Assembly: GCA_963764165.1 (NCBI GenBank)
Contig: CAVXRD010000004.1
Coordinates: 464,164 to 528,163, forward strand
Length of the DNA: 64,000 nucleotides
Source of the DNA: an uncultured Verrucomicrobiae bacterium
GTDB taxonomy: Bacteria; Verrucomicrobiota; Verrucomicrobiia; Limisphaerales; Palsa-1400
Reading direction: 5' to 3'
Position 1 is the first letter of the stretch. Every line of letters begins with the position of its first letter. The notes beneath the pieces are model-generated. The model did not search any database and was not told the origin of the DNA. It was given only the letters and a program-made list of their open reading frames with translations. The translations under genes and the position numbers were made by a program. Shown in pieces: positions 1 through 64,000 of the stretch.

Positions 1-2
1 AA

Positions 3-818
3 GCCACGTCGCTGGCATTGATTCGCACCACCGAATCCGGTCAGGCCGATACGGGCGATGCCTTTATTGCCGACACGCCGATTCAGGACGCGACACCCGG
101 CATCAAGCGCGAACTCATTCGCGGCGGCGAAGATTATTATTTGACAGCCAACAAGGGAGAAAAAATCGAGGGCCTCAAATACGAAATGCCGTCGCAGTCC
201 ATCGAAGGTTTCATAAAGCGCCTCGAACATCGAATCATTCTCGCCTGCGGCTGGTATGCGGAACTGCTCAACCCCAAGGAAGTCGGCGGGGCCAGTGTGC
301 GGCTGATCCAGGACAACGCGCGGGCGACCGTGCGGCACCGCCAAAAATCCATTCGCGCCCGCTCGCTGCGCGCCATCCGTTACGCCGTCGCGAAGGCGAT
401 GAAGAACGGCTGGATTTCCCGCAATGACGTGGATTGGTGGAAATTCGATTTCGAGTATCCCGCCTTATTGACGGTGGACGAGGGTCGTGATTCGCGCAGT
501 GATTTGATGATGCTCTCGCTCGGCACTTTGACCGAGACGAAGTACCACGCCAAATACGGCGACAACCAAAAACAGGTTGCCCGCCAAAAAGACCAGGAAG
601 TCTCCAACCGAATCAAGCGGGCCAAATCCATTTCAGAGGAAACCGGCACGGATTGGGAGTGGGTCTATCAGCAGCTCTGGTCGCCGCGAAGCCCGCCCGC
701 CTTGTCGGCCGAGGGCGATTGGGGACCCAACGGTCCGCCCAAAGGCGACCAGGTTGCGCCCGGTTCCGGAGGAGGCGGCGAAGAGGAAGGCGGCGGAGGC
801 TCAGAAGGAAACCAATGA
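3..818 (+). CDS. phage portal protein, C-terminal part (5' end lies outside the window)
   Basis: ORF is open to the window edge. It sits directly upstream of the S49 prohead protease gene and overlaps it by ATGA, the lambda B-C gene order. Acidic/Gly-rich tail GSGGGGEEEGGGGSEG. Confidence 0.65.
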   Translation, partial: ATSLALIRTTESGQADTGDAFIADTPIQDATPGIKRELIRGGEDYYLTANKGEKIEGLKYEMPSQSIEGFIKRLEHRIILACGWYAELLNPKEVGGASVRLIQDNARATVRHRQKSIRARSLRAIRYAVAKAMKNGWISRNDVDWWKFDFEYPALLTVDEGRDSRSDLMMLSLGTLTETKYHAKYGDNQKQVARQKDQEVSNRIKRAKSISEETGTDWEWVYQQLWSPRSPPALSAEGDWGPNGPPKGDQVAPGSGGGGEEEGGGGSEGNQ

Positions 819-1633
819 AGTTCCAACATATTATTGACGCGCTTTACCGGCAGCCGCTCGCCATTACGGAAGCGGGATTCCAAACCATCGATGCGCTGGT
901 GCGCCCGATCATTTTTGAGGGCAAGCGGCCGGAGACGGATTTGTCCGGCTCGCCGATGCCGCAGATGAAGATTGAAAACGGGATCGCCGTCATTCCGATC
1001 ATCGGCCCGCTCCTGCAGCACGCCTCGCTTTTATCAAAACAATGCGGGGCGACCTCGTATGATGACATCCGGGAGGATTTGGAAACGGCCGCGAAGTCAC
1101 GGGTTGACTCGGTTATTATGAACATCAATTCGCCCGGCGGCCAGGTGATCGGCTGTCTGGAATGCGCCGAGTTCATCAGGGATTTTCAAGAGGAAACGAA
1201 GATCCCCGTCTATGCCTTCACCGACACGCAAATGTGCAGCGCAGCTTATTTTCTCGCCTCGGCGTGCGACACCATTTTCGCCGCGCGCAGCGCCATGATG
1301 GGAAGCATCGGCGTCATCGTCGCCTTCATGGATTCCAGCAAAGCGATGGATCAAGCCGGATTGAAGCCGATGATTTTCACCAGCGGAAAATACAAGGCCA
1401 CCGGCTCGCCTGGCGTCGCTTTCACACCGGAGCAAATCGAATACCTCGAGTCAATGGTGGCGGATGGCTTCGCGCAATTCGCGGATTTCGTCTCCTCGCA
1501 GCGCCCTCAGATCTCCCTCGACAACATGCAGGGCCAAATCTTCTGGGGCGAGCAGGCGCTGGCAGCCGGGCTGATCGACGACACTGTCAACTCGATTGAT
1601 GATCTCGGTGAGATTTTCGGATTTTCAGAGTGA
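815..1633 (+). CDS. S49-family (SppA/lambda gpC-like) prohead protease
   Basis: Start taken at MKFQHIIDALYRQPLAI. The upstream part of ORF 653.. is Arg-rich out-of-frame overlap with the portal gene. S49-like motifs: NINSPGGQV, MCSAAYFLASACD, GSIGV. Confidence 0.85.
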   Translation: MKFQHIIDALYRQPLAITEAGFQTIDALVRPIIFEGKRPETDLSGSPMPQMKIENGIAVIPIIGPLLQHASLLSKQCGATSYDDIREDLETAAKSRVDSVIMNINSPGGQVIGCLECAEFIRDFQEETKIPVYAFTDTQMCSAAYFLASACDTIFAARSAMMGSIGVIVAFMDSSKAMDQAGLKPMIFTSGKYKATGSPGVAFTPEQIEYLESMVADGFAQFADFVSSQRPQISLDNMQGQIFWGEQALAAGLIDDTVNSIDDLGEIFGFSE

Positions 1634-1643
1634 AAATTTCCTG

Positions 1644-1657
1644 TGCCGTAACTTCGC
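1644..1657 (+). promoter_or_regulatory. TGCCGTAA box, copy 1 (TGCCGTAACTTCGC)
   Basis: Intergenic; 25 nt before the ATG at 1669. Confidence 0.4.
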
Positions 1658-1668
1658 ATCGGGAGCGA

Positions 1669-2184
1669 ATGAAGTTCTCGGAAATCGTTTCGGCGCTGGC
1701 GAGCCTCACGGCAAAAATCACGGGCATTGAAGCCAAGGTCTCTGACCTCTCGGTTAAGGCCACCAATCCCAAGCCCATCTCCGACGAGGAACGCACCGCG
1801 TTCAACGCCGAGATCGCCGGCGTCAAAGCATCCGTCACTGAACTTCAAAACGGCCTGGTCGCAGCGACCACGGCCATTACCGAGGCCACCACGGCCAACA
1901 CAAATTTAACGGCGGAAATCGCTTCGCTCAAAACTCAGCTCACGGACAAGAAAGCCCTGGCCACGGCCGGAGTCGCTGCCGCGGCTGAATTGGCTGCGAG
2001 CCAGACCACGCAAGCGGTTTCGCCCAAGACCGATATCGACCCCTCCGGGAAAACGCCCGAGCAGCTTCTGCAAGCGCAGATGGCCGCGGCGACCAGCCCG
2101 AAGGAGAAAACCACCATCGCCCGCAAGCTGCGGGAATTGCGAGGAGTTTCGTTTGCCGGCCAGGAAATCAAAGCAACGGCGTAA
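1669..2184 (+). CDS. putative scaffolding / coiled-coil head protein
   Basis: Ala/Thr-rich, predicted coiled-coil protein between the protease and capsid genes. ATG at 1669 lies 25 nt after a TGCCGTAA box. A GTG at 1630 is an alternative start. Confidence 0.5.
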   Translation: MKFSEIVSALASLTAKITGIEAKVSDLSVKATNPKPISDEERTAFNAEIAGVKASVTELQNGLVAATTAITEATTANTNLTAEIASLKTQLTDKKALATAGVAAAAELAASQTTQAVSPKTDIDPSGKTPEQLLQAQMAAATSPKEKTTIARKLRELRGVSFAGQEIKATA

Positions 2185-2448
2185 GGGCAACGACGTCTGG
2201 CTCGGATCCCAGCGCGAAAAGGAAATCGGCTGGCTGCAGGCGCGGATGAAGGAGACGCCCGACGGCAAACAAAAGATGCGCCTGGCGCGGGAAGCGCGGT
2301 CGCTCCGGCACGGCACGGACATTTTGCGGGGCGGCCGCGACTACGACTTTAGCTCGGCGCTGCGCGGAGTGCGGCTGCCGGCGGTTCACTGACCCGCCTT
2401 CGCCGAAGCTTCGGCGCGGCGAGCAGTAGAGAAGAAAATAGAAATTTT

Positions 2449-3402
2449 ATGGCAACATTAAGCGCAGCGGAAATTCTGGCGGACACACTGGACGCCTTCA
2501 AAACGGAAGTGCCGATTCTCTCGGCGGTTTCCACCGACCTTTCGAGCGCGCGCGCGGTCAAGGGTTCGCAGATCATCGCGCACATTTCGGTTTTGCCGAC
2601 CGTGCAGGCGTATGACCCGGTGACAGGTTTCGCCAACGGCGCCACGGACGCCAGCAACCTCTTGCAGGACGTGCCGGTGACGATGAACTACTTGCCGCAC
2701 GTCCCGACCGACGTCACTTACCTGGATACGATCGCGTCGCAAAAGGATTTGTACAAGGAGGCGATTCGCAATTCCACGTACGTCCTAGGAAAGAACGTCG
2801 TCGATACGCTGCTTGGTTTCATCAACGGCCCGGGCGGAAACAATTTTTCCAACAAGTATCTCGCCTCCCTGGCGAATACCACTTTGGACACCGTCGAAGC
2901 CGTGAGGTCGCTCTTGAACACGAACCACGCCGCGACTGTGGGCCGCTTTGGAATCGTCAGCACCGGGTTTGCCCAGGCGCTGCAGGAAGATCAACGCACA
3001 ATGAGCGCGCTGTTCTACTCGCAGCTCAACGGCGACAACGCGCTGCGCCGCTTTCAGCGCATCGGCGGTTTCAGCAACATTTGGGAATACCCGGATATGC
3101 CGAACAACGGCATCAATCTGAGCGGCGCGTTTGCCGATCGCCGGGCCTTCACCGTGGCCACCCGCATTCCGACGCTGGGCGCTTTCGCCGGCAATCCGCT
3201 CAACGCGCCGATGACGGCCGCGTTCGAAGTCGTCGAGGATCCCGACAGCGGCCTGTCGCTCCTGGGCATCGTGTGGATTACCAACGGCACGTTCAACATG
3301 AACATGACGCGCACGTTCCTGTTCGGCATAAGCGCTGGCAATCAGGGCACTGGCAACGGCCAGAAGACGGACAACGCTTTGGTCTACACGACCACGGCCT
3401 AA
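2449..3402 (+). CDS. putative major capsid protein
   Basis: 317-aa ORF at the capsid position of a lambda-like head module. A-rich leader (agaagaaaatagaaatttt ATG) follows a GCCGAAGCTTCGGC palindrome. Confidence 0.6.
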   Translation: MATLSAAEILADTLDAFKTEVPILSAVSTDLSSARAVKGSQIIAHISVLPTVQAYDPVTGFANGATDASNLLQDVPVTMNYLPHVPTDVTYLDTIASQKDLYKEAIRNSTYVLGKNVVDTLLGFINGPGGNNFSNKYLASLANTTLDTVEAVRSLLNTNHAATVGRFGIVSTGFAQALQEDQRTMSALFYSQLNGDNALRRFQRIGGFSNIWEYPDMPNNGINLSGAFADRRAFTVATRIPTLGAFAGNPLNAPMTAAFEVVEDPDSGLSLLGIVWITNGTFNMNMTRTFLFGISAGNQGTGNGQKTDNALVYTTTA

Positions 3403-3437
3403 CGCGCAGACGGCGCAACGCATCTCGGAAAGCAAAT

Positions 3438-4088
3438 ATGTATATCGCAGTTGGATTTCCAAGCAGCGCCCGTGAAGACGGGGCTGAGGTGCTGTACGCC
3501 GGACAAGACAAAGGCGCGATGCTCAAGGCGATTGATGCCGCGATCGCCTCCAAGAAATTTCAACTGATCGGGAAGCTGCTCAGGCCGCTGTTTCAGAAAC
3601 ACACCATGACGCCCGGCGTGCATGTGATTGTCGATTGCAGCCCGGCCCACAACGCAGGTTTGAAAGCGCAAAGCGCGGCCCTCGCCTCCGGTGCGACTGC
3701 TGAGGAAGCGGCGTCCAAAGGCGCGAGCGTCAAGCTCGATGCCGCCAAAGCCAACGCCCTCTCGCTTGCCAAGCTCGCGGAGGACGAGCGCGGAAAATTT
3801 GCAAATTTGCAACGGGAGTGGCAACGCCAGATCGCGGCCGCCCCGGGTGACAACCGGCTCAAGGTGCACATCGGCCATTTGGAAACGCGGGCAAAAAATG
3901 TCGTGGACTCCGCGATAACGCTGGCGACGGAAGCAGCCGAACGCGCGACCGCCGCCGAGAAAGATTTAGCAGTCAAACAGAAAGCCGCCGAAGACGCGAA
4001 AGCCGCTGCCGAGAAAGCCGCGGCGGAAAAGGCGGACGCAGAAAAAGCCCAAGCCGAGGTTGAATCCAAAGGCAAAAAGAAAAAGTAA
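3438..4088 (+). CDS. hypothetical phage head-module protein with an Ala/Lys-rich coiled-coil C-terminus
   Basis: Start taken at MYIAVGFPSS inside ORF 3081..4088. The C-terminus is AAEKAAAEKADAEKAQAE...KKKK. Confidence 0.45.
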   Translation: MYIAVGFPSSAREDGAEVLYAGQDKGAMLKAIDAAIASKKFQLIGKLLRPLFQKHTMTPGVHVIVDCSPAHNAGLKAQSAALASGATAEEAASKGASVKLDAAKANALSLAKLAEDERGKFANLQREWQRQIAAAPGDNRLKVHIGHLETRAKNVVDSAITLATEAAERATAAEKDLAVKQKAAEDAKAAAEKAAAEKADAEKAQAEVESKGKKKK

Positions 4089-4089
4089 T

Positions 4090-4716
4090 ATGAAGTCCAT
4101 TAAAAATTTTGCAGTGATGATCGTGGTGTTGATCGCCATGCTGTTTGCCTCATTGCGCGCGCGCGCGCAAGGCGGCGGCAGCGCCCCGCAGAACCTGGGA
4201 CCGCAGGGCGCCACGACCGTTGTGCTGGCGACCAATTATCCTTTCGCCTCGCTGCCAGCCAGTTCCACCAACACGTTTCCGCAGACTTATACGGTCACGA
4301 ATATTTATTCGAACGTGTTCTCGATTCCGGTCACCTACGTGACAAACATCACCACTAACACGGTGACAGGTTATATTGACCTCACCGGCCAGCTCGATCT
4401 GGCGATCCAGACTGGTTTTTCATGCACGAACCCCACCGACGTTTCGAACGTGGTTTGGAAGCTGATGCCGTCCCTCGACGGGGTCAATGCCGATACGACG
4501 AACGCCGCCTGGTGGGTCACAAACACCAGCCCGGGCAGCAATGGGCTTGTGCAGACGACTGTTTTTTCCAGCGCCCAAAAATCAGGCATTGCCGGATTCT
4601 TTGTGGGAGAGGTCATCAACCTGAATACGAACCCAATTTTCCCGTTCTTGACCAACGCGACCGGCAGCAATTACCAGTTCATGCAGGTACGCGGAACGAA
4701 GCCTGTCCGTTATTGA
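4090..4716 (+). CDS. hypothetical secreted protein (signal peptide) in the head module
   Basis: MKSIKNFAVMIVVLIAMLFASLRARAQG is a classical signal peptide. ATG lies immediately after the stop of the previous gene. Confidence 0.5.
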   Translation: MKSIKNFAVMIVVLIAMLFASLRARAQGGGSAPQNLGPQGATTVVLATNYPFASLPASSTNTFPQTYTVTNIYSNVFSIPVTYVTNITTNTVTGYIDLTGQLDLAIQTGFSCTNPTDVSNVVWKLMPSLDGVNADTTNAAWWVTNTSPGSNGLVQTTVFSSAQKSGIAGFFVGEVINLNTNPIFPFLTNATGSNYQFMQVRGTKPVRY

Positions 4717-4717
4717 T

Positions 4718-5113
4718 ATGACGAAAGTAGCCCTTTTGCAATTGGCCCAGGCGACCGCCGCAACGGTGGTCACCGGGAGCGCGTCCGCCCTGGCGGCGGA
4801 TCAGGCGATGGTGAATGCCTTCGTCGGCACCGGCAATCCGGCGACGGATTATCCCGGGTTCAAGCAGAGTTTCGGCCGCGAGCTGCAAAGCTACCGCCAA
4901 GCTGCACAAGCCGACGCAGCGCCCGCGACCGCACCCGGCGCAGGCCCGAGGACGCAGGCGATCTCGGCTGAAGTCTTCGCCAAATTGCCGCCTGACATGC
5001 AGGCTCGATTGGTGGCGGCCAACCCGGCTCTTGCCAATGTGGTTGCGGCTGCGCCCGCGCCTGTATCCGCAACGGCTGCGGCTCCAGTTGCATCAGCGCC
5101 ACCGGCAGCGTAA
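4718..5113 (+). CDS. hypothetical Ala/Pro-rich phage protein
   Basis: ORF tightly packed after 4090..4716 and followed by an intrinsic terminator. Confidence 0.4.
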   Translation: MTKVALLQLAQATAATVVTGSASALAADQAMVNAFVGTGNPATDYPGFKQSFGRELQSYRQAAQADAAPATAPGAGPRTQAISAEVFAKLPPDMQARLVAANPALANVVAAAPAPVSATAAAPVASAPPAA

Positions 5114-5138
5114 GATCATTTTTTGTGTGGGGGGAATC

Positions 5139-5177
5139 GCGGGCGGCTTCTGTCGGGAGGCCGCCCGCATTTTTTTT
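5139..5177 (+). terminator. rho-independent terminator
   Basis: Stem GCGGGCGGC (5139-5147) pairs with GCCGCCCGC (5160-5168), with a 12-nt loop, followed by A + T8 (5170-5177). Confidence 0.65.
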
Positions 5178-5240
5178 CCAACCCTTGCCGCGCCGAAGCG
5201 CCAGCGAAGGCGGGTGCCGCAATTCCGCTGCTAGCTCAGA

Positions 5241-5564
5241 ATGAGCCCACTCGGCAGCATGCACAATCAGGCGCTTCGCGACTTGGAACGTCTCCTTAAA
5301 AATCCACAGTTGAAGTGGCTTGGCTTCCCTTATGTTTGCGCGCCCTCCACGCTCGAGCGCGGGCAGACCATCGGTTTCGGGGGCCGATTGTATGACGTCA
5401 AATTGACACTCACCGTGCGGACGGAAGTTATTAAAGGCGCGGCCAAACCGTTGGAGTCAGGAAAAGTCATCGAGTATGACGATGAACAATACCGCATCGC
5501 CGTCGCCAAGACCGCCTCCACCGGCGATCACATTCGCTTGACACTCATTGATCCCAACCGATGA
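5241..5564 (+). CDS. putative head-tail adaptor/connector protein
   Basis: 107-aa ORF in the position and size class of head-tail joining proteins. No recognised motif. Confidence 0.4.
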   Translation: MSPLGSMHNQALRDLERLLKNPQLKWLGFPYVCAPSTLERGQTIGFGGRLYDVKLTLTVRTEVIKGAAKPLESGKVIEYDDEQYRIAVAKTASTGDHIRLTLIDPNR

Positions 5565-5565
5565 C

Positions 5566-6393
5566 ATGGCCAGCGATATCCAATTCTCGGTCGACATGCA
5601 GTCGTTTGGCTCGCAGCTCGCGCGCCTGGCGATGGCATCGAGGAGGACGAACAAAGAGGTCCTGATTCAACAGTGCCGGATCATGGCGGTGGATTTAATC
5701 AGATCCACCCCGCCGACCGGCAACCGGCCTTTGACCGAATCTTTTGCCGCCCAAAAGAAAAAAGGCGAAATGTCGGTCGACCGCGATATCACCAGGCTTT
5801 TTCAGCCCCTGACGACCATTCGCGCCGTGCTCGATCCCATGCCGCGGCGCGGCCACTACAAACCGAGCAGGCTCGACTATTTGAAGCATCTCGCGGAACG
5901 CGGCCAGTTTCAGGAACTGAGCGAAGCGATGTTTGATATGCAGATTACGGACGAGCGCGTCCCGATCGTCGCCGCCATCACCACGGAAGAGTACCGCGCG
6001 GAGTGGATGCTCTTCGCCACGCGCGGGACCGTCAGCGCAAAGCGGGCCCGCCGCACGCTCGTGTGGGACAGCAGCGCCCTGGCGGTCGTGCGCGAAGAGG
6101 TGAAGAAACGCGTCGGCTGGGCCAAAGCCGGCTGGATGCCCGCCGCGCGCCACTTGCAGGCGAAACGGCTGCCGGCGTGGATCACCGACAAGAACGCCCC
6201 TGGCGGCTTCATTGACGACACCAACGATGCCGACGAGCCGGCATTCACTTTCATTAACAACGTCAAGTATATTGCATATTTGAACAATGGAAACCGGCTG
6301 TTGCTCCGGGTTATTCGCGAACGGCAGCGGGCCATGGAAATTTCCATTGAGCACGCGCTGGAGCATTACATCGAGGAGTTTAACGCGGCCTGA
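5566..6393 (+). CDS. hypothetical phage structural protein
   Basis: ATG lies 2 nt after the preceding stop (a TTG at 5548 is an alternative). Co-oriented and tightly packed in the structural module. Confidence 0.5.
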   Translation: MASDIQFSVDMQSFGSQLARLAMASRRTNKEVLIQQCRIMAVDLIRSTPPTGNRPLTESFAAQKKKGEMSVDRDITRLFQPLTTIRAVLDPMPRRGHYKPSRLDYLKHLAERGQFQELSEAMFDMQITDERVPIVAAITTEEYRAEWMLFATRGTVSAKRARRTLVWDSSALAVVREEVKKRVGWAKAGWMPAARHLQAKRLPAWITDKNAPGGFIDDTNDADEPAFTFINNVKYIAYLNNGNRLLLRVIRERQRAMEISIEHALEHYIEEFNAA

Positions 6394-6400
6394 CCGCCTC

Positions 6401-6414
6401 TACCGTAACTCCGG
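6401..6414 (+). promoter_or_regulatory. TGCCGTAA box, copy 2 (TACCGTAACTCCGG)
   Basis: Intergenic; 26 nt before the ATG at 6427. Confidence 0.35.
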
Positions 6415-6426
6415 GCCTCGGGCACG

Positions 6427-7464
6427 ATGGCAAAGGCCCCTTACAGTCCCGAACTGGATACGCTGGAGTTCCGCATCGAGGCGGCGCTGAAAACCTATTT
6501 GCTCTCGGTCGGCATCACCGGCAATCCGAACATTTACACCGGTGAAGAGACTGAGGACCGCGAGCTGCCCGCCATCGTTTGTGAATGCCACGGCGGCCCA
6601 GAGAATCCTCCCGGAACGAATAATTTTCTTGAGGACGCCACTGTTTGCATTGTCTCGAATGTTGACGAAACGGAGTCCGACGCGGATCCATTCCCGCCAG
6701 CCAGGCGGCTCGTTGAGCAAGTCAAGTATTGGTTGTGGGATGCTCTTCTCGACAGCAACGCGAATGAGCACTTGCACGAGATATTGACCGCTCAGGTGCC
6801 AAACCTTCAGGTGCAAAACCAAATTCAATTTCACGGCCCGGTCATCGCGATCCACGATCGCAAGATGATCACGGAATTGAAATTCACGATGCAGGCGTAT
6901 CAGGGCTTCAACGGCGTGGCTGGTCCGGCGCCGGGATTTTCGCTCCACACGCTTCTGCCCGTTGCCTGTGGCGTGGCGCAAGGAAGCACGGAATGCCACT
7001 GCCCGGCCGGGTCGACGACGATCGGCATTCTGCCAGGGATCGCCGGGAAAACGTATCAATACACTTTCCTGGTCAGCGGCCTGGTCGAGCTCAAGAGTTA
7101 CACTGGCGGAACGCAGAGCGGCTTTTTTTACACGGGCGGTTCCAACGCCAACGATGGCAACGCCAATTCGTACGGACTCGTCGTCACCACGCCCGCTAAT
7201 GCGCCCAACGTCACCGCCAGCCAAGGCCAGTTTTTCCTGAACGCGTCCACTGGCGGGGCTGGGAGGTACCAAAACAACGTCGTTCAATACAAAGTGACAC
7301 TGACAGCTCAGGCGGGACAGGCGATGGTGCTGACCACCAATTCATTCGACGGCTTCCAAGCCAGCAACCCCAACGCTCTGACCGTTCCCGGAATCACGTC
7401 CCCTGCGCAGCCGTTCAACGGGCAATTTATACGGCTCGATCTGGTCAACGCGGTGCAGGTGTAG
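6427..7464 (+). CDS. hypothetical phage structural protein (N-terminal part resembles tail-completion/DUF3168-type proteins)
   Basis: 345-aa ORF. A TACCGTAACTCC box starts 26 nt upstream of the ATG. Functional call rests on position only. Confidence 0.45.
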   Translation: MAKAPYSPELDTLEFRIEAALKTYLLSVGITGNPNIYTGEETEDRELPAIVCECHGGPENPPGTNNFLEDATVCIVSNVDETESDADPFPPARRLVEQVKYWLWDALLDSNANEHLHEILTAQVPNLQVQNQIQFHGPVIAIHDRKMITELKFTMQAYQGFNGVAGPAPGFSLHTLLPVACGVAQGSTECHCPAGSTTIGILPGIAGKTYQYTFLVSGLVELKSYTGGTQSGFFYTGGSNANDGNANSYGLVVTTPANAPNVTASQGQFFLNASTGGAGRYQNNVVQYKVTLTAQAGQAMVLTTNSFDGFQASNPNALTVPGITSPAQPFNGQFIRLDLVNAVQV

Positions 7465-8545
7465 CCGTTGCGTAACTGAGATCGACGAATTCGAGGTCGG
7501 GGTTAAACCACAGCACCGCCTCGCCCACCGTCGACGTGCATTTCAAAAAGAACTGACAACGGGAAAGTAGGTGCGCCTCAATTAGAACATCCTTGCCGAG
7601 GCGGTAGCCATTCAGCGAACGCTTTTGGAACACGTTCTTGTCCGTCCTGGATCGCACGGAGTTGTAACAAACAATTCGCCCTTCGTAGCGGTGCTTGAAC
7701 ATCTCCAGGTACTGCGCCTGGTCCGTGGCAACGAAAATTCTTGCATCTGGATGCGCGGACAGCATCGGATCAATCCGGTCGAAATAATCCTGAGGCTCGA
7801 TAATCCTCATGGCCCGCGGATTGGCCACGTTGGTGGCCTTGTCGGTCCCCCGCACATGAACTCCAATCACAAAACGCCCACTCATGTGGCGACCGTGGAA
7901 CTTGTCAATTTCCTCGCGAATGTGGCTTTTGATTTTGACATACTTTTTAATCAGAGCCGCGCCCTTGCTCCTCTGGAGCCGGTACCAGTCTGGATCGTAA
8001 TCGGCTTTCGCAAAATAAACCCCGTAGGGATAAGGAAACACGCTCTCGGGATCTTGGAAGTGGAGATGGTGCAGTTCATCCGCAGTCAGCTCGAACAATT
8101 TCCCAGGGACAGCGGCCCGCACATCCTCGTAAGTCAACCCGGCCACCGGCTCAAAGTAATAATTCCACATGTTGGAGCCGAAGCGTAAATCATAAAAATC
8201 ATTGCGACCGCTGCCGGCCCGCTTCCCAAAATAAACCACCGGGAAATAGCCGTTTCGCTCGCAAAGAGACAGTTGGTTCAACGCGAAAAGGAGATATCCG
8301 AAAAACCCGACATTGTGGCTCTTAAGGGTGATGACCATGATCGCGTTGAATTCGGCGCAAGCAGCGATGGAAACGGTCCGCAAACTCTCTTCTTTCCGGA
8401 AACGCGAGATAGAGCGAACGGTCGAGGGTTTGAGAGAGTCGATGGCAAAAGACCCCAGGGCAATGCAGTCGGCGACGAAATACCTCCGCATCCAGCCCGC
8501 CGCGATGACAACGGCCGGAAGACGATTTTTAAGAAATGTCTTCAA
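7445..8545 (-). CDS. glycosyltransferase-like protein (fucosyltransferase/GT23-65-68-like HxRxxD motif), antisense moron
   Basis: Only minus-strand gene in the head-tail module. Motif FVIGVHVRGTDK resembles the conserved HVRxGD motif of GT-B fucosyltransferase-like enzymes. An internal start at 8338 (MVITLKSHNVGFFGYL) is possible. Confidence 0.5.
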   Translation of the reverse strand: MKTFLKNRLPAVVIAAGWMRRYFVADCIALGSFAIDSLKPSTVRSISRFRKEESLRTVSIAACAEFNAIMVITLKSHNVGFFGYLLFALNQLSLCERNGYFPVVYFGKRAGSGRNDFYDLRFGSNMWNYYFEPVAGLTYEDVRAAVPGKLFELTADELHHLHFQDPESVFPYPYGVYFAKADYDPDWYRLQRSKGAALIKKYVKIKSHIREEIDKFHGRHMSGRFVIGVHVRGTDKATNVANPRAMRIIEPQDYFDRIDPMLSAHPDARIFVATDQAQYLEMFKHRYEGRIVCYNSVRSRTDKNVFQKRSLNGYRLGKDVLIEAHLLSRCQFFLKCTSTVGEAVLWFNPDLEFVDLSYATATPAPR

Positions 8546-8592
8546 CGGGTACCAATGATAGCGATCCCTGGCGGCCCTGTCAGGCTTTAATG

Positions 8593-8606
8593 TGCCGTAA
8601 CTTCAA
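8593..8606 (+). promoter_or_regulatory. TGCCGTAA box, copy 3 (TGCCGTAACTTCAA)
   Basis: Intergenic; 26 nt before the ATG at 8619. Confidence 0.4.
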
Positions 8607-8618
8607 CCGTAGGGCGAT

Positions 8619-9032
8619 ATGTCGCTCAACGTTTTTGGCCAGGCAATCGTCCGCGACGCCGCGACGAACATCGATTTTCTTTCCTCGGGGGCGTATTCGT
8701 GCGACGACTCGGATTACTCCCAGGACTTCGGCCGCGATGATGTCGAAGGAACATCCGGCGCGCTGGCGTCCGTGCTGGTCAAGCGCCTGATCGAGAAACT
8801 CACCATCACGGTGACTCCCATGGGCGCCACCTTCGAGAACGCGCAGTCCCAGGCTGTTCTTCCTACACCTATGCAGGTCGTGACGCTGTCCGAATCGACC
8901 ATCGCCAATTATAACGGCACCTGGAATTTCATCTCCGGTGGCAAGATCAAAAGCAAAAAGGCCGGCGTGACAGTCATGACTTACATGCTGGAGCGTTACG
9001 ATGGCGCGGCCCTGACGCAAGTCACCACCTAA
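8619..9032 (+). CDS. putative major tail (tube) protein
   Basis: 137-aa ORF followed by a chaperone-position gene and the tape measure gene. A TGCCGTAACTTC box starts 26 nt upstream. Confidence 0.5.
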   Translation: MSLNVFGQAIVRDAATNIDFLSSGAYSCDDSDYSQDFGRDDVEGTSGALASVLVKRLIEKLTITVTPMGATFENAQSQAVLPTPMQVVTLSESTIANYNGTWNFISGGKIKSKKAGVTVMTYMLERYDGAALTQVTT

Positions 9033-9044
9033 GCGCGGCGGTCC

Positions 9045-9659
9045 ATGAGCCCGCCCGAATATCTCTCCGCTTGCATCCCCGAGCCATTCACGGTCCTGGG
9101 AATGAAACTGCGTCCGCTCAGCATCGGCCATATTCTTTTGATGCAGTGGCAGGGGCTTTCCTACGTCAGCGAGAGGCCCGAGCCGCCAACGATGGACGAC
9201 TTAATTTCGGGATGCCTGATTTGCTCGATGGGATTCCGGGAATACAAGGAGTTTTTGGAGCGCCAGGATTTGCGCGAAGAGCTGACCCGGCTTGGGCGCG
9301 TCTTTAGCTTTGACGAACTTCCGGAAAAATACGCGCTGTTTCGGGCCTACCTAGACCAAGGAACCGAATCGCCCGAGGTGGAAATACCCGACAGCATTGC
9401 CAGCGGGGTTCTCCTCGGCACGCCCTGGCTGCAGAGCCTCCGCATCTGCCTGATGAGCAAACTGCACGTCAGCAACGAGGAAACATTTGATTATCCATAC
9501 CGGATGGCGCTCTGGGATTGCTTCTCGGTCCGTGAATCCGAAGGCCGCCTTGTCATCAACACTGGCCAAATGGACACGGCGGCTATGCAGGAAAAAATTG
9601 AGGTAATGCAGGCGCTCAATCTGGCGTTTCTGGAACGGCTGGGAGGAATTCCAAAGTAA
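9045..9659 (+). CDS. hypothetical protein at the tail-assembly-chaperone position
   Basis: Lies between the tail tube and tape measure genes. Its stop abuts the tape measure ATG. Confidence 0.4.
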   Translation: MSPPEYLSACIPEPFTVLGMKLRPLSIGHILLMQWQGLSYVSERPEPPTMDDLISGCLICSMGFREYKEFLERQDLREELTRLGRVFSFDELPEKYALFRAYLDQGTESPEVEIPDSIASGVLLGTPWLQSLRICLMSKLHVSNEETFDYPYRMALWDCFSVRESEGRLVINTGQMDTAAMQEKIEVMQALNLAFLERLGGIPK

Positions 9660-10991
9660 ATGGGCCTTCACGTCAAAACATCCGTCGACGGCCACGGCTT
9701 CGCCGCCGGCCTGAAAAAGATGGAGGAGGACGCCGAGCATTTCGGCAAAAACCTCTCAGAGAAAATCTCCGGGCATTTCGGAGAAGCAGTCATGGGGGTT
9801 ATCCCCGGTCTGACTAGCTCCATTGCAGGCGTTTTTGCGGCGGAAAAAATCAAGGAATCGCTCAAGGAATTTGGCGAGCAGGCCGAACGCATTGAATTTG
9901 GCTCCATCCGTCTCAACGTCGATCCAGAAACATTTCAGCGGCTCGACCGGGTGATGAAAGTCACCGGCGAGACCGCCGAGACGGCCGCGACTGCCTTCGA
10001 CAAACTGGCTGTGTCCGCCACGAAAATCGAGGACGGCCGCGACAAGACAGGAGAGCTGCGCCAGGCCTTCGCGGAGCTGGGTGTCACCACGGATGAGCTG
10101 GCGAGCAAGGATTACCGCAAAATATTTTTCCAGATCGCCGAAGGCTTGAAGGATATCGAGCCGAGCAAAGAGCAGATCGCTGCGCTGCGCGAGGTCTTCG
10201 GCAAGCAGGGCGATAATTTGCTGCCCGCGTTCAAGCTTGGTTTTGACAGCGACTACGCCACGGCCGGCGTCCTGGATGAGAAGGAATTGCAGGGCATCAA
10301 GGCGGTGAATGATGAATGGCGCAAACAGGGTGCAACCACGGCTGGAATGTGGAACACCACGAAACGGGCCGCGCTTGAGGCTGCGTCCGGCCTCGCCCTC
10401 ATGATCAACCCATTTAGATGGGCACAGAATTTGGGCACGCCTGATGAGGACGGATACCACCAAAAATTCATGGCCGAGGAAGCCAAACGCCTCGCCGAGA
10501 TCACCGCCGAGAAGCGGAAGCAGGCGGCCGCGCAGGAAGCGCTGCATGAGGCGAATAGGAAATCGGACGAAGCGGATCGCAAGAAAGCCGCCACGATCGA
10601 CAAGGAGACGGAAGCGCTAAAGGAGCGCAACCGGATCGCCGCCATGACGCCTGAGGAAAAGCGGCTTTATTTGCTCGATCAAATCCGGCAGATGCAGGGC
10701 GAACTGGATTACGGCGCCGGAAACAGCCGGGCGGATGACGCGACGTTGCGCAAAAAAATTGCCGAAGCGCAGCATGAAATTTCGCAGCTCGACAAGGTTA
10801 AGCCGAAGGCCGTCCACGAACATCTTTCTCATCTAGGCAACCAGGCCATCGGCGGAATCATGATGGGACACGACCGGCTAAACGAGATGGCCGCGCATAC
10901 GCGCCGGTCGGCGGAACACCTCGCGAGCATCGACAAGAAAATGGCCGCGCGGCAGCCGTCCGGCCGCACGCAGCATCACGACCTGCCGTAA
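9660..10991 (+). CDS. tail tape measure protein (short, 443 aa)
   Basis: Helical and repeat-rich. Segments such as AFDKLAVSATKIEDGRDKTGELRQAFAELGVTTDEL are typical of tape measure core regions. Gene order supports the call. Confidence 0.7.
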   Translation: MGLHVKTSVDGHGFAAGLKKMEEDAEHFGKNLSEKISGHFGEAVMGVIPGLTSSIAGVFAAEKIKESLKEFGEQAERIEFGSIRLNVDPETFQRLDRVMKVTGETAETAATAFDKLAVSATKIEDGRDKTGELRQAFAELGVTTDELASKDYRKIFFQIAEGLKDIEPSKEQIAALREVFGKQGDNLLPAFKLGFDSDYATAGVLDEKELQGIKAVNDEWRKQGATTAGMWNTTKRAALEAASGLALMINPFRWAQNLGTPDEDGYHQKFMAEEAKRLAEITAEKRKQAAAQEALHEANRKSDEADRKKAATIDKETEALKERNRIAAMTPEEKRLYLLDQIRQMQGELDYGAGNSRADDATLRKKIAEAQHEISQLDKVKPKAVHEHLSHLGNQAIGGIMMGHDRLNEMAAHTRRSAEHLASIDKKMAARQPSGRTQHHDLP

Positions 10992-10997
10992 TACCGC
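10984..10997 (+). promoter_or_regulatory. TGCCGTAA box, copy 4 (TGCCGTAATACCGC)
   Basis: Its TAA is the tape measure stop codon; 25 nt before the ATG at 11009. Confidence 0.4.
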
Positions 10998-11008
10998 AGT
11001 CATGGTGT

Positions 11009-11383
11009 ATGAATATAACACCTGAACGGATTGCGGACGCGATCGCTCGCGGCCTCTGCGCAAGATGTTTGCGCCGCAAACATCGTCCCGGCATGCGAAC
11101 GTGCAGCTATTGCGGCCATCTGGACGCGGCACACAAAAAAAGCCACGTCGAGAGACTGAAAAAGAAAGGCGGCTGTTTCCGCTGCGCACGGCCCGCGCTG
11201 CCTGGGCGTAAACGTTGCGAGCCATGCACCATATTTCACAATGCCTATTGCGTCGCGAAGAGAAAATCATGGAAGGCGGCTGGGCTTTGCACGGGCTGCG
11301 GAAAGGGCACGCCTGCCGAGGGCAAGACCAGATGCCAGCGGTGCATAGACTGCGGCGCGCGCCGCAAGCGGTCGATGCCGTAA
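11009..11383 (+). CDS. Cys-rich protein with three tandem CxxC-x10/11-CxxC zinc-ribbon units
   Basis: CARC..x11..CSYC; CFRC..x10..CEPC; CTGC..x11..CQRCIDC. TGCCGTAA boxes lie both upstream of the gene and at its stop codon. Confidence 0.55.
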   Translation: MNITPERIADAIARGLCARCLRRKHRPGMRTCSYCGHLDAAHKKSHVERLKKKGGCFRCARPALPGRKRCEPCTIFHNAYCVAKRKSWKAAGLCTGCGKGTPAEGKTRCQRCIDCGARRKRSMP

Positions 11384-11389
11384 GTACGC
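11376..11389 (+). promoter_or_regulatory. TGCCGTAA box, copy 5 (TGCCGTAAGTACGC)
   Basis: Its TAA is the stop codon of 11009..11383; 26 nt before the ATG at 11402. Confidence 0.4.
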
Positions 11390-11401
11390 CCCAGAGTCAC
11401 A

Positions 11402-12175
11402 ATGGCAGCACAAAGCGAATGGGGCCAGGCCGGCCCAATTGAAACGTACGCGGACAGCTCCTACGATCCCATGTCAGGCTGGGAGCAGGAGCAACGCTGG
11501 ACCGGCTTCCCGGCCGACATCGTCGCCCTCGGCAATTCATTCATCGCCGCCGGATGGAAAGCCCGCGTCGAAACGACGAACAGCCAATGGAGCCGCCTCA
11601 TTGTCTCCATCCCCAACAACGGAACCGACGATTACATTGATCGGTGGGAATTCAGCATTGGCTTCAAGCAGCAGGATTTGTTTCTCAATATTGGCGTTAA
11701 CGCCTACCTGCAAAACGCCGGGCTTACCGATGCGCAAATCATTGACCTGCGCACCGTGCTCAAACCCTATCTTGATGCGAACACTGGCAACGCAGCCGTG
11801 ACGGTCGCGCAAGGCGCGGCGTCCGGCGCAATTTACCAGATGCTGCAGATGGGCCAGGAATTCGTCGAAGTCGCGCAGCCGACGATTTCGCGCAAGCGAA
11901 CGTACGGATACAACTTCGCTGGCACCATCATGGCGACGCGGGTGACGCAGGATGTTTGGAGCACGTCCGCTCTGATCGCCGCCTTCGGAATTCCCTCACA
12001 GGTCTCCGCGCAAATTTCGCCCGATCCCAGCGCGCCGCCGGTCACAAATTTCGCGTTCGGATGGAAGATGCGCAAAAACAATTTGGTGATCATTCCAGCC
12101 AAAAACAAAATCGAGGAGCAGCTCGAATGGGAATGGGACCAGTGGTCGACCATCGCTTACAATTATATTTCCTGA
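11402..12175 (+). CDS. hypothetical tail protein (distal-tail position)
   Basis: First gene after the tape measure and zinc-ribbon genes. TGCCGTAAGTACGC box starts 26 nt upstream. Confidence 0.45.
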   Translation: MAAQSEWGQAGPIETYADSSYDPMSGWEQEQRWTGFPADIVALGNSFIAAGWKARVETTNSQWSRLIVSIPNNGTDDYIDRWEFSIGFKQQDLFLNIGVNAYLQNAGLTDAQIIDLRTVLKPYLDANTGNAAVTVAQGAASGAIYQMLQMGQEFVEVAQPTISRKRTYGYNFAGTIMATRVTQDVWSTSALIAAFGIPSQVSAQISPDPSAPPVTNFAFGWKMRKNNLVIIPAKNKIEEQLEWEWDQWSTIAYNYIS

Positions 12176-13242
12176 TGAACCTCCCTGAGCCACTTCCAGA
12201 GACAGACGATTTCCGCCTCAAAGGTCTTTTCAGTTGGTGCAACCGCCTTCGCGATTACGCGCAGTCAATAACCCTGATGCGCAGCGCCGACTCCAGGCTT
12301 GAGCGCACGCCTGCCGGCACGCTGCTTCGACCGGCGCGGGATTCAACGCCGCGCGATCTCGGCATTCGCAGCGTCACGAATTGGTATCTGCCTCCGATCA
12401 CTATCACCGAGACGGATCGCGACGGCTTTTCCAATCCGCGCCAATTCACCTGGAATGGTTTGATCGCGTTTGGCCCCTGGGTCGGCGGCGCGGCCGCCAA
12501 CGAAGAAAACATTTACGGAACCGGCGGATACGGCAGCGACACTTTGTTTGCATTCGATTACGGAGTATCGGGTTTCGTTGACGGAGAAAACACCAGCCCG
12601 CCAAGCAATTTTGTGTGGGACATCGATCCAGTTGTCTGGCCGGGCTTCGCCGATTTCCAGGACGCGGCCGACAACGCGGCCTTCTACCTCGTCGACTTGC
12701 CGCCGACCCTTCGCAATCAAATCGTGGGCGGCACATTCACTCAGCAGGATCAGCGCGAAACAGGACTCACCGAATGGCTGTTTGACTACGCTTACGCTAA
12801 CGGACAGCCCACCTTGCCCCAGATTTACGACCGCTACCCTTTTGATTCTACCAATGGCACATATTACGGCGACGGCGTCGGAAACGGCACCGGCAGCGGA
12901 GCGGCTACAGATGATTACACGGCTTATATCGAGCCGAGCTATTTCCCCGGCTCAACGCTCTACATTGCGAACCCCAACAGACTGCGCACCAGTCGCCGTT
13001 ACTTTTACCAGGATGCCTATTTCGGGGCGACGATTGAGCTGAACATGGGATGGGTTGACTTGAACGTGGACGCCCGCCGCTGGATGGCCGCCGGTTTGGT
13101 GGAAAACCACATGAGAGTGCAGATCGCTACGAACGGGTCGGGAGTAATGATCCCACCGCCAAACGCCTCAGTCGGCCTGGACGGCAACCTTTACGTCCCC
13201 GTCAACCAGGACTCAAATTACTATCCCGCCAACACGATTTAG
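12175..13242 (+). CDS. hypothetical tail/baseplate protein
   Basis: Start taken at MNLPEPLPETDDF. Its ATG shares one nucleotide with the upstream TGA (TGATG). Confidence 0.45.
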   Translation: MNLPEPLPETDDFRLKGLFSWCNRLRDYAQSITLMRSADSRLERTPAGTLLRPARDSTPRDLGIRSVTNWYLPPITITETDRDGFSNPRQFTWNGLIAFGPWVGGAAANEENIYGTGGYGSDTLFAFDYGVSGFVDGENTSPPSNFVWDIDPVVWPGFADFQDAADNAAFYLVDLPPTLRNQIVGGTFTQQDQRETGLTEWLFDYAYANGQPTLPQIYDRYPFDSTNGTYYGDGVGNGTGSGAATDDYTAYIEPSYFPGSTLYIANPNRLRTSRRYFYQDAYFGATIELNMGWVDLNVDARRWMAAGLVENHMRVQIATNGSGVMIPPPNASVGLDGNLYVPVNQDSNYYPANTI

Positions 13243-13436
13243 CCATAGCCATGCTTCGCCGCCTCGGCGTCCGCGACGCTGGCGAGCCATCCGCTCAGAT
13301 TGGATTTGCTCTTCTGCGCGGCCTTGACCCAAGCCGATTTTTGCCGGGGGCGGACACGCAGCTTCACGATAGCGGTGGATGAATCCTGGCGGTGATTTCC
13401 CGGCCAATCGGCTTTTGGGTTGTTAGAATCGTTCAT
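13239..13436 (-). CDS. ribbon-helix-helix (Arc/CopG-like) DNA-binding protein
   Basis: IVKLRVRPRQKSAWVKAAQKSKSNLSGWLASVAD fits the RHH strand-helix-helix pattern. Its start overlaps the stop of the upstream RHH-like ORF by ATGA. Confidence 0.55.
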   Translation of the reverse strand: MNDSNNPKADWPGNHRQDSSTAIVKLRVRPRQKSAWVKAAQKSKSNLSGWLASVADAEAAKHGYG

Positions 13437-13567
13437 TGCATCTCGCTCATTAACGGAAGTTTCCTGTCAAGAATCTGAATCGCATAGTCCAGCGGGGCAA
13501 CCCCTTTGAGCTTTGCCGCGCGCCGCAGCCTGGCGGAAAGGGTTTCCGGAAGTCGCGCCAGGCTAAT
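13433..13567 (-). CDS. second RHH-like ORF lacking a canonical start codon (possibly decayed)
   Basis: ISLARLPETLSARLRRAAKLKGVAPLDYAIQILDRKL fits an RHH pattern. There is no in-frame ATG/GTG/TTG; the nearest candidates are ATT or CTG. Confidence 0.3.
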   Translation of the reverse strand: MSLARLPETLSARLRRAAKLKGVAPLDYAIQILDRKLPLMSEMQ

Positions 13568-13596
13568 CTGGCGGGGCTTCGGATCGCATGCATACG

Positions 13597-13610
13597 TGCC
13601 GTAAGTACGC
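13597..13610 (+). promoter_or_regulatory. TGCCGTAA box, copy 6 (TGCCGTAAGTACGC)
   Basis: Intergenic; 28 nt before the ATG at 13625. Its 14 nt are identical to copy 5. Confidence 0.4.
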
Positions 13611-13624
13611 CCCTCAGTCGAACG

Positions 13625-14458
13625 ATGGCGATGCTCAATGGAATCATTCTCCGAAGTGACGGGACCGCGCCCAATCCGTGCCAGCGATGGCCGGAAGGCT
13701 GCCCCATGCCCGGACCCATCCCGACCTCGCGCGCGGGCGATCTCAATAACAGCGTGGCGCACAGCCACATTTACTTTCGGCCCATTCAAACTCCGTTCGT
13801 CGATATCGGCCAAAACAACGCCATCATCATCGGCGGTGTCCGCCGCGCGCGCATCGATGCGGAGACGGGGGCTTTCACGATTCAACTTCTCCAGGGGAAT
13901 TATTCTGTCGCGGTGGGCGCCGAAGTTTTCGAAATCAACATCCCGTCCGACGCCGGCACGTTTGAGCTTTCGGCGTGCATCGTCACCGCTATGAATTTCC
14001 AACCGCCGGCGTCCAATACTTACCAGGGCAACTTCCCGTCCACCGCGGATGATTTTGTCCTGCCCGCCAACGCGGTGAATAACCCCGGCGCGCCGGTCGC
14101 CACTGGCTGGACGCAAATTGTCCAAGGCCCCGGCAAATTCCAAATCGAAGCCAGCGTGATGGTTTACGCGACCAGCCGCGACGGCAACCAGCAGGACAAC
14201 GAGACGTATACCGCGTATTTGTGGGACTCGACCGACGCCGTCATTGTCGGCCAAACCGTAACCGTCGACAACATATTCACCGGCACGCAGGGGCAGATCG
14301 TTTTGCGCGGCACGGTGAACATCGTGGGAGCAACGCAAATCCTCCTGGAAGTCTACGCCGCCGGCAACCCCAACACAGCCGACCAAAGCGCCGCCCCGAA
14401 TTCCGTGGGAACAATCCTCATGGATCAATCCTCAATTTCCATCACGCGACTGAATTAA
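13625..14458 (+). CDS. hypothetical tail fibre-associated / receptor-binding-like protein
   Basis: 277-aa ORF immediately upstream of the tail fibre gene. TGCCGTAAGTACGC box starts 28 nt upstream. Confidence 0.45.
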   Translation: MAMLNGIILRSDGTAPNPCQRWPEGCPMPGPIPTSRAGDLNNSVAHSHIYFRPIQTPFVDIGQNNAIIIGGVRRARIDAETGAFTIQLLQGNYSVAVGAEVFEINIPSDAGTFELSACIVTAMNFQPPASNTYQGNFPSTADDFVLPANAVNNPGAPVATGWTQIVQGPGKFQIEASVMVYATSRDGNQQDNETYTAYLWDSTDAVIVGQTVTVDNIFTGTQGQIVLRGTVNIVGATQILLEVYAAGNPNTADQSAAPNSVGTILMDQSSISITRLN

Positions 14459-14462
14459 TTTT

Positions 14463-17400
14463 ATGATTTTCACAGAAGCCAACGAAGGAAACGAAGGGAA
14501 AATTGCGAGGAGCGCTTTGCCCAAGTTTCTCCGATTTATTTTCCCCCTTTGTGTCCTTTGTTACCTTCTGTTAAATCCCCGGGTCCAGGCCCAGCTCGTC
14601 ACCAGCCCGACCGGGCGAGCGATCGCCACCATCACCAACGGGACCAGCAACCTTGTCCTGACGGCCCAGGGCGGCAGCGCCCCGCCCGTCTGGGCCCCGG
14701 CATCGGGCTCCGGAAGCTCGACGACCATCAACGGCCTGACCGGCGCCGTCAGCGTCATCATCACAAACATCGGCGGGAATTCAGGGATGACAGAAGTCTT
14801 GTTGACCAACGGAAACTATTTGCTGATCTCCAATAATTGGAGCCAGGTCGCCACGCTCGCGTTGCTTGCGGCCCAGGGAACGGCCGACACAAATTACGCG
14901 CTAGCGATCGGCGCAGCGCTGACGAACGCGCTCGCCGCGCAAGGCGTCTCCGTGACAAATTTCGCGAATGCTGGTCTGGCTGCGCAGGGAGCGGCCGTCA
15001 CGAATTTTGCCAAAGCAATCGGATCCGCAATCACCAACGCGCTCGCCGCGCAAGGAACGGTGCAGACCAATTACACCCTCGCCGTCGGCGCGGCGATTAC
15101 CAACGCGCTGAATTTTGAAATCGCGGCCGCCGGAGCGCAAGCCACCAATTACGCCAACGGCATAAGTTCCGCGATTTATGTCTCGCTGGGATCGGCGGGA
15201 GCGGCGATTACCAATTTCGTCAACGCCGGTTTGGCGGCCCAGGGCACGGCCACCACGAACTTTGCCAAGGGCGTCGGAACATCCGTGACCAATGCGCTGG
15301 CCACACAAGGAATGGCCAACACGAATTTCGCCAGCGGCATCGGAACCAGCGTCACCAACGCCATCGCCGCCGGTGGAACGGCCGCGACCAATTACGTTAT
15401 CGCCTCGCTCGCCGCGCAAGGCACGGCCACCACGAATGCGATCAAAGCGGCCACGAATACAATCGCGTCCGGATCGCTGGCCGGCGCGCTCCCCTACTCC
15501 GTTTACCCGTCGGGAATTTCAGGAACAGTTCTGTCAAACACAGGCAGCGCGGTCGTGTGGGCCGCATCGCCGACCGGCGGTGGAACGGCAGGCATCGGCA
15601 CGCTCAACGGCGTCGGCACCAACACGTATTTGACAAACGCCACGACCAGCGGCGAGACCGCGACAAATCTAGCCATTTCGACCGGCGCGACAAAAACCAA
15701 CGGGACCGGATCGGCAGGCTTCACCGAAAACATCAACCTCGGCCCGAGCGGAATTTATCAAACCGTCGTCTCAGAAAACGCCGTCCACAAATGGAGCGTC
15801 CTGCAGACGGGAACGCTTTGGGAAATCCTCGATGGCAACAGCCAGGTCGCCTTCGCCATCAATCAGGCCTCCGGCGATGTCATCTTTGGCAACGGAGGAT
15901 TGTTGACCAACATCCTCATTTCGGCGCTGCAATCCAACAACGCGGCCGCGGGAACGTACTACGCATTGACCAATACCGGCAGCGGCCTGGCTCTCATGCA
16001 GATTACCGCCATTGCCGGCGTCAACGGTCAGGCCACCAATACTTACACCACGAACGGTTTCACCAGCGGCGAAACAGCGACCAATCTGACCATCTCGACC
16101 GGCGCGACAAAAACCAACGGGACCGCCTCGGCGGGATTCACGGAGAATATCAACCTTGGCCCGAGCGGGATTTATCAAACGGTCGTTTCCCAGAATGGCG
16201 TGGGAAAATGGCACGTCTTGCAGACCGCAACACTTTGGGAAATTCTCGACTCGGCCAACAATGTCGCCTTCCAAATCAACCAGGCATCCGGCGATGTCAT
16301 TTTTGGCAATGGCGGATTGTTGACAAACATTCTGATCGCCGGAATTTCCAGCAACGGCGTCACGGCCGGAAGCGTTTTCGTCGTCACCAACACAGGCGCG
16401 GGCCTCGGCTTCATGCTCGCCCCTGCGGCCAGCGGGATCAACACGAGCGGCGGCTTTGGCACCAACAATTATTTGACCAACGCCACGACCAGCGGCGAGC
16501 ACGCCACCAATTTGACCATCGCCAGCGGCAACGCCGGCGGCGCAACGAACCTGAACGCGAATGCCTTCACCGGAGGCACAACCGCACTCACCAATCACAA
16601 CGCGGCCGTGGCCAATTTCGGAAGCAACGTGGTTACGGCCGCAACGAACGTCAGCGGAGCCATCGCCAATTCCGGAACTTTCTCCACCGACGGCGGAAAC
16701 ATCAGCAGCGACGCTCTTGGCCACCTGTCCATTTCGCCGAATGAAAACAACGGCGTTGGCTTGACTGTTAGCCAGGATCAGGCCGGCGACGACATTGCGG
16801 ATTTCACCGATTGGAACGGCAATTTGATCTTTCAGCTCGACGGACCGAATCAGCAAGCGAAACTGGCCGCGCCCTGGATTTACGCTGGCAACGGCAGCGA
16901 CCTCACGACCCTTAACGCCTCGCAATTAACCAGCGGCACGGTGCTTCCCGCGCGTCTCGGCGGCGGATCCCCCAGCTCGAGCACGGTTTTGTACGGCAAT
17001 TCCACTTGGGGCCCCATCGTCGGCGGCAGCGGGATCGCGACCAGCGGCGGCGCCGGCACCAACAATTATTTAACGAACGCCACCACGAGTGGAGAGAGCG
17101 CAACGAATCTCACCATCGTGAGCGGCAACATTTCAGGGGCGACCAACCTGCCCGTTTCGGCGCTCAAGACAAACGGCCTGACGGCCGGAAGCGTCTACGT
17201 CCTGACCAATTCTGGAAGCGGAATGACCGTGATGGTTGCTCCGTCTGGAGGCGGCGGAGGAGGCTCGGGAATTCCAACCATCGCAGGCGTCGGCACCAAC
17301 ACGTATTTAACCAATGCGACGAGCAGCGGCGAGATTGCGACAAACATCAGCATTATCAGCGGTAATATTTCTGGAGCGACAAATCTCCCGCCGTCAGGCC

Positions 17401-19532
17401 TGAGCAGCGGCAGCGCGTCTGCAGGGCAAGTGCTCGAATGGAGCGGCACGGCTTGGGTTCCAACGTCCATCAGCAGCTATCTCAATTTCACAACGGTCGG
17501 CGGCGTCAACGATGGCGTCACTCTAAATGATGCAGCGTTCTCGAACGCGTGCGCAGCCCTCGGCCCGGCAGGCGGCGTGCTCTATATGCCGAAAGGCAGC
17601 GGCTACAAATTCAAAGGCGGCATCATCATCACCAATCAGCAGATCACGATCCAGGGCGACGGCATGGGTGTCTACGGCGGATTGGGCGAGCCGGACGTTT
17701 TCAGCAGCGTCATCATCTGGACCAATCTGACGACCAATCTCTTCACCTTCACAGGACAGTCAATAACATTTCAAAATCTCTCAGGATTCTGGACAAACAC
17801 CGCCGCGCCGACCGCTGGCGCGTTCATCGCCGTCACCACCAATTGGGACGGCGTCAATGGACAGGTGCAATGCAACTGGCTCAACGTGCTTTTGGATGGT
17901 GGATATCGCTGTGTTGATTATCAAGCCGGGCAGAACTGGCAGGCGACTCAATTGGAATGGGTGCGCTGGTGGATGGACGGCATCCGCATCAACAATTTGG
18001 CCAATCCAGACATCGGAGGCTGGACGATCACCGGCAGCGGTTGGGCTGCCGTGGCTGGCCTGCAATACACTATAGGAGCGCATGTTGCTAACAGCGCCAT
18101 TTGCTGGAACGGATCAGGCGGCGGCTCGATCATCAACACGGGCGGAGGCGCATTCAATTGGGGCGGGTATAGCGACCCCGGCGGCTACACCAATGCCATC
18201 TTGATCCAGCCGGAATATCCATCCGGCGCGGATTCCACCAGCACGTTCTTCATTAACAACGCGCTCATCGACAATTATCTTGTGCATGGAATTTACTCCG
18301 AGCCAGGCACGGGATCTTTCTCCAACATCAAATTCGTTCAGGTCCAAATGGAGTCTTTTGTCGGCGGCGCATCGTCAGCAATTTTGCTAACGGGCGGAAT
18401 TGGAAATAACGGCACCATTGACGGGTTTTCAACAGAACAGCCTATTGCCAATCAAATCACCTTGAGCGGAATGGCTGGCATCGGCCTCGGTTTGATTAAC
18501 AACAGCGGAGTGGAACCTAGCGTCGAATTGCTCAGCGCATCGACCTGCTACCCATTCTCTGATTTCACCGGCATTTTTGATCCCTTCGCCGGAAATCCAC
18601 AATTGAAGATCGGATCATGGTTTTTGCAATCGCTTAACACGAACGATACCACCCTCGGATTCAACGGCTACTTCACCGGAAGCGGTTTGACCGCGAAGCA
18701 AACCGGCGCGGTCGCGACCATCCAGGGACTCAACCAGGGCGGCATGTTCATGACGCTCTACGGCCAGACAACCGCTGGAGCCGTCGTCGGCAGCCCCACG
18801 CAAATATTCGCCGTGCGGCCAGGCGGCATCGGCATCGGAACGTTCACGCCCGCGGCGGAACTCACAGTCAACGGGGCGGCCATTGTGAGCAACAGCGTGA
18901 CCGCAAACGGCGGATTCATTGGGCTCGGCAGCGCCCTGACCAATTCCGCGGGACACAATTATCAGGACGGAGTCCAGGCAACGAACATGTTTGCCACGCT
19001 CGCCGCAACTCAGCCGACGAACCTTACTTTGACACAGATCGCCAGTCAGACGTCCACGGCGATCAACGGCGCCGGCATAACGAACATCCCTTTGTCTGGT
19101 GCGGTTGCTGGCGGAAACACCATCGCTACAAACGGCCAGGCAACCGCAACCAATAATATTGGTTTTGTGCTTCGAGCCGAAGCTTTGACCCTCAACACCT
19201 CGGCAAATTATTTCGCGCCATCTTACAATTCCACCGGAGGCACGGAGGTAAACAAGGCGTCGGGGCTGCTCGGCGGAGTCTACGGAGACAACGTGACTGT
19301 CAACTTCTCTGCCACCAATTTGCCTGGGACTAACGTCTACATAATTTGGAGAACCAACCAGATTTCTTGTGCAACCAATGTGATTTCCGGCCCCATCACG
19401 CCATTGCAACCGTACACATTTTCAAACCCACTCACCGTGACAAACGGAACAACGTGGGATTTCATCATCACGAACAGCGTAAGCACGACCGGGTACTACA
19501 TCACGATGGCAGTGAGCCAGAGGCCGCTATGA
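14463..19532 (+). CDS. tail fibre/tailspike with Ala-rich repeats, duplicated ~139-aa modules and a pectate-lyase-like beta-helix domain
   Basis: About 23-aa repeats AAQGTATTNFAKGVGTSVTNALA. The motif GTNTYLTNATTSGETATNL occurs five times. FTTVGGVNDGVTLNDAAFSNACAALGPAGGVLYMPKGSGYKF matches the N-terminal signature of the Pectate_lyase_3/tailspike family. Confidence 0.8.
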   Translation: MIFTEANEGNEGKIARSALPKFLRFIFPLCVLCYLLLNPRVQAQLVTSPTGRAIATITNGTSNLVLTAQGGSAPPVWAPASGSGSSTTINGLTGAVSVIITNIGGNSGMTEVLLTNGNYLLISNNWSQVATLALLAAQGTADTNYALAIGAALTNALAAQGVSVTNFANAGLAAQGAAVTNFAKAIGSAITNALAAQGTVQTNYTLAVGAAITNALNFEIAAAGAQATNYANGISSAIYVSLGSAGAAITNFVNAGLAAQGTATTNFAKGVGTSVTNALATQGMANTNFASGIGTSVTNAIAAGGTAATNYVIASLAAQGTATTNAIKAATNTIASGSLAGALPYSVYPSGISGTVLSNTGSAVVWAASPTGGGTAGIGTLNGVGTNTYLTNATTSGETATNLAISTGATKTNGTGSAGFTENINLGPSGIYQTVVSENAVHKWSVLQTGTLWEILDGNSQVAFAINQASGDVIFGNGGLLTNILISALQSNNAAAGTYYALTNTGSGLALMQITAIAGVNGQATNTYTTNGFTSGETATNLTISTGATKTNGTASAGFTENINLGPSGIYQTVVSQNGVGKWHVLQTATLWEILDSANNVAFQINQASGDVIFGNGGLLTNILIAGISSNGVTAGSVFVVTNTGAGLGFMLAPAASGINTSGGFGTNNYLTNATTSGEHATNLTIASGNAGGATNLNANAFTGGTTALTNHNAAVANFGSNVVTAATNVSGAIANSGTFSTDGGNISSDALGHLSISPNENNGVGLTVSQDQAGDDIADFTDWNGNLIFQLDGPNQQAKLAAPWIYAGNGSDLTTLNASQLTSGTVLPARLGGGSPSSSTVLYGNSTWGPIVGGSGIATSGGAGTNNYLTNATTSGESATNLTIVSGNISGATNLPVSALKTNGLTAGSVYVLTNSGSGMTVMVAPSGGGGGGSGIPTIAGVGTNTYLTNATSSGEIATNISIISGNISGATNLPPSGLSSGSASAGQVLEWSGTAWVPTSISSYLNFTTVGGVNDGVTLNDAAFSNACAALGPAGGVLYMPKGSGYKFKGGIIITNQQITIQGDGMGVYGGLGEPDVFSSVIIWTNLTTNLFTFTGQSITFQNLSGFWTNTAAPTAGAFIAVTTNWDGVNGQVQCNWLNVLLDGGYRCVDYQAGQNWQATQLEWVRWWMDGIRINNLANPDIGGWTITGSGWAAVAGLQYTIGAHVANSAICWNGSGGGSIINTGGGAFNWGGYSDPGGYTNAILIQPEYPSGADSTSTFFINNALIDNYLVHGIYSEPGTGSFSNIKFVQVQMESFVGGASSAILLTGGIGNNGTIDGFSTEQPIANQITLSGMAGIGLGLINNSGVEPSVELLSASTCYPFSDFTGIFDPFAGNPQLKIGSWFLQSLNTNDTTLGFNGYFTGSGLTAKQTGAVATIQGLNQGGMFMTLYGQTTAGAVVGSPTQIFAVRPGGIGIGTFTPAAELTVNGAAIVSNSVTANGGFIGLGSALTNSAGHNYQDGVQATNMFATLAATQPTNLTLTQIASQTSTAINGAGITNIPLSGAVAGGNTIATNGQATATNNIGFVLRAEALTLNTSANYFAPSYNSTGGTEVNKASGLLGGVYGDNVTVNFSATNLPGTNVYIIWRTNQISCATNVISGPITPLQPYTFSNPLTVTNGTTWDFIITNSVSTTGYYITMAVSQRPL
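14473..14570. repeat. REP-like imperfect inverted repeat (about 31-bp arms, about 34-nt loop) inside the 5' end of the tail fibre ORF
   Basis: CAGAAGCCAACGAAGGAAACGAAGGGAAAAT (14473-14503) pairs with ATTTTCCCCCTTTGTGTCCTTTGTTACCTTCTG (14538-14570). Several mismatches are G-U compatible. Confidence 0.6.
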
Positions 19533-19543
19533 CCTTCATGACA

Positions 19544-19557
19544 TGCCGTAAGTTCGC
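19544..19557 (+). promoter_or_regulatory. TGCCGTAA box, copy 7 (TGCCGTAAGTTCGC)
   Basis: Lies 12 nt after the tail fibre stop; 25 nt before the ATG at 19569 and 39 nt before the ATG at 19583. Confidence 0.4.
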
Positions 19558-19582
19558 GCTGGGGTCGGATGGCGAATGATCG

Positions 19583-19858
19583 ATGGACACGACTCGAAAT
19601 AATTTTGACGGCACTGGCGATACTGACCGCGCTTCTGATCGTTCGTGGAAGCGGGCCGAAGTCATTTTTGCCGCCCTCGGCATGGCCATCGCGCTATTTG
19701 CCGGCGTCGGCTCGTGGTTTGTCCTTCCGTATCGAGTCACCGCCGCCGAACAAAAAATTGAAAAATTCGGGTCTGAGAAATCCGCTGATCACGACGTTCT
19801 GATCAAAATGGAAGAAGACTTGCGTCAAATACAAAAAACCCTCGAAAGACAAAAATAA
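19583..19858 (+). CDS. small membrane protein (one TM plus coiled coil; holin/spanin-like by position)
   Basis: TM segment VIFAALGMAIALFAGVGSWFVL followed by a charged helical tail. It is the first gene after the tail fibre. An overlapping ORF starting at 19569 is an alternative. Confidence 0.45.
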   Translation: MDTTRNNFDGTGDTDRASDRSWKRAEVIFAALGMAIALFAGVGSWFVLPYRVTAAEQKIEKFGSEKSADHDVLIKMEEDLRQIQKTLERQK

Positions 19859-19952
19859 TTACGATTTTGGCGGGGTGTGGTGCGTGGGGAAATCCCATGA
19901 CAGGGTTGAATTTTCCCCTCATGAATCACCCGCCGAAAATCTGAAAGTTAAT

Positions 19953-20669
19953 ATGAACGATACAACTCAAATTTTGCTGCAAACGCTCCTCAAATTTATC
20001 GCGGGCTCCCTTGTTACCAAGGGAATCCTCAGCGCGCACGACGCCTCCGCCGCATCCGAACTCGCCTACACAATCGTCGGCGCCGTGATCGGCCTCTTCG
20101 CCCTCGCCTGGCACAAAGCCCACGCAGACAAATTGCTGGCCACGCCTCCGCCTGGGAGCGCCCCGTCCGCGCCAGCATCCGGCACACTGCTCCCATTAAT
20201 CGCATTCCTCCCATTCCTCGCATTGCCCGCCTTCACCGGCTGCGCGCTCCTGGACAAGCCATTGCCCGGCCAGACAACTCCGGCGCCGCTCGTAGCCTTC
20301 ACCAACGGCACTGCGTATTTGCTCGGCCACGCTGCCACCAGCAATGAGGTCTACACCGCCGCCCACGACGCCGCCAAGGTCGGCACAGCCGGCTTGCTGC
20401 TCGAATTCCCGACCGCGACAAATTACATTTCAGACGCCCAAGTCGTTTTTGAAAGCTTCGCGACCGGCGGAACATTCTCGCTGCCTGAGTTGACCAACGC
20501 CATCGCGCAGATCGGCATCAAGAACGCCGGAGACGAAACCGTCGTCTCCCTGCTGGGCAGTTCCGCGCTGAGCCTCGCGGGCCTCTACGTCGCCCCGCTC
20601 ATCAGCGAAGACACCAACGCCGCCCCCTACATCCACGCCGCGCTGCACGGCATCGCCGACGGCCTCTAA
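19953..20669 (+). CDS. membrane protein with an internal lipobox-like segment
   Basis: Start taken at MNDTTQILLQ. TM helices, then LIAFLPFLALPAFTGC. Confidence 0.4.
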   Translation: MNDTTQILLQTLLKFIAGSLVTKGILSAHDASAASELAYTIVGAVIGLFALAWHKAHADKLLATPPPGSAPSAPASGTLLPLIAFLPFLALPAFTGCALLDKPLPGQTTPAPLVAFTNGTAYLLGHAATSNEVYTAAHDAAKVGTAGLLLEFPTATNYISDAQVVFESFATGGTFSLPELTNAIAQIGIKNAGDETVVSLLGSSALSLAGLYVAPLISEDTNAAPYIHAALHGIADGL

Positions 20670-20751
20670 ACCGGTAGCCGTGAACTATAGATTACAGCCA
20701 TGAATTTCATCGGCCCGAATATTCAGCGCGATTGCCAGCGCCTTCAACTGG

Positions 20752-20895
20752 ATGACTGGCCGCGACCAGATCAAAAACAGCCCTGCGATGCAAGCCGCCG
20801 CCGCCGCCAAAAGCGAACAAGCGCAGGTCGACAAGGCCACCAAGGCCATCGCCACCCAGGACACCGAAGAAATCAGGAAGGAGCTAGCCGAGTGA
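20752..20895 (+). CDS. small coiled-coil ORF coupled (GTGA) to the downstream lipoprotein gene
   Basis: MTGRDQIKNSPAMQAAAAAKSEQAQVDKATKAIATQDTEEIRKELAE reads as natural protein. The alternative frame starting at 20700 is Arg/His/Gln-rich. Start is uncertain and a frameshift relative to the ATG at 20700 is possible. Confidence 0.3.
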   Translation: MTGRDQIKNSPAMQAAAAAKSEQAQVDKATKAIATQDTEEIRKELAE

Positions 20896-21269
20896 AACAA
20901 TCCGCATCAATTCAGTGCAAATTCGCATTCCTCCCATTCCTCGCATGCCTCCTATTCTGCCATGCCTGCACAACGGTCGTTCCGGAAAAGACCGAAGCGA
21001 AAGCCCCCAGCTTTGACGGCGGGGCTCAAAACAGCGGCTTCGAAGGTTGGACCACGAACACCCAGACCGGCGCCGTGTATGCCACATTGACCAGCCACGC
21101 CCGCGACCGCTACAACGCGCTTATACAAGCCTACGGCAAGCGTTTCGCGCCGCCGTTGGTCAAAGACGCCGGACTCATCCCAACAGCCACAGGCTGGCAA
21201 ATCGACTTGCAGCATCTGGCTAATTTCGCGACCATGAACCGCTGGAAAAAAGAAGCCGTCAAACCCTGA
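20892..21269 (+). CDS. putative lipoprotein (GTG start)
   Basis: VKQSASIQCKFAFLPFLACLLFCHAC is a signal-peptide/lipobox-like N-terminus. It shares a 23-bp identical coding segment with 20201-20223. Confidence 0.45.
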   Translation: MKQSASIQCKFAFLPFLACLLFCHACTTVVPEKTEAKAPSFDGGAQNSGFEGWTTNTQTGAVYATLTSHARDRYNALIQAYGKRFAPPLVKDAGLIPTATGWQIDLQHLANFATMNRWKKEAVKP

Positions 21270-21601
21270 CGTGCCCCTCCCTCACCTGCCCGTTATACAC
21301 GGTCTTATACACAGTTTCGGAAAACCCGAATTATTTGTTGCTTCGAAAACATCCACGAAAGTTCTCTAAAGCCGACTGATTCAAGCAGTTGCACATAGAT
21401 GACAGTTGTTGCAACCCACACAGTTCAAAATACGGATTTGAACGATTTGCCTTGAGCGTTGTCTGATTAATAAGAGAAGGAACATCGCTCGATGAGTGTT
21501 GGCAAAGGGATTGATTGCTGTAATGAGTTTCGAGCGGTGTGAGTGTTGACTCATTACATTTTTGTGCGCGTTGGACGGACGCGTTTGATCCCATCGTCTT
21601 G

Positions 21602-21628
21602 GAGCCGGAGCAATCCGGCTCTTTTTTT
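21602..21628 (+). terminator. rho-independent terminator in an AT-rich junction
   Basis: GAGCCGGA-GCAA-TCCGGCTC followed by T7. Confidence 0.55.
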
Positions 21629-22157
21629 GTCTCGCGGGGCCGCCCCTCGCAGGAGAAACCGGGCCGATGTGTTTGGCGGTTGCTTTATTGAACCGGAATC
21701 GCCTGGCGGCAGGAGGCGACGAAGTTTTGCACGTTTACAGGTGTATTCCGATAGGCGCTGACAGCCTCCTGTTCTTCGTTATCAGTCAGTGTCAGCGTGC
21801 CGTTGGTTATCGTGCGCATCCCCCGAAAGCGCTGTGGCTGTTGATGGTCCAATCCGACGCCGCGGCAAGCGTAATCGTCACGACGCTCAGGGAAGTGCCG
21901 TTGGGAGCCCCGGCCAGTGTAACGCGGTTGGATAACCACTGATAAGAGGTGGGAGCAACCAGATTCGCTTTCGGCAGTTTGAGTGTTGCCGCGGCTGGTC
22001 TTCAACACAGCCGCGCCGCCAGCCTGCGTCCATCACCCGCTTTAATTCCCGCTCCTCGCATTATCAAAAGCAATTTTTCTATTGCCTAAAATTCTAAATG
22101 ATAGTATGCGATAGTTAATGACAACACCGAATTGACTTCGACAACTCTGGAGGCTCT

Positions 22158-25100
22158 ATGACATCACAATTGCAAACCCAATCCAAACCCTCGATTTTCA
22201 AGCGGCTCGGCGCCTTGGCGGCGATCGGCCTTCTGGCTGTGGGCGCTTATTCCATTTACGTCGCGACTCACGAACCTGATTCGCAGGAAACGGTTCTGCT
22301 GGGCCAAACGCGCGTTGCGGCCGGCAGTCCGGCTGGATTCCGGATCGTGGTGCGCAATCGAATCACGGGCCAGACCGTGCGCGGGGCCAATGTTGAAATA
22401 GCGCTCGCGTCCAAGAATTCGCAAAGGACGAGGCTCGGCAATGTTCACACCGACGCGAGTGGCACGTTTGATGGATCGCTCAATATTCCTGAGGTGGCGC
22501 CCGGGAATTATCAGCTTCTCGTCGATGTGACGTCCTCGTTAGGGCGCGATCACCTGGTGAAGAATATCGAGGTGGAAAATCCCGCCCGCGTCTTCTTGTC
22601 CAGTGACAAGCCGCTTTACCAACCCGGACAGACGATCCATTTGCGAACGATGCTGGTCAACCCGCGAACGGAAAAACCCCTTACGAACGAAACGATGACC
22701 TTTGAAATCAGCGATCCCAATGGAAACAAGGTCTTTAAGGAGACGCGTCTCCCCTCCACTTTCGGAATCGCCGCGGCGGATTTCGTCCTCGCTTCGGAGC
22801 TGAATCCCGGTCGGTACCAAATTCGCGCCGCCGCCGGCCCTGCCACGGCGGAGCGAGCTGTTGAAGTCAAACATTACGTTTTGCCGAAATTCAAAATCCG
22901 GGTTTCAACCGACAAACCGTACTACCTGCCAGGCCAGATTGTGACTGGGACAGTGGAAGGGAATTACTTCTTCGGCAAACCGGTTGCGGAGGCGGACGTC
23001 AATTTAACGGCCGCCACGGTGGAGGACAAACCGGTGGCCATCGCCGGGTTGAAGGGAACGACTGATTCCAATGGCAAATACGCTTTTCGTTTTGTTCTGC
23101 CTGATTTTTTCGCGGGGCTGCCAGAAAAGAACGCGCAGGCCTTCCTGGACCTGACCGCGACGCTGACGGACACGGCGCGGCATTCTGAGAAATCAACCCT
23201 ATCGCTCACCGTCGCGCAAAGTGAATTGGAGATCGCGGCCATTCCCGAGGCGGGGACATTTGTGCCTGGGGTTGAAAACGTTCTTTACGTGCTCACGTCT
23301 TACCCGGATGGCCGTCCGGCGGCATGCAAGGTTTTGCTGAATGGAACTGCCTACGCGACGGATGCAGCGGGTGTCTGCGAAATCAAACTGACGCCTTCCG
23401 ACACAACGCCGCCGGTTGAACTTACCGCGCTCGATTCGGTTGGACGGAAAGCGAAGCTGGTGTTTCATCCGGACAAGACCCTCCCTGCAGCGCCGCTGTT
23501 GGTGCGTGCGGACAAAGCGGTTTACCAAGCCGGCCAAGCTGCCAAAATCACTGTTCTCTCGTCCGAAGGCGATAACACTGTGTTCATCGACGCGATCAAA
23601 GACGGCCAGACGGTCTTCACCAAGTCGGCGTCTCTAAAGAACCATGCGGCGGAATGCGCAATCGATCTTCCCGCGTCGCTGGTTGGCCCTCTTCAGATCA
23701 ACGCCTACGTTATTGCAGCCAATGGCGAAGACAGAGGCAGTTCGCGCGTGTTGTTTATCAATCCCGCATCCGGGCTAAACATTTCGGCGAAATTGTCGAA
23801 GCCAATCTATCGGCCAGGCGAGTTGGCGACGGTTGATCTGAGCGTCACAGACTCCCGTGGCCAGCCGGCGCCTGCTGCGTTAGGAATTGCGGCGGTCGAC
23901 GAGAGCGTCTTCGCCCTGCACGAAAATCGGCCCGGCCTCTTGCAGCAGTTTCTCGACGCAGAAAGCGACTTGTTGAAGCCGCGCTATCAAATAAAATTCT
24001 TTGACACGCCGGACCAGATTCTTCTCGGCACGCAACAAAGGCTGGCGTCGGCGTATCTCGCTTCATTGGAGCAGCGATCCGCTCCGTCAGGAATCGAGGC
24101 CATGATTCACAGCGGCGATCCTTCGGCCCAATCTCTCGTGGATCAACTCCGCCGATTCAAGGGAACGAAGGAATATGAGTCTCTCCGCAATGACCCGCAG
24201 TTCGCCGAAGCGTTTCGTTTCGCCGAGGGCGGCGGAGGTCTTTACACGATGCGTGAAGCGACGGGTCCGGTGAAGCTTCAAGCAACGGAGGCGCACCGGC
24301 GGGCTTATTTCAACGCACTGGGCAAATATGGGCGAAATGCCTTCCTTGCGGCGGTGTTCCTTGCTCCTCTAATCCTGCTGATTTGCCTGTCGCGACGCAA
24401 ATCGGCTGTCATTTCCGCGAACGCAAGCCCGGGCGCATTGCGTGGAGCAGAAATAAGCGTTCGTGTTTATAACAAGCTCGGCGCAGCGACCATTTTTCCA
24501 TTGATATGGTATCCGGGTGGGCTGGCGCTGTTCGCTGGGCGAAACGATCACGCAGCGTGGTTTCTCTTCGGAGTGGAGGTGGTTGCAATTCTTCTACTTC
24601 TTTGCGTCGGATTTTTTGAAACAAGACCCACAGCGGTGAAGGATCTGGGGCGGGACACCACAAGCGCTCGCATCGGTCTCATTGCCTTTTTCACACAATT
24701 CGCATTTTCCCGCGCAAGTTTCGCCATGATCGCACTAAATCCGCCATCTTCGGAAGACATGCTCATCATGCTGCTGCTCGGGAGCGTTCTCGCGCCCCTG
24801 ACCGTTTTGGCCTCCTACGGGATTCTTTTAAAGAACCAAATGGACAGTCAAAACATCACAACCCGGACTCCGCAAGTGTCCTTCGCGTTTTGGGCCTCAG
24901 TCATCGTCATGATCCTCGTCTTGTCATCCATGCTCCTGCCCTCGCTGGCGCGGGCCAAACAAAAAGCGCAACGCATTTCATTGATTAACACATTGAGGCA
25001 AATCGAGACCGAAAAGCAGATCATGGATTCCGATAATGCGGGCCCGGAAAATGCCGCCCAAAGTTCGCCCCGCATCCGGCGTGATTTTCCCGAAACGCTT

Positions 25101-27158
25101 TTCTGGCGGCCGGAGTTGATCACCGACGACCACGGGAAGGCGAGTCTGGAAATTCCACTGGCCGATTCCATCACAACCTGGCGCACGGCGATTGATGGAA
25201 TCAGTTCCACGGGAAAGATGGGCGGCGCGGAATTGCCAATTCCCGTCTTCCAGGATTTCTTTATTGATCTCGACCTGCCCGTCTCCATGTCGCTGGGTGA
25301 CGAGGTCTCAGTCCCTATTAGCTGCTACAACTATTTGAACGAAGCGCAGGACGTTCATTTGACTCTAGCGTCCGCTGACTGGTTTGAATCACCACTGCGA
25401 ACCGCTGCGATCCATCTCGCGCCCAACGAAGTAAAAAGCGCGACTCTGCCAATCAAGGTTGTCCGCGTGGGCAACCGCTCCCTCCGCATTTCAGCTCAGG
25501 GAACCAAAATGTCGGACGCCGTTGAACGCGAAATCCGAGTGCTCCCGGTAGGTGAGAAAACCGAGCGGACACAAAATGAGATTCTGCAAAGCGACTTCAC
25601 CGATACGATGACTATTCCGGAAGGCTCCGTGCCGGATTCGCAGAAATTGATCGCAAAGTTTTATCCATCGCGCTTTAGCGAGATTGTCGAAGGACTGGAT
25701 TCGATTTTCGAAGCGCCTCATGGATGTTTTGAGCAGACCTCTTCCACCACCTATCCAAACGTCCTCGTGCTTGATTACCTCAAGCGCATGGGCCGCTTGA
25801 CGCCGGAGATCGAGATTCGAGCGCGCAAGTTCATTAACACCGGTTACCAGAGGCTCTTGACCTTCGAGGTTCCAGGCGGCGGTTTTGAATGGTTCGGCCA
25901 TACGCCTGCCAATGTGGGACTGACGGCCTACGGCATTTTGGAGTTTACGGATATGAACCACATTCAGCCCGTTGATCAAGCAATGGTAAGTCGAACTCTG
26001 GAATGGCTGCGGGCGCAGCAGAGCGCTGACGGCTCGTGGAAGCAGGCCGACGGCTACGACGATTGGTCGCAACGCAAGCCGCTCACCGCCTATGTGGCAT
26101 GGTCTTTGGCTGAAGCGGGCGACCATTCGCCGACTCTCCAGAAGGCGCTGGATTACTTGCGAACTCACCCCGATGAAATTTCAACAACCTATGCCAAAGC
26201 CCTCGCCGCAAATGCGTTGCTCGGCAACAACCGAAGCGACGCCTTCGGTCGCCAATTGGCGACTCAGTTGCACGACACCGCTTTCAACGACTGCAAACAA
26301 ATGGTTCATTGGAAATCCACCGGGCAAAGTCTTACGCATTCAATTGGAATGGGAATGGAGACGGAGACAACCGCCCTGGCGGCAATGGCGTTGATGAAAG
26401 CAGGCATGTGGCCGCAAACTGTCAAACAGGCGTTAAATTGGATCTCGAAGGCCAAAGACGCAAATGGCACATTTGGATCGACCCAAGCCACGATTCTCGC
26501 CATCCGCGCCCTTTTGACGGGAAGCACCACCTCGCTTGGACAAGATTTTGAATCCGTGATCTCAGTCAAGGTCAACGGACAATCCGTCGAAACATTCCAC
26601 GTTACCAAGGATAATAGCGACGTGATGAAACAGGTTGATTTAACAAAATTCCTTCGCCTCGGCGAAAATAAAATCAGCTTTCATCAAGAGCCGGCTGGCG
26701 AACTGCCGTTCCAATTTGCCGGCTCATATTGGAAGCCGTCTGTTCCGACTATATCGGCCGCGAAGACGAACGCCGATCCCCTGCAAATTGACGTCCAATA
26801 CGATCGCACCGCCCTCTCCATCAACGACCAGCTCAAATGCTCAGTCACAGTCAAGAATAACACGAGCCAGCGCATCAACATGGCTATCGTCGATTTGGGC
26901 ATCCCACCGGGGTTCGAAGTGGACGAAACTTCGTTCGAGCGAATGCGCGAAAAGGATCAAATCGCCAAGTTTGAATTGACTGGAGCACAGGTCATTCTCT
27001 ATTTGCGCGACCTTTCCGAATCGTCTCCATTCAAGTTCGATTACAGTTTGAGGGCCAAATACCCGTTGCGCGTCCAGACACCACCGAGCGCCGTCTATGA
27101 ATACTATCAGCCCAAGAACCGCGCTGAGGCGAAGAGGGTCACATTGGAAGCCCTGTAA
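22158..27158 (+). CDS. alpha-2-macroglobulin family protein with N-terminal anchor and an internal 6-TM insert
   Basis: Repeated MG-domain starts (DKPLYQPGQ, DKPYYLPGQ, DKAVYQAGQ, SKPIYRPGE). A2M domain RRDFPETLFWRPEL...DSITTWR. Thioester motif GCFEQTSS. GGAGG Shine-Dalgarno sequence upstream. Confidence 0.85.
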   Translation: MTSQLQTQSKPSIFKRLGALAAIGLLAVGAYSIYVATHEPDSQETVLLGQTRVAAGSPAGFRIVVRNRITGQTVRGANVEIALASKNSQRTRLGNVHTDASGTFDGSLNIPEVAPGNYQLLVDVTSSLGRDHLVKNIEVENPARVFLSSDKPLYQPGQTIHLRTMLVNPRTEKPLTNETMTFEISDPNGNKVFKETRLPSTFGIAAADFVLASELNPGRYQIRAAAGPATAERAVEVKHYVLPKFKIRVSTDKPYYLPGQIVTGTVEGNYFFGKPVAEADVNLTAATVEDKPVAIAGLKGTTDSNGKYAFRFVLPDFFAGLPEKNAQAFLDLTATLTDTARHSEKSTLSLTVAQSELEIAAIPEAGTFVPGVENVLYVLTSYPDGRPAACKVLLNGTAYATDAAGVCEIKLTPSDTTPPVELTALDSVGRKAKLVFHPDKTLPAAPLLVRADKAVYQAGQAAKITVLSSEGDNTVFIDAIKDGQTVFTKSASLKNHAAECAIDLPASLVGPLQINAYVIAANGEDRGSSRVLFINPASGLNISAKLSKPIYRPGELATVDLSVTDSRGQPAPAALGIAAVDESVFALHENRPGLLQQFLDAESDLLKPRYQIKFFDTPDQILLGTQQRLASAYLASLEQRSAPSGIEAMIHSGDPSAQSLVDQLRRFKGTKEYESLRNDPQFAEAFRFAEGGGGLYTMREATGPVKLQATEAHRRAYFNALGKYGRNAFLAAVFLAPLILLICLSRRKSAVISANASPGALRGAEISVRVYNKLGAATIFPLIWYPGGLALFAGRNDHAAWFLFGVEVVAILLLLCVGFFETRPTAVKDLGRDTTSARIGLIAFFTQFAFSRASFAMIALNPPSSEDMLIMLLLGSVLAPLTVLASYGILLKNQMDSQNITTRTPQVSFAFWASVIVMILVLSSMLLPSLARAKQKAQRISLINTLRQIETEKQIMDSDNAGPENAAQSSPRIRRDFPETLFWRPELITDDHGKASLEIPLADSITTWRTAIDGISSTGKMGGAELPIPVFQDFFIDLDLPVSMSLGDEVSVPISCYNYLNEAQDVHLTLASADWFESPLRTAAIHLAPNEVKSATLPIKVVRVGNRSLRISAQGTKMSDAVEREIRVLPVGEKTERTQNEILQSDFTDTMTIPEGSVPDSQKLIAKFYPSRFSEIVEGLDSIFEAPHGCFEQTSSTTYPNVLVLDYLKRMGRLTPEIEIRARKFINTGYQRLLTFEVPGGGFEWFGHTPANVGLTAYGILEFTDMNHIQPVDQAMVSRTLEWLRAQQSADGSWKQADGYDDWSQRKPLTAYVAWSLAEAGDHSPTLQKALDYLRTHPDEISTTYAKALAANALLGNNRSDAFGRQLATQLHDTAFNDCKQMVHWKSTGQSLTHSIGMGMETETTALAAMALMKAGMWPQTVKQALNWISKAKDANGTFGSTQATILAIRALLTGSTTSLGQDFESVISVKVNGQSVETFHVTKDNSDVMKQVDLTKFLRLGENKISFHQEPAGELPFQFAGSYWKPSVPTISAAKTNADPLQIDVQYDRTALSINDQLKCSVTVKNNTSQRINMAIVDLGIPPGFEVDETSFERMREKDQIAKFELTGAQVILYLRDLSESSPFKFDYSLRAKYPLRVQTPPSAVYEYYQPKNRAEAKRVTLEAL

Positions 27159-27347
27159 TCGCAAATCGACCGAACTCATATGAGAGATATGAGAACCGCC
27201 AAAGAAAATGCTGACGACCTGCCGCAACGCCGACCGGCTGGCGCGGCCTTTCCCCTGAGTGGGCAGATGCATCGCGCCGACGTCTCAATTCCTAGGCGCC
27301 CGACCGGGGGAAATATTGCTTAACGAAAAATTCTGTCCCACACCACC

Positions 27348-29615
27348 TCAACCCTTCTTGCCACGATTGAGCGCTTCCGTGAACCAGTCCGTGGCCGGAG
27401 GTTTGGCCGGTTGAACGCGCGCGGGTGGCCGGCTGGGACCGGGAGAAGTTTTGCCCGCGCCGGTCCCGCCAATAATCGGCGCCGCCTTCATCGAAAGAGC
27501 AATGCGCTTTCTCGGCAAGTCCACTTCAGTGACTGTGACCATGACCTTCTGCTGCACCTTGAGCAATTCCGCCGGGTCTTTTACAAAACGGTCGCTGATT
27601 TGGCTGACGTGGACCAATCCGTCTTGATGAACACCGATATCCACGAAGGCGCCGAAGGCCGTCACGTTGGTCACGATGCCCGGGAGTTTCATGCCGGGTT
27701 TCAAATCCTCGATTTTCTCCACGCCAGCCTGGAAGGCGAATACTTCAAATCGCTGGCGCGGATCGCGGCCCGGTTTGGCCAGCTCGGCCACGATGTCCGT
27801 GAGCGTCGGCAAGCCAACCTCGGTGGTGACATATTTTTGCAGTTGGATTTTCTGCCTCTGAGCCACGTCGCGCATCAGATCATTGACGGTGCAGCCCGTG
27901 TCGCGGGCCATTTGATCGACAATGGAATAACTCTCGGGATGCACGGCGCTAGCATCCAATGGATGGGCGCCGTCGCGAATGCGCAAAAATCCGGCAGCTT
28001 GCTCGAATGCCTTTGGCCCCAACCGCGGCACTTCCTTCAATCCAGCGCGAGACTTGAACGGCCCGTTTTCATTGCGATAGGCAACAATATTTTCCGCCAG
28101 CGCGGGGCCGAGGCCGGAAACATATGCCAGCAACTGTTTGCTGGCGGTGTTGAGTTCCACCCCCACCCCGTTGACACAACTCATCACAACATCGTCCAGC
28201 GTCCGCTTGAGGGCGCATTGATCGACATCGTGTTGATACTGTCCCACGCCAATCGATTTCGGATCGAGCTTGACCAGTTCCGCCAGCGGATCCATCAACC
28301 GCCGGCCGATGGACACCGCGCCGCGCACGGTGAGATCATGATCGGGAAATTCTTCACGCGCGACCTCCGAGGCGGAATAAATGGAAGCCCCGCTCTCATT
28401 GACCATGACCACAGGAATTGTGGAAGGCAGCTTGAGCGCCTTGACAAATGCCTCCGTTTCGCGGCCGGCTGTGCCGTTGCCGATGGCAATGGCTTCAATC
28501 TGATATTTGCGAATCAGCCCGAGCACCGTCTCGGCCGATTCCCGCGCCTCGCCAGCCGAGGCGGCAGTCGGGTAAATTACCTCGTTGTGAAGCAGCTTGC
28601 CTTGGCGGTCCAGGCAGACGACCTTGCAACCAGTGCGGAAGCCGGGATCAATCGCGAGCACACTCTTGCGGCCGAGCGGAGAGGACAACAGCAATTCTCG
28701 GAGGTTTTCCGAAAATACGCGAATTGCCTCTGCGTCAGCCCGCTTTTTGGACTCAATCCGAGTTTCAACCTCAATTGCCGAGCCGAGCAAACGCTTGTAA
28801 CTGTCCTGCACAGCCAAGCGCACCTGTTCCGCGGCGGGACCTTTGCCAGTGACAAAAAGCGGTTCGATCAAGGCAAGGGCGTCTTCCTCTTGTGGATTGA
28901 TCCGCACCAGAAGCATCCCTTCACTTTCGCCGCGGCGGATGGCCAGCATGCGGTGGCTCGGGATTTTGGCGACCGGCTCGGTCCAATCGAAGTAATCCTT
29001 GAACTTCGCCGCCGCCTCCTCCTTTTCGAACATGACTTTCGACTTGACCATCCCCTTGCTCCAGAACAACTCACGCAGCCGGGCCCGCGCCTGCGCGTCG
29101 TCGCTGATTCGCTCTGCGAGAATATCGCGAGCGCCGGCGAGGGCGGCGGCCACATCCGCCACGCCTTTTTCTGCGCCGACATAAGCCTTGGCTTCCACTT
29201 CCGGGTTCACGGTGGATTGCCCTTGGAAAAGCAAGTCGGCCAGTGGCTCCAAACCAAGTTCCTTGGCGATGGTGGCGCGGGTGCGGCGTTTGGGGCGGTA
29301 AGGTTGAAAAATGTCCTCCAACACCGTCAGCGTCTCGGCTCCATTAATCGCGGACTTAAGTTCATCGGTGAGGAGGTTGCGCTCGGCGAGAGATTTAAGA
29401 ATCACTTCCCGGCGCTGGTCCAGTTCCGCCAGATTAAGGAGTCGTTCGCGAACGCTGGTGATGGCCACTTCATCCAGCGATCCGGTCGCTTCCTTGCGAT
29501 AGCGCGCAATGAAAGGAACCGTGGCGCCTTCGGCGAAAAGTTTGGCAGTCGCAGCAACCTGCCTCGGCTGAACTTTTAGTTCACCCGCAATTTTTAGAAT
29601 ATGTGCTTCGTTCAT
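27348..29615 (-). CDS. tex: Tex transcription accessory protein (S1 RNA-binding domain protein)
   Basis: Full-length colinear Tex layout: N-terminal HTH (IAGELKVQPRQVAATAKLFAEGATVPFIARYRKE), YqgF-like region, HhH region, and a C-terminal S1 domain (GMKLPGIVTNVTAFGAFVDIGVHQDGLVHVSQ). Confidence 0.9.
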   Translation of the reverse strand: MNEAHILKIAGELKVQPRQVAATAKLFAEGATVPFIARYRKEATGSLDEVAITSVRERLLNLAELDQRREVILKSLAERNLLTDELKSAINGAETLTVLEDIFQPYRPKRRTRATIAKELGLEPLADLLFQGQSTVNPEVEAKAYVGAEKGVADVAAALAGARDILAERISDDAQARARLRELFWSKGMVKSKVMFEKEEAAAKFKDYFDWTEPVAKIPSHRMLAIRRGESEGMLLVRINPQEEDALALIEPLFVTGKGPAAEQVRLAVQDSYKRLLGSAIEVETRIESKKRADAEAIRVFSENLRELLLSSPLGRKSVLAIDPGFRTGCKVVCLDRQGKLLHNEVIYPTAASAGEARESAETVLGLIRKYQIEAIAIGNGTAGRETEAFVKALKLPSTIPVVMVNESGASIYSASEVAREEFPDHDLTVRGAVSIGRRLMDPLAELVKLDPKSIGVGQYQHDVDQCALKRTLDDVVMSCVNGVGVELNTASKQLLAYVSGLGPALAENIVAYRNENGPFKSRAGLKEVPRLGPKAFEQAAGFLRIRDGAHPLDASAVHPESYSIVDQMARDTGCTVNDLMRDVAQRQKIQLQKYVTTEVGLPTLTDIVAELAKPGRDPRQRFEVFAFQAGVEKIEDLKPGMKLPGIVTNVTAFGAFVDIGVHQDGLVHVSQISDRFVKDPAELLKVQQKVMVTVTEVDLPRKRIALSMKAAPIIGGTGAGKTSPGPSRPPARVQPAKPPATDWFTEALNRGKKG

Positions 29616-29724
29616 CTAAGGAAAGGCCTGCGGTTTAACGCAGCGGGCGGCGAGTGTAAATTGAAAATGAATTGTCGCGGCGATTTTCTCGGCGAATTAT
29701 TGCGGCGCATTCAAACTCAGCAAT

Positions 29725-31335
29725 TTAGCCCGCAGTGAGCGCTGCGCGTTCATCGTTGAGCGCGCCGGTTTTTTCGAGGAAATAATCGTATCCGCCAACG
29801 TAGGGCGTGATCTTGCCGGAGTTGACATGCAGGACTTTGGTCGCCAGATGGCGGATGAAATTCACATCGTGCGAAATGAACACCAAGGTTCCTTCGTAAC
29901 GCTCGAGCGCGAGTGTGAGCGATTCCACTGTTTGAAGATCGAGATGCGTGGTCGGCTCGTCCATCAGCAGGAGGTTGGGTGGATCCACCAGGAATTTGAC
30001 CAAGTTGAGGCGCGTCTTTTCGCCGCCGCTGAGAACTTCCGTCTTCTTGAAAATGTCGTCCTTGCGGAAAAGGAAGGATCCGAGAATGGCTCGTCCTTCT
30101 TCCTCGCGAAGGCTTGGCGCGCTGGCCAAAACTTCATCAAGCACCGTTTTCTCCGGGTCCAGCGTGGCCGCGCGATGCTGGCTGAAGTAGCCGATCTTGG
30201 CATTGTGGCCGAGATCGCATTCTCCCTGCTGGAACTGAACCACTCCGGCGAGAATCTTCAGCAGCGTTGATTTGCCGGCGCCGTTTGGCCCGACAAGCAC
30301 GGTGCGCTCGCCGCGTTCGATGGTTAAATCGAGTCCCTGGTAAACTTTGTGGGCGCCGTAAGCCATGTGAACGCCGCGCAAACTGACCGCCCGTTGCCCG
30401 CCGCGTGGCGGTTGGGGAATTTGGAAGCGGAACGGCTTCTTGGGCGCGACCGGCTTCTCGAGGAGTTCCATGCGCTCAATTTGTTTGAGCTTGCTCATCG
30501 CCTGCGACGCCTTGGAGGTGACGGAGCGGAACCGGTCAGCGAATTCTTGCAGCGCCTGGATTTCCTTCTGCTGGTTTTTGTAGGCGGCCAGTTGCTGCTC
30601 GTAGCGTTCCTCCCGCTGACGGAGGTAATCGGTGTAGTTTCCCGTGTAGGCGATCAGTTTCTTCTCCGAGATTTCATGCACCTCGGTCGCAATCTCGTCC
30701 ATGAACTGGCGATCGTGCGAGATGAGCAGGACGGCGCCGGAATAATTTTTCAAGTATTCCTGAAGCCAGAGGAGCGCGAGAAGGTCGAGGTGATTCGTCG
30801 GTTCGTCAAGAAGCAACAAATCCGGCTCCATCACGAGAAGGCGGGCAAGGCGGGCGCGCATGATCCAGCCACCGCTAAGATCACGCGCAGGGCGATGGAC
30901 ATCCGCATCGCGATAGCCGAGCCCGCGCAGCATTTTCTTCGCCTTGGTCTCCACCTGCGGATCGGCCAAGGCGTCGTGCTTGGCATGGGTCTCAAAATAT
31001 TCGGCGCTGGAAACGTCGCCCGCCGACTCCAATTCGCGCAGCCGCTTTTCGAGGCGGGGCAATTCTTCCACCCGGCCCGTGGCGACATCGAGGACAGTTT
31101 CGTCGCCGAGCGCTTCGGCTTCCTGCGGAAGAAAACCGACGCTCGTCCAGACATCCCGCTCAATCGTGCCCGTATCCGGCTCCTTCTGTTTGAGGATGAT
31201 CGAGAACAAAGTGGACTTCCCCGCGCCGTTGGGCCCGACCAAAGCGACGCGGTCGCCGGCATTGATCTGCAGCGAGGCGTTCTCGAAGAGCACGCGGCCC
31301 CCCAAGGTCATTTTCAAATCACGAATCGTCAGCAT
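29725..31335 (-). CDS. ABC-F family ATPase (two ABC domains, no TM domain)
   Basis: Two Walker A motifs GPNGAGKST, two LSGG signatures (LSGGWIMR, LSGGEKTR), and a linker with QQKEIQALQEF. Start taken at MLTIRDLKMT. Confidence 0.85.
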   Translation of the reverse strand: MLTIRDLKMTLGGRVLFENASLQINAGDRVALVGPNGAGKSTLFSIILKQKEPDTGTIERDVWTSVGFLPQEAEALGDETVLDVATGRVEELPRLEKRLRELESAGDVSSAEYFETHAKHDALADPQVETKAKKMLRGLGYRDADVHRPARDLSGGWIMRARLARLLVMEPDLLLLDEPTNHLDLLALLWLQEYLKNYSGAVLLISHDRQFMDEIATEVHEISEKKLIAYTGNYTDYLRQREERYEQQLAAYKNQQKEIQALQEFADRFRSVTSKASQAMSKLKQIERMELLEKPVAPKKPFRFQIPQPPRGGQRAVSLRGVHMAYGAHKVYQGLDLTIERGERTVLVGPNGAGKSTLLKILAGVVQFQQGECDLGHNAKIGYFSQHRAATLDPEKTVLDEVLASAPSLREEEGRAILGSFLFRKDDIFKKTEVLSGGEKTRLNLVKFLVDPPNLLLMDEPTTHLDLQTVESLTLALERYEGTLVFISHDVNFIRHLATKVLHVNSGKITPYVGGYDYFLEKTGALNDERAALTAG

Positions 31336-31454
31336 GGAAATAAAGTTCGAAGACGGAGAATCAGGTTCTCTGCGACAACGAGGGGTAGAGCTTATCATCA
31401 AAAACCCGCCTGTCCACCTGCCACTTTTCGGAGAGGCAAAGAAGAGTTTAGAAC

Positions 31455-31531
<77 letters not shown>

Positions 31532-31596
31532 ATGATTGCCTTCCTATTATGCGCAAATCCGCGGTCCGGAGCAAGCTGCCGTGCCAAGGTTCAGCT

Positions 31597-32262
31597 TCAG
31601 CGGCCAAGATACTTGAGCACCGCTTCCGTGCGGCTGTGGACGTGGAGCTTCTCATAAATCGTGCGAAGATGGGTGCGCACGGTTTCGAAACTTATTCTCA
31701 GAAGGTCCGCAATTTCCTTGTAGGAATGGCCTTTGGCCAGAGCCGCCAGCACTTCCTGTTCGCGCTCTGTCAAATTAACAACGGCTGACGCGTTGCGCGC
31801 GTCTGCCGGGAGTTCGCGGACGTTCTGGAAATACTGGACGACGCGGCGGGCGATTTGCCGGGACATCGGCGCTCCACCGGCGTCCACTTCGCGGATGGCG
31901 TCCAGCAGCTTATCCTTCGAGGTGCGCTTGAGCAAATATCCCGTCGCGCCAGACATAAGCGATTTGAAAATCTGCTCGCTGTCCTCGTAAACGGTTAGCA
32001 TGAGGACGGGGAGCTTGGGCGTAAGCTCTTTGAGCTGGCGGACGCAATCGGTGCCGAGCATCCCGGGCAGGTTTATGTCCATCAAAACCACATCGGGGCG
32101 ATTGGCTGGAATGCCGCGCAGCGCGGCGAGGCCGTCGGGATATGCGGCCTGGCATTGGAAGCCCGAGGCGCTGTTCAGCATCGCCGTCAAGTTGGCGCGC
32201 AGATTCGGATCGTCTTCCACCAGGGCAACTTGAATCGGTCTGTTCACAGTCCGCTTATTCAT
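31597..32262 (-). CDS. NarL/FixJ-type response regulator (REC + LuxR HTH)
   Basis: VALVEDDP...DVVLMDINLPG receiver motifs. C-terminal LTEREQEVLAALAKGHSYKEIADLL LuxR-type HTH. Confidence 0.85.
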   Translation of the reverse strand: MNKRTVNRPIQVALVEDDPNLRANLTAMLNSASGFQCQAAYPDGLAALRGIPANRPDVVLMDINLPGMLGTDCVRQLKELTPKLPVLMLTVYEDSEQIFKSLMSGATGYLLKRTSKDKLLDAIREVDAGGAPMSRQIARRVVQYFQNVRELPADARNASAVVNLTEREQEVLAALAKGHSYKEIADLLRISFETVRTHLRTIYEKLHVHSRTEAVLKYLGR

Positions 32263-32312
32263 AGCCGTTCATCGCTCCTCCACCAATACCACATTTGAGG
32301 TATCATGACGCA

Positions 32313-35300
32313 TCACAAAATCGAGTTAAGTGGAAAGGTCAGGACGACACGCGTCCCCTTCCCCGGTTCGCTTTCCAAATGCGCTTCTCCGCCGTCCTCT
32401 GCCAGACGCGCCCGCATGTTTTCCAAGCCGTTGCCGAGCCCCTCCGATTTCGCGATGTTGAAACCGCGGCCGTTGTCTTCCACTTCAAGAGTCACGCGCT
32501 GTTCCTGGAGTTTGATGCGCAGCCAAACTTCCGTTCCATGCGAATGCTTAAGAGCATTGTTAAACGCTTCGCGCACGGCCAAGAAGACGTTGTGGCGAAC
32601 GTCCGCGCGCAACGGCACGGCGGGGAAGACGTCGGGCACTTCCTGCCAGCAGCGGATTTCGGTATACTCAAAAAACTCGTCGCTGAAACGGCTGACGTAT
32701 TCGGCGAAACTCACCAGCGTGTCGTTTTTTGGGTTGGTGGCCCAGACGATTTCGTCCAAGGCCTGCACCGCCACTCGTGCCTGGCTGCCAATTCGCTCCA
32801 AACGATTCTTGACAAGGTCTTTGTTCCCGGCTTCGTTCAATCCGAGATCGCTCAATTGCGAAACCTGCGTCAACACGCCGCCGACGTGGTCGTGCATGTC
32901 CTTCGAGATTCGCAGCCGCTCGCGTTCGATCGCGTTGAGCGTTTGCAATCGCAGCAACCGGCTCGCGTAGCGGGCGCGCAGCACCCACAGCAGCAAGCCC
33001 GCCAGCATGATGAACAGCGCCGAAAACACCATGAACCGGAACCACGCCGTTTCCCAATAATACGGCTGCGCGCTCACCGCGAGGACGGCGTCGTCATCAC
33101 TCCAGACGCCGGCGGCGTTGCAAGCCTGGACGTGGAACGTGAATTCCCCGGAAGGCAAGTGCGGATAATAAACCGTCCGGCGCCCCAGCGCTTCCGTCCA
33201 GGCATCGTCCAATCCTTCGAGACGATAGCGGAAGAATATTTTCTCGGGAGCCGAGAATTCCAGCGCGGTGTAGTGCAATTCCAAATCACGCGGCCCGGGC
33301 GGAATTATCAATTGCTTTCGCGTTTTTCCAAAACGGCCGGCCACCGTGAAATTCGTGGAGACTTGGGTTCGCCCATTGACAAGCAGTTCCTCCAACACGG
33401 CTTTCGGCGGCGGCTTTTCGGCGCCCTCATTGTCCTGATTGAGAAAGACCAATCCGTGAACGGTGGAAAAACAGATGAGGCCGGATTTCGTTTTCAATCC
33501 CGCCGGACAGAATCCCCCGGAACATTCGTCGGCAGGCAAGCCGTCGTTGAGGCTGAATTGCCGCGCATGAAAAAACGGGAGCGCTCCGTCAGAGCAGTCA
33601 ATTAAATTCTTCCTGGCAACTTTGTAAATGCCGGAATCGCACCCGAGCCAAAGAAATCCATGATCGTCTTCGACGATTTGTGAGACGGTGCGTGGCAAGA
33701 GGCCCTGCTCCGGCGTGAACGTGGTGGTTTTGCCATTGCGCCAGCAGCTTAGTCCCCCGCCCTCCGTGCCGATCCAAAGCGTCTGGTCCGGATCCAGATG
33801 GAGCGCGCGAACGGAAATGCTGGCCAGGCCATTTGTAATCGCGAAAATGTTCGGGTTTCCCTCGTTTACCCGCTTCACGCCGCTATCGCTGGTGCCCACC
33901 CACAGGCTTCCATCGGGCTGGACGGCAAGGCAGGTCACAGAACCATGCGTGACTCGCCCCGGGAACTCCGTGAAATGCCCGCCCTGCCAATGCACCAGTT
34001 TCCCGCCGGTCGTGCCAAGCCAGAAACCGCCTTTCCAATCATTCTGGAGCGCGATGACAAATACATTCTTGAGCCAGGATTCATTGGTGAAGCAGCCTTC
34101 GAGCTGATTGTTATGCCATTGCAGCAATGACCCATTGCCACCCCACCAGACCGAACCGTCGTCGGTCGCCAGCACCGGACCAACCTCCGCGTAGTAATAA
34201 ATCTGCTCGCCAAATGGCGCTGGGCGAAATTGGCGCATTTCCGAAACATCGCCGGAATACAAGCTGCCGCCCACCGTGCCAACCCACAGTTTGCCGTCCG
34301 ACGTCTGGGCCACCGACCGGGCGAAATCGTTGGTCAATCCTTGCGCGCCTGCCACGACCAGCACATTTCGTTTGCTCAGGCGATTCAATCCGCCGGTTCG
34401 CGTCCCCACCCAGAGATTGCCATCAGTGTCCGGATAAAGGGAACGGATGTCATCGGCGGAAAGATGGTCCGCGCGGCGCAGGCTGGAAAAATGCCCGTTG
34501 TCGAAACGGTACAAACCTTCGTCGAGTGATCCGGCCCACATGGTTCCTGCCGAATCCTCAGCGAAGCAGCTAATGTAAGCGAAAGGCAATCCGTTGGATT
34601 CGTTGTAAACCTGCCATTCGTTGGTCTCGCGGCAGAGAACGGCGCCGTTGCCGATGCTGATCCAGAAGCGGCCCTGCCGATCTTCGTAAAGGCTGCGGCC
34701 CACCAATTTCTCGTGGTCCGGGGGACCGGGGCACCGCTCCAATTGCCCGCCCGTTTCGACCATGAGACCATCGCCAACGCTGGCGATCCACATGCTTTTT
34801 CCATCGCGGCTTCGCAGCAAATCGTGAATGGGCGAGCGAAGCAAATTGGGGAACGTCGGAACTTCCACCGATTTCCCATCGCGGCAAATCAACAAACCGC
34901 CGCGCGTGCCAATCCACATTTGGCCCAAAGAATCCTCTTGCAGGCAATTGATCGAATCGCTGCCCGAAAGATGTTCCGGGTCGGAAATCAGATCGATATG
35001 CCCATCCTGCATCACACACAATCCCGCGCCATCGGTGCCAATCCAGAGCCGCCCCTGTTTATCTTCGCAAAGGCATGAAATATCGACGCTCGAAAGTCCG
35101 CTTTCCAACCCGAGAGTTTTGAAGCGCACGCCGTCGAAGCAAGCCAGCCCATCGCGCGTGCCCAGCCACATATAACCGTCCTTCGTTTGCACGATTGCGG
35201 TGACGGTGTTTTGAGGCAGGCCGGCTTCTGTTCCCCACGAGCGAATAATCGGGGTTTGAGCCGGGCCGGTGGAAATTTCCGCACCGGACAAAAGGCTTGG

Positions 35301-35357
35301 CGGACAGACTAACTTCAAGACCGCGACAAGAACGAGTAATCGAAAAAGCGAACGCAT
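32313..35357 (-). CDS. sensor histidine kinase with periplasmic two-component-regulator-propeller/Y_Y_Y domains and HisKA_3/HATPase_c
   Basis: Signal peptide. Repeated WIGTxxGL propeller motifs. One TM. ERLRISKDMHDHVG H-box. C-terminal ATPase motifs (NALKHS, DNGRGF, GLGNGLENM). Confidence 0.85.
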   Translation of the reverse strand: MRSLFRLLVLVAVLKLVCPPSLLSGAEISTGPAQTPIIRSWGTEAGLPQNTVTAIVQTKDGYMWLGTRDGLACFDGVRFKTLGLESGLSSVDISCLCEDKQGRLWIGTDGAGLCVMQDGHIDLISDPEHLSGSDSINCLQEDSLGQMWIGTRGGLLICRDGKSVEVPTFPNLLRSPIHDLLRSRDGKSMWIASVGDGLMVETGGQLERCPGPPDHEKLVGRSLYEDRQGRFWISIGNGAVLCRETNEWQVYNESNGLPFAYISCFAEDSAGTMWAGSLDEGLYRFDNGHFSSLRRADHLSADDIRSLYPDTDGNLWVGTRTGGLNRLSKRNVLVVAGAQGLTNDFARSVAQTSDGKLWVGTVGGSLYSGDVSEMRQFRPAPFGEQIYYYAEVGPVLATDDGSVWWGGNGSLLQWHNNQLEGCFTNESWLKNVFVIALQNDWKGGFWLGTTGGKLVHWQGGHFTEFPGRVTHGSVTCLAVQPDGSLWVGTSDSGVKRVNEGNPNIFAITNGLASISVRALHLDPDQTLWIGTEGGGLSCWRNGKTTTFTPEQGLLPRTVSQIVEDDHGFLWLGCDSGIYKVARKNLIDCSDGALPFFHARQFSLNDGLPADECSGGFCPAGLKTKSGLICFSTVHGLVFLNQDNEGAEKPPPKAVLEELLVNGRTQVSTNFTVAGRFGKTRKQLIIPPGPRDLELHYTALEFSAPEKIFFRYRLEGLDDAWTEALGRRTVYYPHLPSGEFTFHVQACNAAGVWSDDDAVLAVSAQPYYWETAWFRFMVFSALFIMLAGLLLWVLRARYASRLLRLQTLNAIERERLRISKDMHDHVGGVLTQVSQLSDLGLNEAGNKDLVKNRLERIGSQARVAVQALDEIVWATNPKNDTLVSFAEYVSRFSDEFFEYTEIRCWQEVPDVFPAVPLRADVRHNVFLAVREAFNNALKHSHGTEVWLRIKLQEQRVTLEVEDNGRGFNIAKSEGLGNGLENMRARLAEDGGEAHLESEPGKGTRVVLTFPLNSIL

Positions 35358-35790
35358 CCTTTTGGCGTTAGGGCAGTCGCAGCATACCCAGACAGCGCAA
35401 CGCAGGCAAGACGCTTCATTAAGCCGGAACGATTCGGTTGGATTTGGGAGCGCGGCCGTCCCGGTCGCTCTGGCCGGCGTCTCGCCGGACAGCCTGGCAA
35501 ATTCTTGGCGATCACTGTTTGAAAAATTGCCTTTGCAAAAAGAGTTTTCGGCGGGACGCCGAAAACAGCGGTCGAGACGACCGCGCTCCTCGAAACCAAT
35601 TTGCCTCCCAAATATTATTGAGGGTTACACTCCCGGCGCGTTTGCAATCCGTTTGGCCGCAGACGGCGTCGGACAAAAGAGCCACAGTGCCAGATCAAGC
35701 CAGCCGCGCGATCAGTAGGGCATTGAGTCAACTATAATAATTAGGCGGGAACCCTCTGGATCGGCCTATTATGCTTTCCAAAAAACAGGT

Positions 35791-35830
35791 GTGATTTACT
35801 GAGATTTGGTGAGATTTGCTGAGACTGGGT
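35791..35830. repeat. four tandem 10-bp units (GTGATTTACT GAGATTTGGT GAGATTTGCT GAGACTGGGT)
   Basis: Read directly; helical-turn phasing; about 90 bp left of the hexamer array. Confidence 0.6.
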
Positions 35831-35917
35831 TGGAATCCGAGGCCCTTGTCTCTTTTTGACTCGCTTCGCCAAATCGGCCATTGGGTGGCATATGTATACA
35901 TACCCCCCTAAAAAGCC

Positions 35918-35963
35918 GTCACACCCGTCACAATGTTGTCAATCAACGACTTAGTCCGTCACA
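35918..35963. repeat. GTCACA hexamer array, left part (H1-H3)
   Basis: GTCACA at 35918, 35927 and 35958. The array continues after the IS at 37314, 37324 (cTCACA) and 37337. Confidence 0.7.
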
Positions 35964-35966
35964 AAT

Positions 35967-37302
35967 GGTTCCTCCACATTTTCAGTGGAATTAGTGCCGG
36001 GCTCTGGCTATGCCTTGGGCATGACGCCAGAAAAATTATTTCACGAATTGTTGGGACTCGGAATGAAGTGGGAAGTCACCGAAAGCCGTTTTGAATCCAG
36101 CAGCGGGACGGTATCCTTGGAAATCCGTGAAACCTCGGAGCTATGGCCCACGCTTCGCTGCCCCAAGGACGGCGGATTGGTTTCTTGCTACGACCACACC
36201 GAATCGCTGACCTGGCGCCACCTCAATGTTTTCCAGCATCGCTGTGAGATCACCTGCCGGCTGCCGCGCGGCAACTGCCGCCAGTGCGGCCATGTCTTTC
36301 GGGTGCGCCCGCCTTGGGAGGGGTTGAGCACTCACTTCACCAAAGGGTTCGAAGCCTTCGCGCTCCTGCTCATGCGCGAGATGCCCATGGCCAAAGTGGC
36401 CGAGGTGACCCAGGAGAGCGACATGCGCCTGTGGCGGATGCTCTTCAAGCATGTGGAGGGCGCTTACGCCCAAGCCGATTTTAGCAACGTCTGCTGCGTG
36501 GGCGTCGACGAGATGGCCCTGCGCAAGGGCCAGCATTACATGAGTGTCTTTGCCGATTTGGCGGCCAAGAAGGTGATCTTCGCCACCGAAGGCCACGGCC
36601 ACCAGAACGTGGGAAGTGTTTGTCCAGGCCTTGGAGGCTCACAACGGCGATCCGCGCGCCATCACCCAGGTGAGCATGGATATGAGCGCGGGCTACCAGA
36701 AGGGAGTCCAGGAGAACTGCAAAAACGCGCGGGTCGTTTTTGATAAGTTTCACGTCTTGGCCAATGCCAGCAAGGCGGTGGACCAAGTGCGCCGGGCGGA
36801 GTCGCAGGTGGGCGGGCAGGAGGCGCGGGAGTCGCTGCGCAAGAGCCAGTGGCTCTGGCGCAAGAACCCGGAGAACCTCAACGAGGAGGAGGCGGCCCGG
36901 CTGGCCAAGATCGAAGAAAAAAATCTCTGCACCAGCAAGGCCTATCAGATGCGCCTGGTCCTGCAGGACATCTATCGCAGCCCCACCGCCGGAGAGGCTC
37001 AAAAGCGTTTTAAGATCTGGTGCCGCTGGGTGCGGTGGGTGGCGCGATTTTACAAGTCCTACATTTTCAAGGCCATGGTCAGGATGGCCGACCAGATCAC
37101 CGATCACCTGCAGGGCATCCTGGCCCACTGGAAATCGGGATTGACCAACGCCTTTATGGAAGGACTCAACAGCGTCTTCAGCGCTGTCAAACGCAAGGCC
37201 CGCGGGTTTCGTTCCCCCGTTTACCTCACCACCATGCTCTATCTGGTGGCCGGAAAACTCCGCCTCCCCCATTTCTAATTCCACTGAAAACGTGGAGGAA
37301 CC
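35967..37302 (+). mobile_element. ISL3-family insertion sequence (1336 bp) with 28-bp inverted repeats and an 8-bp TSD
   Basis: IRL GGTTCCTCCACATTTTCAGTGGAATTAG (35967-35994) against IRR 37275-37302, 27/28 matches. Direct repeat TCACAAAT at 35959-35966 and 37303-37310. Confidence 0.85.
36021..37278 (+). pseudogene. ISL3-family transposase interrupted by a +1 frame change near 36585-36592
   Basis: N-terminal zinc-finger-like CPKDGG...CRQCGH, then VDEMALRKGQHYMSVFADL. The reading frame jumps between ORF 35985..36743 and ORF 36616..37278 (DMSAGYQKGV...FDKFHV...). Confidence 0.8.
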
Positions 37303-37313
37303 TCACAAATACC

Positions 37314-37342
37314 GTCACAAACCCTCACACCGACCCGTCACA
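37314..37342. repeat. GTCACA hexamer array, right part (H4-H6)
   Basis: GTCACA at 37314, cTCACA at 37324, GTCACA at 37337. An inverted copy TGTGAC lies at 37400-37405. Confidence 0.7.
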
Positions 37343-37467
37343 AAATCGCCCCTGCCAGCCAGGCGCGCCCAAAACATGCCTGGCCGCAATATGAACTTGT
37401 GTGACGGGATTGTGGTCCAGTTTGGACATGCTCCTTCGTCGAGTATTGGGCTGGCGCCCGCGCGTGG

Positions 37468-37527
37468 GTGCAATGCGGTTTTTGCCGCAAAAAACAGAGG
37501 GTGCAATAGGGTGCAATAGCATGCAAT
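37468..37527. repeat. GTGCAAT repeats (three at 10-bp phasing) flanking the palindrome TTTTTGCCGCAAAAA
   Basis: GTGCAAT at 37468, 37501 and 37511; ATGCAAT at 37521; palindrome at 37479-37493. Confidence 0.6.
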
Positions 37528-38176
37528 GCCCCGCCGCAATTTGACGGGGCGGACCTGCGTGTCCGCCCAAATATTCAGTCCGAGCCCAGCGACAACCAAT
37601 TTACGGTGGGATGCGGATATGTCTTTGCGGCCACTCTGCGCACTCATCTTCTCTGCGCGAGAGTTCCTTTTGTGGTGCCATGAAACGCCATCGCGCGCGG
37701 AGTCGCCGAGAACGCAGAGATTCCTCGCCGCCTGACATGAACGCAAAATATCAAAGAACACGCCCTGATGGCGACAGGGTGAAAAATAACGCCGAAAGTC
37801 CTTCGTGTCAATTCAGCTTGTAATCGCACGTTTCTGTGGTATTGATGGTCTTGTGGCACGATTTTGGGGGAAAAATGCGAAAAACGGAATCTGGAACGCC
37901 CGAACTCAGGAGAAGTGATCGAAGTTGGACCCAAGCACATCGTTAAATTGTATGCCTTGGCCAGTGAGCGCCGTTAGACACGACATATTTGTAGCAACCA
38001 CGAAGAATGAGCCCCAAGCCCCGTAGGGCGCGACATATTGGCAATGTCGCTTTTGCACCAAAACCAAAAGACCGGGAAATTCAACGCAAGGACGCCAAAG
38101 CGCAAGGGCACAGCGCGGCAAAGCCGCAACCAAAAATAAGAGGAAAGCGCCGTCCGGTCTGGGTAAGATTGGATGT

Positions 38177-39778
38177 ATGCAAAACAAACCGCTTACCCAT
38201 GACGGCGCTTCCAACTCTTTTGTACACAAACATGCTTCCTCAATTCTAGGAGTTCTTTCGGGCTTTGATCGCCTGCGATTGCGCGGGACGCTGCGCCAGT
38301 TGTACGGCCCCCAGGTGATGGAGGCCTACTTGAACGCCTGCCACATTCTGATCAAGGATTTCAGCCAGTTGGTCGAACGGACCACCAAAGCGGTCAAAGA
38401 CAAAGCCAGGGCCCTGGCACAAACAGCCGGGCGGCCTTTTCTTTTCGTCCCCTCCAGCCAAACCAGCAAGGAGGAGGTGGCGCGCAAGATTGCCGCCCGC
38501 GATAAAATCACCGAGGGACTGATCGCCATTCTCAATTGCACGGAACCCTGCATGTCCTTTCAAGTCGTCGGAAACCCCCAAACCAAACACATTGAGGTGA
38601 AGGTTCAGCAGCGCAAGTGCAGCCATCTTTATTTCTATTTCGAGCATTCCAAGTTTGGCTTCATGCACCTGCGCCTGCAAACCTGGTTTCCCTTCCAGAT
38701 TAATATCTGCCTCAATGGCCGGCATTGGCTGGGAAAGCAGTTGGATCAGGCAGGCATTGCCTATCAAAAGAAGGAGAACACCTTTTTGCGGGTGGCCGAT
38801 ATGGGGCGCGCTCAAGGCCTGCTGGACCAGCAACTGCAAACTGACTGGCCCAAGGAGCTGGGCCGGCTGCTCAATGAGGTTCATCCCCTGCACCGGTCGA
38901 TTTGCCAGCCGCTGAACCTCAAATACTATTGGAGCGCTTCGGACACCGAATATGCCACCGATGTCATTTTCAAGGAGCCCGAGAGCCTGGCCCGGCTTTA
39001 TCCCAGCCTGGTTCACCATGCCATCAGTTCCTTTTCCAGCGCGGACGTGATGAGGTTTTTGGGCCGATACGTTCCCATCAGCACGGGCAGGGTGTACGGC
39101 CAGTTTGAGGGCGAAATCACCAGCGACACCAAACGGCGGCCGGAGGGCGTGCGGGTCAAGCACAGTCTTAACGGCAACTCGATCAAATTTTACGACAAGC
39201 AGGGCTCGGTTTTGCGGATCGAAACGACGGTGACGCACCCGGAGGAATTTAAAGTTTATCGCAAACCGGAAGGCCGGCCCAAGGAGGCCAAACGCTGGCT
39301 GACATTGCGCCGGGGGCTGGCCGACCTGAAACGGCGCAAAGAAATCTCTCACCGGGCCAATGAACGTTATTTGCAGGCGTTGGGATCCGTCAGCGGAACG
39401 GTGCCGCTGTTCCAATGGGTTGAAAAATGCTGCAAGCCCCTGCGGCAGGCGGGGCGGCGCTACCGCGCCCTCAATCCTTGGGCCCCGGAGGACGGACGCC
39501 TTTTGGAAATGGTCAGCCAGGGAGAGTACGCCCTCAACGGCTTTCGCAGTCGAGACATTCGGCAGGCCTATTTTCCCAGCCGGTGCGATGACCGCGAACT
39601 CAAACGCAGAATGGGCTGGATTGGACGCCGACTGCGGCTCCTGCGAGCGCATGGCTTGATCGCCAAAGTCAGCGGCACCCACCGCTATGTTGTCACCGAG
39701 AAAGGGCGCACCACCATTACTGCGCTCTTGACCGCCCGCAAAGCGGACGTGGACAAATTGACCAAACTCGCCGCCTAA
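38177..39778 (+). CDS. hypothetical 533-aa protein, probably associated with a mobile element (family not identified)
   Basis: Long, clean ORF between REP-like repeats in the island. The segment VRVKHSLNGNSIKFYDKQGSVLRIETTVTHPEEFKVYR is reminiscent of xYDK...LRxE motifs in replication-initiator/transposase-like proteins. Confidence 0.5.
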   Translation: MQNKPLTHDGASNSFVHKHASSILGVLSGFDRLRLRGTLRQLYGPQVMEAYLNACHILIKDFSQLVERTTKAVKDKARALAQTAGRPFLFVPSSQTSKEEVARKIAARDKITEGLIAILNCTEPCMSFQVVGNPQTKHIEVKVQQRKCSHLYFYFEHSKFGFMHLRLQTWFPFQINICLNGRHWLGKQLDQAGIAYQKKENTFLRVADMGRAQGLLDQQLQTDWPKELGRLLNEVHPLHRSICQPLNLKYYWSASDTEYATDVIFKEPESLARLYPSLVHHAISSFSSADVMRFLGRYVPISTGRVYGQFEGEITSDTKRRPEGVRVKHSLNGNSIKFYDKQGSVLRIETTVTHPEEFKVYRKPEGRPKEAKRWLTLRRGLADLKRRKEISHRANERYLQALGSVSGTVPLFQWVEKCCKPLRQAGRRYRALNPWAPEDGRLLEMVSQGEYALNGFRSRDIRQAYFPSRCDDRELKRRMGWIGRRLRLLRAHGLIAKVSGTHRYVVTEKGRTTITALLTARKADVDKLTKLAA

Positions 39779-39959
39779 AACTTTGCCAAAAATGAAGAGT
39801 TTTCCGAAATAGCACTGCAAGGTTTTGGAGACAGACGTATCAATGCAAATTCCTTTGCGATTTTGCAACTTTGCGCCCTTGCGTTTAAACGGAGGCGGAC
39901 GGGCCATTTTGCACGCCCCAGCCCTTGCAATGGCGCGTGAGGTTGACTAAAGTTCAGTC

Positions 39960-40274
39960 GTGAACGCTGTTGCGACACCGAACCATATTCACCTTGACGC
40001 CGAAGGGCGGGCCTGGATTGACGATAGCAACACCAAGGTTATCGAAGTTGTGTTGGATCACCTCGCCTATGGCTGGAGCGCGGATGAAATCCACGTCCAG
40101 CATCCACATCTTTCACTTGGGCAAATCCACGCCGCGCTTTCGTTCTATTTCGATCACCAGCCGGAATTCGACAGCCTGGTTGGGCAATCGCTTGAGCGGG
40201 CGAATAAGCGTGCCGCAGATTCCCAGGATTCACCCGGTCGCCGGCGGCTACGCGCACTGGGCAAGATTCGTTGA
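39960..40274 (+). CDS. DUF433-family protein (antitoxin-like HTH), GTG start
   Basis: IDDSNTKVIEVVLDHLAYGWSADEIHVQHPHLSLGQIHAALSFYFDHQPEFD matches the DUF433 pattern. Confidence 0.7.
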   Translation: MNAVATPNHIHLDAEGRAWIDDSNTKVIEVVLDHLAYGWSADEIHVQHPHLSLGQIHAALSFYFDHQPEFDSLVGQSLERANKRAADSQDSPGRRRLRALGKIR

Positions 40275-40381
40275 GCGTTCGTCTCTACATGGATGTCCAT
40301 GTTCCAGCGCAGCCCGCCAATTGTTCAATCGAGTCGAGTACCTGCCGACAGCGACCGATTTCCCCCTTGCGTTCATGCTGA
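40271..40381 (+). pseudogene. remnant of a DUF5615/PIN-like partner gene of DUF433
   Basis: A TTG overlaps the DUF433 stop. It opens (L)SVRLYMDVHVPA, typical of DUF5615 N-termini, and stops after 36 codons. Further fragments continue in another frame. Confidence 0.35.
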
Positions 40382-40386
40382 AAAGT

Positions 40387-40641
40387 ATGCACTTTTCATC
40401 CGTGAAGGCGACGCAGACAGAACTGCGCAGAGACACTGGCCGCATTTTAGGAACAGTGATTCATGGACACCGCTCCGTCGAGCTTACCCAGCACGGGCAA
40501 ACCGTGGCGGATATCCAGCCTCATGCAAAGCCATTAAGCGGCGCCGAATTTGCCCGCCGGTGGAAAAACCGCAAACCGCTGGACAAGGCAACGGCGCGAG
40601 AAATCGCCGCAGCGATCAAATCCGTAGGTCATCCTGCGTGA
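40387..40641 (+). CDS. Phd/YefM-type antitoxin
   Basis: MHFSSVKATQTELRRDTGRILGTVIHGHRSVELTQHGQTVADIQP fits the Phd/YefM N-terminal pattern. GTGA overlap with a vapC-like start. Confidence 0.65.
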   Translation: MHFSSVKATQTELRRDTGRILGTVIHGHRSVELTQHGQTVADIQPHAKPLSGAEFARRWKNRKPLDKATAREIAAAIKSVGHPA

Positions 40642-40769
40642 GGTTTCTCATTGATACTTCCATCCTCATCGAAGCCGAGCGCCGGAGTTTTGGCCTTGGC
40701 GCTGGCTGCAGAAGGCCGAGGAAGTTCATAAATGCGACGCGACTTGCCCCGTTTTGCCCCCTGAGGTGA
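40638..40769 (+). pseudogene. truncated and frameshifted VapC (PIN) toxin remnant
   Basis: Starts VRFLIDTSILIEAER (PIN N-terminal Asp motif). The sensible sequence continues in another frame (LGAWLQKAEEV) and is lost at about 40.8 kb, where the AT-richer insert begins. Confidence 0.5.
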
Positions 40770-40830
40770 GGCCCAATCCGCGCTGGAATTTCAAACCATC
40801 CTTGCAGTCGCATCCCATGAAATATATTAC

Positions 40831-41685
40831 TTGATGGTCAAGGCGTCTGTTACCCTCAGCCGCTTCGTCGCACATAGCATGAAGACAACACATCACGGAT
40901 ATTTTCAATCGCTAGCGCGTGAATTGGAGTCGCAAGCGTCACGCGTCCGCCAACTGATTGGTGACGGACATTGGGCCCACGACGGGCGGCATAAGGAAGT
41001 ATTACTCCAAAGTCTTATCCGTCGCCACTGTCCGTCGACCGTCCTTGTTAGCACTGGCTTTGTCGTTTCATCTAACGATCCCGAGGTTCGCAGTAAGGAG
41101 CAAGACGTGTTGATAATTAACACATCCACCGAAGCGCCATTATTTCACCAAGGAGACTTGACAGTTGTGTTTCCGCATACCGTCATTGCGGCAATTTCGG
41201 TTAAAACCACGATGAATGATGAAACCCTCAAAGATGTCGTCGACGGACTCGCCACTGTGCGGGAAACCGCGAGAGACTGTCAGTGCAAAGCAAACCGAAT
41301 CTGTTGCTGCGGATTCTTTTTTAACATAAAGCCGATGATTCGCCAAAAACCTGAGGCGATTTATAAAAGTCTTAAAAAGCACATTCGATCCCGGCCTATT
41401 AAACCACCGCTCCTAGAAGACGGCCTTCCTCATATTGCAGGTCCTGATGCAATCGTGGAAGCAAATGACCTGTCATTTCTGTTAGACTATACCGTTAATA
41501 ATAATATATCCGCTGCAAAAGTCCGCGGTTTCGATTGCCCGGGACTTTCCACCGCTGTATTTCTTTCATGTCTATTAGAACACATTAACTTCTTTTTTGA
41601 TCAAAGGCATTCGAAATTTAACGATTTACTTTCGAATCAACGGCTCGAAAGCATTTCGCCTCCCGAGTTTCAGATTTTACCCTGA
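40831..41685 (+). CDS. DUF6602-like protein (restriction-endonuclease-like core suspected)
   Basis: GRHKEVLLQSLIRRHCPSTVLVSTGFVV...SKEQDVLIINT...VIAAISVKTT matches my recollection of the DUF6602 pattern. The start is probably internal (MKTTHHGYF at 40879). Confidence 0.55.
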   Translation: MMVKASVTLSRFVAHSMKTTHHGYFQSLARELESQASRVRQLIGDGHWAHDGRHKEVLLQSLIRRHCPSTVLVSTGFVVSSNDPEVRSKEQDVLIINTSTEAPLFHQGDLTVVFPHTVIAAISVKTTMNDETLKDVVDGLATVRETARDCQCKANRICCCGFFFNIKPMIRQKPEAIYKSLKKHIRSRPIKPPLLEDGLPHIAGPDAIVEANDLSFLLDYTVNNNISAAKVRGFDCPGLSTAVFLSCLLEHINFFFDQRHSKFNDLLSNQRLESISPPEFQILP

Positions 41686-41695
41686 CTCTTCGCCT

Positions 41696-44600
41696 TCACG
41701 TTAAGCTTTGCACCGCGATTGGTCCCGCAAAAGCGATAGCAATATAAGCATGAGCAATCTCTCCCTGCCTCGGCCATCGCTCATGACGACTGAGCAAAAA
41801 ATCCCGACCGAATTCCTCAACTTTGAGGTAGTGCACTTCGGAATCACCGGTTATCACGCCCTGTACGGTCTTACGCACGCCCTCGCTATCGAGCAACACA
41901 GCACGAGGGTCATGCAACTGTTCCCGTGGAATCCGAGCCCTACGCAACTGAGAGAACATGGGCTCGGCCTCGGCCCACTTATGTTGTTGAACCAACGCGA
42001 CCGCGCATACAAATTTGTAAAATGGATCGCCGGAATATTTTGCTGTCGCCAGAACTGTTCTTCCCAATTCGAACAAAAATGCCCAATCAATAACGCGGTT
42101 TCGCACCTTAGAATCGTAACGGCTCACATTCCATTCGTAGTAGATGCTAGCCGCTGCCGCACACAAATCCCCCGACGGCGATAGGTTCTCCGCTTGAACC
42201 ATCTCAATGATCCTTTTACAATACGCAAATGCGTCGTTATATGCACTTCCCGCGTTCTTCTCGCGGGCCACATTTAACATTTTGCGCGCGGCTATAACAA
42301 AACCCTCTGGCCTCTTGAACTGCAGCCATAAGTCTTCGGCGCTCGCCTTAAGTTCGTCCAAAGGCGCCGTCCTTGCCTGCAATTTCCCCGATATGTCCTC
42401 CAAAAATTCAATATCTTTTGTTGGTTGGTCACGAGCTGGTCGCAATGGGTTCTTAAGTACAAGAAGTGACGAATCCACTGCGTCCAGCGCTTGATTCAAT
42501 AAAGTAAAAATATCCGCCGAAGCGATATCATTCAGTTCCGAAATCAACCTCAGCATAAGATTTGCCTGAACATGCACCGCCCGCGAATTAAAAAACGCAT
42601 CAGAACGCGCGTGGTCTAAATGACGCAATATCTCCGGCAAGCTCTCTTCGAGCCGTACGCGCCCAGCGTCCGCAGCATCGAGAATCGTAGCTGCCAAAGA
42701 CGTATGCACGTGCTCATCGGCTTCAACGCGGTCGGTGTACGGATAACTCCTCGTCACAAGCGCCGTTTCCAAAACCGACTTTGCGAATAAAGGATCATTC
42801 CCTTTTGACTTAATCCACAACCCTTTTTGATGAACTAACGTCCGGTCCGGTAGCGGCAACGCAGAAAGCGCAGTATCATAGAGCTGCAGTCCGTCCGAGT
42901 ACTCTAAATGGTTCAATTTGCTACAGGGAACCAATATACTAACAGAGAACTCCCTATAAACCAAACTCGTCCCGGTGCATGCTTTGAGAAGAGTCAAAAG
43001 ACGTTCGACCTCACCAGTATGTGCTAACTTGCCGCCGTTGATCGTCTCTATTAAAGTGCGCGTTACAACAGAGTTACGAGGTCTGTAGCATTTTGTTGCG
43101 CCATCTGGAGTCGCTTCACCATACAACAAGCCCCACGCTGGGCCCTTTTGATCAACCGCATCTACCCACTCTCGGTAAGAAATGTCTAATGCCGACACCA
43201 GCACCTCGACTGGCAGCGGCGTGTGGTAGTGATCGCACACCGCAGCCATCGCGTAAGCTTGCTTTAAGAAGGCCGAGGTTTTGTTATATGCACCGATAAT
43301 AACACGTGACAATCCACCCCGCTCTCCCAAACGCAAATATTCCTCTTGAATACTCGCCTCGATACTTTGTCGGGTCTTTGGCAAGAGCCAATATAGGAGG
43401 CCAAGCGTATCCGCCGTCCCGCGACTCGGGAAATTGGCAAGTTCAGCCTGCGCCTTGCCCTTATCAGGGAATACATTCAGGTGAACCAAATAATTTGGAA
43501 AGCTAGCTATCTCCTGCGCGTCGAAATCATCGAGCAAATTGAACTCGCGCTGCAATTCGAGCGTGCCAATCAAATCTTCAGGGTCGTTCGTCTTCCAGTC
43601 AGAAGTTCGTACAACAACGACAAATGTGCATCGAATACCGTTGTTTTGTGCGCTTGCGGCGATCGACGACACGGACAAAGAACCTAATCCAACTGGATCA
43701 TCAATAAAAAAGAAAACGCGCCGCTTATTGTCTGTAATACTGCTAAGTGTCTTAAAAAAATGACCTAGTGATGTTTGAACATTCGGATAAAAGGATCTAC
43801 GAAACCAAAAGACAAGATTTCCTTTAAACGCTAGGTCATACGCCAATCTTTTTGCTATCGTGGTTTTGCCGGATGCCGCGCTGCCAACCAGAGCGTACAC
43901 AGGCAATGCTCGAGTTATTCGTGGTGGTTTCAAAATACTGTCTTGCAATTGGTTCTCAATTGTCCGGCGGAAATCTAGCTTGTGAAAGAACGGATCCCAA
44001 GATGGAAGATTCGGGGAAAACAGCAAATCTAATAATCGCACCCTTTCTCCCTCGCTTATTTGCGATACAAGTTGCGCATTGACAACGGTGACGATATCAT
44101 TAAAAGGTATCAGCCGATCAAACTCTGATTCTTTCTTGTACAAGGCAAGTGGCTGCGTTTGTCCAGCTCCTTCCAAATCCTTCAATCGACTTATCAACTC
44201 GGGGAGACCTGCGTCCACAAAAACTACATGCAACTTTCCCGAGGTTAGCTGAAGAATAGCATTATACTCCTTTTGCGTAAATTCGGTCTTTACCAAAACC
44301 AGCGGATCTATGAAAGTCTTTCGGTCTGATAACATTTGCGACAAAAGATCAATGAAAGACCAAAGACTGCCTTTTAGGCCGAGGCATACGACGGGGTTGC
44401 CTTGCACCTTATCGGCAAAATCTTGAACGGCAAAACGCCACGTTGGGCGCCGCGCAGTGTAAATCAAGTCCGTGTATACGAAATGTTCTTCAGTATTACC
44501 AAGCAATTTAAATATTGGTACACACTTCGGCGGTAAAGGTTGGGGAAAATCCAGCACCTGTGTTGGAATCGACGCTGTAGGCTTTCGCTCTCGCTCTCTT

Positions 44601-44935
44601 AACAGTTCTTGATCAAAAATGGAATCTATAGCTAAGGAGATTACAGCAGACCATTTCAACGCGGAAATTCGTTTGATGTATTGATAGGCTTTCTGTCCTT
44701 TCAGGAATGCCTGAATAAACCCCTTTATGTCGTTTGGATCGATCCCCTGATCCACCGCGTGCTGTGCGTTCTGCAGATAGTTCTGAGTGCCATTCCCTCC
44801 CCATTTTGACGCGATCCCCGCTGACAAGTCGTGGTAAAAATCGCCTTCCGCGGTGATCCCGGGCCCGAAAATTAACCCCATCCGGCCGCGGAACAGCGGC
44901 TCGGCTTCGTCAATCGTAATGGTTTGCACGCCCAT
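41696..44935 (-). CDS. SIR2-like N-terminal domain / P-loop STAND NTPase / helical-repeat protein (Avs5-like architecture)
   Basis: GRMGLIFGPGIT (aa 17-28); ISLAIDSIFDQE (aa 99-110); KLLG (aa 143-146). Walker A GSAASGKT (aa 351-358) and Walker B VFFFIDD (aa 407-413). About 600 aa of helical C-terminal region. Confidence 0.7.
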   Translation of the reverse strand: MGVQTITIDEAEPLFRGRMGLIFGPGITAEGDFYHDLSAGIASKWGGNGTQNYLQNAQHAVDQGIDPNDIKGFIQAFLKGQKAYQYIKRISALKWSAVISLAIDSIFDQELLRERERKPTASIPTQVLDFPQPLPPKCVPIFKLLGNTEEHFVYTDLIYTARRPTWRFAVQDFADKVQGNPVVCLGLKGSLWSFIDLLSQMLSDRKTFIDPLVLVKTEFTQKEYNAILQLTSGKLHVVFVDAGLPELISRLKDLEGAGQTQPLALYKKESEFDRLIPFNDIVTVVNAQLVSQISEGERVRLLDLLFSPNLPSWDPFFHKLDFRRTIENQLQDSILKPPRITRALPVYALVGSAASGKTTIAKRLAYDLAFKGNLVFWFRRSFYPNVQTSLGHFFKTLSSITDNKRRVFFFIDDPVGLGSLSVSSIAASAQNNGIRCTFVVVVRTSDWKTNDPEDLIGTLELQREFNLLDDFDAQEIASFPNYLVHLNVFPDKGKAQAELANFPSRGTADTLGLLYWLLPKTRQSIEASIQEEYLRLGERGGLSRVIIGAYNKTSAFLKQAYAMAAVCDHYHTPLPVEVLVSALDISYREWVDAVDQKGPAWGLLYGEATPDGATKCYRPRNSVVTRTLIETINGGKLAHTGEVERLLTLLKACTGTSLVYREFSVSILVPCSKLNHLEYSDGLQLYDTALSALPLPDRTLVHQKGLWIKSKGNDPLFAKSVLETALVTRSYPYTDRVEADEHVHTSLAATILDAADAGRVRLEESLPEILRHLDHARSDAFFNSRAVHVQANLMLRLISELNDIASADIFTLLNQALDAVDSSLLVLKNPLRPARDQPTKDIEFLEDISGKLQARTAPLDELKASAEDLWLQFKRPEGFVIAARKMLNVAREKNAGSAYNDAFAYCKRIIEMVQAENLSPSGDLCAAAASIYYEWNVSRYDSKVRNRVIDWAFLFELGRTVLATAKYSGDPFYKFVCAVALVQQHKWAEAEPMFSQLRRARIPREQLHDPRAVLLDSEGVRKTVQGVITGDSEVHYLKVEEFGRDFLLSRHERWPRQGEIAHAYIAIAFAGPIAVQSLT

Positions 44936-45114
44936 CTGCTTCCGAGTACGAGACTACGCCCGAATATCCCGAAGAAGCAAACCCATTCTGCCTACTGATC
45001 CAGTTTCTGCTGACGCCCCTTTTGAACGCGATCTGGGTCGGTCCATCAAGGGTGAACGGCAAACGCGCATTTCGGATTTGGATTCTGCTTTGGCGCGGGT
45101 ATCCTCTGAGCGAC

Positions 45115-45389
45115 ATGCCCACCCGTGCCGCGAAGCCAAGGAATCGGAACGCGCAAGCCATAATTTTGCGACGACACATTGGTCGGTGGTTTTGGCTGCG
45201 GGGCGGCAGGACACCGCTCGCGCTCGCGGAGCTTTGGAGAACCTTTGCCAGACTTACTGGTTTCCGCTCTATGCTTATGTTCGGCGAAATGGGCGGCCTC
45301 CGGAAGGTGCCAAAGATCTGACGCAGGGTTTTTTTATTCGGCTGATAGACCATCAATCGCTGGCCAATGCCGACGGTTCTTATCCCTAA
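45115..45389 (+). pseudogene. 5' fragment of an ECF-type sigma-70 factor gene (frameshifted and truncated)
   Basis: HNFATTHWSVVLAAGRQDTARARGALENLCQTYWFPLYAYVRRNGRPPEGAKDLTQGFF is a typical N-terminus of PVC/Acidobacteria ECF sigma factors. The ATG at 45115 is in a different frame, and the ORF ends at the relB repeat junction. Confidence 0.5.
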
Positions 45390-45604
45390 AACTCATCCGC
45401 CAGCGAATTGCGGCGGGCGGGCGGGCTCAGAACCTCGTCTTCCGGGCTGTCTGCCTGGACAGGGAACGGGATGGCCCGCCGTGTCATGATCTGCTTGTAA
45501 AAAAGCTCCAATGCCGCCCGCGGTTTCAGGCCAATCTCTTCCAAGACGGCTTCAGCCTGGCGTTTTAGCACGGGGTCAATACGGCTTCTGGCTCCTGCGC
45601 CCAT
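45386..45604 (-). CDS. RelB/DinJ-family antitoxin, orphan copy (toxin gene lost)
   Basis: Near-identical to 52538..52756. Only about 4 codons of the mazF-like partner remain downstream. Confidence 0.65.
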   Translation of the reverse strand: MGAGARSRIDPVLKRQAEAVLEEIGLKPRAALELFYKQIMTRRAIPFPVQADSPEDEVLSPPARRNSLADEF

Positions 45605-45650
45605 GAGATCAATGTGGCCAAACTTAGCCTTCTGTCAAAAGCTCAAGCCA

Positions 45651-48626
45651 TTATTCGCGCAACCTGAAGAACATGGTTCCCGAGGCGGTCGAGATGGTGA
45701 CGCTCCGGGTCGTGCCGTTGTCGGTAACCGGCGCGGTAACCGGACTCCAGCCGGAACCGCCGAGGTCGGAGGTCTGCTCGAGGACGTAGCCAGATTGGGA
45801 CGAGGGCCAGGAGATTACGATGGTGGAGGCGCTGCCGCCGCCGCTTCCGGCCCGGGTTAGCACGATTTGAAGTGAGGGATGCGGTGGCGTGGCTTCGGCC
45901 AGGCTGAATGCAAAAATCGTACCGCGGCCCGCAGCTCCTCCGTTGGCGGTGGTGGTGTAAAGCGTGTTCCCAATGATGGTGACGCCGGAATACGGATTGG
46001 CGCCGTCGAGATTGGTCTGGACAAAAAGGTTGGTGTCGGAGTTGAGCGCACTGAACGAGTAAAGGGTCACAAAACCGCTGCCGTCGTTGGTGTCCACTTC
46101 GAAAATCGTGCCGGAACTGTTCGCGCCTCCGCCCTCGGCCGTGCCGTACAAAGTCGCGCCGTTCAGCAGCAGCGCGCCTTCGGGATTCATGCCGTCGCTG
46201 TTGGTTTCAAGCAGCGTGGCGAAGTCGTATTGCGACTGGCTGAAGCTGTGGAGAACGGCGTAGCCGGAGCCGTCGGTGTTGATCTTGAAGACGCTGCCGC
46301 TGGAATTCGTGCCGCCAAGGCGGGTTGTGCCAAAGAGGGTGTTGCCCGCCTGGATCAGGCCGCCGTAAGGCTGGCCGAAGCCGTCGGCAAAGTTATGCAG
46401 CACATGAAAACCATTGCCACTGACGTTCACGGCGAAGAGCGCGCCCTCGCCGTTGGCGCCGCCCTGGCTGGCCGTGCCGTAAAGTGTGACGCCATCGCTG
46501 CCAAGCAGAAGAGGCGCGAGCGGATAGGCGCCGTCCGCGTTGGTCAGGCTGTAATTGGCCGTGTCGAACGTCACGGCCGAGAACTGATGGATAGGCGCGA
46601 GACCGCCCTCGCCAGCCGAGAAGATCGTCCCGGTATTGTTCGCTCCGCCGTAGCCGGTGTTGCCGTAGACCAAATTGCCGACGACAATGACGCCGCTGGG
46701 AAAGCTGCCTTGGCTGAAATCGCAAAGGGTGCTGAAGCCGGAGCCGTTGGTGCCAATGCTAAAGACCGTCCCGCCGCCAAACGCGCCCCCGGTTTGGGCC
46801 GTGCCGTAAAGCGCATCGCCGACGCAAACCAACGTCGCCACCGGCGACGCGCCGTCCACGTTGGTCTGGCCGATGGTAGGCAGCGCGCTGAATTGGTAAA
46901 GTTCATCGAGGACGCCGTCACCGTTCGTGTCCAACGAATAAATGGTGCCTGAACCGAAATCGCCGCCTTTGGACATGACGCTGAAAAATCGACCGCCAGC
47001 CAGCGTGAGGCCGGCCCGGGGATTCGCACCGTCGCTGTTGGTGGAAGCATTGAGATTGGTGTTGTAACTATAGCCCTTGGCGCCGAAGGTGTAAGCCGTC
47101 TGGCAGCCGGCCGAGATGCTGGGGCCGAGCGAGCCGGGAGCCGTGCCGTTGGTGTTGGTCACGGTAAGAACCACGCCGTAGACGCCGGCATTGGTGAACG
47201 TATGCGCTGGATTTTGATTGGTGCTGGTCGAGCCGTCCCCGAATTTCCAGAGCCAATTAGTGATCGGCACCTCAAGCACGTCCGCGGAAGGCGCCGTAAA
47301 CTGCACCGCGAGCGGCGGTGGCCCGTTGGTCGGGGTGGCGGTGAAGACGACCAACGGGTAGTAGGCGGTGATGTTCGAGCCGCTCACCGAAATGGCGAGA
47401 CCCAAATTATTGGTCACGGTGAGCTTGGGAGTGTAAGACTTGGTTTTGGTCGAGAGATACTCGGTTTCGGGATTTTGGAGCGTGCTGAAAGTGTTATTGC
47501 CGAAGCTCCAATTCCACGAGACGATGGGGTTTCCAGCCGTGTCCTCGGACGGCCCATAAAACTGCACCAGAAGCGGCATGAACCCGTTGGTGGCCGAGAT
47601 CGAGAAATCGGCGCTCGGCGCGCCGACGGAGATGTTCGAAGGGCCGACGCCGGAAACCGCCACGCCATAAATGTTGGTGGCGACAAGGCTTACAACAAAG
47701 TTTGTATTCGTGACGTAGGTATGGGACGGGTTTTGCAGCGTGCTCGTGACGCCATCACCGAAATTCCAATTCCAGTTCGAGATGGCCGAGCCGCTGCTGT
47801 CGATGTTCGTGGCGTCGAATTGGACGGTGAGCGAAGCAGGGCCGTTGGTGGTGGACGCGGTGAAAGGGAGAGTGACGGCGGTGGGTGTGTAGACGATCGT
47901 GGCCTTGAGAGAAGCGGTGGCTTGGGCGGTGAAGGTAGTCACGGCAATTTCACCTTCCAAAGGTCCATTGGTCGTGAGCGACATATTGGTGTTGATCTTA
48001 TTCGTCCACGGGATGCCCGCATTCGTGAGCGTGGTATAGAACGACCACGATTCGATAGCATCCAACGCCAGATCAGCGCCGTATCCCTCGTACAAATCCT
48101 GGAAGGGCGCGCCAGAATTAAGGGTGGCAAGCGTCTCCCAGCCATAGAGGGCGGCGGCGCTCAAAAAGACGTTCGACCCGCCCGTCTCGCTCGATGGAAT
48201 GAAATACCAAAAGCCGTTCGATCCAAGGTAGGTGGCGCTGAGGTCGTCCGACCCGGGATAGGGACCCGAGTAGTCATCGTCCTGCGTCCACTGGCCGTTT
48301 ACCGTCGTGGTGATATTTGACGCCGTGCAAGCCGCAATCAGCAAATTGGTGCCCTGAGCCCAAACGGGAAATTGTTCCTGGCCTATGATCGAGATGGTCA
48401 GATTGTCATTTTCTTGAATCGACTCGACCTCGACACCAGTCAGGACACCGTCGTTGTAGATGTTTAGGGAGCCTGTCCCGGAACCGGAGCTGGAGCCGCT
48501 GGCGCTAAGGTTGAGTTGAACGGAAATCGTCCCCACCAGGTTGGATTGGGCCCTGGCAGTGGATTGAACGGAAAGGCAGGCCAACAGGGCAGCCATGATG
48601 GCGGCGAAAAAATATAAGTTCTTCAT
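45651..48626 (-). CDS. secreted protein with PKD domains and Gloeo_Verruco (GloVer) repeats
   Basis: Signal peptide. Three repeats of the type FGDGxTSTxQNPxHTY (PKD). Repeated GGxxGxGTIF...LYGTA units (GloVer-type). Confidence 0.8.
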   Translation of the reverse strand: MKNLYFFAAIMAALLACLSVQSTARAQSNLVGTISVQLNLSASGSSSGSGTGSLNIYNDGVLTGVEVESIQENDNLTISIIGQEQFPVWAQGTNLLIAACTASNITTTVNGQWTQDDDYSGPYPGSDDLSATYLGSNGFWYFIPSSETGGSNVFLSAAALYGWETLATLNSGAPFQDLYEGYGADLALDAIESWSFYTTLTNAGIPWTNKINTNMSLTTNGPLEGEIAVTTFTAQATASLKATIVYTPTAVTLPFTASTTNGPASLTVQFDATNIDSSGSAISNWNWNFGDGVTSTLQNPSHTYVTNTNFVVSLVATNIYGVAVSGVGPSNISVGAPSADFSISATNGFMPLLVQFYGPSEDTAGNPIVSWNWSFGNNTFSTLQNPETEYLSTKTKSYTPKLTVTNNLGLAISVSGSNITAYYPLVVFTATPTNGPPPLAVQFTAPSADVLEVPITNWLWKFGDGSTSTNQNPAHTFTNAGVYGVVLTVTNTNGTAPGSLGPSISAGCQTAYTFGAKGYSYNTNLNASTNSDGANPRAGLTLAGGRFFSVMSKGGDFGSGTIYSLDTNGDGVLDELYQFSALPTIGQTNVDGASPVATLVCVGDALYGTAQTGGAFGGGTVFSIGTNGSGFSTLCDFSQGSFPSGVIVVGNLVYGNTGYGGANNTGTIFSAGEGGLAPIHQFSAVTFDTANYSLTNADGAYPLAPLLLGSDGVTLYGTASQGGANGEGALFAVNVSGNGFHVLHNFADGFGQPYGGLIQAGNTLFGTTRLGGTNSSGSVFKINTDGSGYAVLHSFSQSQYDFATLLETNSDGMNPEGALLLNGATLYGTAEGGGANSSGTIFEVDTNDGSGFVTLYSFSALNSDTNLFVQTNLDGANPYSGVTIIGNTLYTTTANGGAAGRGTIFAFSLAEATPPHPSLQIVLTRAGSGGGSASTIVISWPSSQSGYVLEQTSDLGGSGWSPVTAPVTDNGTTRSVTISTASGTMFFRLRE

Positions 48627-48822
48627 AACAAGGCTTCGCGATGACCGCGCTCACGCAACGGCACATCCCTCTACAGACCCCTTTTGGGAAAAAGGTTACA
48701 GAAAGAATGACGCCGCAAACCGACCCATCCCTGGCCACCAGATTCAACCTCCATCCGAGCATCCAGCCCCAAAAAAATGGAAATGGCGCAGGATCATCAC
48801 ATGATCTCCAGGAGTGGCAAAT

Positions 48823-49140
48823 GGTTCCTCGCCATTTTCGGTGAAATGAGACAACTCGTTAGCCGTCGTTGCGGGACAACCCATTTGGAATCCAGGGTTG
48901 GTCTTTGGTTGGCCAAAGCTCGGTATAGTATATGGTCTCGAAAAAGGGGCAACACCCGCTACACGGTTGACCATCAACGAGATAAGGGGCAACAAAAATA
49001 GCAACAAACCCGCAACAGACCCGCAACATTTCTTCCCGCGCTGTCGGGTTGCATGAAACGCGGCGTCATTCCGTCGTTCCCTGAAATTTTCATCAAGATG
49101 CCCGCACCATCATTTGTTCCATTGAAGACAGTGAGGAACC
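48823..49140. mobile_element. MITE-like 318-bp element bounded by diverged ISL3-type inverted repeats and carrying a GCAACA hexamer array
   Basis: GGTTCCTCGCCATTTTCGGTGAAATGAG (48823-48850) matches the IS IRL at 23/28. 49113-49140 matches the IS IRR at 19/28. Flanks TGGCAAAT and CTGCAAAA are only similar, so there is no clean TSD. Confidence 0.45.
48949..49028. repeat. GCAACA hexamer array (H1-H6) with the same spacing as the GTCACA array
   Basis: Hexamers at 48949, 48958 (GCTACA), 48989, 49001, 49012 and 49023. Spacings are 9/31/12/11/11, against 9/31/12/10/13 in the IS-corrected 35.9-kb array. Confidence 0.7.
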
Positions 49141-49151
49141 CTGCAAAAGCA

Positions 49152-49179
49152 GCTACAGGCCCGCTACAAACCCGTTACA
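49152..49179. repeat. half array GCTACA-GCTACA-GTTACA at 11-bp phasing
   Basis: Starts 12 nt after the IRR-like end at 49140, as H4 starts 12 nt after the IS IRR at 37302. Confidence 0.6.
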
Positions 49180-49919
49180 TTTCATCTGAGCCGGGGCGAT
49201 TCAGTTCGCATGGGGAGCGCACGCGCCTCGCGTGCAGTGTTCCGCGCCCTCGCGGAACACATTTGACGGACAAACCAATTAGTGCGCCGAATTCTCGAAG
49301 GCGACTGGCGTGGGCGTCAGTCGTCCACACCCGAGGGCGGGTGTGCTCCCCGTGATACGAACTGCATCGTTCCGGCTAAGAGGGTTGCAATGGAATGAAA
49401 CCATGTGCTTTCATGGCGTTTTGGACATGCTCCTTCGTCGAGTTTGGGCTGCGGCCTGTCACAGACCCCAAATTGCCCCGCCGAGCCAGACGGCGCAACC
49501 ATATGACGAACCGCAGTAGGAAATTGCGTGACGGGATGTGACTAGCGGGAGGCCGATTTCTCACCGGCTTCTGATCAAGCTCCTCAGAGTCTAAACTCGC
49601 TTTGCCTTGATTCCAAATGCGGGGGGGCAAACTGAAATGGGAAGATTCTGCGCATTCAACCCGGCTTTGCTCGAATTGCAGCGCAAAGAGACGCTCAATG
49701 CCGCTAATGAACCAGCCTTCGTCGTCCTTCCAGGAGGGGGTTACGACCCGCGAGCCGGTCCCAATGGCGCTGCTCCTTCGAGCGTACGAAAGGAAATGGG
49801 GTGGCCGGTATGGCCCAATGATGTGACCGCCGTTACGAACGCTGTCGCTCAAATCGGGCCCTAAATGCTGCGAGGACGCCTGGGCGTGACGGACGGGTTA
49901 TTGCCCTGTCCAATTGTAA

Positions 49920-50754
49920 ATAAATACGAGACGAATCGAACGCGGGAAAAAATTCGATGGCGGCTTTACACTTGTAGAATTGCTGGTGGTCATCGCGATC
50001 ATCGGCATTCTGGCGGCCTTGCTGCTTACGGGGATATCAAAGGCCAAGGGTATCGCCCAATCCGCCACCTGCAAAAACCATCTGCACCAAATGGGACTGG
50101 CCTTGCAAATGTACGTGGATGAACACCACGGCAAATATCCGTTTTACCACGGCTTGCCAGACCATGCGTTGGACGATCCAGTTGGCGCTTACAACTCCGG
50201 GTTTTGGTGGGCTAAGCTTCTGCCTTATTATCCCCTCAAAGTGGTTGGACCCGGCATACCACTGTCCGGGATACAAAGGCGCGATCGAAGAGTCGGCAAG
50301 AATTCCAGGCGGTTGGTTTCCTCCTCTCGGCAGCTATGCTTACAATGAGCGGGGGGCGGTTGATTTGGGCGGAAATCCCATCACAACCAACGGCCTGCTG
50401 CTGGGGTTGGGGGGCCGTCCCAGCCGGAAGTCGGGAACAGCTTCTGAAAATCATTCGGAAGATCAAATAGCGGTGCCGAGCGAGATGTTTGCCATTGGTG
50501 AATCCAGATGGAATGTCCCGGATAAAAGATCCGGCGGACATAGAGGTGGTTTTGATTACATGCAAATCGGCGCGCTGGCGACTCGGGGAATTTTCAAATT
50601 TGACCCGGCAAGGCACGGGAAGAACTACAATCAACTATTTTGCGATGGCCATGTGGGGTCGATGAATCCCTGGGTGCTGTTCAACCAAACGAATACGGCC
50701 GCCATGTGGAATTACGACCATCTGCCTCATCCGGAATTCTGGACACCGTTTTAA
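49920..50754 (+). pseudogene. DUF1559-type prepilin (type IV pilin-like N-terminus), no start codon and a frameshift near 50236-50245
   Basis: [23 protein letters not shown] has no in-frame ATG/GTG/TTG upstream. The frame changes at YYPLK|[11 protein letters not shown], at an AAA run. The C-terminus has the FCDGHV motif. Confidence 0.65.
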
Positions 50755-51020
50755 CAATGACCACGAAGCCCAAAAGCGGCTGCACCGTTCAGCTTGTCAA
50801 ATTCCGCCGCGTTAGCTCGATGGAATAAGGATCATCAGCCGCACCCTGAGCTGGTCTATTAGCGAAATGCCGCTTTATGTAACCGGTCACTTCAAAACCA
50901 GTCAGTCGGGCTCGAATTAAAACCAGCCCTTTGAACGTGACTGATTCATTTCAGGTTTCTTAATGCAGAACAGGGACTTTTCCATTTTCCCAACATTTAC
51001 TGGCGCAGCGGGCAATGCCG

Positions 51021-51356
51021 TTACGTCCCACAAGCGTCCTCCTGCAACGGACGATTCAGGCCAGGGTGTTTCCGCCGGTTCCGCTTGAAAATCAGCAGAG
51101 AGCCAGTTGGGATGCCCAACCAAATCGCGAAAAAAGCCATCTCGTATGCTGCTGTCGCCACTTTAAGCTGTTCCCAGGTCCAACTTGGAGAAACCGTGTC
51201 ACCAGCCCCTTTGTGTGTGTCCATATCCTCAAAGAATGAGCCGAATCCAACGTCATCCGTGCATTGAAACGCCCGATGCTCAATCTGAATATTCCAAGGA
51301 ACCAGTGTGACGAATAAAGAAAACAATGACCAGCCAACGGCCAAGATGCCGAACAT
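51021..51356 (-). CDS. hypothetical small membrane protein
   Basis: Two predicted TM segments (MFGILAVGWSLFSLFVTLVPW; AYEMAFFAIWLGIPTGSLLIF). No similarity recognised. Confidence 0.3.
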   Translation of the reverse strand: MFGILAVGWSLFSLFVTLVPWNIQIEHRAFQCTDDVGFGSFFEDMDTHKGAGDTVSPSWTWEQLKVATAAYEMAFFAIWLGIPTGSLLIFKRNRRKHPGLNRPLQEDACGT

Positions 51357-51723
51357 GAAGATGGTCTCCAGTTACTTCAAGGCGTCTCGCCCTGCGCAAC
51401 GGCGGTTCGCAGCTCGCGATTCTTCGGCGAACCCCAAGGCGACCAAATTGATCTCTTGGGTTTATTTGCGGGCTTCATTTCAAGCCTTATAACGACTGCG
51501 CCAATGTAGCGAGGATTAAGACGGACTTCAATCAAACAAGCTTCTTTGATAACTTTTTGATGGATTGGGCTCGCATCTTAATTGGCCTAAACATCGGGCT
51601 TATGCAATCTTGTTGCCTGATGCATCATGCGCGCAACGTTTCTTGGGGCCGTCCTGCCAGTTCGACGGACTGGCCGGCTGCGCCAATCGGACGTTTCATG
51701 CAAATCGAACGATAGGCAAATTT

Positions 51724-52215
51724 ATGAACTTCGCACTCGAAACACCCGTTCTGCAGCCTGTTGAAACCACCGTTGTGGCCGCCACTGTGACGCCGCTCGT
51801 CATTCGGGATTTCTTCAAGAAGAACACCCAGGTGAAATTCGCCACGGTTTATGCCCAGTTCGAGGACCGGTTCTTTCGTAAGACTGAAGAGCCGATTGCT
51901 GAATTGACGTATCTCAAATATAAGCTGCTGCGGATCGCGCCAGACGGCGCCATCATTACAGAACTCGGCGGCGAAGCAAAAGCCGAAGGTACAGTGACGG
52001 CGGCTTTGGAGTTTGTGAAGAAACAAGGTCACGGTGAGCCGGGCATCTTGCAGACAAATGGCTATGCGAACATCTTCTACGCCAGGGATCGAAAGGGCGT
52101 GCTTTGCGCGATTCGCCTTGGTTTGGCCGACGATGGCTGGGTGATTGATGCCATCCCGGTGGAGGACCCTTCTGCATGGAATGGCCAGCACCTGATATTC
52201 TGTCCGCGGTCTTAA
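51724..52215 (+). CDS. hypothetical protein (163 aa)
   Basis: Start taken at MNFALETPVLQ inside ORF 51565..52215. Convergent with the mazF-like gene, overlapping it by 4 nt. Confidence 0.45.
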   Translation: MNFALETPVLQPVETTVVAATVTPLVIRDFFKKNTQVKFATVYAQFEDRFFRKTEEPIAELTYLKYKLLRIAPDGAIITELGGEAKAEGTVTAALEFVKKQGHGEPGILQTNGYANIFYARDRKGVLCAIRLGLADDGWVIDAIPVEDPSAWNGQHLIFCPRS

Positions 52216-52535
52216 AGATTCAACCAGCGCTTGAGCGCGGCTTCCACTTCACTTATGACCCGCGCATCAAATTTTCCTGGAGCTCTGCGGATAAATTCGG
52301 TGAACTTCACCGGCTGGATGCTTTGAACGTTAATGTAGCTTTGCTCCCGCAGCCACGGCACGCGAGGCAGGCTGACCTCGTAAGGCGTCTCCTCAAACTG
52401 TGTGGTAATCAAAACCACGCTGGCGAGGGCCAGTCGGGCATCGGTTTTAGCCGCCAGAACGAGCACATAACGAGGTTTACCCACCATGCCTAAATCTATG
52501 AACCAAACTTCGCCGGGTTGCGGGACGGTTCTCAT
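52212..52535 (-). CDS. MazF/PemK-family toxin (mRNA interferase-like)
   Basis: PQPGEVWFIDLGMVGKPRYVLVL...VVLITTQ...QSYINVQSIQPVK fits the PemK/MazF pattern. Lies 2 nt downstream of the antitoxin gene. Confidence 0.75.
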   Translation of the reverse strand: MRTVPQPGEVWFIDLGMVGKPRYVLVLAAKTDARLALASVVLITTQFEETPYEVSLPRVPWLREQSYINVQSIQPVKFTEFIRRAPGKFDARVISEVEAALKRWLNL

Positions 52536-52537
52536 CC

Positions 52538-52756
52538 CTAAAACTCATCAGCCAGCGAATTGCGGCGGGCAGGCGGGCTTAGAACGTCGTCTTCCGGGCT
52601 GTCTGCCTGGACAGGAAACGGGATTGCCCGGCGTTTGATGATCTGCTTGTAAAAAAGCTCCAATGCCGCGCGCGGCTTCAGGCCGATCTCTTCCAAGACG
52701 GCTTCAGCTTGGCGTTTCAGCTCAGGGTCAATGCGGCTTCTGGCTACTGCGCTCAT
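52538..52756 (-). CDS. RelB/DinJ-family antitoxin
   Basis: MSAVARSRIDPELKRQAEAVLEEIGLKPRAALELFYKQIIKRRAIPFPV is DinJ-like. TTGACA -35 hexamer, and an ATG close enough to the putative -10 for a near-leaderless transcript. Confidence 0.7.
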   Translation of the reverse strand: MSAVARSRIDPELKRQAEAVLEEIGLKPRAALELFYKQIIKRRAIPFPVQADSPEDDVLSPPARRNSLADEF

Positions 52757-52983
52757 GCGCCCAATGTGGCCCAAGCGTAGCCTTTTGTCAAAGGGCCCGG
52801 CAATCGGTTTCGAACATGGATTTGGCACCCATCATAGCTTGCAACTCCCCTTTATGTGGTATGGTGAAACGTCCCGGCTTCCCCTAACCTTCTTGGATTG
52901 AGCAGCCAGACTTGGCAAGTGTGAAAGTGTTTTGCTTTGCGGAAATACATTTGTGAGGATGTGTCGGCGATTCCAAACAATTT

Positions 52984-54984
52984 ATGATTGAAACCAAATT
53001 CAGGCGCGGTTGTCCCCTCCTCGTTCTCACTCTTGCCCTGGCACAGTCCCATCTTTGCGCGTTCGCAGGTGATTTTACCCTGGAAAATGATCGGGTGACG
53101 GTCGTGGCTGTCTCGAAAGACGGACATCTCCTCCCCGGCAAATTGACGGATAAAAAAACCGGCGAGACGATCAGCCTGGGCGAGGATTTGTTCAGTTTGG
53201 TGCTCGATAATGCCAAACATATTCCGGCGGCGGGGTTCACGCTGGAGGGCGAGCCGAAGCTCGTGGAGTTGACGGCGAATCCGGCGGCTTCGCGGCGCGC
53301 CGAACAAATTGCCGGCCACGAACTCGTCGCGGAATTGAAATCGGCGGATGGCGATTTGAAAGTGACGTGGCGCGGGCAATTGCGTGATGGGTCGCGCTAC
53401 TTTCGGCAGGTCTTTACGTTCACCGCCGGGGCGAAGGAAGTTCCGCTCAGCGGGATTCTTTTGACGGAATTGAATATGCCGGGCGGCCACGCCACGGGCA
53501 CGGTCGACGGTTCGCCGGTGGCGACGGACACCATGTTTTTCGGGGCCGAACATCCCCTTTCCATCAATCGCGGAGAAATGGGTTACATTCGCTGCTTCGT
53601 GCCGCGAGGCGCATCGTTGTTGCCGGGCGAAAGTTATTCGTGCTCGTCGGTGGCGGGTTTCGTGACGAAGGGCCAGTTGCGGCGCGATTTTCTCACCTAC
53701 CTCGAACGCGAACGCGCGCATCCCTATCGCCTGTTCCTGCATTACAATTCCTGGTACGACATCGGCTATTTCAGCAAATACGACGAAGCGGCGGCGCTGA
53801 ACGTGATCAATGCATTCGGCGAGGAATTGACGGTCAAGCGCGGGGTGAAACTTGATTCCGCGATGTTCGACGACGGCTGGGACAATCCCGAGACGCTCTG
53901 GCAATTTGACAAGACGAATTTCCCCAATGGCTTCGCCCCGATCAAGGCCGCGGCCGCAAAATACGGATTCGCGCCCGGCATCTGGCTCTCGCCGTGGGGC
54001 GGCTATGGCCAGCCGCACGCGGATCGCATCAAATTTGGGCAGGCCAACGGCTTCGAGACGCGCGACGGGAATTTCACCCTGGCCGGTCCCAAATATTACG
54101 AGCGTTTCCGCGCCTTGTGCGTGGATGTCGTCAAGAAATACGGCATCAACCAATTCAAGTTTGACGGCATTGGCCAGAACACCGGGACGGGCGGCGGCGG
54201 CGCGCAGAGGGATTTTGACGCCATGCTCAAACTCATCGCGGAATTGCGCGCGATGAAGCCGGATTTGTATGTCAATCAAACGACGGGCACCTGGCCGTCG
54301 CCGTTCTGGCTGCTTTTCGCCGATTCCATATGGCGCGGCGGCGAGGATCATTCGTTTGTCCCCGGGACGGCGCCCGAACGCGAGCGGTGGATTACCTACA
54401 AAGACAACGATGTGCATGACGAGGTCGTGGGCCGGAGCGATTTGTATCCGCTGAATTCCCTGATGCTGCACGGCATTATTTACGCCAAGAAAGCCCATGG
54501 CTTGAATCACGACACCAATAACGTTTTCAAATCCGAGGTGCGCGCGATGTTCGGCAACGGCACCCAATTGCAGGAGATGTATATCACGCCCGCCCTGCTC
54601 ACGCCCGCGAACTGGGATGCTTTGGCCGAAGCCGCGAAATGGTCGCGCGAAAATTCAGACACTCTGGTGGACACGCATTGGGTTGGCGGCTCGCCAGCAG
54701 ACGGAGAAGTCTACGGCTGGGCCTCATGGTCGCCGAAGAAAGGCATCCTAACCTTGCGCAATCCGACGGCAAATCCGCGGCAAATCAAAATCGATCCCGC
54801 AAAAGTTTTTGAGCTGCCGGAAAGTGCGGCGACTTCCTACACCATCGCCAATCCGTTCAAGGATCAAAGCGTCAGCGTGACCCGACTCGAAGCAACCAAA
54901 GACACGGTCTTCAAGCTCAAACCGTTTGAAGTGCTGGTCGTCGAGGCGCTGCCGGAGAGAGCCCAGCCCACCACTGCCCGGTAA
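52984..54984 (+). CDS. secreted glycoside hydrolase, alpha-galactosidase-like (clan GH-D TIM barrel suspected)
   Basis: Signal peptide. YNSWYD...FDDGWD...FPNGF...GIWLSPWG...KFDGIG is a motif series like GH27/36-type enzymes. Confidence 0.6.
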   Translation: MIETKFRRGCPLLVLTLALAQSHLCAFAGDFTLENDRVTVVAVSKDGHLLPGKLTDKKTGETISLGEDLFSLVLDNAKHIPAAGFTLEGEPKLVELTANPAASRRAEQIAGHELVAELKSADGDLKVTWRGQLRDGSRYFRQVFTFTAGAKEVPLSGILLTELNMPGGHATGTVDGSPVATDTMFFGAEHPLSINRGEMGYIRCFVPRGASLLPGESYSCSSVAGFVTKGQLRRDFLTYLERERAHPYRLFLHYNSWYDIGYFSKYDEAAALNVINAFGEELTVKRGVKLDSAMFDDGWDNPETLWQFDKTNFPNGFAPIKAAAAKYGFAPGIWLSPWGGYGQPHADRIKFGQANGFETRDGNFTLAGPKYYERFRALCVDVVKKYGINQFKFDGIGQNTGTGGGGAQRDFDAMLKLIAELRAMKPDLYVNQTTGTWPSPFWLLFADSIWRGGEDHSFVPGTAPERERWITYKDNDVHDEVVGRSDLYPLNSLMLHGIIYAKKAHGLNHDTNNVFKSEVRAMFGNGTQLQEMYITPALLTPANWDALAEAAKWSRENSDTLVDTHWVGGSPADGEVYGWASWSPKKGILTLRNPTANPRQIKIDPAKVFELPESAATSYTIANPFKDQSVSVTRLEATKDTVFKLKPFEVLVVEALPERAQPTTAR

Positions 54985-55017
54985 AAAAATCGCCGCCGGA
55001 CAAATTGATTTCTGAAA

Positions 55018-58000
55018 ATGAGGCGTTTCAATCCGGCTGGCTGCATTTTTGCGATGGCATTGGCGGTGTTGAATCCGCCCGAATGCTTTGCGCAGTATCA
55101 TAACTTCAACGTCACGAGCGGTTCGGACTGCATCATGCAGGATTATCGCTCGCCGGATGTTCCGCCGGGGATTTACGACGCGATCCATGAAGAAAATGTG
55201 ACGAGCTCGGATAGCGGCGCGGGCTATTTTTACGGCGGGTTCACGCACCAAAATCAACTTCCGAACGGCAGCTTCGGCACTCTCGTGCAGTACGTCTGCT
55301 GGCCGGCCACCGGCGGCTACGCGCCGTACTCGCAGCAGATTCCGTTTTTTGCCGGGACGAACATGGTGGGTTACCCGCAGATTGGCGAAGGGAGCAGTTG
55401 CGCGATCAAAGGTTATTGGCCGCAGTTCACCAGCAATTTGTGGACGCGCGAAGCGGTTCGCTATTGGCTTCCGTCCGACGGCACTCCGCACTTGGGTTAT
55501 CAAGGCATGTGGATCAAGGATCCCGTCACAGCTAATTGGGATCACGTCGGCACGTTTCTGTATCCGTTCGCAGTTACGGGCGTGACGGGCATGAGCGGTT
55601 GGCAGGAGAATTTCTCAGGCTACACCGGCGATTACAAAGTGAACCACGCCAACGGTTATTACCACATTAACGGGGCGTGGCATATGGCCAACCAAATCCA
55701 ATACACCAGCGCGGGGTATGTGTATTTGATTAACACGAACGCTGCTTCTGAATCTGACGTTGGTCACGACTACACGAATTCTTACAACAACCCGCAAACG
55801 TTGATTATGAGCGGCCAGCCGTCTGCGCCGACGTTTGACCCCATCATCGTCACCAATTTCGCTGCCTCCGTTTACGGCAGCCAGTTGCTTGTGCAATGGC
55901 AGCTTCCCCTGTCCAGTTCGCCGCAATTGAGTTATCGCGTGGATGTGTTCAACAACTCCGCGTATTCGGGAATCGCCTCGCTCAGTTACAACAACAACGA
56001 CCCGGAGGCACGGCAGGTTTTGTTGACTCTGACGAATGTGGCCACGCCTTACGTTCGGTTGACGATTTCGGACATTTTCTTCAACACCAATGCGCCGATA
56101 TTGATCACACCGGCCCTTGCTTCTCCGAGCGCGGCGACAAATATTTCAGGCACGGTTGGCGGTTTGGCTTTTCAATACTATGAGTCCGCCAGCGGAGATT
56201 GGGGTTCGCTGCCGAACTTCAGCGCCCTCACGCCAATTTACACGGGCGCAGTTGGCTTCACCGATGTCACACCGCGCAGGCAGCGCACTGACTACGGTTT
56301 CAATTACAGCGGTTTCATCAACGCTCCCGCAACCGGCGTTTATGCGTTCTCCTTGCATTCTGGCGACGGCAGCGAATTGGTAATCGATGGAACCAATGTC
56401 ATCGACTTCGACGGTTTGCATGATTCCAGCCAATTCAAAAGCGGTGGCATTGCTTTGGCGGCCGGGCCGCACGCTTTCAATTTGCAATTCTTCAAGGGCG
56501 CGGCGAATCCCGTAAATTCCACTGCTTACACGGACGGAATTGGGCTGGCATGGCAAATCCCCGGCGCGACGGCGGCGGTCGACGTGCCGGCCTCGGCCTA
56601 TTCCCGCACTCCCGCCAATGGTGAACCCTTGATTGTTTTGACGGCCCCTCTGTCAAACTCCACTGTTCCGAATTTTAACCCCGGCCTAAGCGCAACTGTG
56701 AGGGCAAACGGCAATGCTGCGAACGGCGTCTTGTTTTATTTGACAGATTACTCGGCCTATTATGCGCATCCGGCTGCCGGAATGGATTATTATTTGGGCC
56801 GGGCGTCCACCACCCCGTATTCATTGAATTCCATGATCTGGAGCGCTCGAACGAATTTGGTTCGCGCGCGCCTGATTTACAATGGCACCAATATAATTGA
56901 CTCCGCGCCTGTGGGAATCGTCACCACGAATGGCTCGTTTGGCGCGTGGGCGTGGTCGCCGTTGGAGATGCACAATTATCCCTCTGGCGGGGCCATTCAG
57001 GGGAGCACGTTCTCGCTTCTTGGCGACGGGATGAATTTCATCAGCCGGAAAGTGACTGGCGACTCCACACTTGTCGCCCGTTTGGCCGGCCTTACCCCAA
57101 ATCAGCCGAGCCCCGACGGAGTTTCGCCAGGCGGCTCATGGCGGGCGGGAATTATTTTCAGAGGCACCACCAACGCGACCATCGGCCAACCGCTGGGCGA
57201 CGGCTCGACCACTCGCTTTGCAGCGCTTTTTAGCGCAGTGGAAGGCGGCACATATTATGAGAACGACACCATGCGCAACGGAAACGGCGATGCCAATGCC
57301 TGGTCCGGCAATCTCGGGAGCAGCTATACATGGTATAAAATTCAGCGGGCGGGCGACGTGTTCACGAGCTTCATTTCGGCTGACGGACAAAATTGGATTC
57401 AAGCGAACACCATTACCTTGACAGGGATCGGAACGAGCATTTACGCGGGGGTTTTCATCAACGCGGAGCAGTCGTTCAATCCGAACATCCATAGCGCCAG
57501 CTTCGATAGCTTTAGTTTGACAGGGACGAACGTTGCGGGAGCCGCGAGTGTATCAATCAGCCCCGCCACGAATTCGATCGTTGGCGGACAAGCAGCGACC
57601 TTCGCGGCCTCTGTCGTTGGTCCTGTCCCGGCCGGTTTTCAATGGCAATTGAACGGAACGAACATCGCCAGCGCGACCAATGCCACCTACTCCATCGCGA
57701 GCGTGACTGCGGCGAATGCGGGCACTTACACTGTCATCGCCAACGGAGTGACGAGCGCGCCTGCGTTGCTCACCATCTCCGCGCCGGCAGGTTCTGGCGT
57801 GTGGATCAACGGCGAGGGCGGGTCGTGGAGCGCGCCCGCCAATTGGAGCGGCGGATTAGCCGCTGGCGGGACGAACGCGGTCGGCGATTTCAGCACGCTC
57901 GAGCTCAGCCTCAATCCGACAGTGACCCTCAACACTCCAACGATGCTTGGCACTCTGGTATCGGACGACCAGAATCCATCTGTCAAACACAATTGGACTT

Positions 58001-60789
58001 ATGCGCCGACGGGTGGCGCGACGCTGACGCTGGCCGTGAGCAGCGGAACGCCGAATGTGTCAATTAAAAGCGCCACGAATTTTCTTGGCGCAGCCGTGGC
58101 GGGCGCGCAGGGATTCACCAAGACTGGCCCGGGCGATTTGACTCTCAGCGCGGCCAGCACGTTCACAGGCGGCGTGAGCGTCAGCGACGGCACGCTCGAA
58201 GTCCAAAACAAATCCGGCGACGTGACGTATTCCGTCGCGGCTGGGGCGACTTTGAAAATCGGCTACACGACAGGCGGCGGTTACGCGAACACGGGATTGA
58301 GCATTAGCGGCAACGGGGCTTCTGACCCGAGTGGCTTTTACCTCGCGGGCGGGCGCACCTACAATTGCAGTGGCGAGGTAATCTTGCAAGGCGCCCCTAC
58401 CACCATCCGGCAATACGGCTCCGGCCTCGCCAATCTTGGCACTTACGATATCAACGGAACCGGATTGTGGTGCACCTCGGCAGCGTCCGGCTCCGCCACA
58501 GACGCCAACGTGCAAATGGTCAGCGACGGCTACGGAATGTCCGTGCAAGTGGACCCCGGCGCGAACACCGCCACTGGCGATCTGACGATTAACGGGCCGC
58601 TGAATGTCGGGAGCCTCGGATTTTATCTGCGCGGAAATGGTTCAGTGCTTTTGAACGGAACAGCACCGGCGGGTAATGCGGCCTTGCAAATCACCAGCGG
58701 GACCGTCATTTGCGGAGCCGCGAATTGCATCGGCGCCAGCGCGGCGCTGATTATTTCTCCGGGAGCAACCCTCAATTTGAACGGCTTCAGCCAGACAATC
58801 GCCGCCTCCTCGGGCGCGGGAACAACATCGCTCGGAGGCAAGTTGCTGATGACCATCAACGGCGGCGCGTCGCCGGGCGGAAGCACGCTGGCTGTGCCGG
58901 GCGCGAATCCGCTCGCTTTCGGGGGCTCGCTCGTCGTTACAAACATCGGCGGCGCCCTCGCGGCAGGTCAAACCTTCACGCTCTTCACGGCCCAAAGTTA
59001 TTCGCGCGCGTTCACCAACTTCAGCTTGCCGACGCTGCCACCTGGATTGATCTGGCAGACTAATAATCTTCCGGTCAATGGTTCCATCTCCATCAATACC
59101 AACGGACTGAGCACTTGGAACGGGAACGGCAGCAATGCCAATTGGAGCACAGCGGCGAACTGGATTGGCTCGACTCCCGCCAATCAGAATTCCCTGATGT
59201 TCGCGGGAAACGCGCAGCAAACCAGCACCAATAATTTTCTATCGGCAGTCGGACAGGTCATTTTTTCCAACGGCGGATTCAGCCTCACAGGAAATGCGGT
59301 CTCAAGCTTATGGGGGATTGTCAATCAAGCAGGAAACAACACCTGGTCCATCCCAACCACGCTGAGTGCCGCCCAATCGTTCATTAGCAGCAATGGAACG
59401 CTCACCGTGGCTGGCGCGGTCGCGACTGGCGGAAATCTCCTGACGCTGGATGGGGCGGGCGCGATACAGATTGCCAACGCCATTTCCGGCGCGGGCGGTC
59501 TTCAGAAAAACGGAACTGGCACGGCTTCGCTCAATGTGCAAAACAGCTTCACCGGCGGCACGACCATAAACAGCGGGATTTTGAATTTAACCGGCGGAGG
59601 CGGCAGCAGCGGGACGATTCGCGGCGCCGTGACGGTCAATAGCGGCGGCATTCTCGAATTGAGCACTGCCGACGCAATTGGTTATGGCGGCGGCACGACC
59701 GCTTTGACGAATATCTCTCTGGCTGGCGGGACATTGAATGTCGCGACTTCTGTCAATCAAACACTCGGAAGCGCGATCATCAACTTGACAGGCGGCGCGA
59801 TCACGGGAAATGCGGGCGGCAATATCGATTTTTACGGCGGCGGCTCCGCTCTCAACAGCTGGGCCGCTTCCAAAACCTCCACGATAAGTGGCGTCCCGCT
59901 TTCCCCACTGCGGCAGGGAAGCACGACGTTCACCGTGCAAGCGGGGACGACGCCGTCTGGCATCGATTTGGATATTTCGTCGACTCTCCAAACATCGCCC
60001 AACGGAGACGCAAGCGGGGCGAGTCTTTACAAGGCAGGCAGCGGCACCCTCCGGCTTTCCGGCACAAATACCTACGCAAAACCTACCATCGTCAGCGCAG
60101 GGACCTTGTGGGTCACCGGTTCTCTCGGTGCTGCGAGCAGGCTTTCCATTGCCAAGGGCGCCACTTTAGGAGGAACCGGCGCAATCAACGGCCCCGCAAC
60201 CGTTCAAGCCGGCGGCATGCTGACCGTCGGCACCAATAGCATCGGCACGCTCGCGTTCGGCTCCAGTCTAAACCTGGCGGGCAGCGCATGGATGAAGATC
60301 AGCCGAAATGGCGGGATGGCGACCAACGACTTGGCTCTCGTGGCGGGACAATTGGCGGAAGCGGGCACTTTGATCGTTACGAATGCGGGCACGAATCTCC
60401 CCGCCCTGGGCGATAGCTACAAGCTATTTTCAGCGGCGCAATTCTCGGGATCATTCACGAATTTCAATCTCCCCACCCTGCCCTCAACTTTGCTATGGAG
60501 CACATCGAACCTCGCCGCCAGCGGAGTTCTGCTGGTCGTGACAAATCCGCCGGTCACTAGCATGGCGCCCGCGGATATTAATTTCAGCCTCGCTGGATCG
60601 ACCCTGACGTTGTCATGGCCAGTCGATCACGTCGGGTGGGCGCTGCTGGCGCAAACCAACAACTTGCAGTTCGGCCTCAGCCTTGATTCCAACGATTGGG
60701 GTGCGGTCAGCGATTCCACGAGCACGAATGCCGTTACGGTCCGCGTGTCAGCCACCAACAATGGCTACTATCGACTGGTTTATCCGTGA
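55018..60789 (+). CDS. giant surface protein: DUF3472-like N-domain, PA14, Ig-like domains, autotransporter-associated beta-strand repeats
   Basis: Signal peptide. PA14-like segment GLAFQYYES...[15 protein letters not shown]. Ig-like segment [33 protein letters not shown]. Many G(G)xLTLSGxNTYTGGTxVxxGTL-type repeats. Confidence 0.85.
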
Positions 60790-60845
60790 AATTGGGACGC
60801 AGTCGGGCGGGGCCAATGAACGTCGACAGCAATCTCCACTGTCAG

Positions 60846-61047
60846 CATCCCGGCAGGGATGCAGGAGTGTAGCCGGTGGTTGAGCGAAGCGACACCACCG
60901 GAAAATGTCCTAAAAATCCTCCCGCATCCTGAAAGGATGCCAGCCGCAGCACGCTGTCATCCCTGCCGGGATGAATCATTGTTATCGCTTTTTCCGGTGG
61001 TGTCGCTTCGCTCAACCACCGGCTACACTCTGTGATGCCTCCGGCAT
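60846..61047. repeat. cluster of REP-like palindromes including a perfect 40-bp inverted repeat
   Basis: 60866-60905 is the exact reverse complement of 60990-61029. Hairpins CATCCC-GGCA-GGGATG (60846-60861) and its inverted copy (60958-60973). Further hairpins GCATCC-TGAAA-GGATGC (60924-60940) and GATGCC-TCC-GGCATC (61033-61047). Confidence 0.75.
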
Positions 61048-61216
61048 CTTCCGCGCAAGCCGTTTCGACGCTCCAGCAAATTAATCGGCGAGTCTCTCCC
61101 TACCGAAAATCAAGTTCCCGTGGGACGGCATACCACAAACTGCGTATATGATTCAATTGCGGGGAGTGTATAATTACAGGCGTGGGCAGCAAAACCAATT
61201 CGGTTCTAACGGCAGC

Positions 61217-62065
61217 ATGAGAATTGTATCCAAGAGGTTAGTCAACGCCAGAAAAACCAGGGGCCAAAGGGAAGCACGCGAGAGGCGAGGTTTCACTTTG
61301 ATCGAACTGCTGGTCGTCATTGCCATCATCGCCATACTTGCCTCCCTGCTCTTGCCGGCCTTGGCCACTGCCAAGCGCAAAGCGCAAGACATTCAGTGCC
61401 TCAATAATGGCAAGCAGATCGTCCTCTCCATGAAGATGTACGTCAACGACTCGGCGGACATGATGATCAGCTACAATGACCCGAGCGGGGCTTACACTCT
61501 GTGGGTCGGCCGGCTGCAATCCAACTACAGCCAGCTTGCGCAATCCCGCCTCTGCCCCGCCACACGCGATCCAAATCCGTGGGTCGAGCAGCAACCCGCC
61601 TCCACCAGCGATGGCAACGGCGGCTTGGGAGTGGCCGATTACACTTGGAACTGGGGGGTCTACAGCGCGTCGGCCTATCATGGGAGCTATGGCATCAACG
61701 CCTGGTGCTATTCGGGGCTCGACGGCAGTTCGAGCTACTTTGACAAGGAAGCAAACGTGACCAAACCGGCGACAACGCCCTATTTTTCCGACTCCATCTG
61801 GATCGACGGCGGGCCTCTCGAAGCGGATACTCCCGCTCGGAATTTGTATACCGGCGCCGACGATGAAGACATGGAACGCATCACCATCGCAAGGCACGGC
61901 ATCAATCCCGGTCGCGCCCCAAGAAACGTCCCGGCGGGAACATTCTTAGTGGGCATGATTAACCTTGGTTTCGTCGACGGGCATGTCGAAGCGAAGCGCC
62001 TGGAAGATTTGTGGAGCCTCACCTGGCGCAAGGGCTGGGTGCAGCCGAACCCGCGCCCAAAGTAG
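61217..62065 (+). CDS. prepilin-type N-terminal cleavage/methylation domain protein (DUF1559-like)
   Basis: [36 protein letters not shown]-terminal FVDGHVE motif. Start taken at MRIVSKR (61148 is an alternative). Confidence 0.75.
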
Positions 62066-62188
62066 CGCCTCGCCGAGGCGTCCGAGGATGTGGCGTTGTT
62101 CGCGCGCGTTCGGACTTGGGAGAGTTCCCGGGACCCCTCGGCGAGGCGTCCCTGCCTTTGAGAGGCTTGCGTCGAACATTTTGTTTTA

Positions 62189-63445
62189 ATGAAAAAATTA
62201 ATCTTGCTCGCCTTGTGCCTGCTCGCTTCGTTTCAAGCGCGCGCTGAACTGCGCATCCCCGCCTTCACCGCCTATCTCGAACCCGATTCCGATGGCGCGC
62301 AAATCTCACGAAACTCCGGCATTAAAAATTGGACCGATCCCAGCGAGAAAGTTCTCTGGTTCGGGGAGATAAAAACGCCCGGAAATTTGAATTGCGTGCT
62401 GGAAGTGCAACTGCCGGCCGACGCGGAAACTAAGTTGCGCCTCACCGTCGGAGGAGAATCACGCGAAGCAACTGCCAAAGGAGCTGGAACCAACACAACG
62501 AAATTGGACTTTGGCTCGTTCAACATTGCCGCAGCGGGTTATCAGAAATTTACTCTGGAGTCCCTGAACGCAGCCGGGGCTTCAGCGGGGAACATCAAAG
62601 CGTTCGTGCTTTCGGGAGCAGCCACGGAAGGCGCGCATTTCAATTTGAAAGAGCGCCGCAATGCCGCTTCGGTCCATCTTTCTTACCCAACACCGGGCAT
62701 GACGAACATTGACGCGTTTTACTGCGAAGTCACCGGGGTGGAGACGCCGCTGTATAGTTATTTTGAAGCGTGCGGCTGGCATCGCGGATATTTCGGGATG
62801 CAAGTCAACAGCCCGACCGAGCGCCGGATCATTTTCAGCGTGTGGGACAGCGGCCACGAAGCCGTCAGCCGCGACAACGTGGGCCAGGACGACCGCGTGA
62901 CGCTGATCGCGAAGGGACCCGGAGTTTACAGCGGCGATTTCGGCAACGAAGGCACCGGCGGGCACAGCCATCTAGTCTACAATTGGAAAACTGGCGCCCA
63001 ACAGCGCTTCCTTGTCACAGCCAAGCCGACCGGCGCCACGCACACGATTTATGCCGGTTATTGGTTTCAACCGGATGAAAAGAAGTGGATGCTCATCTCC
63101 TCTTGGAAAGCGCCCAAAGACGGCCAATACTTGCACGGCCTTTACAGTTTCAATGAGGATTTCGCGGGCAGCAACGGCGAACTTCGCCGCAAAGCGCTTT
63201 TCGGAAATCAATGGTGCCACACCGCCGACGGGCAATGGCATGAGCAAATCACCGCAACGTTCAGCCATGACCCCACCGGAAAGACCGACCGGCTTGACCG
63301 CTTCATGGGGGTGGAGAACGGGCAATTCTTTCTATCCAATGGGGGCTTCATTTCCGGCTTTACCAAGTTCGGAGAAAAATTCGACCGCCCTCTGGCAGGC
63401 CCGGCCCCTCTGGACTTTGCCTTCTTGCCGTCGGGGATGAATTAG
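62189..63445 (+). CDS. secreted DUF5077/DUF3472-like protein
   Basis: Signal peptide MKKLILLALCLLASFQARA. GYFGMQVNSPTERRIIFSVWD...GNEGTGGHS...YAGYWF...SFNEDFAG fits the DUF3472 pattern. Confidence 0.65.
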   Translation: MKKLILLALCLLASFQARAELRIPAFTAYLEPDSDGAQISRNSGIKNWTDPSEKVLWFGEIKTPGNLNCVLEVQLPADAETKLRLTVGGESREATAKGAGTNTTKLDFGSFNIAAAGYQKFTLESLNAAGASAGNIKAFVLSGAATEGAHFNLKERRNAASVHLSYPTPGMTNIDAFYCEVTGVETPLYSYFEACGWHRGYFGMQVNSPTERRIIFSVWDSGHEAVSRDNVGQDDRVTLIAKGPGVYSGDFGNEGTGGHSHLVYNWKTGAQQRFLVTAKPTGATHTIYAGYWFQPDEKKWMLISSWKAPKDGQYLHGLYSFNEDFAGSNGELRRKALFGNQWCHTADGQWHEQITATFSHDPTGKTDRLDRFMGVENGQFFLSNGGFISGFTKFGEKFDRPLAGPAPLDFAFLPSGMN

Positions 63446-63766
63446 GACATGCAATTCAGTGGCGCGCGAAGCGCTTGCTCGATCTTTTTGCGCAATGATT
63501 TCGTTGTTCGCCGCTGGCGGGTCCCCGCAGGACATGCACGCGGCTCACTCCTCGCATTTGCGCAAAAATCTGCGTCGCAATGGCTTCCCTGTCAACTGAG
63601 TGGTTGCGGCTGCAGGTAGTCCGAAAATCCCGGTGAATTGTATTGACACCCCATACACTTCCTGTTGAGGTAGGCAACAGCCAATAAGCCATAACCTTTT
63701 CCCGGTCTCGGTCGAAAAAGAGTTTGGCGGCTCAATTTTGGCACCCGTCAAGAGTTATAAGACATT

Positions 63767-64000
63767 ATGAATCAGCCACCTTCATTTCGCGCCAGCATAG
63801 TGATGCTACTCGCCTTCCTGGCACTTGCGGTTGAACCAGCAAATGCCGACACGGTAAGCTGGGTCAATACTACCGGCGGAAATTGGAGTTTGGGCGCCAA
63901 CTGGAGCACTGGCCAGGCGCCCGGCCCCGGCGACACGGCAATTATCGATGCGCCAGGAACTTACAATGTAACCCTCGACACCGGTGTCACCATCGCCGGC
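63767..64000 (+). CDS. 5' part of a secreted autotransporter-associated beta-strand repeat protein (continues beyond the window)
   Basis: MNQPPSFRASIVMLLAFLALAVEPANA signal peptide, then DTVSWVNTTGGNWSLGANWSTGQAPGPGDTAII, typical of this family. Confidence 0.6.
   Translation, partial: MNQPPSFRASIVMLLAFLALAVEPANADTVSWVNTTGGNWSLGANWSTGQAPGPGDTAIIDAPGTYNVTLDTGVTIAG

Follow-up and report, generated by a model that had tools for sequence, protein, structure and literature searches.

The ISL3-family insertion sequence (IS) at one locus of the window—the whole 64-kb stretch of DNA analysed here—very probably landed at a hot spot that is preferred by its clade and set by a 20-bp palindromic core. 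This core, GTTGATnATCAAsGACTTAG (i.e., GTTGAT-N-ATCAA(C/G)GACTTAG), lies in the middle of the "hexamer array," a repeated intergenic element of Verrucomicrobia. Of 22 junctions of the IS clade that are adjacent to a core, 16 lie exactly 12 nt past it, five exactly 19 nt before it, and one at +29, with none at other offsets within 70 nt of the core. Geometry, recurrence, and independence of these events are established. Target-site selection by this ISL3 lineage, which the first-pass annotation had proposed, is strongly supported as a strong but non-exclusive preference, since about 40 to 50% of the collected junction flanks belong to an array or a core and 21 of the 22 core-adjacent junctions fall on two fixed offsets.

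An ISL3 element within a hexamer array

The left half of array 1 (35893–35966, plus strand; nhmmer 3.7e-11) comprises an AT-rich box, the hexamers H1 (35918–23) and H2 (35927–32, GTCACA), the palindromic core GTTGTCAATCAACGACTTAG (35935–35954, 18/20 versus the consensus), and H3 (35958–63). Its right half (37311–37345, plus strand) bears H4 (37314–19, GTCACA), H5 (37324–29, CTCACA), and H6 (37337–42, GTCACA). Between the two lies the ISL3-family IS (35967–37302, 1336 bp), and the array without this IS and one copy of the target-site duplication (TSD) is collinear with intact arrays. The inverted repeats (IRs) of the element, IRL GGTTCCTCCACATTTTCAGTGGAATTAG (35967–35994, plus strand) and IRR (37275–37302, minus strand), match at 27/28 positions; these 28-nt terminal repeats are 96% complementary, with a chance expectation of 0.00 in shuffled sequence. 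The perfect 8-bp TSD TCACAAAT is found at both ends of the IS (35959–35966, corresponding to core end +5 to +12, and 37303–37310). Length, repeats, and TSD are hence the same as in the first-pass annotation. Its reading of the TSD as the 3' part of H3 plus AAT stands as well (the last 5 nt of H3, GTCACA at 35958–63, plus AAT), as does the first right-hand hexamer 12 nt past the IRR end, starting at 37314.

The region 35967–37302 is an ISL3-family IS by descent and an ordinary cut/copy-and-paste element. In Pfam, the C-terminal ORF matches PF01610 (DDE_Tnp_ISL3) with 6.8e-50 and 170.5 bits (cut-off 23), and the N-terminal 47 positions of this domain fall on the upstream ORF. Zn_ribbon_ISL3 reaches 26.0 bits (cut-off 25.5) and HTH_Tnp_ISL3 25.9 bits, slightly below its cut-off of 27.4; both domains are present in homologues of the transposase. 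These homologues are single ORFs of 418 aa—one of them titled "ISL3 family transposase [Verrucomicrobiota]"—and the nearest database protein is 92% identical. TSDs of 8 bp are seen for related IS copies, too. The IS lacks a long non-coding region, and Rfam gives no match to it.

The transposase gene is interrupted by a single extra A at 36606 (CAG-A-ACG, plus strand), which causes a +1 frame break. The N-terminal part in frame 0 (36021–36605, plus strand) encodes the zinc ribbon, the HTH, and the start of the DDE domain, and the C-terminal part in frame +1 (36607–37278, plus strand) encodes DDE_Tnp_ISL3. The ATG at 36021 corresponds to the point where the 418-aa homologues begin (MTPEKL), and the stop codon (37276–78) lies within IRR. 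The extra base was placed by alignment to the IS of L036 (92.7% identical) and the IS of L004 (82.7%), both of which lack it; the break had been noticed before, but its earlier position near 36585–36592 is about 15 to 20 nt off. At this site, the 418-aa homologues read EGHGHETWEAF. The single intact ORF of about 400 to 440 aa is missing in the window IS, and deletion of A36606 yields a 418-aa protein that is collinear with the homologues. The IS is either a pseudogene by one extra base, or the base is a sequencing error. Programmed frameshifting is ruled out, as the homologues are a single 418-aa ORF without the extra A.

Geometry and recurrence of the insertions

For 21 of 22 junctions at two offsets, the binomial P is about 4.5e-43, given a background core frequency of 1.5e-4 per position in IS-enriched sequence; the upstream site is defined by five junctions only. 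The duplicated 8-mers are arranged as mirror images, spanning either core end +5 to +12 or positions −18 to −11 relative to the core, with 21.5 bp, or two helical turns, between the middle of each and the centre of the palindrome. Both orientations of the IS are found at the hot spot. At the downstream site, 23 distinct 8-mers with the consensus YNACANNN are present, and so many different 8-mers in one register imply many independent events. The YNACA shared by the downstream TSDs may reflect some local sequence preference; the upstream TSDs bear no motif of this type.

For the catalogue, 105 to 107 distinct junction flanks of the IS clade were gathered from metagenomes and other genomes. The upper bound (50%) of the array-located share given above rests on manual reading of flanks. 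As the flanks stem from metagenome contigs and MAGs, orthologous sites of related strains may count repeatedly, and mismatched TSD halves are possibly in part assembly chimeras. An unbiased IR-pattern scan of metagenomes yielded 52 distinct flanks, about 20 to 22 of which are array-located. In the MAG MFD01112.bin.2.19, eight of nine copies of an 82%-identical IS sit in arrays, in both orientations, and contigs with P0003 likewise display array insertion. Perfect TSDs within arrays are found in the window and in L003, L013, and L150, MITEs of the IS family occupy the same hot spot in L123 and L150, and intact empty arrays exist in the window (48926–49030), L004a, and L017a.

About half of the copies occupy unrelated sites, mostly rich in A/T, and are flanked by perfect TSDs. 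One of them is L036, the nearest relative (92% at the aa level, with the same IRs), which has the TSD TATTTTAG. The first-pass annotation had regarded copies in unrelated targets as refuting target-site selection. This is partly the case, yet such a demand was judged too strict: the clade does not place nearly all of its copies in the target, with about half elsewhere, and it does hit a set position within a repeated element far above chance. Exact look-ups of the histidine kinase, of ORF533, and of the N-terminal transposase ORF, aimed at an empty-site allele or further copies, gave no match, and that of the response regulator led only to a 4-kb contig that ends 128 nt upstream of the kinase.

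A register of this kind could in principle arise without any targeting, if a generic ISL3 preference for A/T-rich DNA met the H3–H4 spacer as the A/T-richest spot of a harmless repeat, by chance and subsequent survival. A preference for A/T-rich regions has been reported for IS31831 of the ISL3 family (PMC1590026), the non-array TSDs of the clade are mostly A/T-rich (TATTTTAG, AATTTTGA, CAAAAAGA), and arrays are intergenic. However, the core offsets are exact down to the single base (16 at +12, five at −19), the upstream-site TSDs CCGCTACA, GGGAAACA, and CGGCAACA are not A/T-rich, and the 64-kb window contains just two real cores, compared with about 40 to 50% of copies at such sites. Selection, moreover, could not fix a register. 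This explanation is exceedingly improbable.

It is also very unlikely that array halves travel with the IS, i.e., that the mobile or duplicated unit exceeds 1336 bp and that the common register merely reflects the common descent of IS-plus-flank segments. Shared flanks do exist: L004 and L017 have over 200 nt of their left flanks in common—including a second array—and one flank each is common to L001/L002 and to L024/L027. An array is also carried inside the 318-bp IR-bounded elements described below. On the contrary, arrays that are collinear apart from the insertion contain perfect 8-bp TSDs (the window, L003, L013, L150), the 23 different 8-mers and several hexamer types share one register, the IS occurs in both orientations, empty arrays occur, and full IS copies outside arrays (L036, L006, L015) end exactly at the same IRs.

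The core as landmark

The first-pass annotation had considered the array as the target and its hexamers as the landmark. The former part stands, whereas the landmark is the core, since solitary cores without hexamers are struck. Solitary cores and degenerate arrays hit at the same offset are found in L150 (TSD TAACTAAG), L019, L122, L108, and the P0002 loci. The sequence of the core is conserved, with substitutions that are non-compensatory.

A transposase that reads the hexamers would recognise G-N-N-A-C-A with its 3' flank and insert between two phased hexamers. This motif with its flank does resemble the inner part of the IR (CC-TCCACA-TTTTC), with TCCACATTTTC in the window IR or TCAACGTTTTC in those of relatives, and the downstream TSDs, all YNACANNN, end 2 to 3 nt before the next hexamer, as the upstream TSDs do before H2. 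Nevertheless, the offsets are the same at cores that lack hexamers on the insertion side (L150 and L019 with the right flank CGCCATTCC..., L122, L108, and the P0002 loci), and the equivalent H4/H5 and H5/H6 gaps are unused save for L127 with its junction at +29. The mirror symmetry of the two sites is centred on the palindrome and on no hexamer, and GCTG-type IR clades (L013, L014), which have no hexamer-like motif, also target the core. Reading of the hexamers is thus unlikely. With the core as landmark, the IS would enter at a core-set position in either orientation, and the hexamers would share the insertion register solely through their own phasing to the core.

An array-carrying element at the second locus

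At locus 2, two IR-like ends bound a 318-bp MITE-like element without transposase. The IRL-like end (48823–48850, plus strand) matches the IRL of the IS at 23/28 positions, and the IRR-like end (49113–49140, minus strand) matches the window IS at 19 to 20/28 and, as compared by hand, agrees at 22/28 with the "GCTG" IR subtype found in relatives. Both ends face outwards, and each begins with the exact GGTTCCTC. The 262 nt separating them harbour a complete, uninterrupted array (48926–49030, plus strand; 1.2e-31), which the first-pass annotation lacked, with H1 at 48949, H2 at 48958, the core at 48966–48985, H3 at 48989, H4 at 49001, H5 at 49012, and H6 at 49023 (GCAACA/GCTACA). The IRR-like end is followed by the TSD-like CTGCAAAA (49141–48), 3 nt, and the right half of a second array (together 49141–49179, plus strand) with the hexamers GCTACA (49152), GCTACA (49163), and GTTACA (49174). 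The first of these starts 12 nt past the IRR-like end, as had been stated, and is in the same register as at locus 1.

The left flank is different. The sequence described earlier as preceding the IRL-like end at 48823 is indeed present (GTGGCAAAT), and the 8-mer directly left of this end, TGGCAAAT (48815–48822), agrees with CTGCAAAA at 5/8 positions only and falls short of a TSD—a mismatch that fits decay or flank exchange. No core is found at the fixed offset in this flank (48791–48810 is 7/20 versus the consensus by hand), which bears only the palindrome GATCATcacATGATC, 2 nt off register. The earlier view that hexamer arrays are interrupted at both loci therefore holds for the right flank of locus 2, a canonical half, but not for its left flank. 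Within the window, there is no further copy of the 318-bp element, and no IR-like ends around array 1 exceed background. Another genome has a counterpart of identical length (L024, 4535–4852) that is built alike, with an IR, about 95 nt, an array, about 85 nt, and an IR; a paralogue of it occurs in L003.

That locus 2 represents no transposition event, but two unrelated decayed solo IRs or chance matches around an ordinary array, is rather unlikely. The 5/8 agreement of the TSD-like 8-mers, the left flank without array, the interior without IS-derived sequence past about 33 to 40 nt per end, and a 19 to 20/28 match that by itself is borderline in a 64-kb window would all be in line with it. 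The two ends, however, start with the same exact sequence, point outwards 318 bp apart, and reach 23/28 and 22/28 (the latter by hand versus GCTG-subtype IRs), well above chance; the sole other match of at least 19/28 in the window is one of 19/28 in coding DNA. An element of equal length and architecture recurs in L024 with the L003 paralogue, and the right junction lies in the exact hot-spot register.

Judged by its sequence, locus 2 is independent of locus 1 and no duplicate of it. A rearranged duplication, which the first-pass annotation had named as refuting two independent insertions, does not apply, as the hexamers differ between the loci. Further, the IR-like ends of locus 2 are decayed and at least as near to another IR subtype as to that of locus 1, and the order of the shared modules D1 and D3 differs between the two loci. 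Locus 2 is probably an older event, in which a 318-bp IR-bounded, array-bearing derivative of a sister IR subtype came to lie with its right end on this hot spot in another array. Its non-array left flank is best accounted for by flank exchange between IS copies. Among related loci, flank exchange is common; L155 consists of two inverted left halves with hybrid IRs.

How the landmark may be read

Targeting may be protein-guided. In L001, L002, and L005, a second IS of the DDE_Tnp_1 type is found in either orientation 29 to 30 nt before the core. Because this unrelated, IS4-like element also keeps to a constant position of its own in three arrays, we favour, with moderate confidence, a transpososome that docks against a core bound by protein or bent. 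It is possible, if less probable, that the zinc-ribbon/HTH region of the transposase reads the palindrome directly. Recognition of IR-like sequence in the core was considered as well and rejected, as the TTAG and TCAACG likeness is not kept across IR subtypes. Regarding a candidate protein, a strict match to the IHF consensus WATCAANNNNTTR is found in 4 of 20 cores, including core 1 of the window (AATCAACGACTTA), and 14 further cores are off by one position; core 2 of the window does not match.

Nature and possible role of the arrays

Arrays are conserved, phased, multi-copy elements. Several known types of site were considered for them and rejected. In the Verrucomicrobial loci, neither a tRNA nor a tyrosine integrase is near the arrays, which speaks against att sites; the sole integrase-linked match (L084/L086) stems from a pattern search with a match count estimated to be roughly at chance level. 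Arrays were rejected as par or ori sites, too: close to the P0002 loci there is a ParA, but it comes with different repeats of its own, and only L094 has a primase/VapE neighbour. Small RNA genes or hairpins were dismissed, since core changes are not compensatory, and the PeSL cassettes of phages were dismissed as the source of the core for their different consensus. An Rfam scan of both array regions and ten core-bearing viral loci gave no family at the arrays, scans of the arrays for sigma-70 promoters and terminators gave nothing beyond shuffles, and a search with the 27-bp palindrome in a cultured-phage database gave no convincing match. Within 3 kb of arrays, no gene family recurs but the transposase.

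Tentatively, the arrays might constitute an undescribed class of nucleoprotein sites with a widely distributed palindrome at their centre, a landing pad for several unrelated IS families that is spread by the array-bearing MITEs of the ISL3 lineage. If this were true, every insertion of a 318-bp MITE would create a new preferred target, resulting in self-expanding nests and array-to-array rearrangements—a transposon disseminating its own safe harbour. Irrespective of this, IS copies parked in different arrays that swap flanks would explain the mosaic, rearranged arrays of Verrucomicrobia, and the core-plus-offset rule predicts the location of IS, MITEs, and solo IRs in such genomes. Target choice at a fixed distance also provides a testable model for how an IS with only a transposase finds a safe harbour, via either a host-bound landmark or a second DNA-binding mode of the transposase. 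The landmark, if transplantable, could possibly serve as a tool for site-directed insertion.

Comparison with known systems

Short phased repeats on either side of a bend site are known from P1 parS, the P' arm of lambda attP, the Mu enhancer (O1-IHF-O2), and datA/DARS. The arrays resemble these in their two clusters of 6-bp direct repeats, phased by about 9 to 11 bp around a central site. The right arm of the core additionally resembles the IHF consensus; its left half, however, is conserved as well, which is not needed in IHF sites. In contrast to parS- or attP-type sites, the neighbourhood of the arrays has no recurrent partner gene (ParB, integrase, Rep, transposase).

IS1397 and ISKpn1, two members of the IS3 family, target REP/BIME elements. 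According to the survey of REP-targeting insertion sequences by Tobes & Pareja 2006 (PMC1525189), such elements take a fixed position in a repeated extragenic palindromic element, where insertion is harmless and IS cluster, as is the case for the window IS. The latter, however, belongs to ISL3 rather than IS3, its clade inserts 18 to 25 bp outside the palindrome on either side rather than inside the palindrome loop, and its preference is partial, with about 40 to 50% of copies. Site-specific homing to a repeated intergenic sequence is also described for REP-targeting IS110/IS1111 elements such as ISPpu9 (PMC12288879). The IS110/IS1111 elements use a DEDD recombinase and an element-encoded bridge/seek RNA as guide and leave no typical TSD (PMC11208160, PMC11187229). 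The window element, in contrast, is a DDE-type ISL3 element with 28-bp IRs and 8-bp TSDs.

Tn7, by TnsD at attTn7, integrates at a set distance from a protein-recognised landmark. Spacer integration by Cas1-Cas2 at CRISPR leaders is guided by IHF (PMC5224486). Both systems resemble the window IS in integrating at a fixed distance from a landmark, outside the recognised sequence; the 1.3-kb window IS, on the contrary, encodes no dedicated targeting protein and uses two mirror-symmetric sites instead of one.

In the literature searched, no description of a palindrome-anchored, fixed-offset hot spot was found for any ISL3 element. The window IS fits the generic ISL3 pattern by its transposase domains, by the length of its IRs, by its 8-bp TSD, and by a single ORF (about 418 aa), and the non-array insertions of its clade resemble generic ISL3 behaviour. 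A target choice at a fixed distance from a palindrome, mirror-symmetric on both of its sides, is what makes it unusual for a simple DDE IS.

The ISL3 element and its array

The element at 35967–37302 is a 1336-bp member of the ISL3 family by its domains, inverted repeats (IRs) and target-site duplication (TSD), though with a broken ORF. Its terminal 28-bp IRs are 96% complementary, and a perfect 8-bp direct repeat, TCACAAAT, bounds it at 35959–35966 and 37303–37310—bearing out the first-pass annotation, which had described an IS of this length with near-perfect 28-bp IRs and a perfect 8-bp TSD. A search of the window for the IR with three mismatches allowed returned only the two ends of this element, and the same search in 100 shuffles returned none. 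The ISL3 zinc ribbon and HTH, as well as DDE_Tnp_ISL3 (6.8e-50), are encoded across two ORFs that overlap. Deleting one base and joining them restores a 418-aa protein that is collinear with thousands of 418-aa homologues—the best 92% identical, and one named 'ISL3 family transposase [Verrucomicrobiota bacterium]'. The frame break reported at first pass is real but was misplaced: DNA alignments with the related IS at L036 (92.7% identical) and L004 (82.7% identical), two loci from outside the window, both identify a single extra A at 36606 (CAG-A-ACG), ~15–20 nt downstream of the initial placement. Since the homologues have a single ORF, this lesion is a mutation or sequencing error; programmed frameshifting was ruled out on the same ground.

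When the IS and one TSD copy are deleted in silico, locus 1 becomes one continuous array, which reads AT-rich box, H1 and H2 (GTCACA), core GTTGTCAATCAACGACTTAG, H3 (GTCACA) with AAT, and then ACC-H4, H5 and H6. Across 20 aligned arrays, taken from the window and related loci, the architecture hardly varies, with the core consensus GTTGAT-N-ATCAA(C/G)GACTTAG and phased G-N-N-A-C-A hexamers, whose NN positions are mostly uniform inside an array and variable between arrays. The changes within the palindrome are non-compensatory, hence it is the sequence that is conserved and not pairing. The 64-kb window holds only two real cores.

Insertion at fixed offsets from the core

Distances were taken from the core, not from the hexamers, with a core counted at 14/20 matches or more and within 70 nt of the boundary. 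Among 22 core-bearing distinct flanks, the IS boundary lies exactly 12 nt past the core in 16, exactly 19 nt before it in five and at +29 in the last one, with no boundary at any other offset within these 70 nt. Against a background core frequency of 1.5e-4 per position—at the same threshold, in IS-enriched data—the +12 class alone gives P ~5e-43. The duplicated 8-mers occupy core positions 25–32 or −18 to −11, and their centres fall 21.5 bp to the left and right of the middle base of the 13-nt palindrome (position 7); the two sites thus mirror each other at a distance of two helical turns.

The downstream site carries 23 different 8-mers with the consensus YNACANNN, which implies many independent insertions. 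The upstream-site TSDs (CCGCTACA, GGGAAACA, CGGCAACA and AATTCAGG) share no common motif of the YNACANNN type. Solitary or degenerate cores without insertion-side hexamers are used at the same offsets (L150, L019, L122, L108 and the loci of the transposase homologue P0002), with the TSDs TAACTAAG at L150 and TAATTAAG at L019. The shared hexamer register that had first drawn attention is thus real, but it is set by the core.

Copies in other genomes and probable exchange of flanks

The catalogue of further copies and their flanks was drawn from other genomes and metagenomes, and contains core-anchored as well as unrelated sites. A scan of species-representative genomes gave 35 loci. In the Verrucomicrobiae MAG MFD01112.bin.2.19, eight of nine copies of an 82%-identical IS are array-flanked, in both orientations; on contigs carrying close homologues, all P0003 copies lie within arrays and the P0002 copies in a degenerate array. 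P0001/L036, the closest relative, has identical IRs and sits at an unrelated site with the TSD TATTTTAG. An exact-pattern IR scan of metagenomes yielded 51 loci and 56 junctions, and ~20–22 of their 52 distinct flanks are arrays. The proposed target selection by this lineage is strongly supported, though not exclusive: in the pooled set of 105–107 distinct flanks, roughly 40–50% are array- or core-associated—the upper end reflecting manual reading of flanks—but the remainder, including the closest relative, lie at unrelated, mostly A/T-rich sites.

Perfect TSDs are found in the window, at L003, L013 and L150, and at non-array copies. Many array copies bear two different 8-mers, whose partners occur at other copies: for example, CAACATTT forms the right-hand 8-mer of L004 and the left-hand one of L001, and CAACAAAA, the left-hand 8-mer of L004 and L017, recurs to the right of L024 and L027. 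The P0003 contigs show every combination of two left and two right flanks. At L155 (3143–4477), the IS lies between two inverted array left halves and its ends belong to different IR subtypes (CAACG, CCACG), which looks like an inversion/recombination product of two IS copies or an assembly chimera. Together, these flanks indicate recombination between IS copies sitting in different arrays; part of the flank shuffling may be assembly chimerism in short-read contigs.

A second array locus and related MITEs

At the second locus, an IRL-like end (48823–48850) matches the window IS at 23/28 positions, and an IRR-like end (49113–49140) at 19–20/28, or at 22/28 when compared by hand with the 'GCTG' IR subtype of relatives. 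These outward-facing ends, 318 bp apart, enclose an array that is complete and uninterrupted (core, 48966–48985). On the right, CTGCAAAA is followed by 3 nt and GCTACA/GCTACA/GTTACA—exactly the locus-1 register, as claimed at first pass—and the GTGGCAAAT reported left of the IRL-like end is present. The left flank has no core at the expected offset (48791–48810 agrees with the consensus at 7/20 by hand comparison); all it shows is the palindrome GATCATcacATGATC, shifted by 2 nt from the register. Between the two TSD-like 8-mers, 5/8 positions agree. Flank exchange is the simplest account of this non-array left flank.

The sequence argues for locus 2 being an older independent event, not a duplicate of locus 1, because its hexamers differ, its ends are decayed and show affinity to another IR subtype, and the two loci have the modules D1 and D3 in a different order; the independence originally proposed is hence supported. 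D1 and D3 are common to the right flanks of both array loci in opposite order (37343–37410 with 49470–49537, 71%; 37421–37449 with 49420–49448, 93%), D1 comprising the last hexamer, ~55 nt and inverted hexamers (TGTGAC). In another genome, segments homologous to window 37551–37800 and 37444–37483 occur at L127, rearranged about an array and a solo IRL. These intergenic regions are mosaics.

An element of the same length and layout—IR, ~95 nt, array, ~85 nt, IR—is present in another genome (L024, 4535–4852), and its paralogue at L003 (2810–~3130) holds an inserted full IS in its internal array. MITEs of this ISL3 clade, found also at L108 (3–345), L115/L137, L123 (6140–6375), L150 (1760–1995) and L128, fall into size classes of 141, 236, 318 and 340–343 bp, whereof only the 318-bp class contains an internal hexamer array. 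In L123 and L150, the 236-bp MITE occupies the downstream site, core +12.

Other features of the window

A multicopy 1.73-kb element (38092–39818), whose boundaries were defined against L157–L161 (right end ...ATAGCACTGC), recurs several times, whole or in fragments, on the 3.6-Mb source contig. Its plus-strand ORF (38177–39778) encodes a 533-aa protein with >7800 homologues, mostly on ~2-kb contigs, and no match in Pfam, NCBIfam, PADLOC or PDB sequences. The AF2 model is confident (pLDDT 84, pTM 0.78); Foldseek found no PDB match at E<=1e-3, and BFVD gave a C-terminal winged-helix-like match and weak TBP-like matches only. The element may represent a so far undescribed IS or transposase family.

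The intergenic region of array 1 also holds two other arrays of short phased repeats, at 35790–35830 and 37466–37530, with the units TGAGATTTG x3 (10-bp period) and GTGCAAT(AG) x3 to x4. Phased CACGGAT repeats were seen by eye in L004, L027 and L152, and were not recovered by a strict two-copy pattern search. A REP-like GC-rich hairpin (..CGGTCGAGACGACCGCGCTCC..) occurs at 35544–35589, 45685–45706 and 48636–48652 and in related genomes (L019, L106); L156, a short-read contig over the neighbouring kinase gene, stops at 35485, ~60 nt before the hairpin copy at 35544. Between the array loci, a low-GC segment (40831–44935; 0.48 vs 0.58) encoding a PD-(D/E)xK/NucC-like nuclease (DUF6602; 40831–41685) and a 1079-aa STAND NTPase (41696–44935, minus strand) looks like a defence island.

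Viral cores and candidate functions of the arrays

The array layout of two phased-repeat clusters around a central site is reminiscent of P1 parS, the lambda P' arm and the Mu enhancer. Apart from the transposase, no gene family recurs within 3 kb of the arrays; no integrase or tRNA adjoins them in the Verrucomicrobial loci, promoter and terminator scans did not exceed shuffles, and an Rfam scan of arrays and viral core loci returned no family matching the arrays or the core. The exact 20-mer core GTTGATWRTCAASGACTTAG occurs 23 times in IMG/VR (L054–L076), where we estimate ~1–2 by chance, with some matches in low-GC phage contigs. The viral core is often a 27-bp palindrome, CTAAGTCGTTGAtagTCAACGACTTAG, placed in tandem with GC-rich hairpins and 5' of genes, among which several are HNH or REase-like. 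In phage DLP6, TCAACGACTTAG was described directly 5' of terminator hairpins (PMC5349666).

One further search, with about as many matches as we estimate for chance, gave two cases. On a viral contig (L094, ~13737), primase and VapE-like genes are closely followed downstream by a GGGACA-type array whose core is canonical; in a T7-like temperate phage (L084/L086), TCAACGACTTAG with GTCACA repeats is flanked by a partial tRNA (putative attP) on one side and a tyrosine integrase on the other.

Possible ways in which the landmark is read

A second, unrelated IS has its own fixed position 29–30 nt upstream of the core, immediately 5' of H1, in three different arrays and both orientations (L001, ~4325–5693; L002, ~4325; L005, ~1400). 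It is IS4-like (DDE_Tnp_1, 388 aa, ~1.37 kb, IR CATAAGCATTAACCTAA) with an 11-bp TSD, GGTTTTTCGGA. At least two IS families hence land in the arrays, and the use of one element by two unrelated transposases argues that the array is attractive in itself, whether a protein binds it or it is bent. Similarity to the IHF consensus is seen in the right arm of the core, but a strict match in only 4/20 cores, and the left arm is conserved as well; IHF as core-bound factor is a lead only. DDE transpososomes generally bend their targets (PMC5357137), and Cas1–Cas2 is a known case of IHF-guided integration (PMC5224486). A serious alternative to an intrinsically attractive array is that the transposase itself recognises the palindrome directly. 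Core targeting is kept across IR subtypes: L013 and L014 (72% aa identity) also hit the core.

In its behaviour, the ISL3 element resembles IS that target repeats (REP/BIME-targeting IS3 and IS110 members) as well as the landmark-guided integration of Tn7/TnsD and Cas1–2/IHF. It stands apart from all of these by its family, by being only partly specific, and by its two symmetric, fixed insertion offsets outside the palindrome.

Follow-up and report, generated by a model that had tools for sequence, protein, structure and literature searches.

A NucC-like DUF6602 protein and an Avs/SAMD9-type STAND protein encoded tail to tail: a candidate two-gene anti-phage system

Two genes in a 64,000-nucleotide stretch of DNA from an uncultured Verrucomicrobiae bacterium (the whole stretch that was analyzed, termed here the window) run toward each other and end a few base pairs apart, and the question raised by the locus is whether they are partners in a single system and what each protein contributes to it. 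A first-pass annotation made from the letters had pointed to a possible sensor/effector pair composed of a DUF6602-like protein with a restriction-endonuclease-like core and a SIR2-like STAND protein. The features of the locus, with coordinates in the window, are as follows.

40831..41685, plus strand: ORF of 284 amino acids from a TTG, surrounding the nuclease gene (ORF call)
40879..41685, plus strand: NucC-like PD-(D/E)xK nuclease gene (Pfam DUF6602), 268 amino acids (profiles, homologue alignment, fold)
41686..41695, no strand: tail-to-tail spacer of 10 bp between the two stop codons, without a terminator-like hairpin
41696..44935, minus strand: STAND NTPase gene, 1079 amino acids, SAMD9/Avs5-like architecture (Pfam, model, fold)
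41000..44700, no strand: low-GC tract (0.40-0.54) inside the two genes (GC windows)

The locus and the NucC-like protein

The true start of the smaller gene is the ATG at 40879, from which homologues of ~268 amino acids align, in agreement with the start proposed in the first-pass annotation. Its TGA ends at 41685 and the minus-strand stop codon of the STAND gene occupies 41696-41698, leaving the 10 bp between stops that had been read from the letters. An exhaustive search returned 2877 relatives of the DUF6602 protein; the existence of 45 close homologues and of 254 clusters at 50% identity with E <= 1e-30 means that the ORF is not a chance one. The GC content of the gene pair is 0.481 compared with 0.572 for the rest of the window, confirming the AT-richer insert described as common to both genes, and same-sized windows elsewhere in the stretch range from 0.534 to 0.597 with none lower than 0.534. 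The low-GC tract is consistent with horizontal acquisition of both genes as one unit. A repeat search found no direct or inverted repeats bounding the insert, and no sigma-70 promoter or intrinsic terminator scored above shuffled expectation, with no terminator in the 10-bp spacer. Toxin-antitoxin remnants flank the pair within the 64,000-nucleotide window.

The assignment of the small protein to DUF6602 (PF20247) is supported by a Pfam match of 55 bits (cut-off 27; E = 8.3e-15) over residues 47-145 of the 284-amino acid ORF, and the restriction-endonuclease-like core recognized earlier can be refined to full-length homology with NucC. Two PADLOC models match the protein, PD_DExK at 4.9e-20 and NucC at 4e-7, and an NCBIfam scan gave nothing beyond a spurious sub-threshold PerRB match. 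In searches of the PDB sequences, the single sequence retrieves Serratia NucC at E = 0.005, and a family profile of 121 sequences retrieves Vibrio NucC at E = 1.4e-16 across positions 18-233. The AF2 model of the 268-amino acid protein has a pLDDT of 90.4, and the structure and profile check suggested in the first-pass annotation returned 14 NucC chains as the only strong fold matches in the PDB (Foldseek E-values of 1.4e-11 to 3e-9 and TM scores of 0.55-0.72 over ~250 columns). By profile and fold, the 268-amino acid protein is a full-length NucC homologue. The next fold matches are the CCGG-family restriction enzymes of type IIF/IIP, NgoMIV, Bse634I, Cfr10I and SgrAI, which are weak at E-values of 0.07-1; unlike them, the protein here shows no sign of recognizing a specific sequence or of having a cognate methyltransferase.

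The predicted active site is formed by Glu-40, Glu-74, Asp-76, Ser-107 and Lys-109, and the sequence motifs GRHKE, EQDVLIIN and AISVKTT are present. In NucC the motif reads IDx30EAK with Asp-73 and Glu-104 holding Mg2+ (10.1101/694703). The motif here is Q-D76-x30-S107-V-K109, with Asp-76 and Ser-107 placed 31 residues apart as are Asp-73 and Glu-104, so that the catalytic Asp and Lys are kept and the Mg-binding Glu-104 is replaced by serine. The small protein therefore shares with NucC (PDB codes 6p7o, 6p7p, 6q1h, 6uxf, and 7zgv) homology over the whole length, a similar size, the Asp/Lys spacing and a helix glutamate (Glu-40). Conservation was counted in 175 relatives of at least 200 amino acids. 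Asp-76 and Lys-109 are both found in 175/175, Glu-74 in 173/175, and Glu-40 in all 172 relatives having a residue at that column, whereas position 107 is Ser in 153, Glu in 6, Ala in 6, His in 5, Gln in 3 and Gly in 1. The S-V-K noted earlier in place of E-x-K is thus real and is a clade trait; a local inactivating mutation was considered for it and ruled out by the same count. Glu-74 is located two residues ahead of Asp-76 on the same strand, where NucC has a glutamine, and this placement suggests that the second carboxylate of the site may have moved.

These substitutions bear on whether the small protein is a nuclease at all. It could be a pseudo-nuclease acting as an adaptor, a DNA-binding sensor or a regulator of the STAND protein, with the toxic output provided by the SIR2-like or OB-like domain or by a host factor. 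The loss of the NucC Glu-104 in favor of Ser-107 in most relatives is in keeping with this, as is Asn-81 in this copy, a position that is Asp in 162 of the 175 relatives and in the Serratia and Vibrio NucC proteins. Nuclease activity is not assured, because the residue replaced by Ser is the Mg-binding Glu-104. However, invariant Asp-76 and Lys-109 together with near-invariant Glu-40 and Glu-74 would not be expected at a dead site, and argue that the nuclease site is still under selection. The active sites of NgoMIV, Cfr10I, Bse634I and SgrAI likewise read Ser/x-x-Lys and draw their second acidic residue from another part of the chain, and NgoMIV, Cfr10I and Bse634I are working enzymes with a Ser-x-Lys. 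The STAND protein, moreover, offers no other recognizable effector domain (see below). A pseudo-nuclease is on balance unlikely, and the Ser-x-Lys site, judged by its residues, may cleave DNA.

The region that controls NucC shows larger differences. NucC, a homotrimer that assembles in pairs into hexamers when activated, is cA3-activated in CBASS and type III CRISPR systems through an allosteric pocket that includes Arg-53, Tyr-81 and Thr-226/Val-227. Of these ligand residues, Arg-53 and Tyr-81 correspond here to Thr-54 and Thr-84, both in variable columns; the correspondence is approximate, being counted back from the catalytic Asp in the alignment with Serratia NucC. The gate loop of NucC (His-136 and Tyr-141) is also gone, as the model runs helix 114-133 directly into strand 142-150 with no gate-loop hairpin. 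Neither the window nor the gene tables of loci L037-L045 contain a gene for a CD-NTase (CBASS) or Cas10 (type III CRISPR). With pocket residues and gate loop missing and no cyclase nearby, the nuclease cannot be regulated in the manner of NucC; in place of the cyclase or Cas10 partner there is an apparently obligate STAND partner.

The STAND protein and its SIR2-like domain

The domains of the large protein, all encoded on the minus strand, are as follows.

44186..44935, minus strand: N-terminal SIR2-like Rossmann domain, ~residues 1-250 (homologues, profile, fold)
43580..44005, minus strand: STAND P-loop NTPase core, Pfam nSTAND_NTPase5, residues 311-452 (Pfam, Walker motifs)
41906..43018, minus strand: TPR-like all-helical repeat region, ~residues 640-1010, presumed sensor (model secondary structure, full-length SAMD9 alignment)
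41699..41878, minus strand: C-terminal five-stranded beta domain, ~residues 1020-1079, OB-like by position (model, SAMD9 alignment)

The NTPase core matches nSTAND_NTPase5 in Pfam at E = 8.5e-15 (55.3 bits against a cut-off of 34), and both nucleotide-binding motifs are intact, with the Walker A GSAASGKT at residue 351 and the Walker B FFFIDD containing invariant Asp-412 and Asp-413. The full-length model (pLDDT 82.3) gives as its top fold matches in the PDB human SAMD9 (PDB codes 9zjv and 9zjr; E-values of 1e-18 to 5e-18 over ~1270 columns), followed by EfAvs5 (PDB code 9jap, 3.9e-17), the AVAST5 filament, DSR2 and ThsA. The same relationships are invisible to sequence: the STAND sequence and profile returned only P-loop noise from the PDB sequences, with SAMD9 and Avs5 undetected, and no PADLOC v2.0.0 model matches the protein at E <= 0.01. 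The first-pass annotation does not mention the likeness to SAMD9, Avs5 and Avs9. No Pfam family matched the C-terminal beta domain, which is probably an OB domain to judge by its place in a SAMD9-type architecture. At the other end of the chain no AlbA_2 match was found, and the protein opens directly with the SIR2-like domain, having a strand at residues 19-23 and a G-x-G loop at 24-26. The STAND protein carries no recognizable fused effector domain.

Scanned directly against Pfam, STAND residues 1-313 give no match at a threshold as lax as E <= 10, and the nature of the N-terminal domain is seen through its relatives, with SIR2_2 matched in 10/21 homologues and iSirtuin in 1/21. In a profile alignment of the domain with the NADase ThsA (E = 4.6e-4), GAGLS falls on GpGit, TTNYD on S-l-t-l-D and KMHG on kLlG. 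Within the motif equivalent to TTNxD, all 21 homologues keep Asp-104. The catalytic Asn is missing in 21/21, with Ala, Thr or Ser instead, and Leu, Met or Cys stands in for the catalytic His (Leu in the ThsA alignment). The SIR2-like label given earlier to the STAND protein therefore holds for the fold, on the SIR2_2, ThsA and structural matches, and fails for competence as an NADase, and the domain is probably not an NADase given the absence of both residues. Motif loss is not absolute proof of this, since PaAvs5-1 lacks the canonical His and is nonetheless an active NADase (10.1101/2025.07.08.663546). In PaAvs5, NG is tolerated in place of HG and N110A abolishes immunity (10.1101/2025.07.08.663546). 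The Asn essential in PaAvs5-1 is the residue missing in the STAND homologues here.

Two known architectures are close to that of the large protein. Avs5/AVAST type 5 (PDB codes 9jap and 9nc9) has the same order of SIR2-like domain, STAND NTPase and helical sensor, with a fold match at E = 4e-17, a relationship that PADLOC models and the PDB profile search both miss. The SIR2 domain of Avs5 is an NADase effector with Asn-110, Asp-112 and Glu-202 essential, whereas the Asn is absent in all homologues here, and Avs5 is a single-gene system whereas here a partner nuclease gene is attached wherever the neighborhood is readable. The second architecture is that of human SAMD9/SAMD9L and bacterial Avs9, composed of an AlbA_2 nuclease followed by SIR2-like, STAND, TPR and OB domains. 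SAMD9 is the best overall fold match, and the shared elements with SAMD9/Avs9 are a non-catalytic SIR2-like domain before the NTPase, helical repeats, a small C-terminal beta domain and a nuclease effector, the last being putative here. The difference lies in the effector, as the AlbA_2 tRNase is fused N-terminally in SAMD9/Avs9, whereas the STAND protein here lacks both AlbA_2 and SAM domains, and an unrelated PD-(D/E)xK protein is encoded by a separate convergent gene. The SAMD9 architecture has been described (PMC5445408), and Avs5, Avs6 and Avs9 are SAMD9-like families (PMC12680541, PMC12803255). In SAMD9 the SIR2-like domain is non-catalytic and is responsible both for autoinhibition and for the SIR2/SIR2 and OB/SIR2 contacts on which activation depends, and the nuclease effector is tethered N-terminally (PMC13600222).

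The SIR2-like domain might instead act through a small molecule, the variant domain making or binding a nucleotide-derived signal that activates the nuclease as cA3 does NucC. NucC-family nucleases are classically ligand-gated (10.1101/694703), NAD is bound by SIR2 folds, and Asp-104 is invariant in the homologues, all of which would fit such a relay. The catalytic Asn and His are gone, however, and the GAGxS loop is degraded, and on the nuclease side the NucC ligand positions are the variable Thr-54 and Thr-84 and the gate-loop hairpin is missing from the model, making this explanation very unlikely.

Pairing of the two genes

The co-occurrence of the two families, put forward in the first-pass annotation as a check on the pair, was surveyed by searching all retrieved loci with both proteins in tblastn. 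Wherever a full-length DUF6602 homologue is followed by more than ~300 bp of sequence, a STAND homologue lies immediately downstream of it. The two families are adjacent in ~29 distinct loci, nearly always convergent, and they co-diverge; the layout is tail-to-tail in ~28 of the ~29. The stop-to-stop distances in related loci range from -59 to +46 bp and are commonly -4 or +4 to +10. The pairing holds to ~33% identity in MAGs of Verrucomicrobiota, Planctomycetota and Phycisphaerales. In a reverse look-up, four STAND homologues of 32-47% identity served as the starting point, and all four are followed directly downstream by a convergent gene encoding 249-276 amino acids; three of these partners match DUF6602 and the fourth (beside P0067) has no recorded Pfam match. 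The pairing extends to more divergent DUF6602 members, in two of whose loci the paired STAND gene is interrupted, being split by frameshifted gene calls in L044 and broken by two IS elements in L045. Over 16 distinct pairs the distances of the two proteins are correlated with a Mantel r of 0.93, a value reached in 0/2000 permutations. Adjacency as a coincidence of one insert is ruled out by the ~29 loci and the co-divergence.

The statement that the two genes do not form an operon is correct for this locus. In L033, the most divergent of the pairs (29% and 27% identity), the genes run in the same direction and overlap by 4 bp, which makes them an operon with translational coupling. A convergent orientation is unusual for partners needing co-expression, and is a point against a two-gene module. 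A related stand-alone DUF6602 gene is found in L005, a Pseudomonadota MAG, with the canonical E-V-K and no STAND neighbor, so that the Ser-x-Lys state goes with linkage and the unlinked gene is E-V-K.

The pairing bears directly on the possibility of two independent single-gene systems travelling together, an Avs5-type SIR2-STAND NADase and a lone DUF6602 nuclease. Avs5 is indeed a single gene (10.1101/2025.07.08.663546), a lone DUF6602 protein is reported among anti-phage integron cassettes (10.1101/2024.07.02.601686), and defense genes cluster. Such an origin is difficult to reconcile with adjacency in all ~29 readable distinct loci, with overlapping stops and one operon-style overlap, with the Mantel r of 0.93, or with the loss of SIR2 catalytic residues and the switch between Ser-x-Lys in linked genes and E-V-K in the unlinked L005 gene, and it is the least probable of the explanations considered.

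The DUF6602 cassette referred to above is 'Damona', a single-gene cassette among the anti-phage systems of Vibrio chromosomal integrons (10.1101/2024.07.02.601686). It shares the Pfam domain with the protein here, and its authors too saw a resemblance to models of Cas PD_DExK and CBASS endonucleases; it differs in being a stand-alone cassette without a STAND partner. In the literature searched, DUF6602 appears in this one paper only and no NucC-like protein is linked to a STAND partner, and Kaur et al. 2020 (eLife 52696) makes no mention of SIR2, NucC, nSTAND or SAMD9. The pair is most likely an undescribed two-gene anti-phage system, an Avs/SAMD9-type STAND protein with its effector in trans.

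A proposed split STAND module and its possible mechanism

With no enzyme in the STAND protein other than the NTPase, and a partner that has lost its known switch, a division into sensor and effector is the economical reading, and we regard it as fairly probable that the gene pair is an immune module of the STAND (Avs/SAMD9-like) type split into two components. The sensor and switch would be the 1079-amino acid protein, with its helical repeats and OB-like domain, P-loop oligomerization domain and degenerate SIR2-like domain, and the effector would be the 268-amino acid NucC-family DNA endonuclease encoded in trans. The trigger is presumably a phage, a component of which would be bound by the sensor. 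The NTP-dependent switch would then open and the STAND protein oligomerize, with SIR2-like domains touching as in SAMD9, and the assembled platform would recruit or release the nuclease and gather its oligomers. The active sites so juxtaposed would cut double-stranded DNA and the infection would be aborted. The STAND protein and the nuclease may be in direct contact, probably via the SIR2-like platform. A defense phenotype is suggested by homology and by impressions of the neighborhood from gene tables.

A more specific and more tentative proposal, which we would put at somewhat less than an even chance, is that a NucC-family nuclease has exchanged its cyclic-nucleotide switch for a protein switch, with the dead SIR2-like domain serving as a docking and assembly platform and the pair being a naturally split SAMD9/Avs9. 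A conserved tail-to-tail layout in which stops touch or overlap implies that each gene has its own promoter and that the transcripts are complementary at their 3' ends; more speculatively, the convergent layout probably sets the relative dosage of the toxic effector and its controller. If the protein-switch proposal is true, this conserved arrangement of convergent genes and overlapping stops would belong to the regulation. A near-universal tail-to-tail layout is unusual for functional partners and provides a test case for regulation by convergent transcription.

The candidate anti-phage system is unrecognized by PADLOC v2.0.0. A NucC-type effector working outside cyclic-oligonucleotide signaling would widen the modes of control of this nuclease family, and the pair represents a bacterial module tied to the SAMD9/Avs5/Avs9 architecture in which the SIR2-like domain is apparently not the enzyme. 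If the proposal is true, it would offer a simple two-protein system in which to learn the role of the non-catalytic SIR2 domain in human SAMD9/9L, and the transmission of activation by the SIR2-like domain would be relevant to human SAMD9/9L disease alleles.

The surroundings of the pair allow a role outside immunity to be weighed. The flanks of 18 loci contain no third conserved gene, the flanking genes varying between loci, and a serine recombinase recurs in the flanks of three. As the flanking elements vary by locus, no single mobile element carries the pair. A scan of viral contigs gave two fragments only, both partial (residues 1-113) and neither accompanied by a STAND gene, and a BFVD fold search gave nothing significant, providing no evidence of phage carriage of the pair. 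The pair could be an addiction or maintenance module of mobile elements, or a signaling module unrelated to phage, and its horizontal mobility (low GC), the IS elements and serine recombinases near several loci and the toxin-antitoxin remnants flanking it here would all suit such a role. The closest characterized relatives of both families are nevertheless antiviral, namely NucC for the small protein and Avs5, DSR2, ThsA and SAMD9 for the STAND protein, and a non-immune function is considered improbable, rather less likely than the pseudo-nuclease and somewhat more likely than the small-molecule relay. Frequent neighbors of the pair in the gene tables are restriction/McrB-like genes, methylases, IS elements and recombinases.

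Genes flanking the nuclease-STAND pair

The features to the left of the low-GC insert that holds the tail-to-tail DUF6602 nuclease and STAND genes are as follows.

Features of the left flank (window positions)
35985-37278, ISL3-family transposase, split in two overlapping ORFs of 252 aa and 220 aa
38177-39778, 533-aa ORF, covered over its full length by a 553-aa opposite-strand ORF
39960-40274, DUF433 protein (Pfam E = 4.3e-9)
40387-40769, Phd/YefM-like antitoxin ORF (weak Pfam match, E = 0.0026) with a short overlapping ORF

The first ORF of the transposase carries a zinc-ribbon and an HTH and the second most of the DDE domain, and the gene is probably a frameshifted IS copy. The 533-aa ORF has no Pfam match, and one member of this opposite-strand couple is presumably spurious. 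Proteins of the DUF433 family are usually annotated as antitoxin-like partners. Closest to the pair, a GTGA overlap joins the end of the Phd/YefM-like ORF to the ORF starting VRFLIDTSILIEAE, which matches no Pfam family and, judged by eye, looks like the N terminus of a PIN/VapC toxin. This ORF is only 43 aa long and its stop lies at the insert's left edge, about 110 bp upstream of the nuclease start at 40879; the putative toxin gene may have been truncated on arrival of the nuclease-STAND pair. With the DUF433 gene and the Phd/YefM-like and putative PIN ORFs taken together, the left flank is rich in toxin-antitoxin remnants.

Features of the right flank (window positions)
44853-45389, + strand, ORF between the STAND gene and the RelB-family gene
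45386-45604, - strand, orphan antitoxin gene of the RelB family (Pfam E = 5.8e-10)
45651-48626, - strand, protein of 991 aa that looks secreted and contains three PKD domains plus long repeats rich in Gly/Thr/Ser

Part of the first ORF, which has no Pfam match, reads by eye like the N terminus of an ECF sigma factor. The RelB-family gene has no obvious toxin partner, and the PKD protein gene lies directly to the right of the variable region.

Residue 81 and the x-Val-Lys motif

Codon 81 of the window nuclease (41119-41121) encodes asparagine, a residue shared by only seven of the 175 family members of at least 200 aa, whereas 162 have aspartate. Aspartate also occupies the equivalent position in both aligned NucC sequences (Serratia and Vibrio), and Asn-81 could weaken or alter the nuclease activity in this genome.

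The usual Ser-Val-Lys motif is replaced by His-Val-Lys in L033 (9974-13998), the only co-directional locus, in which the nuclease gene precedes the STAND gene with a 4-bp ATGA overlap. A stand-alone DUF6602 gene in a Pseudomonadota MAG (L005, 308-1087) has the canonical Glu-Val-Lys motif and no STAND neighbor, which hints that glutamate versus serine in the motif tracks the absence versus presence of the STAND partner. A putative DnaK/Hsp70-like ORF, identified by eye, is located a few kb from this gene.

Possible mobility and decay of the pair

In 3 of 18 loci (L004, 15099-16607; L010, 14387-15913; L045, 15995-17269) a homologous large serine recombinase is encoded just past the STAND gene, suggesting that some copies of the pair are carried on recombinase-borne elements.

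Remnants of the module occur in four peatland metagenome contigs (L023, L024, L026, and L027; for example L024, 10001-12309) and keep only nuclease residues 1-86 and STAND residues 25-605; one deletion spanning the tail-to-tail junction appears to have taken the 3' ends of both genes. In a 6.6-Mb genome (L045, 9252-15304) the nuclease gene is intact and two IS elements (Transposase_mut and ISL3) interrupt the STAND gene, which looks like a natural inactivation of the sensor.
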